In this document: piece by piece, positions 1 through 64,000 of the stretch
How positions within the stretch are numbered: the stretch's first letter is position 1
Layout: every line of letters starts with the position of its first letter
Origin: Macrostomum lignano
Taxonomy: Eukaryota
DNA: 64,000 nt
Direction: 5' to 3'
Assembly: GCA_002269645.1 (NCBI GenBank)
Contig: NIVC01003761.1
Location: forward strand, 14,191 to 78,190
Notes under the pieces: model-generated
Database searches by the model: none
The model's input: only the letters and a program-made list of their open reading frames with translations
Told to the model about the DNA's origin: nothing
Translations under genes and position numbers: made by a program

Positions 1-1457
1 CAGCTGGATAGAGGCCCGCATAAGATTGCGGGTGAGTCTCAGGAACGAGGGTATCTTGGCTGCTTCACGAAGGAGAACAGGGTAGATACCATCAGGTCCA
101 GGAGATTTGAAGGGTTTGAAGGTTCTGACCGCACGAGCGATTAGGTCTTCAGTGACAATGCCCGCCGCTAGGGTGGCTCCATCCATCGAATGGTTGGGCT
201 CCGGTCTAGCAGTAGGTACCCTCGGGAAGAATGTGCTAAGCATATGCTGAAGCACTTCTTCAGGGTCTTTAGTAAGAGAGCCATCATCTTTTTTGATCAT
301 GGCTAATTTGGACATTTTGTCCATTGTAAGGGCCTTGACAAGCCTAGAAGTAGGTCTGTCTTGATCCAATTCATTGCAGAATTGGCGCCACTTACATTCC
401 TTGGCCTTGCGCACTTCAGATTTGAAATTGCGGGAGGCTTGCCGGAAAAGCTCCATGTCCTCCGGGTTTCCGGTCTTCATGGCACGGCGATGAAGGCTTT
501 TGGCCTTCCGCCTGAGTTTCCCCAGCTCCGGGTTCCACCACGGCGCCGAGGTCTTGCCTTTGTAGGCGCGAGCAGGACAAGCCGCTTCGTAGGCTTCAAT
601 AATGCAACCTGTCAGCGTCTCAGCCATATGATCCACATCCTCGCAGGTCTCAATCGGACGTAAGTCCGTGAGTTCCTGCAGGTGCAGATCAAGGGCAGCC
701 TTGTAGGCCGCCCAATCAGTGTTGCGGATATTGCGTCTCCAAGTGATCGGAGACTGGGTTTTAGTGTCCGCGATGTTAAAGGCGATAAAGCAGTGGTCAG
801 ACAGGGAGGGCTCCTCAGACCAGACTCTCCACTCCTCAACTCTGTCAAAGAGTCTTGGGGTAACGAGTGTGGCGTCGAGGACCTCGTCCATCTGCCATTA
901 TTAAAGGTAGGAGTGCTGCCGCGGTTGCAGAGCATGAGGTTTGTGTTAGAGATGAGGGCCAGAAGCTCCTCTCCTCTAGTGTTGGTATCTTTGCTGCCCC
1001 AGTGCTTGTGGTGCGCGTTGAGGTCGCCCCCTAAGCACAGCTCAGCGTTCTGGGACTCGCAGTACTGCGCGAGGCGCAGTAAATTCTCAGGAGCAGGGTC
1101 TCTGTCGCCTGGGATATAAACCGAGGCAACAAGACACGTACGCGGAGAGAAATGATTAGATTGGATGACGCAAAGGTCTCCATCAGAGAGATCAGTCCTC
1201 AGCCAAGCCTGGAGATGGCTAGCAGCGAGGATAGCCGCTCTAGGGCGACTGTTCCCCGGGCCACACACATAAAAATCAGAGTAGCCAGAGGGAATGTTGG
1301 GCAACTTACTGTTGCGCATCCAGGGTTCCTGGATCAGGATGAGGCCTGGCCTGTACAGCTCAGCAATCTTCATCAGATTTACTGACGCAGATACGCAATG
1401 CTGTAAATTAATTTGCAGACAGAATGTCGCTCCTTTGGCAGCGTGGAGCTTAGTCAT
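1..1457 (-). CDS. LINE ORF2 (APE endonuclease-reverse transcriptase), partial, with one frameshift near 889
   Basis: ATG at 1457. Restoring one G in AGATGG(G)ACGAGGTC gives GRW-DEVLDATL and an open frame to position 1 ending in KSPGPDGIYPVLLREAAK. Confidence 0.88.
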
Positions 1458-1480
1458 ACTGTATTAAATGCAATTTCTGG

Positions 1481-3000
1481 CTAGAGCCCAGGGCCATCAA
1501 GGAGACTTGGACAACAGATCGTCCTCGTCCCAGGCCGCTGGGGCTTGACTGGGAGATGGGAGTTGGTCGACGTCCATGGCCTCCTCACCCCCACCGGCCC
1601 CCCAGCAGAGTCCTCAGGCTCCGATGACAGGATGGAGGAAGCTTCCTCACCTGCATCTTTACCTTCAGACCCCACCAGGGTGGCCGAGGAGAGCTCGGAT
1701 TCCGAAGACCCGGCCTCGTCCTCAACTCCTTCTCCGACTGGCAGGTTTGGTTCCCGGGGCTTGGCCGGAGCCGTTACCGCGGTCGCCGAACTGCTGCTAG
1801 CAGAGGGGCGAGATGCAGCTTCGGCTTTGGGATCGGCTTGCGCCTTTCCTTGGGCCTTAGACTGCGCCCCGCTCTTGCCGGAGATGCCGGGGTTGGCAGT
1901 AGCCTTCCCTTTGGCAGACTTTCCTCGGCGCATCTTGAGCTTGAGGGCACCCAGCTGGAAAGAGGATCCATTAGGGTACCGACTCGCCCAAGTGCTGGAA
2001 AGGCCGAGGACAATTGAGTTGCCCGTCTCCCCCTGCGGACTTTGCGGTGATACACCAGTCCACTAGCAGGGAGGTCGGGGTTCAGACGCAGTAGGACCCG
2101 GCGAATAACGTCTGGTCCAGCTGCGGTGCTCTTAGCAGGGACGAAAACCACATAGGGTATCGTCTTTGGACGCTGGCCCTCGCGAAGAAAAAGAGCTCCG
2201 CCAAGGTCAGCATCCAAGGAGACCGTCGGTAGCCGCTGGAGCAGCTGCCGAGCGTCCTCCTCGCTGCTAGGAGCAATAAGAACGAATGTGCTTCGCAGCA
2301 CCATCCGCTCAATGCCGATGGAGATTCCCTCCTCGACAGTCAGCTCAATCAGATAGGAGTCAACAGCACTCCACACTTTTTGAAGCTGATCAGTGGTCCA
2401 GTCCTGGTCGCGACCTTGGATGATCACTCCCGGGATTTTGGCCTTGGCCTTCGCCGCAAAGGTAGCTCCCGAAGGAACCTCCTTGTTGGCAGTGGCCATT
2501 TGTTGCGCCGTGGTTTCGGCCTCAGCAGCCGCAGCAGCATCTCCAGGGAGCGCCGCCGCTGAACTACCGGAGCTTCCACCGGCCGGCCCGTCTGGTTGCC
2601 TTGGGACGCCAGTCGCTTCAGCATCCATGGTGGACGCCGCCGCTTTGGCCCCCGCAGCTCCCTTCTTGGCCTGCCTTTTGGCGCGTTGTTTAGCGCGTTT
2701 GCGCTCAAGCCGAGCCCGCTGAGCTTCGTCGGATCTGCCAGATTTGGCCGGTCCTTTAGGCTCAGAGCTCGCGGTTCCCTTAGATCCACCAGCGGAGCTG
2801 GCAGGTCTTTGGGTATTTTGAGTTTGGTAGCTCTGGTCGGATCTGCCAGCAGAGCCAGCCGGTCCTTCCTTTGCCACAGTTGAATCAGTCGGTTGGGATC
2901 TGCCAGCAGGGCCGGCCGGTCCTTCGGACTGAGGTTGGGGTTTAGAAGGGTCCCCGTCCCTAGAAATAGCTTGTTTATCCATAGTCGGCTCGAAGGCCAT
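1481..3000 (-). CDS. LINE ORF1 (gag-like, DUF4780-like region), split by one frameshift in a G-run near 2029-2033
   Basis: ORFs 1774..3057 and 1481..1933 join if one G is restored in CGCAGGGGG(G)AGACG, giving ..VYHRKVRRG-ETGNSIVLGL..KLKMRRGK... First ATG is at 3000. The DUF4780 resemblance (VVFVP..IRRVLLRLNPDL) is from memory. Confidence 0.7.
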
Positions 3001-3519
3001 GATAGAAGGTTGGTGGGCTACCCTCAAAGGGGCGCGGTACCCACCCGGCCGCTCCACCTGACCGGGCAGTAGGCCAATAGCACCCTCAAGGCTGGCCCGA
3101 CACCAGGAGGGGGACCGCTTGCGACCGGACTACTCCCCGGCCTTCCAGCCCATCGGCACGGTCAACACCTTAGGCATTAGAGAGTACGTTGAGCAGTACC
3201 ACGGCCTGCAGGTTGGCGAGCCAGACCCGCATACCCAAATTCGGCCGAAGCCACTGGATAGGGTCGCCAGCGCCGGAGCCCAGTCTGTCCAGCAGCCCTA
3301 GGGACTGCCTTGAACACACGCGGGGACGAGTACCCTGGGTCGACTTGCGAGACAGCGTGGGGGGGGGTCTGCGGCTGCCAGAGGCAAATAGAGGGTGCAG
3401 ACCTCCCACCAGCCTTGACCTGCTGAAGATAGGGGCAGGCGTGAAGCATCGCAGACCTTAGCCCATGGGCCTAGTCTGTCTCATACTTCACTGGCATGCT
3501 GAATACGCCTTCGCGTGCC

Positions 3520-5008
3520 CTGTTCACTTCTGTTCACTCCTGTTCACTCCTGTTCACACTCCTGTTCACTCCTGTTCACACTCCTGTTCACTCCTGTTCA
3601 CTCCTGTTCACTTCTGTTCACTCCTGTTCACTCCTGTTCACACTCCTGTTCACTCCTGTTCACTCCTGTTCACACTCCTGTTCACTCCTGTTCACTCATG
3701 TTCACACTCCTGTTCACTCTTGCTCACACTTCTGTTAACACTCCTGTTCACACTTCTGCTAACACTCCTGTTCACACTCCTGTTCACTCTTGCTCACACT
3801 TCTGCTAACACTCCTGTACACTCCTGTTCACTCCTGTTCACTCCTGTTCACTCCTGTTCACTCCTGTTCACTCCTGTTCACTCCTGTTCACTCCTGTTCA
3901 CTCCTGTTCACTCATGTTCACTTGTGTTCACTCCTGTTCACTCCTGTTCACTCCTGTTCACTCCTGTTCACTCCTGTTCACTCCTGTTCACTCCTGTTCA
4001 CTTCTGTTCACTCATGTTCACTCCTGTTCACTCCTGTTCACTCCTGTTCACTCCTGTTCACTCTTGTTCACTTCTGGTCACTCCTGTTCACTCCTGTTCA
4101 CTCATGTTCACTCCTGTTCACTCCTGTTCACTCGTGTTCACTCCTGTTCACTCCTGTTCACTCCTGTTCACTCATGTTCACTCGTGTTCACTCCTGTTCA
4201 CTCCTGTTTACTCGTGTTCACTCATGTTCACTCCTGTTCATTCCTGTTCACTCCTGTTCACTCCTGTTCACTCCTGTTCACTCTTGTTCACTTCTGGTCA
4301 CTCTTGTTCACTTCTGGTCACTCCTGTTCACTCCTGTTCACTCCTGTTCACTCCTGTTCACTCCTGTTCACTCTTGTTCACTTCTGGTCACTCCTGTTCA
4401 CTCCTGTTCACTCATGTTCACTCCTGTTCACTCCTGTTCACTCGTGTTCACTCCTGTTCACTCCTGTTCACTCCTGTTCACTCATGTTCACTCGTGTTCA
4501 CTCCTGTTCACTCCTGTTTACTCGTGTTCACTCATGTTCACTCCTGTTCATTCCTGTTCACTCCTGTTCACTCCTGTTCACTCCTGTTCACTCGTGTTCA
4601 CTTCTGGTCACTCCTGTTCACTCCTGTTCACTCATGTTCACTCCTGTTCACTCCTGTTCACTCGTGTTCACTCCTGTTCACTCCTGTTCACTCCTGTTCA
4701 CTCATGTTCACTCGTGTTCACTCCTGTTCACTCCTGTTTACTCGTGTTCACTCATGTTCACTCCTGTTCATTCCTGTTCACTCCTGTTCACTCCTGTTCA
4801 CTCCTGTTCACTCTTGTTCACTTCTGGTCACTCTTGTTCACTTCTGGTCACTCCTGTTCACTCCTGTTCACTCCTGTTCACTCCTGTTCACTCCTGTTCA
4901 CTCCTGTTCACTCCTGTTCACTCCTGTTCACTCCTGTTCACTCCTGTTCACTCCTGTTCACTCCTGTTCACTCCTGTTCACTCCTGTTCACTCCTGCTCA
5001 CTCCTGTT
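3520..5008. repeat. 10-bp satellite (CACTCCTGTT)n, about 150 units, with higher-order blocks
   Basis: Directly visible. The variant block CTCCTGTTTA-CTCGTGTTCA-CTCATGTTCA-CTCCTGTTCA-TTCCTGTTCA recurs at 4201, 4511 and 4731. Confidence 0.98.
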
Positions 5009-5421
5009 ATTAGCCTACTCTAACCAAGACAGATCGGAGAGTACTTTATTGAGTACCTACTTTATAAAGGCAAGAAAACCTCTGCTCAAAGTTTGCCCTC
5101 AAATTCAACCCTCGCCCTAAGCAACCACATAATAGTTGTTTTTAACGAGTTTAAAATCAGAGCGCAACAATTCGCGTTAATTGACGTTTAGCGTGACAAT
5201 CAGCTAATTGGAAATTAGAACGCAAAATACACCATCAAGCAGAGCAAACAGCGTCAAGATTCTGATAAGCCAAACGGGGCTCCTAAACTAGACCGGGAAT
5301 GCTCGCCCTATCAGCTGAGGAACATTTACTAAAGTAAATGCGCGCGCCATTTGCAATCCAAATTGTTTGGCAGACCAGAAACTAATGACCTTAATCGATA
5401 ACTATTGCTGCGGAAAGCAGA

Positions 5422-7095
5422 ATGAATTCTGTAGGTCAGCTTGTAGCGCAGGCCCTTGAGAGAACCAACGCTCACGCGCTAGCCCGTCTAGTCACTGAAA
5501 AGCGGCTGTACACGAGAGTCCTGTGGCTGATTGCCTGGCTGATCTGCTGTGGCTTCTTCATCCGCCAGCTGGTCGGCTTCATTATCCGTCTCCAGGCGAA
5601 TGACGTCACTACAAACCTTCGAGTCGACGAGGTGCCGTTCCAGTACCCGGATCTGTACTTTTGCTTCGACAACCCCATGTCCGGCAGCCGGCACTTGGAG
5701 GTGAGCCCGGAGTTTGCTGCGCTGGTCAACTGGACGCTACAGTCAGCGAAAGCGACCACGGAGAGCTGGTGCAGTCAGCTGCCCGAGGAGTACTGCGACG
5801 CGATCAAGTTGGACTCAGCTGAGCTGCGGCTCAACTCGCTGCCTTACAATCGGCTAGTGAACGAATTGGGCCATATAAAAGAGCAGTCGATCATAGTGGC
5901 GACCCTAGCGAGAACCAACGGACTAGACTATTACCAAATGCTGCTGGAAGGAAAGCCGTTTTATCATCCGAAGCATCTCCGTTGCTTCAAGATTTCGCTA
6001 AATGTCACGCAGCGAGAAGTTATGCGAATCGCTGGACCAGACGACGTCTTGTACATCATGGCAATGATGGACGCTCCAGACTTACGAATGGGCCGTCCAA
6101 TTCTACCAGTTGTCAGCAACGAGTTTGGAAACTTCACCGCACCCTACTGGGCGTTGGACAGAGTTAGCCTGTCCTCAAAGGTCCGCAGCTCGACCATTCG
6201 AGTCTACATCACCAGTCCCGGTCACTATCCGACCGACTTCGACGAATCAATGGTACTCGAGAGCGGTCGCAGCTACAGCATCCAGCTCGAGATGGAGGAG
6301 CAGGTGCACAGCGAAGACCCAAATCGATGCGTCGAGAGCCATCCGAGCGTGAATATTGTGAACCCGTTCGACAACTCTGCGTACCCGGTGGTCTACAACT
6401 ACGGCTACTGCTACCTGAGCGCGATGCAGGCCCAGTTCAGGCGAGTGCTCAATGCCTCGTTGGGGTACCTCCCGCAGCCGTGGCCGCCCTCCGACCGCTT
6501 GCTGTTTAACCTCAGCAGCCGTTGGGGCCAAAGCACGGAGGACATTAAAAACTACTTGGAGAAGAAATCAGAGTTAAAAATCGAAGAACCATTTGAACGT
6601 TGCGTCAACTTACGTCCTTGCACTGAACAGATTTACACAGCAACTGTTCGGAGCACTCTTTGGCTAGTCGAGAGCATCATTGACGACGTGGAAGGCTTGT
6701 TGATTTATTCCCAAAACAGGTCAGACAGTACCATGACTGCGTTAAAGTACTTAGAGAAAATTTTTGCTACTAAAAACTACAGTCGAGAGCTGGCAGACTA
6801 CCTTTGGGCCAACATGCTGCAGATGCAGATCGCCGTTGAGAAGTCTAGATCGAACCGGATCATCTTCACTCGAGCTTACAGCTTGGAGAGCTTCGTGGCC
6901 GACTTGGGCGGAATTCTGGGCATCTACCTGGGCATGTCCGTGCTCACCGCCTGCGAGATTGTCCAGTTCCTGCACGACCTGGTCATTTTCTGCTTGGGAA
7001 AGTCAAATGTCGAAGAGAAGAAAAAGCAGAAGGAATCAAAGGAGATGGAAATTGTCAGTACATTTGAAAGCTTGAGTGCTTTTAGTTCGTCTTGA
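5422..7095 (+). CDS. DEG/ENaC (amiloride-sensitive sodium channel family) subunit, intronless, 557 aa
   Basis: Pre-TM1 TNAHAL, TM1 VLWLIAWLICCGFF, YPDLYFCFDNP, Cys-containing ectodomain, TM2 SFVADLGGILGIYLGMSVLTACEI. Confidence 0.92.
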   Translation: MNSVGQLVAQALERTNAHALARLVTEKRLYTRVLWLIAWLICCGFFIRQLVGFIIRLQANDVTTNLRVDEVPFQYPDLYFCFDNPMSGSRHLEVSPEFAALVNWTLQSAKATTESWCSQLPEEYCDAIKLDSAELRLNSLPYNRLVNELGHIKEQSIIVATLARTNGLDYYQMLLEGKPFYHPKHLRCFKISLNVTQREVMRIAGPDDVLYIMAMMDAPDLRMGRPILPVVSNEFGNFTAPYWALDRVSLSSKVRSSTIRVYITSPGHYPTDFDESMVLESGRSYSIQLEMEEQVHSEDPNRCVESHPSVNIVNPFDNSAYPVVYNYGYCYLSAMQAQFRRVLNASLGYLPQPWPPSDRLLFNLSSRWGQSTEDIKNYLEKKSELKIEEPFERCVNLRPCTEQIYTATVRSTLWLVESIIDDVEGLLIYSQNRSDSTMTALKYLEKIFATKNYSRELADYLWANMLQMQIAVEKSRSNRIIFTRAYSLESFVADLGGILGIYLGMSVLTACEIVQFLHDLVIFCLGKSNVEEKKKQKESKEMEIVSTFESLSAFSSS

Positions 7096-7881
7096 TTTCA
7101 TTGCACTTGTCATGGGGGCGCTGGACTTGATTTTCTAAGAATTGTTTAAGTAGTTAGTAAGTATGCTCTTAAAAGCGCATATTAGTGAGTAGTAAGTAGT
7201 GAGTAATATCCTAAAAATTTTTTAACTAATCTGAAGACAGATCCGGAAAATTTTTTGAACTTAATTTCTTCGGTTTGGTATAATATGCTTTTTGTATTCG
7301 TACTACTACGCCTCTTAGTTTTACTGCAACAACAAAAAACATTTTTGCAGACGAGTTACATTAGCTTTTTCATAGCGCTGAATAGGAGCTATTGACAAAG
7401 GAACAAGAGGAATTTCTTCGGAACTCTGCTTGCTCACCGGTCTTCAGTAGCATTTCATGAAAATTGCCTTACAAACTTGTGGGTGCATTGTCGAACGAAA
7501 CGTGATTTTGTGAACTATTTTTACAACGAAAATCAGCCTCCTTTAAGATTTGCAAGAGCTGTGAGTGTACCTAGGAGCCTCCTGCTTGGGGTGTCCAAAA
7601 TTGAAGTTCTCATTGCTTAAACGGGTAAACGAAAGACTATTATTAATTTGAACAAAAGCCACCATACCGAAGAAAGCGTTATTCATTCATGTCAAGTGAA
7701 TCCAGGGAAGAATAGCAAAGACAGGTGTCTATCTATTGTTGCAATTTTTAAAGCAATGCCCCAAGCCAATCCCCCCCCCAAGACGGGGAAAATAATCTTC
7801 CAGAATAAAAAGACTGACTCAACTCTCTGCTCAAAGCCAGATAAAATTTGCTAGGTCACCAAAAAGCAGACAAATAGAACC

Positions 7882-9829
7882 ATGAACGGCGCCAGCAAGA
7901 ACCAAAGCCGCAGAAGGCGAAGGCTTCTATGGACAATTCTAAGAGTTCTCGGTTGGTCCGTGCTGGGAGCTGTCTGGTCTTACTGGCTAGTCGGCTCGTT
8001 GAAGTTGATGCACCAGACTGCAGATCCTGGACCGTCAACAACAAGGGAGCCCGACGAAGCCCAAGGCTGGCGACTCTATCAGTTCAACGAGTCAGCAAGT
8101 CGGCTGATTAGCCCCGATCGCGATATCGGAGATCCCAGATCCCAAGCGTGTCGATTAGCCGCTGACGGTGACAATGACGTCATAATGCCTCAAGCCTCTG
8201 TAATAATCTGCTTTCACAACGAAGCCTGGAGTGTACTGCTCAGAACTGTACACTCGGTGCTCAACAGGTCGCCGAGAGAATCAGTTGCCGAGATCCTTCT
8301 AGTAGACGACGCTTCGACATTGGAACATCTGGGAAAGCCACTTGAAGTACAGCTTAAGAAAGAGAGGTTTTCAGTTACTGATTGTTTTCATTGAACGCCC
8401 TACTGTGTTCGTGCTTTTACACTTTGCAGTGCACGAAAATTATTGTCCTGCGATTTGAGCGCCTTTAGAACCAACCCTCATGCACTGAATTGCAGAAAGC
8501 CAGAGATTTATGTTAGGGTTTGGTTAGTTTAAGTCTATAAAGGTAAAGGTTTAGATACGGACTTAAGTACCTAGGTAGGTAGCGGCTTATGTTAGGGCTT
8601 AATGACAATAATAATTTATTACACCTGTCCTAATGGGCAGATGTGCAACCGACAGCTCAGCCGCGGCTGAATTGCGCGGCGCATCTGAACGCTGCGTACG
8701 GCTGTTCAGTCCAAGGACTGGGGGTCGCCACTTCAATCCCCATTTACCCCAGCTAATGCTGGCACCCATTTTACAGCTGGGTGAACTGAAGCAATGCAGA
8801 GTTAAGTGTCTTGCTCAAAGACACAAAATGTTCCGAATGGGTCGAGAATCGAACCCCCGACCTTTCAGTCGTGAGTCCGACGCTCTAACCACTACGAGAG
8901 TAGGCTACAACCCCTCGGGTTGGGCTTAGGGGTTAAATTAGGGTTGAAATTTCGGTTGGGGCGTAAAGCCAACAAGGGAGTCAACTGCTGAGTAGTGTCA
9001 TGTAAGTGTCTACAAGTCAAATAAATGCTCGGCTGCCAAATTGGGGCAATAAAATGTCACGGCACCTTGCAGGTACGGCGGTAGAGTTCGCGTAATGCGC
9101 ACCGACACTCGTCAAGGTCTCATCCGGGCTCGTCTTCTGGGCGCTCGCGCCGCCAAAGCCGCTGCTCTGGTGTTCCTGGACTCGCATTGCGAGTGCGCAC
9201 CTGGCTGGCTGTCGCCTCTGCTACGCCGACTCGCCGTCAAACCTCTCGCCGTGGTGACCCCAGTCATTGCCACCATCGACGACAAGACATTTGAGTTCAG
9301 GCCTCCGCCTCGAACGTTCTTTCTAATCGGCAGTTTCGACTGGACATTGCAGTTTGTCTGGCGACGGCTGAGACCGAGGCCACCGCTGAACAGCACCGAG
9401 CCGGTGGCCAGTCCCACCATGGCTGGCGGCCTGTTTGCCATCATGCGAGCCAATTTCTACCGCCTAGGCGGCTATGATCCCGGATTCAACGTCTGGGGCG
9501 CCGAGAATCTCGAGCTAAGCTTCAAAGCCTGGATGTGCGGCGGCAGAGTAGAGATCCACCCCTGCTCAATAGTTGGTCACGTGTTTCGGCACAAGTTTCC
9601 GTACAGCTTCGGCAATAACGGAGGCGATACGTTTCGTAGGAATACGGCTAGACTAGCTCGGGTGTGGATGGACGGCTACGCAAGGATGCACTACCGACAA
9701 GGCGGGCCTCCACCGGCTGATATTGGCGACGTGTCTGACAGAGTAGCCCTGCGGCAGCGGCTGCGCTGTCACAGTTTTGATTGGTACGTGCGGACAGTCT
9801 ATCGTCCGGAGCCGAGGAGTACGCGTTGA
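7882..9829 (+). CDS. GALNT: Polypeptide N-acetylgalactosaminyltransferase (GT27), 2 exons, about 413 aa, no ricin lectin domain seen
   Basis: Exons 7882-8366 and 9073-9829 (AG|GTTTTC ... TTGCAG|G, phase 2). N-terminal TM; motifs SVIICFHNEAWSVLLRTVHSV, LVDDAS, GLIRARLLGA, DSHCE, PTMAGGLFA, WGAENLE, GHVFR. Confidence 0.93.
8604..8916 (-). mobile_element. tRNA-derived SINE, family 1, copy 1 (in GALNT intron)
   Basis: On the - strand: A-box-like GTAGTGGTTAGAGC, B-box GGTTCGATTC, central TGTGTCTTTGAGCAAGACACTTAACTC..CAGCTGTAAAATGGG, (AAT)n-type tail. Homologous to 41475-41715 and 47773-48080. Confidence 0.88.
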
Positions 9830-10552
9830 TAAGGCAAACTAATGACTATATTGAAATCATACTTGATGCTTTGTAGCCCACAGAGATGAATAGTGAGGAC
9901 AAGGAAGACGGGAAAACTAGAAAGGCCAAAGAAAGGTCGGCCATTGGCAGACAGGCGATTCTCAAGTTTTTGGAGTTGTTCTTCAAGTCCTTTCAAGAGT
10001 ATTCGCATGATTGTGACTTGGTAAGATGATTACTTCACGTAGGCCCACGTTAAAGAGTAACATTTTAACACTCTTATACTGCTTAAGTAAGTTTGGCGTA
10101 CGATTATTGCTTTAATAGATTAAGTAAAGTACACAAAGTGAAGGAACTTTATGAAAAGTTTGTAATCAAATTATAAAAGTTTGAGGACTGCAAAAACTGG
10201 TTTCGGCATTTTGTATTTAATACATGTTAAAACAAAATTAGATAGTTTGAAATGCAACCAACTATAGTCATTGTGTGTCAGGTTTAGAATATTTAAAAAA
10301 AACTACAAATATCGTAGATTCTGCACTGCATTCAGAATATTCAATTTCTATGAAAAACTTTCAATTGAAAAAACCAATTCAACTATAAAAGATTGGAACA
10401 CATCAAAACATCTGCTGCTAAATATATACTTCAAAATTATGATACGAAATTATTGAAATGCACTTTACAGACGAGACTTAGGAAAACTCTTGATTTCAAA
10501 GCACAAAATTATTGGGCTTCAGAAGCCTTATCAGTACGTCAGCATCCATCTT

Positions 10553-11292
10553 TACACCAGCACCCACCCCATCAGTACACTAGCACCCACCCCATCAATA
10601 CACCAGCACCCACCCCATCAGTACACCAGCACCCACCATCAGTACACCAGCACCCACCCCATCAGTACACCAGCACCCACCATCAGTACACCAGCACCCA
10701 CCCCATCAGTACACCAGCACCCACCATCAGTACACCAGCACCCACCCCATCAGTACACCAGCACCCACCCCATCAGTACACCAGCACCCACCATCAGTAC
10801 ACCAGCACCCACCATCAGTACACCAGCACCACCATCAGTACAGCAGCACCCACCATCAGTACAGCAGCACCCACCATCAGTACACCAGCACCACCATCAG
10901 TACAGCAGCACCCACCATCAGTACAGCAGCACCCACCATCAGTACACCAGCACCCACCATCAGTACAGCAGCACCCACAATCAGTACAGCAGCACCCAAC
11001 CATCAGTACACCAGCACCACCATCAGTACACCAGCACCAACCATCAGTACAGCAGCACCCACAATCAGTACAGCAGCACCCAACCATCAGTACACCAGCA
11101 CCACCATCAGTACACCAGCACCAACCATCAGTACACCAGCACCCACCATCAGTACACCAGCACCAACCATCAGTACACCAGCACCCACCATCAGTACACC
11201 AGCACCCACCATCAGTACACCAGCACCCACCATCAGTACACCAGCACCCACCATCAGTACACCAGCACCCACCATCAGTACACCAGCACCCA
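10553..11292. repeat. About 21-bp minisatellite (CCATCAGTACACCAGCACCCA)n, about 35 units, overlapping the ESCO stop codon
   Basis: Directly visible. The reverse complement TGG GTG CTG GTG TAC TGA TGG equals the last codons and stop of the ESCO ORF. Confidence 0.97.
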
Positions 11293-12795
11293 CTCGTCCC
11301 CGCCGACATAGTCTCTAGCTAGCAGATAGCCGCTAGGACTGGGCGAGCAGAATGCCACGCGTTTTCTATCGGGCAGCAGGCCCGGACACAGAGCCTGGCG
11401 AGCCGCGTCCAGCAGGGCCGTCGCCACGCCAGTTCGTCGCTGATCTGAACGACACCAGATCTGGTAGATGCCGCATGAGGCTGGCACGAGAATCTCGGAT
11501 TGATAGTAAGCTAGTGGTGGACTTCTGGACTTTACAATTTGATCCAACTCTCCATTACAGTTTCCGACATTGATGTTTCCGTCGAAACTTCCGGTACCAG
11601 CATCTCCAATGCAACTTCCGGTACCAGCATCTCCAATGCAACTTCCGGTACCAGCATCTCCAATGCAACTTCCGGTGCCAGCATCTCCAATGCAACTTCC
11701 GGTACCAGCATCTCCAATGCAACTTCCGGTACCAGCATCTCCAATGCAACTTCCGGTACCAGCATCTCCAATGCAACTTCCGGTACCAGCATCTCCAATG
11801 CAACTTCCGGTACCAGCATCTCCAATGCAACTTCCGGTACCAGCATCTCCAATGCAACTTCCGGTGCCAGCATCTCCAATGCAACTTCCGGTACCAGCAT
11901 CTCCAATGCAACTTCCGGTACCAGCATCTCCAATGCAACTTCCGGTGCCAGCATCTCCAATGCAACTTCCGGTACCAGCATCTCCAATGCAACTTCCGGT
12001 ACCAGCATCTCCAATGCAACTTCCGGTACCAGCATCTCCAATGCAACTTCCGGTACCAGCATCTCCAATGCAACTTCCGGTACCAGCATCTCCAATGCAA
12101 CTTCCGGTACCAGCATCTCCAAAGCAACTTCCGGTACCAGCATCTCCAATGCAACTTCCGGTACCAGCATCTCCAATGCAATTTCCGGCGCCTAAATCCT
12201 TACGGAGTCCAGAATTACTTCCGGTGCTGATAGCATTTCTCGTTCCAGCGTTTTTATCGTTTCCGCCAGGCAGAGCAATCCGATAAGCTCGCCGAATCGG
12301 CTCAACCAAGCAGCAGCCGACGATACCGCAGCCCGGCCGGACAAACATCAGCGCCAGCCGGTCGGGAAGTCCGGCCTCTCGCCAGCAGGTCACGTCGTTG
12401 TCGTCCTCGAGGTCGCCGGCTCCGACGCCAGCCAGGTCGCGTCGCATCAGACGAACGGCGGCGAGCTCGGCGGCCGATGGACGACAATCATTGCCGATAC
12501 GAACAATTCTGTCGCCGTTGAAAAACGCTTTCACAATTGGTCGACGCTCGCGCCAAAGAGTTTTGTTATAATCGACGTAGGCGTCTAGTCGGTTGCTATG
12601 GAAACGAAGGTGTTTTTGCACGTCGGACGAGCGAGCGGCTGAGTAGATCATGCCGCACTGATTGCACGATTCGAGTCCCGGACTGCGGCTGCGACCTGTA
12701 GGACTCGAGCGGCAGGTTCGTTGCTCAAGCTGCATACGTCTTCGAGTCATCTTACCATGAGTAGATAAGGCCCGTTGAGATCGAGACGAGTGCAT
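11275..12795 (-). CDS. eco1: Eco1/ESCO cohesin acetyltransferase (C2H2 zinc finger plus GNAT domain); 506 aa unspliced or about 275 aa if 12203-11511 is an intron; 5' end uncertain
   Basis: CNQCGMIYS..DVQKHLRFH zinc finger; GCCLVEPI..AYR; PASCGIYQIW..RRTGVATALLD; VAFCSPSPSG..ARDY..VLVY* match the ESCO C-terminus. Confidence 0.92.
   Translation of the reverse strand: MHSSRSQRALSTHGKMTRRRMQLEQRTCRSSPTGRSRSPGLESCNQCGMIYSAARSSDVQKHLRFHSNRLDAYVDYNKTLWRERRPIVKAFFNGDRIVRIGNDCRPSAAELAAVRLMRRDLAGVGAGDLEDDNDVTCWREAGLPDRLALMFVRPGCGIVGCCLVEPIRRAYRIALPGGNDKNAGTRNAISTGSNSGLRKDLGAGNCIGDAGTGSCIGDAGTGSCFGDAGTGSCIGDAGTGSCIGDAGTGSCIGDAGTGSCIGDAGTGSCIGDAGTGSCIGDAGTGSCIGDAGTGSCIGDAGTGSCIGDAGTGSCIGDAGTGSCIGDAGTGSCIGDAGTGSCIGDAGTGSCIGDAGTGSCIGDAGTGSCIGDAGTGSCIGDAGTGSCIGDAGTGSCIGDAGTGSFDGNINVGNCNGELDQIVKSRSPPLAYYQSEILVPASCGIYQIWCRSDQRRTGVATALLDAARQALCPGLLPDRKRVAFCSPSPSGYLLARDYVGGDEWVLVY
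11585..12190. repeat. 27-bp minisatellite (CCGGTACCAGCATCTCCAATGCAACTT)n, about 22 units, inside the ESCO ORF
   Basis: Directly visible. Encodes GDAGTGSCI in the ESCO frame. Confidence 0.98.
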
Positions 12796-13042
12796 TACAA
12801 CTTTGCTGCAAACAGTAAAACAACTTTTGTGTTATTCCCAATTCTGCAGCAGCTCTCTGGCTAAAAGACAATCATGTAGAGAATTTAAAACTGCACGTAT
12901 GTTAGTGTATTCTAGTCGCAGAACTTCATTGATTTGCTGTCTAATTTTTATTTTAAATTTGGGATAGAGAATTTCAAATGAAAACTCAACGACTACTCAA
13001 GTAGAAGGACGACAAACTATGTTAATTCTTAGACAAAATTAA

Positions 13043-13644
13043 GGAAGCTGGTTTTCGCCGAAAAATACACTGCGGAGATATTTTACACTACGAAAGAACT
13101 TTTCATTTCTTCCCTATTAAAATTGTTATTGCTTTCGATTGAAGGCAGACCCAATTTGTTCATCTTTTGATATTTTCTGCTTTTCTTATAGCTCTGTTTG
13201 ATATTCATAAAGCCTTTCATTCAGAAAATTAGGATTCTATACGTTAATTTTTAATTCTACGTGAATTACGTCTCATGCCTAAAAAATAATTAAAATGGCA
13301 CAGCTCAGCTCTTGCTCTATAAACCTATTTTATCATTCTTAGCTGACTGTATAACAATATGTGTAACAGAGATGATAAAATAGATTCATAAAACCATAAA
13401 GAGAGTCAAGCTGTGCCATGTATTTTTATGAATTTTAGATACAGGAAGAAATTGACATCGAATTCTAACTTTCAGAACGAATAGCTTTATGAATATCAAT
13501 AAAAGCTATGAGAAAGGCAAAGCATATCAAAAGATGAAAATTGGTTCTGCCTCCTATCAAAAGCAATAACAATTTATTTTGCTGAAAAAATGAAAAGTTT
13601 TCATCTCCGTAAGCTAGTATATTTTTCGGCGAAAACCAGCCTCC
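13043..13644. mobile_element. Non-autonomous foldback DNA element, about 600 bp, with TTAA target duplication (Kolobok-like termini)
   Basis: TTAA|GGAAGCTGGTTTTCGCCGAAAAATA ... TATTTTTCGGCGAAAACCAGCCTCC|TTAA. Inverted similarity continues for most of the length. A related solo end (CGAAAATCAGCCTCCTTTAA) lies near 7527-7546. Confidence 0.8.
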
Positions 13645-14767
13645 TTAACATTTTCTAAGACTCTGAGGAAAAATATCTGATATATGATGTAACTAAATGA
13701 ACTGATCATTTATACAACAAAATAATTGTGAGAAAGCAAAGATTACAATAATTATATCACACGACAATGCAGAAAGCCAGACACAAAAATGTCTTAATCT
13801 TAGAATGGAAATAGCTAGCTTATAATAAGCATTTATTTCTATTCAAATTTTAAAAAATGAACTTTGCAACAAAACAGATTTTTAAACAAAGAAATACGAT
13901 AAAATACGACACAAACGATTCATAGATAAAACACAAAAATACAACTTTTTTCTATCTCAAATAATTCAACGAATACAAATTCCAAAAAATAAAAAAAATA
14001 TCTTAATAGTAGCCACTAAAATGGTTTTCTTAAATCTACAATTTGGATATATTTGATGGAGTGAATTGTCTGAAAAATTTAACTGCCAGAACTGTGGACT
14101 TTATTTTTTAAATATTTTATATTGGGAACCTAGTTTATTAAAAAATGAAGAGGTAATAAGGTAACCCAATAAGTTGGAAAACTATTTCTATAAGATTTAT
14201 TCACAGAGAGTATTTCTGTACAGACGTTTCTAGCTAAAAGTTTATGGTACTACTTTTTATAGAAACATAATAATAATAATAATAATGATAATAATGATAT
14301 TTTACTTAAATAATTTTTCAAATCAATATATAAAAATCAATAAAAATCTAAAAGAAAATAATAAAGCAGCTGACTAGACGATGCAGTGAAAATTAAAACA
14401 AACAGCTGGGCTGTAAAACTTTAAGTTGGTAATTGAAGAATCAGCAATGCAACAAAAAAATTGTACTACTCAGACTAGCTATAATTACAAGCTGATTCAC
14501 ATCATTAACACAGAGCTGGGGGCAAGACCTCAAAAATATGAAAAAGAAAACAGAAAAAAATCAGCAGGGCTTCTAGTAATCCAAAGTGAGTTAATAATGT
14601 TGTTAGTACTGAATTCAATACAATTGAATGTCTTTACGAATCGTAGCTTCAAGTTTGACAGTTTTGATTTTTTAAGGACATTTTTGTCGATTTCAACGAC
14701 ATTTTCTGGCTCTATACCCATGAAGAGAGATCTAAATGTGGTCTTCAATATAGCGGTGCTTTTAGTA

Positions 14768-15887
14768 GCGCCAGCACCAGAGGCGCCAGCACCAGAGGCG
14801 CCAGCACCAGAGGCGCCAGCACCAGAGGCGCCAGCACCAGAGGCGCCAGCACCAGAGGCGCCAGCACCAGAGGCGCCAGCACCAGAGGCGCCAGCACCAG
14901 AGGCGCCAGCACCAGAGGCGCCAGCACCAGAGGCGCCAGCACCAGAGGCGCCAGCACCAGAGGCGCCAGCACCAGAGGCGCCAGCACCAGAGGCGCCAGC
15001 ACCAGAGGCGCCAGCACCAGAGGCGCCAGCACCAGAGGCGCCAGCACCAGAGGCGCCAGCACCAGAGGCGCCAGCACCAGAGGCGCCAGCACCAGAGGCG
15101 CCAGCACCAGAGGCGCCAGCACCAGAGGCGCCAGCACCAGAGGCGCCAGCACCAGAGGCGCCAGCACCAGAGGCGCCAGCACCAGAGGCGCCAGCACCAG
15201 AGGCGCCAGCACCAGAGGCGCCAGCACCAGAGGCGCCAGCACCAGAGGCGCCAGCACCAGAGGCGCCAGCACCAGAGGCGCCAGCACCAGAGGCGCCAGC
15301 ACCAGAGGCGCCAGCACCAGAGGCGCCAGCACCAGAGGCGCCAGCACCAGAGGCGCCAGCACCAGAGGCGCCAGCACCAGAGGCGCCAGCACCAGAGGCG
15401 CCAGCACCAGAGGCGCCAGCACCAGAGGCGCCAGCACCAGAGGCGCCAGCACCAGAGGCGCCAGCACCAGAGGCGCCAGCACCAGAGGCGCCAGCACCAG
15501 AGGCGCCAGCACCAGAGGCGCCAGCACCAGAGGCGCCAGCACCAGAGGCGCCAGCACCAGAGGCGCCAGCACCAGGGGCGCCAGCACCAGAGGCGCCAGC
15601 ACCAGAGGCGCCAGCACCAGAGGCGCCAGCACCAGAGGCGCCAGCACCAGAGGCGCCAGCACCAGAGGCGCCAGCACCAGAGGCGCCAGCACCAGAGGCG
15701 CCAGCACCAGAGGCGCCAGCACCAGAGGCGCCAGCACCAGAGGCGCCAGCACCAGAGGCGCCAGCACCAGAGGCGCCAGCACCAGAGGCGCCAGCACCAG
15801 AGGCGCCAGCATCAGAGGCGCCAGCATCAGAGGCGCCAGCACCAGAGGCGCCAGCACCAGAGGCGCCAGCACCAGAGGCGCCAGCAC
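14768..15887. repeat. 15-bp minisatellite A (GCGCCAGCACCAGAG)n, about 74 nearly perfect units
   Basis: Directly visible. Confidence 0.98.
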
Positions 15888-16253
15888 TGTTTGTGTGACA
15901 ATGTCGCTAATTCCCCAGGAAATCCATTACCTCACTGATGATACGCTCGTACACATAACGATAGTGCTTATTAAGACCAAATACGCACACACTTAAGAAG
16001 CCATCATATTGTACCCGCAAAGATATAACAGGACAAAAATGATTCGCTAATCAAAAAGCACAACACAAACAATAAAATACTGTCAGTTGCAACGAAAAAG
16101 CGTTTATCTAGCTAATCTAATCATATAGATTGTGACTTGATTGACAGTTTATACTGTACTGGTGGAATTCAATTATCTGAATGAAGGTAAATGACAGTAG
16201 CTCTCATCAGGTCCTCAGGCAACATCGCGTTGTCAGGCTAAAAAACTGGCTAA

Positions 16254-21087
<4,834 letters not shown>

Positions 21088-23292
21088 GCTTTTTAAGTGT
21101 GTTTGTTGATTTATTAATTTACAGATAAAGAATTCTTTGGAAACTATTTGTACTGGAAGCAAAGACAAAGTCAAGATGATTTATAAAGCCGTTCAAGAAT
21201 TTTTATGCACGAGGTATAACTCAACAGAGACTAGCTAAAACTTTAAAATGAACGTTGTTAAAGTTATATAAAACTGTTGACTCAAAAAATGAGATAAATT
21301 TATTTAGGATAAAATTTAATCTCTTGTATATATGCATTCAATAGAAATTGAATAGGAATGACTGTAACAAAACATTGACATTATATTCTTATCGAAAGCA
21401 TACATGTAATATAAAATCAGAAATATGAATACTTTATTTTATTAATCTCTTTTTATGACTTATATTGGGGCTGTTTAAATATTTCAAAAGGTGAGAAAGA
21501 AAATGGATAGATGTAATACCATATTTGGCATATAGCCTACTAAAAAATAATAGTTGTATTAATTAAATGATTAACTAGATAACAAGCAAATAAATGTTAG
21601 GGAATAGATATATTTATGACGCGGGCAAAAGCTCCCTTGTATTAGCAGAGTGTATGTATGACGAAGCCTAATAAAGAGATTACTTAATAAAGTAAGTTTC
21701 CTATACTGTAGTAAAACATTATCAGATACTACAAAATTTTAATTAATCAAACCTAGATGATTGGACTTTAGGAAAAAAGAAGAATACTGTGTGTTATCAA
21801 TTTTGTGAATAAACTTTCTATTCCTAATCTTAATTAAATTAAGAAGAAGAATCATAGAATTATTTAGATTAAGGTTTCAAACCCAGATATAACATTTAAT
21901 ATATAACACGTAAACTTAGATGCATCATTAGGATGTTTACTTAGCATCAAAACCCTGCTAAGCTAAAAACGCGTTATTAAAATCCATGCAAGTACATAAA
22001 ACTAGCACATAATTAAATTGATGGTTGTTAGTAGGTCATTAGAATAAAAACTTGAAAAATAAACATATTGACAAGAACAATACAATCGTTCAATTGATTA
22101 GTTGGTTTGATCGAAAAGGGTTCTAGGATATGATTTTTTAATTCCCTAAAGTAAACAAGCTGCATAAATGTGCTAATATAACTTTGAAGTTGCAAAAGAC
22201 TTTAAAAAGAAGTGATAAATCTCAGAGCGATGCGGCCCAGCGGCGATAACTAAAAAAAGCCTAACGATCGCAAATAATTTTTAAAAAGCTCTTACTTGTC
22301 ACTTAATATCTTTAATTTTTCCTTTTTAGATATCAAAGCAAACTTTTTAAAAAATTTTATTAGTTAGCAAGTCATATCCGCTGAGAAATTTAATTAGTTT
22401 TGTTTACCATTTTGTTTTAACTGTAATTTTCCGAGTTGCTGTAAGATTTACTTTAGGAAAAACTGTGGTCTCGAGGATAAGATTGGAATTCTGAAATTAT
22501 TAATATAAATATAGTGCAACTAGGAATGGAAAATGATTTATTATTAATAATTAAACTTTGTTATATCGATCCGCTATGTTTTTGATAGCGTATTCTTTTG
22601 ATCGAAAAATGCCAGTCTTTCATTTAATTCTTCTCTTTATTCGAGTTTTTTCATTTACAAGACTCCCATATTTTTTAGATATAGAAAAATTCGCGGTCTC
22701 TTTAATATAACAACCATTCGCTAGAGACATACATGAAGCTCAATAATGTACATGTACTCAATGGCATATGAGAGCGAGGTTAGTAAAAGCATACATACGT
22801 CAGTTTGAGGCAGGTATCTGACTTTAACTGGTTTGAAACCCCCCGCACCGGTCTGGCCTCGCTTTGGTGGTTTGGTTAGGTGCGGGTGCTCTGCGTGCGT
22901 GCGGGGCTTAGAGCTGCCTCCCCTCTCCACTCCATGCTATTTAGTCTGGCGTCGCGGCCGCTGAGTCGGCGTAATTTTGGCAAAATATTTTGTTTCGTTT
23001 TTAAATTACAAAAATATATATGCACTCGTAATCGACTTCATCACTTAAGGGGTTAACGCTTCTGAACCGGGTTTGCCGGTCTTTTGCTCTGCGTTTGTCT
23101 TTTGGGGTTTAAATGCGCATGTATTAAGTGCACATGAATGTGCATATGTACTTTTCACTTTCTACTTACATACTTCTTGTCATGTCAGTAGTATAAAGTC
23201 AGTATGATAAAATTTGCGTTCTAACATGTACATATGCAAATTCATGTACACAATAATATAGCGCCTTCGGTGCCAAAATGAGTGCTAACAAC

Positions 23293-23436
23293 CAGTCGCG
23301 TAGCCAGGATTCACGTCAGGGGAGACAGAGACATAAATCCATCTCCGATAAAGGCGATGGAAGCAAAATACCAAGTAAGTAAAAAAATCCCCCCTCCAGG
23401 GGGTTATCCCAGTGTCCCCCCATGGCTACGCCCTTG
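23293..23436. mobile_element. hAT-type MITE, 144 bp
   Basis: Perfect 8-bp TSD CTAACAAC (23285-23292 and 23437-23444). Imperfect TIRs CAGTCGCGTAGCCA / TGGCTACGCCCTTG. Confidence 0.8.
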
Positions 23437-24377
23437 CTAACAACACCGATTTTAAAAATAATGTAGAAACTCTGGGCTTTCTCGTCCGCATACCATAATA
23501 ATCCATGGCAACGCCCCACATGGAATGATACTTCCAGAATACAGAATGTGGTATGGGAATTATTCCAGGCTGAATTTTAAGTTGGAGAAATTATAAAATC
23601 TCGGACGCCAAGTATAATTAGGCCCTCGACACGTACGTACATGTAGCTCTCGACTCGTTTTTTGCAATCTTTTCACCCTTTCTGTGCTAGCTATTCCCTT
23701 GTCTGTTAATTGTAGTCAAGCTACTAGAACAGGTAATTATACTGAATTCTATACCACGAGAGCATTAATTGTATTTCCTTAAATGGAACCTCTGCTGGGC
23801 CAAAGAATGAAAGGATAAACTGCATTTACTGGTAAACGGAATACTCAAGAAATAAATATTTATGACTGCAGCCTAGCTTCGGACATATCGTATTCCGTCG
23901 CAGTGGTTATGGGAATAGTAAATTTACTTATTAAGCTTGAATATTTCGCTGTATAGTCAGGGGCTGCAGCAGTGAGCAGCCCCAGTTGAGAATAGAATTG
24001 AGCACGTATTGTGTGCCTGGTCTCTGCTCGTGTTTAATAAAGAATTTTGCCTATTAACAATACAGTCAGCTTAGGCTCGGAGCTAAAGCCATTATTTAGC
24101 ATTGAGTCGAGAGGCTGACTTCTGCGTACCGAGCTCCTATAATAAGTAGACCCGTGTGTTTACTCAACAACGCGTTTCGTCTTCTTTACTAATATTTGCA
24201 CATTCAGCCGCTTCGGTTTTGAAAACAGTTTGGTCTATCGACAATTCCAATACTCAGAAACCGGTTGGAAGCCTGCCTGTAAACTGGGGGGGGGGGGCAG
24301 GCTTCTATAAAAACAGATTTCTCAAAAGTGAGATCCAAGTCTATTGTCTATTGCAGAAGAGACTCGATGGTCTCTAG

Positions 24378-24941
24378 CAGGGGCGTCGCCATGGATTTTA
24401 TGGTGATGGGGGGACAATGCCAAGAATTCAACATGTACATTACTAAATTCCTACATGTCCATTATTTTGAGAATCGGTGTGTCAGCGCTCATTTTGGCGC
24501 CGCAGGCACTCTTTTCAGCGCTACAGGCACTCATTTTAGCGCTACAGGCACTCCTTTCAGCGCTACAGGCACTCCTTTCAGCGCTACAGGCACTCCTTTC
24601 AGCGCTACAGGCACTCCTTTCAGCGCTACAGGCACTCCTTTCAGCGCTACAGGCACTCATTTTAGCGCTACAGGCACTCATTTCAGCGCTACAGGCACTC
24701 CTTTCAGCGCTACAGGCACTCCTTTCAGCGCTACAGGCACTCATTTTAGCGCTACAGGCACTCCTTTCAGCGCTACAGGCACTCATTTTGGCGACATGAA
24801 GAAAAATTATTGATTTCCAAAACGGGTCACAAGGTGGGAGTGGAAGGTCAAAGCATCTGCATGTATTACCCCACAGAGCTTTCACTGGGGGGGGGACATT
24901 GCCCCTCTTTTGGGGGAAATGGGGGAAATTTGACATCCCTG
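24378..24941. mobile_element. Older hAT-like MITE carrying an internal 21-bp array
   Basis: Ends CAGGGGCGTCGCCA ... GACATCCCTG. Flanks GTCTCTAG / GTCTTCAA (5 of 8 match, degraded TSD). Confidence 0.5.
24485..24795. repeat. 21-bp minisatellite (TTTCAGCGCTACAGGCACTCC)n, about 14 units
   Basis: Directly visible. Confidence 0.96.
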
Positions 24942-25487
24942 GTCTTCAAATAAAAGTTTAAGCATCTAGCAGTTGTTGTCAGCCACTAACGTAAGAATTA
25001 TTGTAAAGGTCAAGTGCTAGAGGTCGATTTTCGATGCAAAATGCATTGTCAGAAGCAAAAACCAAAAAAGCTTTAGGTTTTATAGCACTGTATTCACAAA
25101 ATCTCACTTTCCAGACTTAGTGTACTAATTGATTACTTACAGCCAGCACTGTTTTCTACGAAAATAATGCTCGGAGACTGTTCCGTAGCATATCGGTCTT
25201 CAGTCTCCGCATCTCAGTGCTCAGCCATTGGACGGATCCGAAGGCCAACCAGAATCAGTTTAGATACAGATTAATATATACTGCAGCGCGTTCTTACAGC
25301 CAGCAGAGTAGAAATGAACTCTTTTAACAACAACTTTCTAAATTTACTCGCTTAATAATTGCTGATAAAAGATATACCAGGTCACAGACAGCTGAACTTA
25401 CTTAACACAGTTACAATTTCCCAGTTTCAACAGTTTTCGGCCGACTTCGCAATTAAACAAATCTGTGAGAGCTTTAGCAAATTATCA

Positions 25488-28400
25488 ATGGCTGCAACAT
25501 CGATGCAGCATCTGCTGCCAGTGTTGCTGTGGCTGGCCGTTCTAATAATCGACGTCACCAGCTCCTCGTCGGCCACCGTTGTCGTTCCGAACGCGTCCCG
25601 TCCGCCGATCCGAGTGCAGCAGGGCAAGTCGGCGGCGCTGACCGCCGCCCACCTGCTAATACGTCGGCAGCCAAGCGGCAGTGGCAGCCTTTGCCGAGTT
25701 GAAGTCGACTCAAGCGATCCACTGACTCAGACAGTCGGACAAATGAAGCCTAAGGTAAAAACTTTTAAATTTGCATAATAATTACTAGCGAAATGAGAGT
25801 CATAAACAAAACCTGAGATCCCTTGAAAAAACTCATCATGCACTGTAGAGTGCATTTACGAGGTATTTGTGTGAAAATTTAGTTATAGAAAACAGTTGTG
25901 TTGGTACTGCTTCTGAAGCACTGATGAGGGCAAAAACGTTTTACTTAAAGTTTTGGAGTGCGATTGGGTGCAATAATTTGAAAATCTTCTCAAACTCTAC
26001 TCAGGTATTCGACTGCTTTTTCACCGAGGGCAGCGTATTTTACGAGCATGAAGGCTCCCCGTTGCGTTCACACGACTCGGTTCGCTTGCTGGTTTACAGC
26101 TTCCAACCTGGCAACAGAAGCGAGATCGCGCCGATTCGCCTAGCCGTAGAAGTGCAGTTGAGGTCCAGACGCGGCAGCGGTCAAGGGGCCGTGGGAGAGC
26201 GGAGTTCCAGCACTGCGACGTACATCGTGATGCCCGGTCCCAGGCCCTTAACGGTGCCCCGATTCCGAGGCACCTCGGCGCCTATCGACTCCAACGCGCT
26301 CAATTTTGTGTACGATCCACTCACCACTCGGTGCACTGTGGTCTACAGCGACTCAGTCCAAGCCAGCAGTAGCCTAGCTTTCCGCGACTGGCCCATGGTT
26401 GGCCGGCTGGTCGATGACCAGAGCACGCGGGTGCGGGAGTTCAAACACGACTGCCGCCAATTCCTTCTAGCCGGCTATCGCTACGAGCACCAAAGACCGC
26501 CCAATCCCGACATGGATTATATTCCACTGTCTGTCTACCTCCTGCGGCTGGATTTCAATGGATCAGTTGACGCGACTTCTGATGTGATTGTCACAGAAAA
26601 GTATTATCTGCCGGTGCACATCGACAAAGCGCAGAAGAGTGCTCCGCCACAGCTGCAGCTCCGACAGAGATCGGTGTCGCTCGCACATACTGGAGGCCTC
26701 CCAGTGGTTTTGCCAGCGGATTTATTGCTTTTACCGTCTGCGTCTGCCTCGTCCACAACTTCCGATAGTGCACCGTCGACGGAGACAGATATAAGGAGAA
26801 GCGGTGATAGTAGCGGCGGTATCACTAGTGGCTTGGTAGTTATGGTGACCCAGATCGAGCCTGTGCTTCCCTTCAACATCAATGCATCGTTTGTGGACAC
26901 TCGCGAGCCGACGGCGGGCCAGATTAGCGGCTTCCAACCGAGAGACCTGCGCGAAGGCCGAGTGGCGTTTCAGTTTGCTACGCCGACTGACACGGACAGA
27001 GTGGAGCTGCGAATCCGCCTTCGGCCCATTGATGCTTTCTTTCAAGATGGCCCGGACGTCCTTCTGAACCTGGTCAGCACACCGAACCGGCAACTGCAGC
27101 TGTTTCCGCGTCCTTTACTTGCCTACACCCAGGCTACTGTCCGATTTAATTCGAGAAACTTGTTGTGCTCTGGCTCAGATTGCAATCTGGTCAGCTATCG
27201 AATTCGCCGTGAGCCGTACAGTGGCCGAATTCTAATGAATAACGCACCGATAGAGTTCTTCGGTCCAAGAACTTTAAATAACCCAGAAGAGTTTTCTATT
27301 ACCTACACGCACAACGGCAACATACCGTCAGAGGATAGCATAGAGCTGCGCACTCAAGTGTCGGAGAGCAGTGGAACGCCGATTGTTTTCAAATTTCCAA
27401 TCCATGTAACCCGTCTCTGGGACTCGGTGTCGACTTTGAAATCGTCTAACGTGAACTATCGACTCGGACCAGGTGGTCAAGTATGCTTCGGCGTAGAAAT
27501 CATTGACGAGAGTGTCTTGCGGACACTGAAGCACGATTGCATTGACATGCGCTATGAAGTTGTCAAAAGGCCCGAGTACGGCAACCTGATCAGGGCGCTC
27601 AATCCTTTGTCGGACTGGGCGCGGTCGAGATCGACATCAACTTTCCTGACATTTGCTGTGAGCGATCTTTTACAGGGAAAGACGATTTGCTACCTACAAC
27701 AGAGGAATCTGGAGCCCGGCCAGACCAATGTCTGGGACTCCATGACTCTCAAGCAAGCCGGACGACCCGACTTTACTCCGCTGCTAATCCGACTCCAACT
27801 TCACGATAAGCCGAGAGCCCCACTAATCAATCGATCAGCGCGGTACCTCTCAGCGCCGACGATGCTGGAGACTGATAATAACTTTGTTATTACGCGCGAC
27901 TTTCTTCGGTACGAAACGGAAGGACTTTCGCCCAATCAGATTGTTTACGAAGTACTGCTGCACCCGTACTACGCCGGCACCAACATCAGCATCGATGCGG
28001 GTCGCCTGCTAGACAAGCGGAAGCTCGAACGAATCTTCACGACGGGCGATAATGTGAAAGCCAAAGTGCGAATCACATCGTTCAAGGAGGTTGGATGCCT
28101 CAGCCAATTTACCCAAGAAGATGTCGACAACGAAAACGTTTTGTACGTGCCGCCGTTAAACGACGTTGGCATATCGAATCGCACAGTGAACGTTTACCTA
28201 CAGCCGTATGACACGACGTGGAACAAGGCATCGCCCAACAAACTGACCTTTATTGTCCTACCGGTTGACAACCAAGAGCCGAAACTCGAACCTCAGAAAC
28301 TCAGCGTTGAGCGAGGAAAGCGTCTGACTATTAAACTGAATCACCTGCGACCGAGGGACATCGACACGAAAGTCGATCAGCTGACACTACGACTACTGAA

Positions 28401-31400
28401 GGAGCCAAAGCACGGCAAACTTTATGACGGAGACGTGTCCATTGGCGTTGGCCAGTGGTTCAAAGTTGGTAGAGTCCGGTCCGAAAAGATTAGGTAAGTT
28501 TGACAAAAAGCTTAATGAATGAGACCCCTAACCCTAGTTAAAGACGCAAATGTTTTCGCTGTTAATTAAGTCAAGAAATTTGAAGTGAAACAGGACATTT
28601 CAAGTTTCTAATTGCAAGCCTTCAGTGCCTGGATGGGAATCGCCAGGTATCATAAGGCATCAAATTACTTTATGAAGGGCTGAATAATCGCCTGATCTGC
28701 CTTTTGACATTGACAGCCTCCCAGACGGACCGCGCCCAGAGTTCCTGATTTTCAGCTTGCATTTCATTGCCAAACTAAAAGCTGGAATAAATTTTCCAGA
28801 GCAGCCGAGAGAACTAAGGCACACTTGAAAAAATAAGACCCGTCTCGTGCACTTGTTTACCTGCATTACCCGGCATTTTGCATTTCTTCTCCTTTTCTCC
28901 GCATTGAATTGCGTAAATAGGCCGACTGGTAGATACAAAAAAGGATAAAATTCTTTCATATCCGCTCCGGATTCTTGTCCACGCGTTGCGGCAGTCGATA
29001 TTGCAAGCTTCATTAACCACCTGATACAGGCCATATCTTCTTAAAGTTCCCGGAACTGGGATTCCAGCCAGATGGAGATCCGTATGATTGAAAGCACTTG
29101 GCCCGGTTGCAATGGCAGGGTTACACGGATGTAAAACAGGTTCATTCTTCCCCTTTGCCTCTGGCGGCAGGCAAAAAGCCTTTTTCTGCGCTAAGCTATA
29201 CTAATCCGTTGACATTCGATTTTGTTGCGAGCCTGTCTGGAATATTTCTGACGGAATTTTTCGTTAATTAATCCCACGATGGGAGAATTGTAACAATAAT
29301 TTCTATTGTTTATAAATAATGATGAATAACTAAACATTTCTTCTTAGCCTATACGCGAAGATTTCAGAATAAAGTTTCACCCAAAAATAACCTGTTTGGC
29401 AGACAATTATTATCACGGTATTCTCACGAAGCAGTTAATATAAACCTCGCAAAATGTCGCTGTTAAATATATTCTATAAAGGATGCCTTTTCTATAACTA
29501 TGGTCACTTGAGCACGAAGCCTCAGCCCACCTGTTATTCAGACGCTGCGATTCTCCTTTAACCCAGGTGCAATCTCATTCGCATAGCTGGGCATCTACCC
29601 AGACGATTCTCAAGAAGGGCTTCCACTTGAGCGAATGAATTGACTGAATTTAAGATGATGAGAGTAAAGGAAAGGTATCTTAGCTAAGCTATCTTGTCTG
29701 GCATACAGCTCTTTCTATCACAGCGGGGCCGCATAATCCATGTACAGAGACCGCTGGTGGAGCATTGTCTACCGCCGAGTCTATAGGTCTACCGACCGAC
29801 CGAGACTTATCCAGTCACCCTTACCCCAGTAACAGGTAGGAAACAGATGCAGACGTTTGAAGGAAATTAGCGGTAGCGCTGTTATCTGTTTTAAGCGGAG
29901 AAGGCTTAAGTTTCATTAAAAGCTTAAGCTAGTCTTCAAATGCGTCTATACTTTGCTGTGTCGATTGCGTAATCTCTGTCAGCCTTGAGGGTGCTTGCCA
30001 GAGCTGATTAGATCATTAAACTCTCAAAGACGACTAGCCTTATCGCACCAGTTAGTTATACTGCCAGACTGGCTCAAACTGAGACAAACTGCACGCTGGG
30101 TACTGTATGCTTCATTAACCGTTGTGGCTAATAAGAATGGTGATTACAAATAAATTAATTGCGTAGAAGTCCATTAAGCATTTTTACGCTTCTAATAACG
30201 TCTGATAGTATATAAAACAATTATCATGCAACTTTCAGCTACCAGCACGACGGTACAACAAGTTCAGCCGATTATTTCGTGCTCCAAGTGACGGACAATA
30301 ACCAGAACAGCCCAGATTACAACATATATTTGAACATAACTGAGCGTCAGGCATGGGACTACGGCACGAAATTCTATGCAAACAATACAATATTCGTACT
30401 AGAGGGTGGTCAAACCGTCCTAACCACAGAGATGTTTCCAATTTTGAAAAGCGAAACAATAGATCCAAGACAGATTTCATATCTACAAGGTGAGCGACCA
30501 GTGAAGGGCGAATTCGAACTACTGGGCAGTTCTAGTCGCAGCATATCCCAGTTCAATCACGAAGACTTGCGAGCCGGTCGTATCGTGTACCGCCACACTA
30601 CTGGCGAAATCGGGTCACGAGCCATTGTCGACATCTGCCCTATGTTTGTCTACAGCGGATCCGACTGGCAGACACACCGCCTGACCTTCTCCATTCAACC
30701 GGTTGACAACCAGCCGCCATCTATTACAGACGGGGCCCAGGTCCTGGTCAAGGAGGGCGACAGCACCGTCTTGTCAGGTAATGTCATTAAGGTGAGGGAT
30801 GCAGACACCGAAGCTGACAAGCTGCTGCTGATGGTGCAAGACGCACCGAAGCATGGTGAAATTCGTTTGATCAACGGAAGCGGAGCGACGGTTAACCAAT
30901 TTAGCCAGCAACAACTTCTCGCTGGAGAGGTCGCGTTTTTGCAGAACAAAAATTTTGGCACAGAGTTCACCAGAGACAACTTCACAGTGATAGCAAGCGA
31001 CGGAGAACGCAGATCGAGCCCCGTTACAGTTCAAGTGTACATCTATCCGGTGACCGACGAGCTGCCATCGATAGTTGGTCTCGCTGATTTCGCCATCAGT
31101 AAGGGCGAGTCTCGTGTATTGAATGCGACGTATTTTTCCGTCACCGATGCCGACGTGCCCGAAGAGGAAGTCATCGTACGAATCCGTCGGTTGCCCAGCG
31201 TCGGGACTTTGTTTCAGGACTGGTTCACTGCTCGGATCAGCAAAAAGGTTACTGAAACTTCAAACAGGCAGTTTACGAAGCGAAATCTGAACTATATGCG
31301 CCTAGTGTATCACCAAGACCTGGATGTCACATCGCTTAACGACAGCTTTGTGGTGGAAGCTTCTGATCCAGTTTATCGCGTCTCTAAGACCTGCCGTATT

Positions 31401-34400
31401 GCCATAGCAACCAGAAACGAACAGCCACCCGTGTTTTCGTTACCTCGGTCACAATTACAACTTTATTATGGTGAAAAAGTCCAACTGACCGAGAATCATC
31501 TCCTCGTACGTGATCCGGACACGCCAAAGGAAGCGATATCTATTTCCGTGGTATCTCTTCCCGCCAATTGCGAATTGCTCAGGTTGGAGCCTAGTAGGTC
31601 CAGTGTCATTCTCAGTGGCAGAAGCCGCGACCGTCTGGTGGCGCTGCGCCTTGGCGAGAGTTTCAGCCAGCGAGACGTGCAGCAAAGCCGGATGTTTGTA
31701 AGGGCATCCAGATTGAGCAGCAGCTCGGCAGCCTCGCCAGCGACGGTGGAGCTGCGTCTAATGGCTGGTGACGGGCGTTTCTCTACTGATGCGGCAAACT
31801 TGATGCTGAGACTCGTGCCAAAACCTGCCGAGGTGCTGGAGCTGTTTCTAATTCGTACATCCCGACTGAAAGCAGTCACTCAAAGAGTCACAAAGTTAAC
31901 ACAAAAGGAGATTAGTGTCTATTACCGTGACCGAGTGCAGAACTCAGCCAGCTTCCAGGTTATTCCCCAACAAGTGTCCGATAGCCAACCATGCTATTCA
32001 TTTGAGCTTGAGGGCGATCCAGTTGTTACCGACAACGAAACAGTATTCTTGATGTCGGACGTTTTGGATGGTCGAGTCTTGTTTAATGCGACCAATTGCT
32101 CTAAATCTAAAGAAGACATACTCTTTGAAGTGCGCTCAAACTGGATTGGAAAGTCAGCATCTGGTATGCTCCCTGTAGATCTTATCCGGCTGGACGTGGC
32201 GCCGCCAACGCTGGATCATGTCGGAACTCTGTCACTACGAGCCCACGAAGCTGTCGCCATTAATCAAACTGTCCTCAGAACATCGGACGCTGATACACCA
32301 CCACAGGAAATTTTGTACCGCATCAAAAATGCACCTAAACAAGGCCTTTTAGTTATAGGAAACTCTCAACTTGGCCAAGAGGATTCATTTACTCAAGCTG
32401 ACATCAATAACGGAACTGTTTTATGGTACAGAAGCCTCAGAGAGCCACCCACTGGCTTAGACAAGCTAAAATTCACGGTTGAAGACATGAACAAAACACG
32501 CGGTTTCTGTTATAAATCGGCTATTCCGCGCTCCTCCCCAGTGACATTATCAATTCGAGTTGCCCCGTCGACTCGTAATCCAATTGAATTGGTTCGAGTC
32601 AAGAGCCCCTCCGAGCTGATGTCGTTTGGCACTGGTGGGCGCTTTGGGTTTCGTATTAAAAACGACTCCCTATTGGCAAAGCCGGCTATGGTCCTATTCG
32701 AGCTGGCTTCCCAACCAGGCTTGGGCATTCTGAAACTGGGCGAATCTGAAATCCCTGTTGGGGGGAGTTTCACTCAGCGTGACGTCAATACCGGACGAGT
32801 GACTTACTGGTTCAATCAGCCTCAAGTAACCAGTGCAGTTAAAGCTCCGGACAATACATCCGACTCATTTGAGTTCATCGTACGCACCCAAGATAGACGC
32901 TTCAGCTCAGAGAGAAGCCGCTTCAGAATGGAATGGTCAGTGATCTTCTTTCGGCAGACTCGCTATTGGGTGCGTTGTCCACGGCCTGGCACCCTTCTGG
33001 TAGATGTTACCCGTACTGGCGCAATGGACCAGATGGCATTCGCCAGGTTCGAACTTGATGGCTCTGCTCAGGAACGCAGGGATTTCACCGTGAGCTCAGC
33101 CAGGACTCTCAACTTCAATCCAGGTTGGTTTTTAAAACAAAATCGAATCCACATCCAGCTCATATCTATTTGTCATTTTAGATTTCACTTCAAGCCAACT
33201 TTATTTCCCGTCCTATAGGTGACAGGACCGCCCAGATCAGACTGGAAATCAGCGAGCGAAACGACAGCTCGGACTTGCGACTACGCATCGATCTCATAGC
33301 CCCCGGTACCGCCCTGATCGGTGCCAACTCGCGAGCTACCATACTACTTCAACCCGATCCTGCAGTTGACTGCACGGCCGACAGTGCTCACTTCACTCCG
33401 TCCAGTGGCGGAGACTTAGCCCTGTTTAGGTACTATCTGAGACACTACATGATGCGAAATCGACAGGTGAGTATTCGTACATATCTGACGAGTAGAAAGT
33501 ACATCGGCGTGCATGAGTGAGTGCCTGCGTGTACTCAGGGGTCAGCGGAATGGGCTGAATGCGCTGGTTGTGGGACGATATCACCGTTGCGCTAGGGTGC
33601 CTACAGACCTGCTGCAAATGGTTATCTATTTATATGCAGATATCGTAAGGATACCAGTTGCACCTACAACCCCAACACAGGTCCAAGTGCAGAGCTGTGA
33701 TTGTTAAACTGTTTTCTGAGAACGATAAATATTTTGATGTTAAGAATTTACGTCCCTTTTGTGCGGTGGGATGTCCGTAGACTTTGACGCTTGAATTAGA
33801 CTTTCTGTTAACGCACACACACATTTCAGTTCAGCGATCAAGCTCCATCGGATCCCAACCAAGGACAAAAAGATCCAAATCAAGGACGAAACGGTTTGAA
33901 CTTGAACAAGCCTGCAGTTAGCAGTGTTCAGAAGTCAAAGTTCAACGATAAATCTAGTGACAATGACCAAAAGAATAACAAAAAACAATTCGATAATGCT
34001 GACAAAAATCAACAAAAATACTCGCACAACGAAAAATATTACAACAAGCCATACGAGGAAAAGGTCGCCATTCACGTTCCGTCTAGTGAGGCATTGAGGA
34101 AGCTGCAGAGAGAGGAGATGCAGCATGCTAACAAGGACGGGGTGAGTTAGAGCTTGTGCCGTTGATTTTTAATGCTTTTCTGAAAGTATAGCTAGGAAGG
34201 ATGTTGGTCATAAAGAAGGGAGGGTAGTGGTGCTCAAACTGAATTACAGGTAGGGTAGCGGTGCTCAAACTGAATTACAGGTAGGGTAGCAGTGCTCAAA
34301 CTGAATTACAGGTAGGGTAGCGGTGCTCAAACTGAATTACAGGTAGGGTAGCGGTGCTCAAATTGAATTACAGGTAGGGTAGCGGTGCTCAAACTGAATT

Positions 34401-37400
34401 ACAGGTAGGGTAGCGGTGCTCAAACTGAATTACAGGTAGGGTAGCGGTGCTCAAACTGAATTACAGGTAGGGTAGCAGTGCTCAAACTGAATTACAGGTA
34501 GGGTAGCGGTGCTCAAACTGAATTACAGGTAGGGTAGCGGTGCTCAAATTGAATTACAGGTAGGGTAGCGGTGCTCAAACTGAATTACAGGTAGGGTAGC
34601 GGTGCTCAAACTGAATTACAGGTAGGGTAGCGGTGCTCAAATTGAATTACAGGTAGGGTAGCGGTGCTCAAATTGAATTACAGGTAGGGTAGCGGTGCTC
34701 AAATTGAATTACAGGTAGGGTAGCGGTGCTCAAACTGAATTACAGGTAGGGTAGCGGTGCTCAAATTGAATTACAGGTAGGGTAGCGGTGCTCAAATTGA
34801 ATTACAGGTAGGGTAGCGGTGCTCAAATTGAATTACAGGTAGGGTAGCGGTGCTCAAATTGAATTACAGGTAGGGTAGCGGTGCTCAAATTGAATTACAG
34901 GTAGGGTAGCGGTGCTCAAATTGAATTACAGGTAGGGTAGCGGTGCTCAAATTGAATTACAGGTAGGGTAGCGGTGCTCAAATTGAATTACAGGTAGGGT
35001 AGCGGTGCTCAAATTGAATTACAGGTAGGGTAGCGGTGCTCAAATTGAATTACAGGTAGGGTAGCGGTGCTCAAATTGAATTACAGGTAGGGTAGCGGTG
35101 CTCAAATTGAATTACAGTTAGGGTAGCGGTGCTCAAACTGAATTACAGGTAGGGTAGCGGTGCTCAAATTGAATTACAGGTAAGGTAGCGGTGCTCAAAT
35201 TGAATTACAGGTAGGGTAGCGGTGCTCAAATTGAATTACAGGTAGGGTAGCGGTGCTCAAATTGAATTACAGGTAGGGTAGCGGTGCTCAAATTGAATTA
35301 CAGGTAGGGTAGCGGTGCTCAAATTGAATTACAGGTAGGGTAGCGGTGCTCAAACTGAATTACAGGGAGGGTAGCGGTGCTCAAACTGAAGGACAGGTAG
35401 GGTAGCGGTGCTCAAACTGAATGGCAGGGAGGGAAGGGCTGCTCAAACTGAATGATCTCTATACGTACAGCTTCAGAGTACTTAGCAGCACAAAAGTACC
35501 CCCTAAGTGTTCGAATTTCACTTCATCGACACTGAAAAGTTTTTAAAGCTCTTGCTCTGGTTTGCGTTGCGACATAAAAAAACAATTTATTGGCTATTTT
35601 ATTCTCTGTTTTAAAGCAGCAATTAGTGGCTGGAGCACAGGCTACTTAAGCTTAAACCGCAAAGACGATTCAATTAACTGCGTTCGATCATAAAAGCTGA
35701 AATTATTGCTGCCAATTCCACGATTTCAGTTCCCACGCTGCACAATTTACCTGAGCGGCGAGCAGCGTTCGAACGGAGACGGAGTTCGCTACATCTGCAA
35801 CGGCGGCCGCTGGGTCACTCTGGCTAGCGTGGTCCAGTCTCAACGCCAGCCTCACCGCGGCTTCGGTTCCGCTACTGATAGGCAATCTCAAACTCCTGCC
35901 GCAGAGGACAAGACGATGATCAACTGCCCAACGGGTAGGGCTGCGGTTCTCTGAAAATATATTTGAAATTTTTTTTGTGGGTTCATATCGGTTATTTATG
36001 GTTTAGGGTAGCTTTTACGCGTAGCAGGGACGGTCGCGTCCTTGAAGGGCGCCATTTCGATTGAGAGGGGGCGCCATTTGGGTTGAGAGGGGGCGCCATT
36101 TGGGTTGAGAGGGGGCGCCATTTGGGTTGAGAGGGGTGCCGTTTGGGTTGAAAGGGGGCGCCGTTTGGGTTGAAAGGGGGCGCCGTTTGGGTTGAAAGGG
36201 GGCGCCATTTGGGTTGAGAGGGGCGCCATTTGGGTTGAGAGGGTCACCATTTGGGTTGAGAGGGGTGCCGTTTGGGTGGAGAGGGGGTGCCATTTTGATT
36301 GAGAGGGGCGCCATTTGGGTTGAGAGGGGGCGCCGTTTGGGTTGAGAGGGGGCACCGTTTGTGTTGAGATGGAGCACCATTAGCACCAGAGGCTTAAACA
36401 CCAGGGGCGCCAGCACCAGGGGCGCCAGCACCAGGGGCGCCAGCACCAGGGGCGCCAGCACCAGGGGCGCCAGCACCAGGGGCGCCAGCACCAGGGGCGC
36501 CAGCACCAGGGGCGCCAGCACCAGGGGCGCCAGCACCAGGGGCGCCAGCACCAGGGGCGCCAGCACCAGGGGCGCCAGCACCAGGGGCGCCAGCACCAGG
36601 GGCGCCAGCACCAGGGGCGCCAGCACCAGGGGCGCCAGCACCAGGGGCGCCAGCACCAGGGGCGCCAGCACCAGGGGCGCCAGCACCAGGGGCGCCAGCA
36701 CCAGGGGCGCCAGCACCAGGGGCGCCAGCACCAGGGGCGCCAGCACCAGGGGCGCCAGCACCAGGGGCGCCAGCACCAGGGGCGCCAGCACCAGGGGCGC
36801 CAGCACCAGGGGCGCCAGCACCAGGGGCGCCAGCACCAGGGGCGCCAGCACCAGGGGCGCCAGCACCAGGGGCGCCAGCACCAGGGGCGCCAGCACCAGG
36901 GGCGCCAGCACCAGGGGCGCCAGCACCAGGGGCGCCAGCACCAGGGGCGCCAGCACCAGGGGCGCCAGCACCAGGGGCGCCAGCACCAGGGGCGCCAGCA
37001 CCAGGGGTGCAACTAGCACTCCAGAATCACCTCCATCTGAATCCCGCAGGCTGGACAGCCAAGTCAGGCCTCTCCTGCGTTCGCCTATTCAAGGCGCGGC
37101 TCAGCTTCACTGCAGCGACCGCCGAGTGCGCCAAGTACGGAGCCCGCCTCTTGGAGCTGGGCAGCGCAGCTGATGCGCGCTGGATTCGCAAGAATCTGCG
37201 TACCAGAAAGCGCTATTGGATTGGTGAGCGCTGGATTGGTTTCGCTTTGCAAGAATTTGTCGCTATTCTTTAATGGGTGATTTGCTAGAACCCACACGCT
37301 AGAACCCACACGCTAGAATTCCCACACGCAAGAACCCACACACAAGAACCCACACGCAAGAACCCACACGCTAGAATCCACATGCTAGAACCCACTCGCT

Positions 37401-38699
37401 AGAACTCCCACACGCTAGAACCCACTCGCTAGAACCCACTCGCTAGAACTCCCACACGCTAGAACCCACTCGCTAGAACCCACTCGCTAGAACCCACTCG
37501 CTAGAACCCACTCGCTAGAACTCCCACACGCTAGAACCCACTCTCTAGAACCCACATGATAGAACCCACTCTCTAGAACCCACACGATAGAACCCACTCT
37601 CTAGAACCCACACGATAGAACCCACTCTCTAGAACCCACACGATAGAACCCACTCTCTAGAACCCACACGATAGAACCCACTCTCTAGAACCCACACGAT
37701 AGAACCCACTCTCTAGAACCCACTCGCTAGAACCCACTCGCTAGAACCCACTCGCTAGAACCCACTCTCTAGAACCCACACGATAGAACCCACTATCTAG
37801 AACCCACACGATAGAACCCACTCTCTAGAACCCACACGATAGAACCCACTCTCTAGAACCCACACGATAGAACCCACTCTCTAGAACCCACACGATAGAA
37901 CCCACTCTCTAGAACCCACACGATAGAACCCACTCTCTAGAACCCACACGATAGAACCCACTCTCTAGAACCCACACGATAGAACCCACTCTCTAGAACC
38001 CACTCGCTAGAACCCACTCGCTAGAACCCACTCGCTAGAACCCACTCTCTAGAACCCACACGATAGAACCCACTATCTAGAACCCACACGATAGAACCCA
38101 CTCTCTAGAACCCACACGATAGAACCCACTCTCTAGAACCCACACGATAGAACCCACTCTCTAGAACCCACACGATAGAACCCACTCTCTAGAACCCACA
38201 CGATAGAACCCACTCTCTAGAACCCACTCGCTAGAACCCACTCGCTAGAACCCACTCGCTAGAACCCACTCGCTAGAACCCACTCGCTAGAACCCACATG
38301 CTAGAACCCACACCCCACCATCATTAAGGTCTCTACCGCGGCAAAGACGGCCGCTGGCGCCAGCCGAGCGGCGAGGACGTTGCCTCAGCTCTGGCTGGCG
38401 GCCTCCGCTGGGCCCGCGGACACCCTCGTCGACGTGCCGATTGCGCTTTCGTCCACCGCAATCGCTGGCTGAAAAGTCGCCGATGCCGCCTGAGCCAGTC
38501 GAAGCCGAAAAATAAAAGTCGTGCCGGTCGTCGTCAAAGTCGTCGTCATCGTCGTCGTCGTCAACGACTTCAAAGACGAAGTCGACTAAAGCAGCGACCG
38601 GGTCGTCGAGCCGACTGGGCGGCGCCCTACGTGTGCCAGCTGACCGTGCGCTATAAACTTAGCAGACGGGCCTATGTGAACCTCGTCAGGAGCAACTGA
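25488..38699 (+). CDS. FREM1: FRAS1-related extracellular matrix protein 1-like (signal peptide, CSPG/cadherin-like repeats, Calx-beta, C-type lectin), 8 exons, about 2316 aa
   Basis: Exons 25488-25754, 26005-28493, 30239-33123, 33219-33466, 33830-34141, 35730-35934, 37050-37223, 38329-38699; all phases consistent. Motifs [44 protein letters not shown], Calx-beta LNFNPG, C-type lectin CPTGW..C..C..WIGL..W..C..W..C..YVCQ. Confidence 0.9.
33515..33612 (+). mobile_element. Fragment of SINE family 2 (homologous to about 63333-63432), in FREM1 intron 4
   Basis: Shared GAGTG.GTGCCTG..GGGGTCAGCGGAATGG..AATG..CGC..GTTGTG.GAC.AT..GC.AGGGTGC. Confidence 0.6.
34226..35452. repeat. 31-bp minisatellite (GGTGCTCAAAYTGAATTACAGGTAGGGTAGC)n, about 39 units (FREM1 intron 5)
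   Basis: Directly visible. Confidence 0.98.
36047..36368. repeat. 21-22-bp degenerate minisatellite (GGCGCCATTTGGGTTGAGAGGG)n (FREM1 intron 6)
   Basis: Directly visible, about 15 units. Confidence 0.95.
36399..37010. repeat. 15-bp minisatellite B (GCGCCAGCACCAGGG)n, about 41 units (FREM1 intron 6)
   Basis: Directly visible. It differs from array A by one base per unit. Confidence 0.98.
37284..38312. repeat. 14-bp minisatellite (CTAGAACCCACWCK)n with 28-bp dimer and 280-bp higher-order block (FREM1 intron 7)
   Basis: Directly visible. The variant CACTATCTAG occurs at 37791 and 38071. Confidence 0.97.
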
Positions 38700-38809
38700 C
38701 CAACTGGTCCCGAGTTCATGGACTTTTAATGGCTGACAAGTCAAATGTGGACGGACTTTGTCTGATTGACAAGTTTATGAGCTTTGCCTTTATTGACTCA
38801 GATTGGCTG

Positions 38810-39195
38810 AGTGTTGATTTGACTGACTCAGTGATGATTTGACTAGCTGAGTGATGATTTGGCTGACTGGGTGATGATTTGACTGTCTGAGTGATGATTT
38901 TACTGAGTGATGATTTTACTGAGTGATGATTTGACTGTCTGAGTGATGATTTGACTGTCTGAGTGATGATTTCACAGTGATGATTTAACTGTGTGCGTGA
39001 TGATTTGACTGAGTAATAATTTGACTGCGTGATGATTTGACTGTCTGCGTGATGATTTGACTGAGTGATTATTTGACTGATGGTTTGACTGTCTGAGTGA
39101 TGATTTGACTGACTGAGTGAGGATTTGACTGACTGAGTGATGATTTGACTGTCTGAGTGATGATTTGATTGACTGTGTGATGACTGACTGACCGG
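38810..39195. repeat. About 20-bp degenerate minisatellite (TGATGATTTGACTGTCTGAG)n between convergent 3' ends
   Basis: Directly visible. Confidence 0.93.
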
Positions 39196-39814
39196 ATGAT
39201 GATCTGATTGATTTATCGGTGATATTCTGATGCAATTTAAGGCGCAATGATCCGCCGATCATACTATAACAGAATACAAGTGAAGCATGAAAGATGCTAC
39301 CGAAAAATAAATCTGCATGTTAATATTTTAACTCTCTATCCTCTTTTGCAAAGTTTTAAAGAATACTGTTATGTTCTATTAAAAACCTTTTATATTTGTC
39401 AGGAAAATTGAATATCAGACCTCAGCGCAACAGTGAAAATTATGAATGCAATTTTACCACATTTATATGCTTCGTAATTTTAATATTGACATTTAAATAA
39501 CCCTAAGCCACACTATGTAAACTTATCGATTCTACAATCTAACAACATCCTTGACCTCACCTCTAGATCTCATCCTCATCTCTAGTCTCATTCTGAGCAA
39601 GATCTTTTACAAGTACAAAAATCTTATATTAGTTTGTCATTGTGTAAACTCACTTCGTCTCACTAAAAGTTTTTATTTGTTAAATCAACTCCTGTAGTTA
39701 AAAAATATCTTTGCAATGTGTGATCACAATAAAATTTGGCTAAGCCAGCAATTTTTTGGGCATGAAAGTAATAAACTGACTCCCCAAGTTTTTTAATACC
39801 ATCCTTTATAGATA

Positions 39815-39960
<146 letters not shown>

Positions 39961-39977
39961 GAGGTCGCTCCCTACAC

Positions 39978-42091
<2,114 letters not shown>

Positions 42092-42763
42092 GACAACGCC
42101 CTAAACAGCTCAACGGGTAACAAACCTTTTTTCGAGTGAGCCAAGAAGGCCTGAATGCATGCCTTTTCTTATTAGAATCTCAGCGTAGGCTTCCCATATG
42201 GTTCATTCCCTGGCTTTTTAGAACTGGAACCTAGCAAGTATGAAATTGGCTTGGTTACCAATCGAACAGTGTTTATCTCTCTCCCCGCTGCTATCATAAC
42301 TATAGATTTTGATAGATAGTTCTCAATCACTCCTAAAGCAGCTTTTGGAAAACTTTTAAATCAAATATTGAACCTAAGCCAGTATAGAGTTAACTGGATA
42401 CCAAAACATTACAAATTGTGACTCGAGCACGAACAGGAAGCTTACTCGAGTTGAGCCCTAAAACCTGCTCATTTTAGTTCTACTTGAGTAGCCACGAAAA
42501 ACTTACAAGGCTTGCACTACAGGAAGCTCAACTTCTGTAGTCGGCACGGGCATCTGCATTTGATCGTTTGCGACGCGATTGGAAAGTAGCGGATATGAAG
42601 AAATGACGAAAATTTAACTCTTCATTTTTGTCTTGATGTAGGGAGCCTTTTTTAAAGCCTACATCAGGAGCCAGGTAAGCATTACAAGCTTAACTCTTGT
42701 GTGAAATGATGAGGCTTCAGGGCACTTCGTATAGCTAAACAAATATACATGTAGCGCTTAACG

Positions 42764-43054
42764 CAGAGGTCAGCAAACTTTTTATCTCAAGGGCCTAGAG
42801 CCTAGAGAACCTAGAGCATGACTAGGAGGGGAGTGGAGAGAGGATAGGGAATAGAGAAGAGAAATAGGAGAAAGGAGAAGAGAGGAGACGAGAGGGAGGA
42901 GAGATCAAATAGAAGAGAGAGGAGAGGGGAGTAGATGAGAAAAGAGAGAGGCGAGAAGACAAAACCTTAAGCGGGCCGGATTGCTATTGTGAAATTTCGA
43001 AGGACCCGAGGGCCGGATAGAGAGGCTTTGCGGGCCGGAGTTTGGCGACCCCTG
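42764..43054. mobile_element. hAT (Charlie-like) MITE, 291 bp, with purine-rich interior
   Basis: TIRs CAGAGGTCAGCAAACT / AGTTTGGCGACCCCTG. Perfect 8-bp TSD GCTTAACG (42756-42763, 43055-43062). Subterminal GCGGGCCGG motifs. Confidence 0.9.
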
Positions 43055-44039
43055 GCTTAACGGATACTTTACTACTAACTAATTCATTGCAAATTCGACT
43101 TGAACTAAGTTTCGTGTAGCTAGCGTATGTACGAGCGTATGATTTAAAAAATACTTCACTATCATTTTGTTTTTCTTAGAAATGCAAGATTAATTCACCT
43201 TTTCTTGAGTGCACGCTCGTCGATGCCGATCGAAGCCCGCAGCGTCAGCAGCAGCACCTCCTGCACCGACTTTGTACAGTTTAACTTGATCCACATTCTT
43301 TGTGATAATTTAAAGTTACGTCAAAATTTTAAATCATTGAATATATGTAGTAGCTAGGGCGTAATTTAGGAGCGGAATCATATTTGCTTTTACACTACTA
43401 ACAGTAGTTTTCAGTAGCGGAAATATCGGTAATTAGATTAAGTTAGGGTTTTTATTATTAATAAAGAGCGGTTGGGCTCTTTGGAGAAGCATCCTTCGTT
43501 GCAATCTTTCGACTTAGAAAATGTCAACAAAAAGGGAATTTAACGTAATGGAAATAAAGGGACTTTGTTTGGCATAGGAATTAATATTGCTCTAGATGAG
43601 CCTTGCTTCTAAAACACGAGAGTCTTGCCCAAGCACATTCTAGGGAAAACAACTAGGAATATAATGTAAAACAACATTTTGTATGCTAACAATCTTATCT
43701 ATAGTTGAACATTTTGCTTGAAAACTAAGATTTATATTGGTTTCCTGTCTTCTTTAATCACTAAATACTAGGATTAGGGAGTATCAGGAAACCTGGTGGC
43801 AGCAACCTACCAACTAAACTATTAGAATCCACTAAGAATAATAACCAGAGAAACCAGTAGCCTAAACCGCAGGACCACGACTGAAAATATTGTTCAAAAA
43901 TGAAAGTTCAAACAAAAAATAGACCGATTTTTGATAAAGCAGTTTCAAAGACGCAAAAATTATATTTAAACTGATAGAAAAGAAATACACAGTGCAGTTT
44001 CAGTTTATCAGCAAGCCGAAAACTTATTCCCAGTAGAAT

Positions 44040-45413
44040 TTAAAGCTTGTTTAACGCCTGCATCAGAGCCATCTTCACAATGTTTGCAGCCGTTTTCTTC
44101 TGCGTCTTCGCTATCAATCGGGCCACCATTTTTAGCAGCACGTTTGACAGCAACTGGCTTAACTCGAGGGAGATTCTGTCCTGCTTCACTTTCCTGCCAG
44201 CCACAGCTTTGCAGCTTGTCGGCATAGCTTGCAGCCTTGATTTCAACTGTTTTACACCCAAGCTTTCCTGCCTGTGTAGCTTGTTTGATGGCACTTCTTC
44301 ATTATCCACCTCTGCTTCTTCATTATCTATCTCTGCTTCTTCATTATCCACCTCTGCTTCTTCATTATCTATCTCTGCTTCTCCATTACCCACCTCTGCT
44401 TCTTCATTATCCACCTCTGCTTCTTCATTATCTATCTCTGCTTCTCCATTACCCACCTCTGCTTCTTCATTATCCACCTCTGCTTCTTCATTATCCACCT
44501 CTGCTTCTTCATTATCCACCTCTGCTTCTTCATTATCCACCTCTGCTTCTTCATTATCCACCTCTGCTTCTTCATTATCCACCTCTGCTTCTTCATTATC
44601 CACCTCTGCTTCTTCATTATCCACCTCTGCTTCTTCATTGTCTGTTACGTTTTCCTCGCCGCTATCCTTTTCGTCCGCTATTTCATCATCATTGTCAGTT
44701 ATAAAGCTTTCGTTTTCTGTGTCATAATCTCCGTTTTCTGGGCCATCAGGATCCTCAATTTCCGTAACTTCTTCTTCATTCTCCGTTCCATCCTCGTAAT
44801 CTGTCCTTTCTTCGTCGTATTCTGTTCCATCCTCTTCATTCTCTGTCCCATCCTCTTCATTCTCTGTTTCTTCCTCTTCATTTTCTGTTTCTTCCTCTTC
44901 AAAATCTGTTTCGTCCTCTTCATAATCTGTTTCTTCCTCTTCATAATCTGTTTCGTTCTCTTCATAATCTGTTCCCTCATCTGCATTCTCGGTTTCTTCC
45001 TCCAGTTCTTCAGGACCCTGCTCAGTGCCAGTTTCAGCGTCGTCAGTGTTCAAATGCATCCTCACAGCACCATTGTTGTCCAAACTAAACTGATCGTCAT
45101 CATTTTCTGTTGTTTTGTCACTATTGTTAGGAGAAAATGGCTCTTCCTCGTCAGCAGCATAATCTGATGCATCGCTCACGATATTGTTGTCAGAATGAGC
45201 CGCGTCTCTGATCAAAACTTCGCCAAGTTTGTCGACCTCCTCCGTGCGCACGCCTTCATTGTTGCTCTCGAAAGTCACGCTCTCGACCTGCTCATTGCTC
45301 ATGGCTTCCGCTCTAGCGCACACACCCAGCTCATCATTGTTGCCGAATCTTGCACTTTGCGTCAGGCTGCACACTTCTCGATGATCAGGATCCTTCAATA
45401 TCTGCTCAGCCAT
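44040..45413 (-). CDS. Highly acidic hypothetical protein, 457 aa, with 7-aa repeats (EVDNEEA) and a basic helical C-terminus
   Basis: ATG-initiated single ORF. About 240 aa of unique N-terminal and about 80 aa of unique C-terminal sequence flank an in-frame 21-bp repeat (about 44290-44640). Confidence 0.7.
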   Translation of the reverse strand: MAEQILKDPDHREVCSLTQSARFGNNDELGVCARAEAMSNEQVESVTFESNNEGVRTEEVDKLGEVLIRDAAHSDNNIVSDASDYAADEEEPFSPNNSDKTTENDDDQFSLDNNGAVRMHLNTDDAETGTEQGPEELEEETENADEGTDYEENETDYEEEETDYEEDETDFEEEETENEEEETENEEDGTENEEDGTEYDEERTDYEDGTENEEEVTEIEDPDGPENGDYDTENESFITDNDDEIADEKDSGEENVTDNEEAEVDNEEAEVDNEEAEVDNEEAEVDNEEAEVDNEEAEVDNEEAEVDNEEAEVDNEEAEVGNGEAEIDNEEAEVDNEEAEVGNGEAEIDNEEAEVDNEEAEIDNEEAEVDNEEVPSNKLHRQESLGVKQLKSRLQAMPTSCKAVAGRKVKQDRISLELSQLLSNVLLKMVARLIAKTQKKTAANIVKMALMQALNKL

Positions 45414-46213
45414 GTCGTCGGGGCGTTTAACAACGGAAATTCGACGACAAAAATGTTTTCGTTAAATACAGGTTTTTTTAAGCATGTTGCTCAGCTGGCC
45501 ACTTCCTTATAACAATCAGTGATTATATCCAAAGCTGTGTCCTGAAAACATAAATCTATTATTCAAAATTTATGTGGAAAAACTGTGAAAACCCATGCCA
45601 CAGACAACAAAAACTAAACGAACGTTATGATAAGTCAATGCGAGAAAAACGTCCTAAACGCCTATTGGCTTCTACTTTTAGTAAGAAGTAACGTAAACAC
45701 GTAGATTTTTTAGCAGTCTGAAGAAGCAGTTCGGCTATGTACAAATCTTGGACTATTGGTATTCCGGCCTGTTGATAGGCAGCGGCAGATGGTCCTTAAA
45801 CCGGTACCCCGCCAGCGCATATCTGGCTCACGTAGGTCCCAGGTCTAATTGATGATAAAAGCAGATTTGACCTCGGAATTTTCTAGTTCTAGAATGAGCC
45901 TTTCATCTCTGTCCTTCACTCTTCAGCCTAATCTTCCGATCCTGCGTTGCTTGTTCTACAATTTCCATTGGGCTTTGTTTATCCGAAATCCAGTGGGTCG
46001 GACAGCTTACTAGCTACTAGCCAACCAAATCTCATCAATAGTTTTCCATTTTCCGTCTGCCTTACCTTCTTCGGCATTATATAATAGTACAAGGCCTTTC
46101 TGACGGGCTTCAAAAGCGAGACTGAAACGTGGCTGCCTGGCCAAAGCCGGAGTTTCAGGGTGCAATTTTTAGCGTCCAAACGTCAGATGCAAACCTCTCA
46201 GTTTAGATATTCA

Positions 46214-49200
46214 ATGCTGCCAATCATTTCTCGACTGCTGCTTGTCAGCATTCTGACGATCTTGGTAAGTTCAATACTTTCTGAACTTAATCGACGATGC
46301 TACTGTAAAAAGCGTGTCACGTTGTGTCATCCTGCAGCTAAGCATCGCACCAGCGCATTGCGACGCGACCACCAGCGAAGCGGTGAAATCGATCAACACA
46401 TTCGAATACAACTGGGCAGAGGTTGAGAAAAAGAATTCCAAAGGAGTGGAATTCTCGGTGAGTGTATGTCTCTTGATGGCGAAACTTCATTCAAAGAGCA
46501 AATCTTTTCAAAACCTGTGGAGAAACAGAAACTGTATCTTCGAATAAAATTTCCAGCAATATCTTTTTAAATAGATAGTGCATCTCCACACATACACGAG
46601 TCCAGTTTTTACTCAAGTTACGCTTGTTGAAAATCTGAATATTCAACAAGGACTACTCGATGCTAGAGACCGGAAACTACAAAAATCCGATCCATTCATA
46701 ACTTTGTGTTTGAAAATAATTGATAGTTTTTAACCAGAGAATAGCGAGTATACATACTTTATACTTTATTTAAATACTTGGTAAATGAACTTTTTGGCCA
46801 TAGACATTGAGTTTTAGCAGTTTAAGCTATCATGCACAGTTTTTCACCATGCTTTCATTAAACTCGAAATGTCTATGGCCAAAGAGTATAGAGTCCCGGA
46901 AGGAACGAAAATCAGCTTCACTTTAGACCCTTCTATTGGTATTCTATGTATACTGGATATTCTCTGGTTTAAACTTGTAGCCAGTGAGTTTGTGTCTGTG
47001 GTACAAACCTATCAAAGCAATGCTTTTCGAGGACTAAGTCATTAATAAATCGGCATGTATCCCCCTTTTGCCCCGGGCGAGTGTCTATGTGACGCATGTT
47101 TTCATTTATTTCCCTAGGTGAATAAATCATTTATTTCCCGCTGCCCCGCGGGCTGCTAAATTCGAGACAACAACCATAGACAACGAACGGGGGATACATA
47201 TCATATTCCCCACTCATTTAGCTGTCTAGGGCCAAAAGCCCTTGTTCGAGCTAGTTTCCCGCAGTTACTAAATCACTAAGTGATAAGTACAAAGAAAGTT
47301 GTAGTAGCTAAATTGGATGGTTCACTCAACCATATTCTTCAAAACTACTCTCTGTTCCAGTAGTATGACAGGAAAAAGCAATATGTATTTATTCGACTAG
47401 CTCCACTACCTTGAAAGTGGCAAAGTTGCTTGCGTGTGACAGGAGCAGCTAGTCATCCTTTTCTCCAAAAATTAATCTCTAAACAAAAAATAGGGCAAAT
47501 ATACTCTTATGTCATTGCAATGAGAGCAGCAAGTAAAAATGACACTTTAAGATAGTGCTGAGTGAACCATCTGGTATATTTAGTATCTATGCTTGACTAA
47601 ATCAATTGAAACTTGACAGAAGCGCAGTTAAATTAATCTCGATCGTATCGATTTTATATGATGTCATAAAACCAGCTCATCGAATTTTTTAAATTATAGC
47701 TTCCCTCGACAAAGGATTCGAAATTCGATTGGACTCCAGGATCATTCGGACCTGTAAGTACAAGCGCCTATCGAATAATAATAATAATATAATTGATTAC
47801 ACCTGCCCCAATGGGGCCAGATGTGCAATCGACAGCTCAGCCTCAGCTATTGCGCGGCGCATCTGAAAGCTGCGTACGGCTGTTCAGTGAAAGGACTGGG
47901 GGGTCGCCACTCCCATCCCCGTTTACCCCAGCTAATCCAGGCATCCATTTTACAGCTGGGTGAACTGAAGCGATGCAGAATTAAGTGTCTTCTTTAAGGA
48001 CACAGATTGTTTCAGTGGGATCGGGAATCGAGCCCCGACCTTCAAGTCGTGAGTCCGACGCTCTAACCGCTAGGCTAAAACCCCACCCTAGGATACAACC
48101 CCTCCCTTGGCTACAACCCCTCCCTAGGCTACAACCCCTCCCTAGGCTACAACCCCTCCCTAGGCTACAACCCCTCCCTAGGCTACAACCCCTCCCTAGG
48201 CTACAACCCCTCCCTAGGCTACAACCCCTCCCTAGGCTACAACCCCTCCCTAGGCTACAACCCCTCCCTAGGCTACAACCCCTCCCTAGGCTACAACCCC
48301 TCCCTAGGCTACAACCCCTCCCTAGGCTACAACCCCTCCCTAGGCTACAACCCCTCCCTAGGCTACAACCCCTCCCTAGGCTACAACCCCTCCCTAGGCT
48401 ACAACCCCTCCCTAGGCTACAACCCCTCCCTAGGCTACAACCCCTCCCTAGGCTACAACCCCTCCCTAGGCTAAAACCCCTCCCTAGGCTACAACCCCTC
48501 CCTAGGCTACAACCCCTCCCTAGGCTACAACCCCTCCCTAGGCTACAACCCCTCCCTAGGCTACAACCCCTCCCTAGGCTACAGCCCGGCCTATCGAACT
48601 AGACTTTGTTACTATAGCAGGTTTAACTTATCGCACCCTGCAATTCACAGTGCTTCGGATGCGGGACTCGCAGCTATCGATACGTCAGTCACGACTGCGT
48701 CCACAGACTGCCAATCAATTTAACAGCTGATGCGGTTTCAAAGTAAGTTGAATGCTTGATCTGGCTGCGTACACAGGAGCTATTGTGCCTCGCTACGACT
48801 ATAACTAACACTGATTACCGACTTTTATTCCTTCTCAATCAGAACTCTAGTCGGCGTTTTCAAAGTCCCCGAAGAGGAGTGCACGCGCCGCAAGGGCGGC
48901 CCGCCAGCGCAGAGGACCTTGTTGGGCTGCGGCCCGCCCTGCAGTCAGCTGAGGCTGCTTCGAGGTGGACTGACCGGGGTAAGTACCTTCTCGGATTAGG
49001 AGTCATTAATCCGTTGCTTTTGAAATGATTTGTCGGTAGGTAGGTGTCTTGTGAAAAGTGAACCTTATCTTCCTCTTCAGCCTTAATTGCTAACTCAGTG
49101 GCATCAAAGAATGCTTTTTGTGTGCCAACCGAAATCAATTGAATTCCATGGGGTATGAATAGTTTTAGACCGCCGAATCCATTAATAAAATTTACATGAT

Positions 49201-52200
49201 CCTACTGCACAGTGTCGCTGTCTTCATGAGCGCAAACTAGCGTTCGACGTGCCGCGATTGACCTGCCAGGACACTCGCAACCGGTCGGTCAGCTTATCGT
49301 TGTGCCAAACAATCTACGAAAAAAGTACTCGATTGTACACCGCCGCCCCCTGTGAATTCGACGCTGTCTGCTCTCAGCCAAGCGAGTGGGTAGTTGGCAA
49401 TTGGACATTGTGCAGCGTGGACAGCCCCCAGTACCAAAATCGGGAGGTGGTCTGCGCCACTCGAGTACCAAACGGTGTTTACTTGATCATGCACGACTCA
49501 ATGTGCGTCAAGGCTGCCAGACCCGTGGCCAACAGATACTGCGCTCGCTGGGCTGCCGAGAAAAACTTCAAGGTGAGAACATTGAGATTTGTTACTGTGT
49601 CCTGAGATTACTGCGGGAGAGGCTTGTACTAGATTGAGGATATTGCGAGTACAAGAGCGAGGGGTGTACAGAACCGAGAATAGTACAAGAGTGAGGAGAA
49701 TACATGATTGAGAATAGTACAAGAGTGAGGAGAATACATGATTGAGAATAGTACAAGAGTGAGGAGAATACATGATTGAGAATAGTACAAGAGTGAGAAG
49801 AATACATGATGGAGAATAGTACAAGAGTGAGGAGAATACATGATTGAGAATAGTACAAGAGTGAGGAGAATACATGATGGAGAATACGAGTAGTACAAGA
49901 GTGAGTAGAATACATGATGGAGAATAGTACAAGAGTGAGGAGAATACATGATGGAGAATACGAGTAGTACAAGATTGAGTAGAATACATGATTGAGAATA
50001 GTACAAGAGTGAGGAGAATACATGATGGAGAATACGAGTAGTACAAGAGTGAGTAGAATACATGATGGAGAATAGTACAAGAGTGAGGAGAATACATGAT
50101 GGAGAATAGTACAAAAGTGAGGAGAATACATGATTGAGAATAGTACAAGAGTGAGGAGAATACATGATTGAGAATACGAGTAGTACAAGAGTGAGAAGAA
50201 TACATGATGGAGAATAGTACAAGAGTGGGGAGAATACATGATGGAGAATAGTACAAGAGTGAGGAGAATACATGATGGAGAATAGTACAAGAGTGAGAAG
50301 AATACATGATGGAGAATAGTACAAGAGTGGGGAGAATACATGTACATGATTGAGAATAGTACAGGAGAGAGGAGAATACATGATGGAGAATAGTACAAGA
50401 GTGAGGAGAATACATGATTGAGAATAGTACAAGAGTGAGGAGAATACATGATGGAGAATACGAGTAGTACAAGAGTGAGTAGAATACATGATGGAGAATA
50501 GTACAAGAGTGAGGAGAATACATGATGGAGAATACGAGTAGTACAAGATTGAGTAGAATACATGATTGAGAATAGTACAAGAGTGAGGAGAATACATGAT
50601 GGAGAATACGAGTAGTACAAGAGTGAGTAGAATACATGATGGAGAATAGTACAAGAGTGAGGAGAATACATGATGGAGAATAGTACAAAAGTGAGGAGAA
50701 TACATGATTGAGAATAGTACAAGAGTGAGGAGAATACATGATTGAGAATACGAGTAGTACAAGAGTGAGAAGAATACATGATGGAGAATAGTACAAGAGT
50801 GGGGAGAATACATGATGGAGAATAGTACAAGAGTGAGGAGAATACATGATGGAGAATAGTACAAAAGTGAGGAGAATACATGATTGAGAATAGTACAAGA
50901 GTGAGGAGAATACATGATTGAGAATACGAGTAGTACAAGAGTGAGAAGAATACATGATGGAGAATAGTACAAGAGTGGGGAGAATACATGATGGAGAATA
51001 GTACAAGAGTGAGGAGAATACATGATGGAGAATAGTACAAGAGTGAGAAGAATACATGATGGAGAATAGTACAAGAGTGGGGAGAATACATGATGGAGAA
51101 TAGTACAAGAGTGAGGAGAATACATGATGGAGAATAGTACAAGAGTGAGGAGAATACATGATGGAGAATAGTACAAGAGTGAGGAGAATACATGATAGCG
51201 AATAGTACAAGAGTGGGGAGAATACATGATGGAGAATAGTACAAGAGTGAGGAGAATACATGATGGAGAATAGTACAAGAGTGAGGAGAATACATGATGG
51301 AGAATAGTACAACAGTGAGGAGAATACATGATGGAGAATAGTACAGGAGTGAGGAGAATACATGATGGAGAATAGTACAAAAGTGAGGAGAATACATGAT
51401 GGAGAATAGTACAAAAGTGAGGAGAATACATGATGGAGAATAGTACAGGAGTGAGGAGAATACATGATGGAGAATAGTACAAAAGTGAGGAGAATACATG
51501 ATGGAGAATAGTACAAGAGTGAGGAGAATACATGATTGAGAATAGTACAAGAGTGAGGAGAATACATGATTGAGAATAGTACAAGAGTGAGAAGAATACA
51601 TGATGGAGAATAGTACAAGAGTGAGGAGAATACATGATTGAGAATAGTACAAGAGTGAGGAGAATACATGATGGAGAATACGAGTAGTACAAGAGTGAGT
51701 AGAATACATGATGGAGAATAGTACAAGAGTGAGGAGAATACATGATGGAGAATACGAGTAGTACAAGATTGAGTAGAATACATGATTGAGAATAGTACAA
51801 GAGTGAGGAGAATACATGATGGAGAATACGAGTAGTACAAGAGTGAGTAGAATACATGATGGAGAATAGTACAAGAGTGAGGAGAATACATGATGGAGAA
51901 TAGTACAAAAGTGAGGAGAATACATGATTGAGAATAGTACAAGAGTGAGGAGAATACATGATTGAGAATACGAGTAGTACAAGAGTGAGAAGAATACATG
52001 ATGGAGAATAGTACAAGAGTGGGAGAATACATGATGGAGAATAGTACAAGAGTGAGGAGAATACATGATGGAGAATAGTACAAGAGTGAGAAGAATACAT
52101 GATGGAGAATAGTACAAGAGTGGGGAGAATACATGTACATGATTGAGAATAGTACAGGAGAGAGGAGAATACATGATGGAGAATAGTACAAGAGTGAGGA

Positions 52201-55200
52201 GAATACATGATTGAGAATAGTACAAGAGTGAGGAGAATACATGATGGAGAATACGAGTAGTACAAGAGTGAGTAGAATACATGATGGAGAATAGTACAAG
52301 AGTGAGGAGAATACATGATGGAGAATACGAGTAGTACAAGATGAGTAGAATACATGATTGAGAATAGTACAAGAGTGAGGAGAATACATGATGGAGAATA
52401 CGAGTAGTACAAGAGTGAGTAGAATACATGATGGAGAATAGTACAAGAGTGAGGAGAATACATGATGGAGAATAGTACAAAAGTGAGGAGAATACATGAT
52501 TGAGAATAGTACAAGAGTGAGGAGAATACATGATTGAGAATACGAGTAGTACAAGAGTGAGAAGAATACATGATGGAGAATAGTACAAGAGTGGGGAGAA
52601 TACATGATGGAGAATAGTACAAGAGTGAGGAGAATACATGATGGAGAATAGTACAAAAGTGAGGAGAATACATGATTGAGAATAGTACAAGAGTGAGGAG
52701 AATACATGATTGAGAATACGAGTAGTACAAGAGTGAGAAGAATACATGATGGAGAATAGTACAAGAGTGGGAGAATACATGATGGAGAATAGTACAAGAG
52801 TGAGGAGAATACATGATGGAGAATAGTACAAGAGTGAGAAGAATACATGATGGAGAATAGTACAAGAGTGGGGAGAATACATGATGGAGAATAGTACAAG
52901 AGTGAGGAGAATACATGATGGAGAATAGTACAAGAGTGAGGAGAATACATGATGGAGAATAGTACAAGAGTGAGGAGAATACATGATAGCGAATAGTACA
53001 AGAGTGGGAGAATACATGATGGAGAATAGTACAAGAGTGAGGAGAATACATGATGGAGAATAGTACAAGAGTGAGGAGAATACATGATGGAGAATAGTAC
53101 AACAGTGAGGAGAATACATGATGGAGAATAGTACAGGAGTGAGGAGAATACATGATGGAGAATAGTACAAAAGTGAGGAGAATACATGATGGAGAATAGT
53201 ACAAAAGTGAGGAGAATACATGATGGAGAATAGTACAGGAGTGAGGAGAATACATGATGGAGAATAGTACAAAAGTGAGGAGAATACATGATGGAGAATA
53301 GTACAAGAGTGAGGAGAATACATGATGAGAATAGTACAAGAGTGAGGAGAATACATGATTGAGAATAGTACAAGAGTGAGAAGAATACATGATGGAGAAT
53401 AGTACAAGAGTGAGGAGAATACATGATTGAGAATAGTACAAGAGTGAGGAGAATACATGATGGAGAATACGAGTAGTACAAGAGTGAGTAGAATACATGA
53501 TGGAGAATAGTACAAGAGTGAGGAGAATACATGATGGAGAATACGAGTAGTACAAGATGAGTAGAATACATGATTGAGAATAGTACAAGAGTGAGGAGAA
53601 TACATGATGGAGAATACGAGTAGTACAAGAGTGAGTAGAATACATGATGGAGAATAGTACAAGAGTGAGGAGAATACATGATGGAGAATAGTACAAAGTG
53701 AGGAGAATACATGATGAGAATAGTACAAGAGTGAGGAGAATACATGATTGAGAATACGAGTAGTACAAGAGTGAGAAGAATACATGATGGAGAATAGTAC
53801 AAGAGTGGGGAGAATACATGATGGAGAATAGTACAAGAGTGAGGAGAATACATGATGGAGAATAGTACAAGAGTGAGAAGAATACATGATGGAGAATAGT
53901 ACAATAGTGGGGAGAATACATGATGGAGAATAGTACAAGAGTGAGGAGAATACATGATGGAGAATAGTACAAGAGTGAGGAGAATACATGATAGCGAATA
54001 GTACAAGAGTGAGGAGAATACATGATGGAGAATAGTACAGGAGTGAGGAGAATACATGATGGAGAATAGTACAACAGTGAGGAGAATACATGATGGAGAA
54101 TAGTACAACAGTGAGGAGAATACATGATGGAGAATAGTACAACAGTGAGGAGAATACATGATGGAGAATAGTACAACAGTGAGGAGAATACATGATGGAG
54201 AATAGTACAACAGTGAGGAGAATACATGATGGAGAATAGTACAAAAGTGAGGAGAATACATGATGGAGAATAGTACAGGAGTGAGGAGAATACATGATGG
54301 AGAATAGTACAACAGTGAGGAGAATACATGATGGAGAATAGTACAGGAGTGAGGAGAATACATGATGGAGAATAGTACAAGAGTGAGAAGAATACATGAT
54401 GGAGAATAGTACAAGAGTGAGGAGAATACATGATGGAGAATAGTACAAGAGTGAGGAGAATACATGATTGAGAATAGTACAAGAGTGAGAAGAATACATG
54501 ATGGAGAATAGTACAAGAGTGAGGAGAATACATGATGGAGAATAGTACAAGAGTGAGGAGAATACATGATTGAGAATAGTACAAGAGTGAGGAGAATACA
54601 TGATGGAGAATAGTACAAGAGTGAGAAGAATACATGATGGAGAATAGTACAAGAGTGAGGAGAATACATGATGGAGAATAGTACAAGAGTGAGAAGAATA
54701 CATGATGGAGAATAGTACAAGAGTGAGGAGAATACATGATGGAGAATAGTACAAGAGTGAGGAGAATACATGATGGAGAATAGTACAATAGTGAGGAGAA
54801 TACATGATTGAGAATAGTACAAGAGTGAGGAGAATACATGATGGAGAATAGTACAAGAGTGAGGAGAATACATGATTGAGAATAGTACAAGAGTGAGGAG
54901 AATACATGATGGAGAATAGTACAATAGTGAGGAGAATACATGATTGAGAATAGTACAAGAGTGAGGAGAATACATGATTGAGAATAGTACAAGAGTGAGG
55001 AGAATACATGATTGAGAATAGTACAAGAGTGAGGAGAATACATGATGGAGAATAGTACAAGAGTGGGGAGAATACATGATGGAGAATAGTACAAGAGTGA
55101 GGAGAATACATGATGAGAATAGTACAAGAGTGAGGAGAATACATGATGGAGAATAGTACAAGAGTGAGGAGAATACATGATGGAGAATGAGTACAAGAGT

Positions 55201-55544
55201 GGGTGAGAATACATGATGAGAATAGTACAAGAGTGAGGAGAATACATGATTGAGAATAGTACAAGAGTGAGGAGAATACATGACATAGTACAAGGAGTAG
55301 TTACTAGTAGCAGGAAATCGCATCAGTTTTATTTATTACAGAAATTCTAACCAAGACGCCCTAACCACACCCTATTCAGTGCAAGTGCTCAGACTACATA
55401 GCCAGACGGATCGTGATTTGCATGCGCGGCCGCAGGGGAAGCAGGAAGCCGGTACCGGAGTTCAACTGTAACTGGCACGACAAGCCCCTTGCAATGCGAT
55501 ACTGCACCGAGTCGGAGAGGTCCGAATGCAGGAGGCGTCGTTGA
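46214..55544 (+). CDS. Small secreted protein with degenerate ADAMTS-type thrombospondin-1 repeats, 7 exons, about 325 aa
   Basis: Exons 46214-46264, 46338-46457, 47700-47753, 48651-48742, 48843-48978, 49213-49572, 55380-55544; all GT-AG with consistent phases. Signal peptide MLPIISRLLLVSILTILLSIAPAHC; FDWTPGSFGPC, EWVVGNWTLCS..QNREVVC..C..RPVANRYC, RRIVIC..VPEFNC..KPLAMRYC. Confidence 0.72.
47773..48080 (-). mobile_element. tRNA-derived SINE, family 1, copy 3 (TSP1-gene intron 3)
   Basis: Full-length similarity to copy 1, including the (AAT)n tail and the GCGGTTAGAGCGTCGGACTCACGAC head. Confidence 0.88.
48071..48583. repeat. 18-bp minisatellite (TAGGCTACAACCCCTCCC)n, about 28 units, continuous with the SINE 5' end
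   Basis: Directly visible. Confidence 0.98.
49676..55285. repeat. 34-bp satellite (GAGAATAGTACAAGAGTGAG-GAGAATACATGATG)n, about 160 units, 5.6 kb, with higher-order structure (TSP1-gene intron 6)
   Basis: Directly visible. Rare variants recur about 1.79 kb apart (CATGTACAT at 50339 and 52132; GATAGCGAAT near 51195 and 52986). Confidence 0.98.
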
Positions 55545-58448
55545 GCTGTTATGAGTTCTACAAACTATTTTTAACTAACATTAAAATCAGCAACCGTCAA
55601 ACGTATAAATTCATTGGCCAGTTGAATCAGAAGACACTAAAAAATTGTGCAAAGTTCACTAGAGACCGATTTTTGCTGAAAAACGTATCAGCAAAATGCG
55701 TAGTTTTTTTTAGCAAAAAGGATCGCAAAATATACTACAGATAGCACAGTATATCCTGCTACCCAGCTTGTCTATGATAAAACCCAATTAACGCTTTTGG
55801 CTAGTGTCAGTCATTCATCGATCAGTCAATGGGATTTTACTATGCACGAGTTGCGAGTGTGGCGTCTTCTACTTCAGCTGTCAAATGCCTAAAATTAACA
55901 CAATAAAACTGACATCTCCTGAACTTGAAGTGATTATCAAAATTTAAGTTATGTGAAGGCGTATTTTTAATTTTTCTGCCTAATATCGATATACCTTTCT
56001 ACCGCTCTAACTTTTATTTTTCAACAAATCCGAATTTCTATTTTGTCCCATTATACATTTACAGATCTTTATATATTGCACTACTATCTATCAATAGTGT
56101 GTAGAATATTGCTAAATATAGTCGCCATACTACACACAAAAACTCTTTACACTACTACAGTAAAATAAGTAGTAAGCATAGTGCTTTTACTAGAAGCTTT
56201 TAGTAGTTTGGGTTCAAAACATTAACCATTAAATGGTCCCAAGAAGTAACTGAATTTTTTAAGTGTCTTTCTTCCTTGTTCTCCCGGCCTTCAACAATAT
56301 CTTTTCTGTTTGCAGAGTTGGCTTGTCTGCCCGGGATTTCAGGCGAACCAATTTAGACGGCCTTGTCCACTTCTGTCTTTTTCTGACTTTCGCTCTCAGC
56401 CAGAAACTTCAATTGGCACTAACTAATGGATTTTATTCTTTTCTAACTCTCTTACCTTGTGTTTGGCCTCCAACTTAATTCTGTCTTCTCAAGGAGAATT
56501 GGAGGTTCTGCATTAGCAATGCACGGCTTATTAACAGTGACTATAGCTTTTTGCAGTCAGTTTGAGCTTGGGAGCAGTTGACTTAATCCGGAGTGGAAGA
56601 ACGATACGCTCAAGACATTCTCAGCCAACCATCCCTGCTATGGAAGGGCTTTGGCTCATAGACTATCTCCCTGTGACAATCAAGCCATCCATCATAATTT
56701 CATCAGTTCATTTTCCATTCATATCCGACCATCTGTTCATTTATGGTGCAACTAAGACCTACTTCTGACTTGGACTTCGGATCGAACGGTGAAACTGGTG
56801 CGGCTGCTGATTCAATTTGTGCTTGGCTTGCAACAATATTTACATGTAAATTCTTTACTACAATCTAAACGTTAGCACCCGACAAGCCGTATACTGTGTA
56901 CACTTAGTTCCCCATGCACTTTGCATGCATTCTGATTCCCGTCACTCAAGTACTAGTGCTAAAAACCGTCCCCTAGACCGACTGGGTTGGCACGTCTGGC
57001 CGAGAACAGCCATTCTTAAAACACAACGCTCAACTCATTAATGATGATTGCTGAGCACAGCACTCATTTGTGAGCTGCCTGTTTCTCATCATCACTTACC
57101 TACTACCTAGCTTCGTCTCTGTATTCTCTTAACACTGCAGCGTCGTTGCGTGTGATCATTCGTTAAGGATGCTTGACTAACAACAACCAGTAGTGAATTA
57201 ATTATGCCGACTGTGCAAGCTGGTGGGGTCTTAAGCTTTAAGGGTAACCGCTTGCTATGGCGATTGTATTTTTCTACCTCTCTGCATGTCTAAGGGCTGC
57301 TGATGGCTGCTTCAAATAACAAAACCAACTGAATCATTGGTCATTGAGCAAACCAGGGATTCTATAACAATTGACTAAACCTTACCCTAACCCTTACTCT
57401 AATCCTAATCCAAACCAAACCTAATCTAAAAAAGGGTGATGCAAAGCCTCTTAACTTGCGTGCTAACCTCAGTTAACTCAGCTTAACCAACAGCGAATTC
57501 GCTAGCCAAACTGATTAGCAACCCCTGACATTTAAAGTACATGTGCTACTGTTTCAGGATTAAAAGCGGCATTTTATCATTGGAATTTTACCAGAAAATG
57601 TCATTTGGTATATTCTATACAATATCTTTCTGAAATCGAAGAATTTTAGAAGCCATGTCGGCAGTTGCTTTGCGTCACACCTTGCATTAGCTGCAGTAGC
57701 CGCCACTTTCAAAAACGTGTTAAAGCTCTTTGTTAAAACATTCAGCTTATTGCCAAAAAGTGTTTGAAAGGCACACCTTTAGAATTTTTGCTTGAAAATA
57801 TTTGAGTGATTTATGAGTGAATGACAATTCCAGCCCAAAGTGAAAATTGCGGTAAATGCTAGAAATGGCCCATTGTTGTCGATGGGTAATAACAGGTTTC
57901 GGCTAATGGCACCACAATAAAATTTTAACCACTTTTAACCACTTTGTCAGTTAACGCCAAAAAACTGCATTTTTCAGCCTAAAGGGATAGATAGGCTTAA
58001 ATGATCTTAATGATCGTGAAGATCGCAAAAGTTCAGTTCTGCGAGAAAATTGAATTTTCGGACTCCCAACTGTTTTCGAGGCCGAATTTATTTCACAAAA
58101 TATATAACGATAAAAAGTTGACACACTCTGATGAATGATGACTTTGCGATGCGTAACTGAATGTCCGTCAATGTTAGAGCTGGATGAGCGCATGCATAAA
58201 TTATTATTGTGCGAGTGGAAATCGGGTGACCTACCAGGAAGCGCAATAACCCATTTTTGTTACGGTACAAACGCATTCATACTGCATTTGCAATCGGACT
58301 AGATGGTATATGAGAAAAAGAACAAATCTTACAAAAGATACGGTCGTTATTACTGGGCACGGAGAGGAAAGTTTTCAAGACTAAAGGGCCTCGATTTCTT
58401 CAGCTTGTGAAAAATATAAATTCCAAACAAATCCAGAGGTTAAAAAGG

Positions 58449-60839
58449 CTAGGGATAGTGGCACGGCACCGGAGCTGCCGTCCAGTGATGCCTGGAGCCT
58501 TGCGGACACTGGAACACCCTGGCAAATTCCGTCTGGCGCTGGAGTGCCGCGTTGAGCAGCAGACGGCTGTCCGCTGATTGACTTGCGTCAGTCGAGCACT
58601 GCGTCTGGGCCCAGTTCAGGAAGAACAGACGCAGTCGTTTGTCAACCTCGGGACCGCCACTTAAAAAACTGTCGACTCCAAGACTTCGTCGGAATAGTAC
58701 CAGAGACACGGACAGCGACACGTGCTTAGCAACGAGCGTTTCAATTAGTTTCGTGTTTGGCTTGTCACCAGGCAGCTGTTTTGCAAAGCACTCGAATGAC
58801 TTTGTGAGCAGGTGCTCACTTGCTGACGAAAATAAGTCCTTACGGTGCTTCGGGGAGATGCTCCAGTACAGAACTTCCGCTACGGAGGCGCCCAAGTAGG
58901 AGTACATCAGCTCCTCTGGGTAGGCAAGGTGAAACAGCGGTGGATTGATTGAACTGAACGGCAGCCAGAGGTCGCTGCTGTTCGTGAGGCAAACGCAGGC
59001 TGAGAAAGACTCGCGGAGTTCCTTGCACGGCTCTGGCTGGCATGGCTTGTCGGCTTGGTCAGACATCTGCAGGTACAGCTGTTCTAGGCGCCTGTTTAAA
59101 TGCCTGCTGCTTTGAAATTCGTGTCGCAGCACGCTCAGATCGGCATTGCCTGATGAGTCAATCATGGGGTGAATACGGTCAAGGCGGTTAGCCATCGACT
59201 GACGCGTGTGAGGGCTGATTTTCTGCGCGTCTTGCACTCGTCTCGTCAGCTCGTTGCGTGCCCTGTGAAGCCGTAGGGTTGGTGAGTGAAATTGTAAAGT
59301 CAGCTTGTAATTGCAGTCAGCTTGGAAAAAAATTACGAACTAAAAAGAAGCCTTTTTCATAGAAAGACATCGTTGTTCCATTCGGACTCAAATTCATCTC
59401 CGTATGTGACTGAATGTGCACATGCGTACATCTGTGCTATGCCCTTGAACTATTCTAAGCTCGTATAAAATGTGTACTTTGTACTATTCTGCGCCCAGTT
59501 CCTCAAGCCAAACTTACGAGTTGAACAATTTCACTAGGACAGCATGAACACCAGTGGCGTTGAAACTGCGATACCGAAGCAACGACTTCACCGACTCTGG
59601 CGCGGCCACTTGCAACGACGCGACGCACAGGTCGTCACTGTTCTCGACGCCAACCTCCAGTCGAATTTGGCAGCGGCGAAATGCGCCAGTCAGCTGTTGG
59701 CCCTCCGTTGACAGAAGCTGTTCAGCTTGAACGGCTCCTAGACCGTCAAAATCACCGTTTAATCGACGACGCACAGTCTGGGCTATCAAGGCTGACGTTA
59801 GCTCGATGATGTTCGTGGGACGATTGTATTGTTGCTGCCGGCTTGTCAGTGCCATCGGCCAGTGGAGCGTCTCACTTGCATAGCGATCAAAGTGTCCGCA
59901 TGCGTAGCTGTAGAAATCTTCGCACGGGTGCGTGTGATTGTTCACTAGTCCGATAAGCCGACGATCCAACTGACGTAGAATTTCTGAGAGTTCCGTTTCG
60001 ACTGGATCCAGCGTTGGCGAAGGCGCCGTTGTTGAAACGGCTGTCGCAGGCATTGTTGGTGGCACCCGCGAAGACGATCCTGCCGCTTCAACGAGAGCTG
60101 GAGTAGCCGTTGCGTCAGATTCGGTTGGCCCAGCGGCTAAGAACGCAGAGTGCGCTTGGCTGCGAAGGTGAAGTCCCAGAAAGACTCCGCCAACGGTCAG
60201 CAAAGGGGACACGGCGCAGAGGCAGAGGCTCATCAATAGCAGTGGACAGCAACAGCCTTTGCGACGACCGCCAGTGCCGTTGCTGCTTCTCTCCGGCCGC
60301 CGTCGGCGATTTTGTCGAACGCATGCGTCGTCCTGACGTCGTCTCTCCAGTCTAATGGTCGAAGCCGTGGCCGCGGCTAGTTCGTTCGGCATTGAAGCTC
60401 CCAGACCAGTCAGGGGATTCGCTTGTCCCTGGCTCATAGGTTCCCATTCCCAGCACTGCTGGCCCGGCGGCAACCGGCGTGGGAAACTCTGCCCTCGGTA
60501 CTCGCGCTGAAGGCTGTGCATCCTCATCTGCGGATGAAACGGCCAGCCACCAAAATTATCGTCATCTTCGTCAATGTGATTCTGCAAGACTGGCGCCCCC
60601 TGCTGCTGCTGCATTAGCTCAAACATCGGCTCGGGTTGGACTGTCTCTTGAGGCGGCGGAGGCAGCGGCAGCGGCTGTAGACTGTTGCCGTGGTAGTGAC
60701 AGCGGTGCCTGGACCGGCAGCGAGCTTTGTCGGTGAATGCGTAGGGCGAGCCTCTAGCCTGGTTCTGGATCACTAAGGTCGGTGCGCAGGCCCGGCTGTG
60801 GGACTGGGAAATTCCCAGGTGAAGAAGGCGGATGTTCAT
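58449..60839 (-). CDS. Neprilysin/M13-family type II membrane protein lacking the HExxH zinc motif, 2 exons, about 711 aa; start uncertain
   Basis: Exons 60839-59518 and 59262-58449 (TC|GTAAGT..TCACAG|G). TM segment; HPCEDFYSYACGHF; NSSDLWLPFSSINPPLF; LFFLNWAQTQC; EFARVFQCPQGS. Confidence 0.85.
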
Positions 60840-63128
60840 CTCAAAATTGATGATAAAATTTGTTGCATAAGATCGAGTTTCATTGCCTCAAAATGCTTTG
60901 AAACCGAAAAATCATAATGTTTCTTCCGAAAACGATCACTGTAGCCAAATAGCTCTTTGGATAGAAAAGGTTCCTGAAGATGGACTAAATGAAGAAGACT
61001 CGAGGCAAGGTTAGGTAGAAAAAACGTCGCGAATAAACGAGAGCAAATGAAGAAGTGAGAGAGACAGAAAACTGTTAAGACAAAGAAAACATGGAAAATG
61101 GAATGACAGCTTGGGTTGACTGTGACAGAGCACTTCAGCTGAGCCATTTTGGTCTAGCTGGAGTTGAGACTGGGACTCTTTCGTCCGTAAGATAATGTTT
61201 GTCAGTCAGGTAGAATGAATGAATGCCCATAGGAAAAAGCTGACTGACTTGCTGCACTACAACTTTGCTGCTTTTTCCCCACTAATTTTTGCTAAATTTT
61301 TTCTACTTGGGAGTTGGGATTGTGGGCTCCCATCAGGGATGTTGAGCCGATGTCCTACCTCCACTTTAGGCTGTGGAAGGAGGGGAAAGCATTTTAAAGC
61401 TGCCAGGGCCATTGCTGACTGGGCCAATGAATATTTAACCAGACTATTGAATCGGTCTTTCTCAACAAGAGAAGCCAGATGATGGTAGCCTGTCGCTGAG
61501 AAGTCTCTACTGTGCCTACAAAGCGAGAGTGAGCGGGGGACGCCTGATGAGCTAGAAGAGCCAAGCTAGAATAGAAACTCGCGCTTAAAAACCAGTAAAG
61601 CACATGGCAGTCATATTGGAACTACCAAACAGGTCTCAAATCATGCTTTGACACTGCGCTCTTGCGTCAGGCAGAACATGCTTTAGTTGATTGTTGCAGT
61701 GTGCTTTTCTTCTTGGTGTAAAAAGTTGTGCAATTTGACGTCAGTAAATGGCAGTACATTCCAGTATGCAGAGTGTATAGATGTGCTAGGAACTTCCTGG
61801 TATAGAGGACAGTATTGCTAGTTCTACAGACTGATAGACTGTTGCAGTGTGCAGGTGCCAATGAAGCCGTAAGTGCGTTTTGCCAATGCAACGCAGGCAA
61901 AACTTCAAATACAGATAATTTTACAAATAACGTTTCATTCAAACCGCCATGAAATGAGGCACCAAATGGAACAACCGATGTAAAAATGCTATGGAAATTT
62001 TTGCGCAAGCCGGATTATTACGTAAACATTGGCTTCATTTTATGGCGGTGAGAATTAGCCTGATTAGCAAGCAAAATACTTCGTAGTTAAAAAAAGTGTG
62101 CAGCTGAGCTTTTGAAGAGCATCGGCGTCCAACACGCGTATCTCGTGCATAATTATGTAGATACGATCTAATATTACCTGGGAGTAAAACTCCTGAGCAC
62201 GAGAAATACGGGCCCGACGTACTGTTGAATACAGGGTACTGGTGGCTGACAGCCTTTCTGTACTGTCAAACACCTGCGATAGGGGTCGATGAAAAGAGAG
62301 TAAATGACGGTTGCGAATTCGTTCTCAAAATATAAGCATTCGGTCTATCCAATGAAGAGTCCTTAAGCCGCAGGCTTGAAGAGGTCGAAATGCAGCGGGC
62401 GAAATATTGAGAAGGTAAGACAGTGGAACGGCGTGATTAGCTAAAACTAGTAGAAAATGCTGACTTGCAACAGAGCTAAAGCAGGCTAATGATGATGATA
62501 ATTCTGACGGGCCGACCGACCTACGGAGGTGCGGATTAGAGCCGCGGATAAGGGCTAATCAGACCATAAATTTGAGAGATGAGCAGGGGCCCCGGGACGT
62601 GTCCGCTCCAGTTCAAGGACGCTGCAGGCCGATGCACTGCAGTTTCAATCTGAAGAGTGAAATCCCTGCAATACCCTGAGCACGGATTTCGGCTGCAGCC
62701 ACCGTTCCCCGTCTCTGGTTGATATTATTCAAACTGAAAGCTCAAACTCAATGGTCCACTGTCACAGCAAATCAGCCTTGGGGAAGACCTGCCAGTCAAA
62801 ATAAAAGCGGCTAGATTCCACTCTGTTCAATGGACATTAGATATTTCCAGCTGAAAAAATGAGATTTTGTACACAATGGGCTTTTAAATTTTCCAGATGC
62901 TCCCATTATTTTTTTTTCAAAAATGATGTTGCAACTCAAAATGAGGAGCTCGATAAGTGCGTCAAGTCTGCTCGACTCCGATGGATCTGTTGGAAATTTT
63001 CATTTGCTGGGGTAAACGATTTGTTCAAAGGATTTTTTTCTAAAATCTATGCAATATTAATTATAAACATTCAGGACCAAACAGTTAAGAGTTGAAAAAT
63101 CGAGAAGCTCTCTTTGAACCGGCTACTT

Positions 63129-63502
63129 GGGGGGCCGTAGCCTAGTCGTCTAGCGCGGCGCTCTGATGTTCCAGCGGTCCAGGCTTGATTCCAAGTGCGG
63201 TCACATTATAATTGGTGCTAAATTTAAATCTCGGTTTGGGTCTGCTCGTGCAGTTAAAGTCCTTGAGGGTCAACTCCTGGTGCCTATGGTGTTTAACGAT
63301 AAATAAGGTTAGAGCCGCTGTACACTCCTCCTTGAGTGTGTGCCTGTGCGGGGGTCAGCGGAATGGACAGTAATGTCTATCGCCAGTTGTGTGACAATGT
63401 TGCCTAACGTACGCAAGGGTGCACACCCTGACTCTAATAAAACAACCTGTCGCATAACCATATACCAGCCGGCGTACCTAATACCTAAACTAAACTAAAC
63501 CT
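63129..63502 (+). mobile_element. tRNA-derived SINE, family 2
   Basis: Head GGGGGGCCGTAGCCTAGTCGTCTAGCGC (A-box-like), degenerate B-box GGCTTGATTCC, body shared with 33515-33612, (CTAAA)n tail. Confidence 0.62.
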
Positions 63503-64000
63503 TGGCAATGTCCTTCGATCAGTTTGTATGCGCGCTTATGTCACTGCTGGCAATGCTTGAATCTCGGACTGCTTCATTGCAGTCTATAGAAAGTTAGTCC
63601 GTAAGGTAAGCCTCCTGTTAAGAGCAGCTCTACATTTAATTAACGCGTTCGAGTCCGAATTAAACATTGCAAAAAGTCAGGGAAACGCATCGTGAGATCA
63701 AATCGTGCCGATACAGCCGAGTGAAAAGTGAAATGCAGAAATAGAAAATGGATTCGAGCTATAGACGGAGCAAAGCAGTCTCGCACGAGTGCGTATAGAG
63801 ATAGAGAGATCCTTAATTAATTGGGCTGCTTTGGGGCCAGAGGCGCAAGCAATCCAATTGACGCTGGTGCTTCGACCGGCGTTCGTTCCCAGCATTTCGA
63901 CTCCGAGCGCGAGGCCACTTGCTGCACTCTCTTTCCAGCTCGATCCCACTCGACTCCCGTCCCACCCCCAGTCGTATCAATCAACGGCCCGACGCTCTGT

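Follow-up and report, generated by a model that had tools for sequence, protein, structure and literature searches.

Human SLC6A3 (DAT1) carries a 40-bp variable number tandem repeat (VNTR) in its 3'UTR, between the stop codon and the poly(A) site, where it leaves the protein unchanged. To our knowledge, the units of such 3'UTR VNTRs are not copies of the terminal codons and stop codon of the gene that carries them. Taylor and Breden (Genetics 155:1313, cited in PMC3599147) are said to have proposed, in 2000, that minisatellites are born by slipped-strand mispairing at non-contiguous short repeats. Microhomology-mediated tandem duplication has been described by Dan et al. (bioRxiv 10.1101/2020.03.03.972455). 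Here, we describe a 21-bp minisatellite at the end of an ESCO/Eco1-family gene in a 64,000-nucleotide stretch of Macrostomum lignano contig NIVC01003761.1 (the window). As in the slipped-strand and microhomology models of minisatellite birth, a unique segment of tens of bases would have been duplicated in tandem and seeded an expansion that grew in place and left decayed copies at its edge. The locus differs from these models in that its seed can be identified as conserved coding sequence with a stop codon, and in that the flanking microhomology that could have seeded the presumed first duplication is short (TGG, at most 3 bp). Like the SLC6A3/DAT1 repeat, the array leaves the protein unchanged, but it begins within coding sequence, with zero spacing. 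The PRDM9 zinc-finger array (PMC3890296) is likewise a minisatellite with higher-order and variant units that lies at the 3' end of an open reading frame (ORF); there the units are translated and under selection, whereas only the first unit is translated here. With other M. lignano minisatellites (period 10-34 bp), which differ in copy number between duplicate loci, the array shares tens of copies and high purity. Unlike the other arrays of the window, it is entered by a long open frame that stops in the first unit (513 codons; the only such case among the 21 window arrays tested), and it lies outside a dispersed family of arrays with a GGCGCC core.

TRF reported the array with 35.0 copies, 93% matches and a score of 1205 (Table 1), and the unit TGGGTGCTGGTGTACTGATGG was matched 35 times on the minus strand, which is the sense strand, with up to 3 mismatches allowed, compared to no matches in 100 shuffles. 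Unit 1 (11292..11272, minus) comprises the W-V-L-V-Y codons, the TGA stop (11277..11275) and a further TGG, so that the minus strand reads GAC TAT GTC GGC GGG GAC GAG TGG GTG CTG GTG TAC TGA TGG TGG GTG CTG across the junction of gene and array. The edge at the gene is sharp (11292/11293), with a single base 5' of the first TGG keeping the period. Units are 20-23 bp long and the canonical 21-mer occurs without mismatch in only 18 of the 35. From the gene outwards they map as AAAAABAB CDEF CDEG AGH AGH AA IIAIAIAI J K and then two decayed copies, giving 11 unit types with interspersed variants; units 1-5 all repeat the coding unit exactly, and the 84-bp higher-order repeat contains 20- and 22-bp units as well as a GCTGCTG variant. 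Decay is limited to the gene-distal edge, where TATTGA, GCTAGTG and TAAAGA precede ATGCTGACGTACTGATAAGG, which abuts the unique flank CTTCTGAAGCCCAATAAT. G and T make up 46% and 34% of the sense strand (80% G+T). Head-to-tail units within the range of about 10-100 bp, tens of copies, variants and higher-order structure are all present, and the internal structure is that of an ordinary minisatellite grown by slippage or unequal exchange. TRF, unit matching and the minus-strand reading bear out the preliminary description, in which the array was taken to consist of the ESCO gene's own last codons and stop codon. Its figure of about 35 units following the gene end is right as a number, but includes the unit that overlaps the gene, and there is one more decayed copy (10526-10545), with which the array spans 10526-11293. 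The ORF was also said to be untouched, and it is indeed intact over 506 codons with its stop in the first unit.

The array is not a translated minisatellite, as each unit holds a TGA and unit 1 alone is read. The first nine TGA codons share the frame of the ORF, and the later ones fall out of register because of the 20-, 22- and 23-bp units; were the first stop read through, only about 7 residues would be added, with W-W-V-L-V-Y preceding the next stop. A +1-frame ORF of 164 codons (10815-11309, minus), whose ATG lies 32 nt 5' of the ESCO stop, crosses the array and reads (GCWCTDG)n, then (GAGVLMV)n, and two plus-strand frames are open over the entire array. Such open frames are most likely side effects of the unit having a stop in one frame only.

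Table 1. Features of the ESCO gene, its 3' minisatellite and the adjoining sequence (positions in the window).
Feature	Position	Strand	Basis
Intronless 506-codon ESCO/Eco1-family ORF, ending DYVGGDEWVLVY-TGA	11275..12795	-	ORF list, Pfam
ESCO zinc finger, residues 38-67, SPGLESCNQCGMIYSAARSSDVQKHLRFHS	12595..12684	-	Pfam zf-C2H2_3
Second array, in the ESCO ORF: 27 bp x 22.3 copies, 98% matches, in frame, CIGDAGTGS x22	11586..12188	-	TRF, ORF list
Acetyltransf_13, residues 437-503	11287..11487	-	Pfam; overlaps array unit 1
Coding part of unit 1: TGG GTG CTG GTG TAC TGA = W V L V Y stop	11275..11292	-	
21-bp minisatellite, 35 units	10546..11293	-	TRF, unit matching
Gene-proximal block, 127 nt, perfect 21-bp periodicity	11166..11292	-	
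Four-unit (84-bp) higher-order repeat x2, units 9-16	10954..11121	-	96-nt exact run, lag 84
Three-unit (62-bp) higher-order repeat x2, units 17-22	10830..10953	-	90-nt exact run, lag 62
44-bp higher-order repeat, 23-bp (extra GG) alternating with 21-bp, units 25-32	10610..10787	-	127-nt exact run, lag 44
Decayed distal edge; units 33-35 with single/double substitutions, then ATGCTGACGTACTGATAAGG and CTTCTGAAGCCCAATAAT	10526..10609	-	
Candidate poly(A)-signal hexamers (ATTAAA), first downstream of the stop	10221..10216, 10116..10111	-	
Last large exon-like ORF of a convergent polypeptide GalNAc-transferase gene	9095..9829	+	ORF list, Pfam

The host gene is a putative ESCO/Eco1 cohesin acetyltransferase paralogue. 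Both Pfam domains score above their cut-offs (zf-C2H2_3, 29.2 bits against 27; Acetyltransf_13, 67.8 bits against 22.8), and since the latter is matched over profile positions 1-67 of 69, the domain extends to the end of the protein. Matches by phmmer included the solved human ESCO1 (5t53/4mxe), ESCO2 (6sp0) and Xenopus XEco2 (5n1u). With an intact ORF and intact domains, the gene is predicted to be functional. The second, 27-bp array separates EPIRRAYRI from CGIYQIW, two motifs of the acetyltransferase region, and has about 22 copies here compared to about 9 in the gene model from the ML2 assembly. By eye, the codons on either side resemble decayed units, with DLGAGN preceding the array and FDGNINVGN and CNGE following it, and all three minus-strand frames are open through it. 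We considered whether it occupies the intron position of the M. lignano ESCO paralogue described below, and it does not: the intron precedes SGIVGCC, and the array follows EPIRRAYRI.

Word-indexed protein searches with the ESCO protein gave no matches, whereas an exhaustive HMMER search with its C-terminal 105 residues did find relatives, 604 in number, the best being UniRef A0A1I8FW91 (M. lignano, 3136 aa). This ML2 model is collinear with the minus strand of the window from 21087 to 394 at 93-100% identity, which identifies the window as M. lignano DNA from either a different assembly or a different copy, and its ESCO part is about 97% identical to the window's ORF; the C-terminal 68 residues are the same in both, and the N-terminal 200 differ at about 6 positions. 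It is a chimera of a coiled-coil gene, a translated minisatellite, ESCO, antisense GalNAc-transferase and sodium-channel-like exons, and retrotransposon ORFs, in which the ESCO exon stops at 11293, the edge of the array, and then jumps to an antisense GalNAc-transferase exon. Exact-protein look-ups with the full ORF, the ML2 model, a neighbouring 557-aa ORF, a guessed product of a short-read contig and seven window ORFs retrieved no second copy of the locus, and a look-up of the GalNAc-transferase neighbour gave only UniRef entries without DNA on record. No clean gene model of the ESCO ORF was found among deposited models, and the GenBank annotation of M. lignano seems to lack the gene. This annotation dropped transcripts that overlapped repeat annotations (PMC5730564), which plausibly explains why a clean model is lacking. 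A stop codon within a repeat fits both annotation problems, namely the missing GenBank model and the fusion of the ML2 model into a 3136-residue chimera. That the true stop codon lies in a repeat, of the sort masked or filtered out by pipelines, is a practical warning for annotation.

The array contains neither AATAAA nor ATTAAA; the nearest ATTAAA downstream is 325 nt past its distal edge, which makes it probable that the array belongs to a 3'UTR, one that would be about 1.06 kb long. Between the distal edge of the array and the end of the convergent GalNAc-transferase ORF lie 717 bp. Elsewhere in the window, retrotransposon-like ORFs (612-3057, minus) are 98-100% identical to the endonuclease/reverse-transcriptase-like part of the ML2 model, and a 457-codon ORF for a very acidic protein (44040-45413, minus) holds two in-frame 21-bp arrays (44294-44639 and 44768-45002) of EAEVDNE-type heptads that look like translated minisatellites.

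Simple and tandem repeats account for 15% of the M. lignano genome (PMC5730564), and tandem arrays for 28% of the window, in which 19 arrays are at least 200 bp long; the window also holds a 5.6-kb array of a 34-bp unit (49648-55283). At two duplicate loci that carry the ESCO paralogue (L001 and L002), the same arrays recur at equivalent positions, and every one of them differs in copy number between the two loci, for example 24.5 against 17.5 and 35 against 22. The intron of the paralogue is filled by a 20-bp minisatellite (L001 6547-7110 and its L002 equivalent; 24.5 and 17.5 copies, respectively) that begins 6 nt past the splice donor (CAG|GTGAGT TGTAACACC). Arrays thus run up to constrained sequence, as at this splice donor. 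Some minisatellites are dispersed: GGCGCC is present in 6 of the 32 array consensus units examined, far above chance, and arrays with this core lie at 14768-15887, 36399-37007, 18949-19461 and 36047-36381 of the window and at 11498-12176 and 13180-13440 of L001. The first two of these, 15-bp arrays 21 kb apart, have 14 of 15 bases in common in register, and other members share CTTGGCGCC or GGGGCGCCA. Neither GGCGCC nor the CTTGGCGCC core was found in the ESCO unit, which places its array outside this family. An 8-mer common to the ESCO unit and two 15-bp arrays (CCAGCACC) was discarded as a sign of kinship, being at about chance level over all array pairs.

To place the unit in time, we compared the gene end with its homologues, using an alignment of the 146 true ESCO proteins among the 150 matches listed by the HMMER search. 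In 135 of these 146, x-L-V-Y occupies the position of the window's V-L-V-Y, with L kept in 119, V in 110 and Y in 129 of the 135; the commonest forms among the matches listed are FLVY, PLVY and, third, VLVY. The spacing Y-x-G-x-x-x-x-V-L-V-Y is common to the window's ORF, Allomyces (a chytrid-like fungus), Sycon (a sponge) and several others. Within M. lignano, an ESCO paralogue (PAA58562.1 and PAA59226.1, at L001 and L002) of 286 aa, 52% identical and more canonical, ends GAC AGG CCA TTG GTA TAC TGA, that is, with L-V-Y-TGA in single copy; unique AT-rich sequence lies beyond its stop, and after about 110 bp an unrelated array of 23-bp units starts. Outside the array, the unit TGGGTGCTGGTGTACTGATGG itself was found neither in the 64-kb window nor in 26.7 kb of sequence from two other M. 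lignano loci. Given the motif across homologues and the single-copy end of the paralogue, sequence comparison dates the coding content of the unit to before the array, as the preliminary description had claimed, and the end of the ESCO gene would once have been in single copy too. The same description held xLVY-stop to be the conserved C-terminus of ESCO proteins. The x-L-V-Y motif is indeed kept, but among the matches listed only 15 of the 135 homologues (11%) end exactly at Y, and 91 end within 3 residues of it.

It is very probable, in our judgement, that a 21-bp segment of the ESCO gene end was duplicated in place and grew to about 35 copies without change to the protein, as a neutral by-product that probably lies in the 3'UTR. 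The segment duplicated in tandem would have comprised the last five codons, the TGA and the first three bases of the 3'UTR, and the duplicate would then have been amplified, likely by slippage during replication or by unequal exchange; part of the later growth would have come from duplicated blocks of two, three and four units. As every copy carries the stop, translation would still terminate at the first, the protein would stay the same and the array would be invisible to selection on the protein, persisting as a by-product of the genome's very high rate of minisatellite formation. We infer both the duplication mechanism and the neutrality. Amplification in place from coding sequence had been put forward earlier on what was called direct evidence; the amplification is supported, but by evidence that is inferential and not direct. 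Likewise, the first copy does remain the gene end, as expected of an array said to extend 3', but this points to no directional mechanism: a tandem duplication that includes the stop cannot alter the protein, and for that reason the array appears to extend 3'. Hairpin-driven slippage was considered and rejected, since the folding energy of either strand is only 0 to -0.6 kcal/mol, a range that shuffled sequences also reach.

Perfect units next to the gene and a decayed distal edge are not expected under strict neutrality; this pattern may fit either a young array or polar turnover. One could imagine that the coding unit, pinned by purifying selection, acts as a master copy from which the array is renewed in a polar manner, and that copy number in the 3'UTR tunes ESCO expression, a combination that we regard as very unlikely. 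If it were true, the locus would serve as a natural reporter of how fast and in which direction minisatellites turn over, and would be a functional VNTR. Selection might also act on the array itself, as a GU-rich docking site for small RNAs or RNA-binding proteins that tunes ESCO expression through its copy number, or as a set of back-up stops. The 80% G+T sense strand, the nine in-frame tandem stops, the convergent gene end 717 bp away and, if the first ATTAAA is used, the position in the 3'UTR could all be read in this way, but 28% of the window consists of arrays comparable in size and purity that bear no relation to genes, and the paralogue does without such an array. Moreover, the array has no secondary structure, Rfam matched no family in it or anywhere else in the window, and unit variants and frame shifts pile up freely past unit 9. 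A selected element thus seems quite unlikely. If instead the host gene were a decaying duplicate, the array would have arisen in unconstrained sequence and would say nothing about what is tolerated at the end of a functional gene. That the species has a second, more canonical ESCO of 286 aa, that 22 copies of a 9-residue repeat lie within the acetyltransferase region and that no clean model has been deposited would agree with decay. The intact 506-codon ORF with both domains above their cut-offs, and the 68 C-terminal residues identical in ML2 next to about 6 differences in the N-terminal 200, make it unlikely, and the missing NCBI model is plausibly due to the removal of repeat-overlapping transcripts (PMC5730564).

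Two further explanations concern the direction of events and the assembly. An older 3' minisatellite could have invaded or converted the gene and replaced its C-terminus with W-V-L-V-Y-stop, and since units 1-5 are the same as the coding unit, exchange of sequence between unit 1 and the array is plausible. We nevertheless find this extremely improbable, because V-L-V-Y is the family motif at its exact alignment position in distant eukaryotes and in the paralogue of the same species, a random unit would encode an in-frame L-V-Y-stop about once in 100,000 (a rough estimate), and the 26.7 kb from two other loci, like the remainder of the 64-kb window, gave no match to the unit. It is just as hard to credit that the array, or its length, was created by mis-assembly of repetitive reads. 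The perfect 127-nt periodicity at the gene end might raise that suspicion, as might the differing copy numbers of other arrays between assemblies or copies, but the non-trivial variant map, the higher-order repeats and the decayed edge are unlike collapse or expansion, and the ESCO exon of the independent ML2 assembly stops exactly at the array edge (11293).

In-place duplication of the gene end followed by minisatellite growth, the reading that we prefer, is ordinary as a mechanism, and it is the seed that is unusually informative: the origin of this minisatellite is unusually clear, as its seed is recognisable as conserved coding sequence with a stop codon. In a genome so prone to arrays, this may reflect a filter by selection, in which coding seeds without a stop would lengthen the protein, and seeds that include one would be silent and survive.

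What the first reader, a model, noticed from the sequence alone, without database searches (positions are those of the whole stretch)
11511..12203. Repeat-filled, frame-preserving candidate intron (exitron) inside the ESCO catalytic domain
Seen: the 27-bp array is bracketed on the - strand by CTCC|GTAAGG (12203) and CCACCACTAG|CT (11511). The interval is 693 nt (231 codons), phases match and there is no stop. Splicing shortens the segment between AYR and PASCG to about 35 aa, close to the loop length I recall in human ESCO1/2. Retention inserts 231 Gly-rich residues (GDAGTGSCI x about 22). The non-repeat ends of the interval look coding and resemble the unit. Inference: an exonic tandem expansion being converted into an intron (intron birth in progress), or a regulated switch between two acetyltransferase isoforms.
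Basis: partly seen in the sequence, partly recalled or inferred. Interest (0 to 1): 0.78.

Follow-up and report, generated by a model that had tools for sequence, protein, structure and literature searches.

The report
In-frame minisatellite in flatworm ESCO gene
A very young 27-bp tandem repeat has expanded in frame inside the substrate-binding hairpin of a cohesin acetyltransferase (ESCO/Eco1) gene copy of a repeat-riddled Macrostomum flatworm genome; the GT...AG around it is weak and close to chance, so it is most likely an ordinary coding repeat expansion, not a new intron.

Summary
On the minus strand, a 693-nt stop-free phase-1 interval (12203..11511) starts with GTAAGG and ends with CTAG. 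It holds 22 copies of a 27-bp unit, 17 of them exact. It lies inside one 506-aa ORF that is clearly ESCO/Eco1 (zinc finger, Acetyltransf_13, xEco2-like fold). The host is Macrostomum (lignano or a close relative). Tandem arrays fill about 28% of this window.

The array sits at the tip of the "central beta hairpin", which in xEco2 binds Smc3.

The intron or exitron reading cannot be tested without RNA, and the sequence leans against it:
- The donor scores lower than every well-supported real donor and lower than 8 of 9 unused GTRAG motifs in the window's coding sequence.
- The acceptor has two out-of-frame AGs within 14 nt upstream; five reference acceptors have none within 15 nt.
- Unit-like sequence continues upstream of the donor, in the same codon phase.
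- An equally good in-frame bracket arises in 5-7% of shuffles, and a better-looking one lies at 12755..12696 in the same ORF.
- A homology-supported repeat-filled intron in this window (C-type lectin gene) looks different: period 28, with stops.

Best reading: a translated in-frame minisatellite in a divergent ESCO paralogue (about 0.6). Alternative splicing as an exitron is about 0.17, an ordinary intron about 0.07. Interest is modest.

The parts
11275..12795 (-). Uninterrupted 506-aa ORF of a divergent ESCO/Eco1-family acetyltransferase paralogue (stop codon 11275-11277)
   Evidence: ORF list. Pfam zf-C2H2_3 and Acetyltransf_13. PDB sequence hits ESCO1, ESCO2 and xEco2. The AF2 model matches xEco2 at target TM 0.74-0.79.
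12806..12820 (-). T-rich tract plus CAG (TTTTACTGTTTGCAG|) 10 nt upstream of the ATG. Probably a 3' splice or trans-splice acceptor that marks the gene start (inferred).
   Evidence: Sequence. Trans-splicing affects about 39% of M. lignano genes (PMC5730564).
12595..12684 (-). ESCO zinc finger (res. 38-67; CNQC...HLRFH)
   Evidence: Pfam PF13878, 29.2 bits. C44, C47 and H62 are invariant in the alignment.
12204..12288 (-). End of strand beta4 (AYR) and the first part of the hairpin loop (IALPGGNDKNAGTRNAISTGSNSGL). Already G/N/S/T-rich; holds the unit-like 18-mer at 12225-12208 and the in-phase GGAA motifs at 12264, 12246 and 12222.
12213..12218 (-). Second in-phase donor-like site, GAA|GTAATT. 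It is the one that, applied to the window sequence, reproduces the public M. lignano gene model.
12198..12203 (-). Proposed donor TCC|GTAAGG (phase 1). It lies between two degenerate unit copies.
   Evidence: Rough PWM score 2.9 bits.
11584..12177 (-). 27-bp minisatellite: 22 in-register units (17 exact, 5 with one mismatch) encoding IGDAGTGSC
11530..11583 (-). Two degenerate units in 27-nt register with the array (DGNINVGNC, NGELDQIVK)
11511..11530 (-). Proposed acceptor region GTCCAGAAGTCCACCACTAG|. Two upstream AGs (CCAG| and GAAG|) are out of phase with the donor.
11497..11511 (-). AYYQS (res. [quoted passage not shown]
   Evidence: HMMER alignment to ESCO2. Hairpin residues W623/C625 in xEco2 (PMC5349539).
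11287..11487 (-). Acetyltransf_13 core (res. 437-503: beta5 PASCGIYQIW, acetyl-CoA motif RRTGVA, C-terminal LVY)
10546..11293 (-). Second minisatellite (21 bp x 35). Its first unit is the native C-terminus plus stop (W V L V Y *), so it fills the start of the 3' UTR.

Best explanation
The interval is a young, in-frame coding minisatellite, not an intron.

A short G-(N/S/T)-rich degenerate repeat already formed the tip of the central beta hairpin (between beta4 ...AYR and beta5 PASCG...) of a divergent ESCO/Eco1 paralogue in Macrostomum. One 27-nt version of that repeat then expanded by slippage or unequal exchange to 22 near-identical copies. The same mutational process has filled about 28% of this window with arrays. 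It also seeded a 21-bp array on this gene's own stop codon.

Because the period is 9 codons and the unit has no stop, the ORF stays open. The mRNA is most likely translated into an ESCO protein carrying about 200 extra Gly-rich residues extruded from the hairpin tip. This is tolerated because the tip is solvent-exposed and variable in length, and because a second ESCO paralogue with a short hairpin exists. The GTAAGG...CTAG pair is an incidental cryptic pair.

Shown: the anatomy, the ESCO identity, the position in the fold, the exonic origin of the unit, and the weakness of the splice signals.
Inferred: that the array is translated and tolerated, and that no appreciable splicing occurs.
For: - One ORF spans the zinc finger, the array and the catalytic core. 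No other intron interrupts the 825 nt of homologous coding sequence.
- The unit is homologous to coding sequence upstream of the proposed donor: an exact 9-mer ACCGGAAGT at 12225, p about 0.014.
- All six GGAA motifs in the unique loop flanks, on both sides of the donor, are in the unit's codon phase. I estimate the chance of that at about (1/3)^5.
- There is no compositional break at the donor. GC is 0.49 in the loop exon part, 0.50 in the 5' unique part and 0.52 in the unit, against 0.59-0.61 in the conserved parts.
- The donor scores 2.9 bits on a rough PWM, against 5.9-12.3 for the five well-supported real donors. Nine GTRAG motifs, two of them the same GTAAGG hexamer, lie in homology-supported coding sequence of the window. 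Eight of them score above the proposed donor.
- The acceptor has AGs at -11 and -14, both out of frame. Five reference acceptors have none within 15 nt.
- Chance of such a bracket is 5-7%. A second, better in-frame GT-AG interval lies at 12755..12696 in the same ORF.
- The homology-supported repeat-filled intron of the C-type lectin gene (about 37227-38333) has a period of 28 and immediate stops after TTG|GTGAGC.
- AF2 folds the two halves of the ESCO core around the insert (core pLDDT 80-87). Foldseek gives target TM 0.74-0.79 to xEco2.
- The hairpin loop varies from 19 to 66 aa in homologues.
- M. lignano has a second paralogue, PAA58562.1, with a 19-aa loop.
- Simple and tandem repeats make up 15% of the M. 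lignano genome (PMC5730564).
Against: - No RNA or protein evidence was available, so translation of the array is inferred.
- The insert sits in an element that binds the Smc3 substrate; deleting that element abolishes yeast Eco1 function (PMC5349539). A 231-residue insert there could be harmful, which would favour removal by splicing.
- The spliced loop length (34 aa) is much closer to the family norm than 265 aa.
- A GTRAG donor in the 91-nt flank is only a 5-8% event by chance. Together with the open frame, this is what an exitron would look like.
- Interval GC is intermediate between exons and introns, as reported for exitrons (PMC4484396).
- One real acceptor in this window (CCACCATCATTAAG|, C-type lectin intron) is also C/A-rich without a T run. 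The acceptor's composition alone therefore does not disqualify it.
Confidence: 0.6

Rival explanations
1. Exitron or nascent intron. The array is exonic in origin, but a fraction of transcripts is spliced from GTAAGG (12203), or from GTAATT (12218), to CTAG (11511). This restores an ESCO protein with a normal-length hairpin, so two isoforms coexist.
For: - GT-AG bounded, 3n, stop-free, inside a coding ORF.
- GC is lower than in the flanking conserved coding sequence and higher than in most local introns. The interval encodes low-complexity sequence. These are the exitron features listed in PMC4484396.
- Two in-phase donors exist.
- Splicing would restore a 34-aa loop in a functionally important hairpin.
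- The chance bracket probability is only 5-7%.
Against: - The donor is weaker than the well-supported real donors and most unused cryptic donors in the window.
- Two out-of-frame AGs lie in the zone where real acceptors here have none. If they were used the product would be frameshifted.
- Every unit also offers an in-phase TTGGAG| acceptor, so a clean single junction is not expected.
- The array is too young for splice signals to have been selected: 17 of 22 units are identical.
- Cryptic sites are rarely used (stated in PMC4484396).
- No transcript evidence.
Confidence: 0.17
2. Ordinary constitutive intron, possibly ancient, that became filled by a minisatellite like the C-type lectin intron in this window. 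Its open frame and 3n length would be coincidence.
For: - Minisatellite-filled introns exist here: about 37227-38333, 93% array.
- Introns average 1.1-1.4 kb, about 5 per gene, in M. lignano.
- The spliced loop length fits the family.
Against: - In-frame length plus 30 stop-free unique codons is roughly a 4% coincidence by my estimate (1/3 x about 0.14 x about 0.8).
- The 'intron' sequence is homologous, in codon phase, to the exon upstream of the donor.
- The exon side of the donor is TCC, whereas all six real donors end in G.
- The gene has no other intron.
- GC is higher than in most local introns.
Confidence: 0.07
3. The paralogue is under relaxed constraint or decaying, so both arrays are neutral debris in a gene that no longer needs to acetylate cohesin. 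Whether the array is spliced or translated is then functionally irrelevant.
For: - It lacks the conserved Q-x-x-LD-x-GQ motif before the zinc finger that the other six aligned ESCOs share.
- It is 43% identical to the other Macrostomum paralogue.
- Arrays hit both substrate-recognition elements, the hairpin and the edge of the C-terminal LVY extension.
- A short-hairpin paralogue exists.
Against: - The ORF is intact over 506 codons, with zinc ligands and the acetyl-CoA motif preserved.
- The copy behind UniProt A0A1I8FW91 is 98% identical (343/350). All 7 differences lie in the first 191 residues and none in the 66 aligned C-terminal core residues.
- At 43% identity to its paralogue it is old, so an open frame implies long purifying selection (inference).
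Confidence: 0.14

Closest known systems
In-frame coding tandem-repeat (minisatellite) expansions that add disordered or low-complexity inserts to exposed loops of conserved proteins (general phenomenon; see PMC12457776 on tandem repeats and indels in long exons)
   Same: The period is a multiple of 3 and the ORF is preserved. The unit derives from adjacent coding sequence. The insert sits in a length-variable surface loop. The copies are near-identical, so the array is young.
   Different: The host element is not a passive linker but the substrate-binding central beta hairpin of a cohesin acetyltransferase. Translation has not been shown.
Exitrons (Marquez et al. 2015, PMC4484396)
   Same: Lies inside a coding ORF, is GT-AG bounded, 3n and stop-free, has GC below the flanking exon sequence, and encodes low-complexity sequence.
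   Different: The defining evidence, coexisting spliced and retained transcripts, is missing. The donor is weaker than local cryptic sites. The acceptor has competing out-of-frame AGs. Exitrons described so far mostly trace to old coding sequence or lost introns, not to a fresh tandem expansion.
Minisatellite-filled spliceosomal intron of the C-type lectin gene in the same window (about 37227-38333)
   Same: A roughly 1-kb interval made almost entirely of one near-perfect array, bounded by GT...AG, with a C/A-rich acceptor context.
   Different: That intron has a 28-bp period (not 3n), in-frame stops straight after the donor, G at exon position -1 and no AG near the acceptor. Its removal is required to join the WIG|LYRGKDGRW lectin motif.
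ESCO1/ESCO2/Eco1 cohesin acetyltransferases (structures 5n1u, 5t53, 6sp0, 4mxe)
   Same: Zinc finger plus GNAT-type core with the family-specific hairpin between beta4 and beta5; C-terminal LVY.
   Different: The hairpin loop is 265 aa instead of about 20-30. There is no long N-terminal extension. The LD-x-GQ motif is missing. Asp of the FSDPT motif is replaced (FCSPS), as it also is in fungal Eco1 (FSQPT).

Membership tests
ESCO/Eco1 acetyltransferase family | C2H2-type ESCO zinc finger N-terminal to the catalytic domain | tested here: met
   PF13878 at 29.2 bits (cut-off 27), res. 38-67. C44, C47 and H62 are invariant in the 7-sequence alignment.
ESCO/Eco1 acetyltransferase family | Acetyltransf_13 catalytic core with the acetyl-CoA motif | tested here: met
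   PF13880 at 67.8 bits, E 7e-19, res. 437-503. RRTGVA aligns with RRKKIA of ESCO1.
ESCO/Eco1 acetyltransferase family | GNAT-like fold with the central beta hairpin between beta4 and beta5 | tested here: met
   The AF2 model core has pLDDT 80-87. The top 12 Foldseek hits are all xEco2, Esco2 or ESCO1, with target TM up to 0.79. The hairpin strands AYRI and AYYQS align to YRV and AWxCS. The model comes from a 7-sequence alignment, so the detail is low-confidence.
ESCO/Eco1 acetyltransferase family | Acetylates Smc3 K105/K106-equivalent lysines | not testable with these tools
   Needs a biochemical or genetic assay.
Exitron | Located inside a protein-coding exon, with canonical GT-AG, and no stop when retained | tested here: met
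Exitron | Both spliced and retained mRNA isoforms observed | not testable with these tools
   No transcript data are reachable. Exact look-ups found nothing for the 506-aa and 275-aa products or for 10 partial products. Other ORFs of the window are also absent from the collection, so this says nothing either way.
Exitron | Usable splice signals (donor, branch/polypyrimidine tract, acceptor) | tested here: inconclusive
   The donor scores 2.9 bits, below the five well-supported real donors (5.9-12.3) and below 8 of 9 unused GTRAG sites. The acceptor has 6/12 pyrimidines and two AGs within 14 nt. The PWM is a rough human-like matrix written from memory, not a Macrostomum model.
Constitutive spliceosomal intron | Sequence unrelated to coding sequence and free to accumulate stops and non-3n length | tested here: not met
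   The interval is 3n and stop-free. Its unit is homologous, in codon phase, to exon sequence upstream of the donor.
Constitutive spliceosomal intron | Intron at the same position in orthologues or paralogues | not tested
   Genomic loci of other ESCO genes could not be fetched: the search for homologous proteins returned only a slime-mould protein. The literature places human ESCO2 codon 521, which is in the hairpin loop, in exon 10. The exon 9/10 boundary could not be located.
Coding minisatellite | Period divisible by 3, frame preserved, unit derived from local coding sequence | tested here: met
Coding minisatellite | Repeat present in the mature mRNA and the protein | not testable with these tools
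   Needs cDNA or proteomics.

The most novel reading that the evidence does not exclude
An intron caught at birth. A minisatellite that expanded only recently inside the substrate-binding hairpin of a cohesin acetyltransferase is already removed, at least in part, as an in-frame exitron. The donor it uses lies in a degenerate copy of the repeat itself. The cell therefore makes both a canonical short-hairpin ESCO and a form carrying a roughly 200-residue Gly-rich nonapeptide-repeat module. AF2 draws that module as a regular beta-strand repeat, at low confidence.
Probability: 0.12. Interest if true: 0.7.

Novelty: new member of a known kind. Interest (0 to 1): 0.3.

Why it matters
If the array is simply translated, this is one more in-frame repeat expansion in a genome where such arrays are everywhere. 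Its only special point is the location. It sits in the ESCO-specific hairpin that positions Smc3 for acetylation, so it is a natural insertion experiment on that element.

If it is spliced, it would be a rare, datable example of intron or exitron origin from a tandem expansion, in an animal with transgenesis tools. One RT-PCR would test it.

For annotation, the locus shows how minisatellites derail gene models. The public UniProt model of the sister copy is a 3136-aa chimera. It reads part of the array out of frame and repairs the frame with two predicted introns.

Tried and rejected
- Protein searches. Three homologous-protein searches used the collapsed query, the full ORF and a 7-sequence ESCO profile. 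They returned nothing useful: a Gly-rich bacterial haemagglutinin and one slime-mould ESCO. Metazoan ESCO loci could therefore not be fetched, and intron positions in orthologues stay untested.\n- Exact look-ups. Look-ups of the 506-aa and 275-aa products, two other window ORFs and 10 guessed partial products (as would arise on short-read contigs broken at the arrays) all failed. This is uninformative, because nothing from this genome copy appears to be in the collection.\n- Representative search. The staggered-alignment trick for collapsing the repeat built a profile of the N-terminal 220 positions only. It still found the two Macrostomum proteins.\n- Withdrawn inference. I first read UniProt A0A1I8FW91 as showing a different copy number (9 units). 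Its ESCO part is reproduced exactly (343/350) from the window sequence by two predicted introns: 12218 to first exon nt 11830, and 11558 to first exon nt 11493. It therefore says nothing about copy number or real splicing.\n- Human ESCO2 exon boundaries. Literature searches only showed that codon 521 is in exon 10 and that an intron precedes c.1674.\n- Rfam. No RNA family hit anywhere in the window.\n- Rejected arguments. 'No stop codon' is not evidence of coding, since most frames of the unit are open. Acceptor pyrimidine content is not a discriminator, since a real acceptor here is equally poor.\n- AF2 repeat model. The regular beta-strand model of the array (pLDDT about 68) has no significant PDB match and may be a perfect-repeat artefact.
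Full report
WHAT IS THERE

On the minus strand a single ORF runs from ATG 12795 to TGA 11275 (506 aa). It carries the ESCO zinc finger (PF13878, res. 38-67) and the ESCO acetyltransferase core (PF13880, res. 437-503, E 7e-19). It aligns in two blocks with human ESCO1, mouse ESCO2 and Xenopus Eco2 from the PDB.

Between the two blocks lies a 27-bp tandem array. TRF reports 11586-12188, 22.3 copies, 98% matches and no indels. A pattern search finds 22 in-register units at 11584-12177, 17 exact and 5 with one mismatch, and none elsewhere in the window. In the ORF frame each unit reads IGDAGTGSC.

Removing it gives a 275-aa protein with ...SNSGL-P-YYQSEILVPASCG.

WHOSE GENOME, AND WHAT BACKGROUND

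The neighbouring ORFs are metazoan: a DEG/ENaC channel, a FREM-like CSPG-repeat protein, a GalNAc-transferase, an M13 peptidase and a LINE endonuclease.

A profile search of 1.84 billion representative proteins gave only two strong hits:
- UniProt A0A1I8FW91 of Macrostomum lignano, 421.8 bits.
- GenBank PAA58562.1 of M. lignano, a 286-aa ESCO paralogue, 69.9 bits.

The window is therefore M. lignano or a very close relative.

Twenty-two tandem arrays with periods of 4-34 bp cover about 17.7 kb, or 28% of the window. This is my sum of the coordinates. Simple and tandem repeats make up 15% of the M. lignano assembly, and transcripts overlapping repeat annotations were dropped from its GenBank annotation (PMC5730564). 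The array in ESCO is one product of a genome-wide mutational process.

WHERE THE ARRAY SITS IN THE PROTEIN

The segment between ...AYR (beta4) and PASCGIYQIW (beta5) is the 'central beta hairpin', which is unique to cohesin acetyltransferases. In xEco2 it forms part of the Smc3-peptide groove through V602, W623 and C625. Deleting it abolishes Smc3 acetylation in yeast (PMC5349539).

In the window protein AYRI aligns with YRV, and A429-Y-Y-Q-S433 aligns with A-W-x-C-S. The array is therefore inserted at the hairpin tip.

Loop length between the R of AYR and the P of PA.CG:

| Protein | Loop (aa) | Source |
|---|---|---|
| Window protein, array retained | 265 | |
| Window protein, interval spliced | 34 | |
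| Solved ESCO2 / ESCO1 | 22 / 31 | |
| Other Macrostomum paralogue | 19 | |
| Saccoglossus | 27 | |
| Plant homologue | 66 | |

AlphaFold2 on the full 506 aa used a 7-sequence alignment and gave mean pLDDT 60.9. It still assembles the ESCO core around the insert (core pLDDT 80-87). Foldseek returns only Eco2, ESCO2 and ESCO1 as significant matches, with target TM up to 0.79. The array itself is drawn as regular 7-residue strands with 2-residue turns at pLDDT about 68. It has no significant PDB match. I treat this as a possible artefact of modelling a perfect repeat.

ORIGIN OF THE ARRAY

The unique flanks are degenerate copies of the unit.
- Two copies follow the array in perfect 27-nt register (DGNINVGNC, NGELDQIVK).
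- One precedes it (LGAGNC).
- An 18-mer with an exact 9-mer match (ACCGGAAGT, p about 0.014) lies at 12225-12208. That is upstream of the proposed donor, in what would be exon 1.

All six GGAA motifs of the unique loop flanks, three upstream of the donor and three inside the interval, are in the same codon phase as the unit's ACC GGA AGT. The proposed donor GTAAGG therefore lies inside the repeat-derived zone, not at its edge.

GC content shows no step at the donor. It is 0.49 in the loop exon part, 0.50 in the 5' unique part, 0.52 in the unit and 0.43 in the 3' unique part. The conserved ESCO parts are at 0.59-0.61 and four local introns at 0.34-0.47.

It argues against an old ordinary intron.

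IS IT SPLICED?

No transcript evidence is reachable, so I compared the signals with what the same window offers.

Reference sites. The four FREM-like sites were placed from ORF ends and the CSPG-repeat consensus. The lectin and GalNAc-T junctions rest on domain continuity.
- Donors: TAG|GTAAGT (28493), CAG|GTTGGT (33124), AAG|GTAAAA (25754) and CAG|GTGAGT (33466) in the FREM-like gene; TTG|GTGAGC (37227) in the C-type lectin gene; and a less certain GAG|GTTTTC in the GalNAc-T gene.
- Acceptors: CAACTTTCAG|, CCCGTCCTATAG|, CCATCATTAAG|, CACCTTGCAG|, and the putative acceptor before the ESCO start codon, TACTGTTTGCAG|.

All six donors have G at exon position -1. The proposed site has TCC.

I scored donors with a rough human-like PWM written from memory, so it is only a ranking aid.

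| Site | Score (bits) |
|---|---|
| Proposed donor TCC\|GTAAGG | 2.9 |
| Second in-phase donor GAA\|GTAATT (12218) | 5.0 |
| Five well-supported real donors | 5.9-12.3 |
| Nine GTRAG motifs in homology-supported coding sequence | 2.9-11.0 (eight above 2.9) |

The nine coding-sequence motifs are evidently unused, because the homology runs across them. Two of them are the same GTAAGG hexamer inside one FREM exon.

The proposed acceptor has 6/12 pyrimidines. It also has two upstream AGs, CCAG| and GAAG|, at -14 and -11. Both are out of phase with the donor, so using them would frameshift the catalytic core. None of the five reference acceptors has an AG within 15 nt. Every unit also offers an in-phase TTGGAG| acceptor.

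Chance estimates:
- An in-frame GTRAG...AG bracket around the array arises in 5-7% of dinucleotide-preserving shuffles of the flanks.
- GTRAG occurs 1.05 times per kb in the window's coding sequence.
- The same ORF contains another in-frame, stop-free GT-AG interval (12755..12696, 60 nt). Its donor ATG|GTAAGA scores 8.8 bits and its acceptor is TCCTACAG|. Candidate 'exitrons' of this quality are therefore not rare here.

A CONTROL FROM THE SAME WINDOW

The C-type lectin gene has a homology-supported intron at about 37227-38333. Joining ...YWIG to LYRGKDGRW restores the WIGL...G.W lectin motif. Ninety-three percent of that intron is a 28-bp minisatellite.

Repeat-filled introns therefore do exist here. 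This one, however, has a non-3n period, a stop a few codons after the donor, G at -1 and a clean AG-free acceptor zone. The ESCO interval differs on each of these points. The control also shows that a C/A-rich acceptor without a T run can work, so I do not use pyrimidine content against the finding.

THE PUBLIC GENE MODEL

UniProt A0A1I8FW91 is a 3136-aa chimera that fuses ESCO with neighbouring genes and transposon parts. Its ESCO portion is reproduced from the window sequence at 343/350 identity by applying two predicted introns: GAA|GTAATT (12218) to GGAAG| inside the array (first exon nt 11830), and AAACT|GTAATG (11558) to TCCGAG| (first exon nt 11493). The last nine units are then read in another frame as ALEMLVPEV.

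This is an annotation artefact or a frameshift work-around. It is evidence neither for real splicing nor for a different copy number.

WEIGHING

- Ordinary intron: the 3n length and 30 stop-free unique codons are roughly a 4% coincidence by my estimate. The in-phase homology across the donor is unexpected. The gene has no other intron.
- Exonic origin: the bracket is a 5-8% coincidence. The question then becomes how often a pair this weak is used. General experience is 'rarely' (also stated in PMC4484396).
- In favour of splicing: the functional importance of the hairpin and the family-typical 34-aa spliced loop.

My estimates are:
- translated coding minisatellite with incidental GT-AG: about 0.6;
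- exitron or partial splicing: about 0.17;
- ordinary intron: about 0.07;
- the remainder on a paralogue so relaxed that the question is functionally moot.

On that last reading, this copy lacks the LD-x-GQ motif that precedes the zinc finger in the other six aligned ESCOs. Against it, the zinc ligands, the acetyl-CoA motif and the open frame are preserved, and the sister copy shows no change in the 66 aligned core residues.

COMPARISON AND NOVELTY

The interval behaves like any in-frame coding minisatellite inserted into a variable surface loop. It has the static sequence features of an exitron (PMC4484396), but the defining feature, two transcript forms, could not be tested. It fails the sequence expectations of an ordinary intron.

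I file it as a new member of a known kind. Its one distinctive point is the location in the ESCO-specific substrate-binding hairpin. A single RT-PCR or long-read cDNA experiment would settle it: 901 bp retained versus 208 bp spliced.

Noticed in passing
window 10546-11293 (-), overlapping the ESCO stop at 11275-11277: A 21-bp x 35 minisatellite begins inside the last codons of ESCO. Its unit TGGGTGCTGGTGTACTGATGG is the native C-terminus W-V-L-V-Y-stop. The 3' UTR therefore starts with dozens of copies of the gene's own stop-codon region. The conserved LVY is part of the substrate-binding C extension in xEco2.
   Followed up: partly
window 12696-12755 (-): A second in-frame, stop-free GT-AG interval (60 nt) lies in the ESCO N-terminus. 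Its consensus is better than the finding's (ATG|GTAAGA ... TCCTACAG|G). Removing it would delete KMTRRRMQLEQRTCRSSPT. I used it only as a control for how easily such brackets arise.
   Followed up: partly
window about 37227-38333 (+), array 37284-38313: The C-type lectin gene has an intron that is 93% a 28-bp minisatellite. Joining YWIG|LYRGKDGRW restores the lectin motif.
   Followed up: yes
window 36399-37007 (+): A perfect 15-bp array (40.6 copies, 100% identity) reads (PGAPA)n in the same open frame as the downstream C-type lectin exon. A strong acceptor-like site (CATCTGAATCCCGCAG|G, about 37046) lies between them, so it is unclear whether the array is coding or intronic.
   Followed up: no
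whole window: Twenty-two tandem arrays (periods 4-34 bp, many 95% or more identical) cover about 17.7 kb, or 28% of the window. They include a 5.6-kb 34-bp array at 49648-55283 with extreme GC and AT skew.
   Followed up: partly
window 8800-8935 (+) and 47960-48110 (+); array 48070-48587: A tRNA-derived SINE-like element in the GalNAc-T intron has a second copy (79% mean column identity in the alignment) immediately upstream of the 18-bp array. The array unit CTAGGCTACAACCCCTCC is the element's own tail. This is another array seeded from local sequence.
   Followed up: partly
UniProt A0A1I8FW91 (P0001) versus window 11275-12795: The public M. lignano model is a 3136-aa chimera fusing ESCO with neighbouring genes, other arrays (SGAGA repeats) and reverse-transcriptase-like sequence. 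Its ESCO part reads nine repeat units out of frame between two predicted introns.
   Followed up: yes
window 11584-12177 (-), protein res. 207-404: AlphaFold2 models the GDAGTGSCI nonapeptide array as a regular strand-turn repeat (7-residue strands, pLDDT about 67-72). A full-ORF search hit a bacterial filamentous-haemagglutinin-family protein at E 1e-6. Either a beta-solenoid-like propensity or an artefact of modelling a perfect repeat.
   Followed up: partly
window 8367-9071 (+): The only frame-compatible donor for the GalNAc-transferase intron is the very poor GAG|GTTTTC. Either splice donors here can be highly degenerate or a small exon was missed.
   Followed up: no
window 612-1457 (-): A LINE-type endonuclease ORF (Exo_endo_phos_2) lies at the window's left end.
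   Followed up: no
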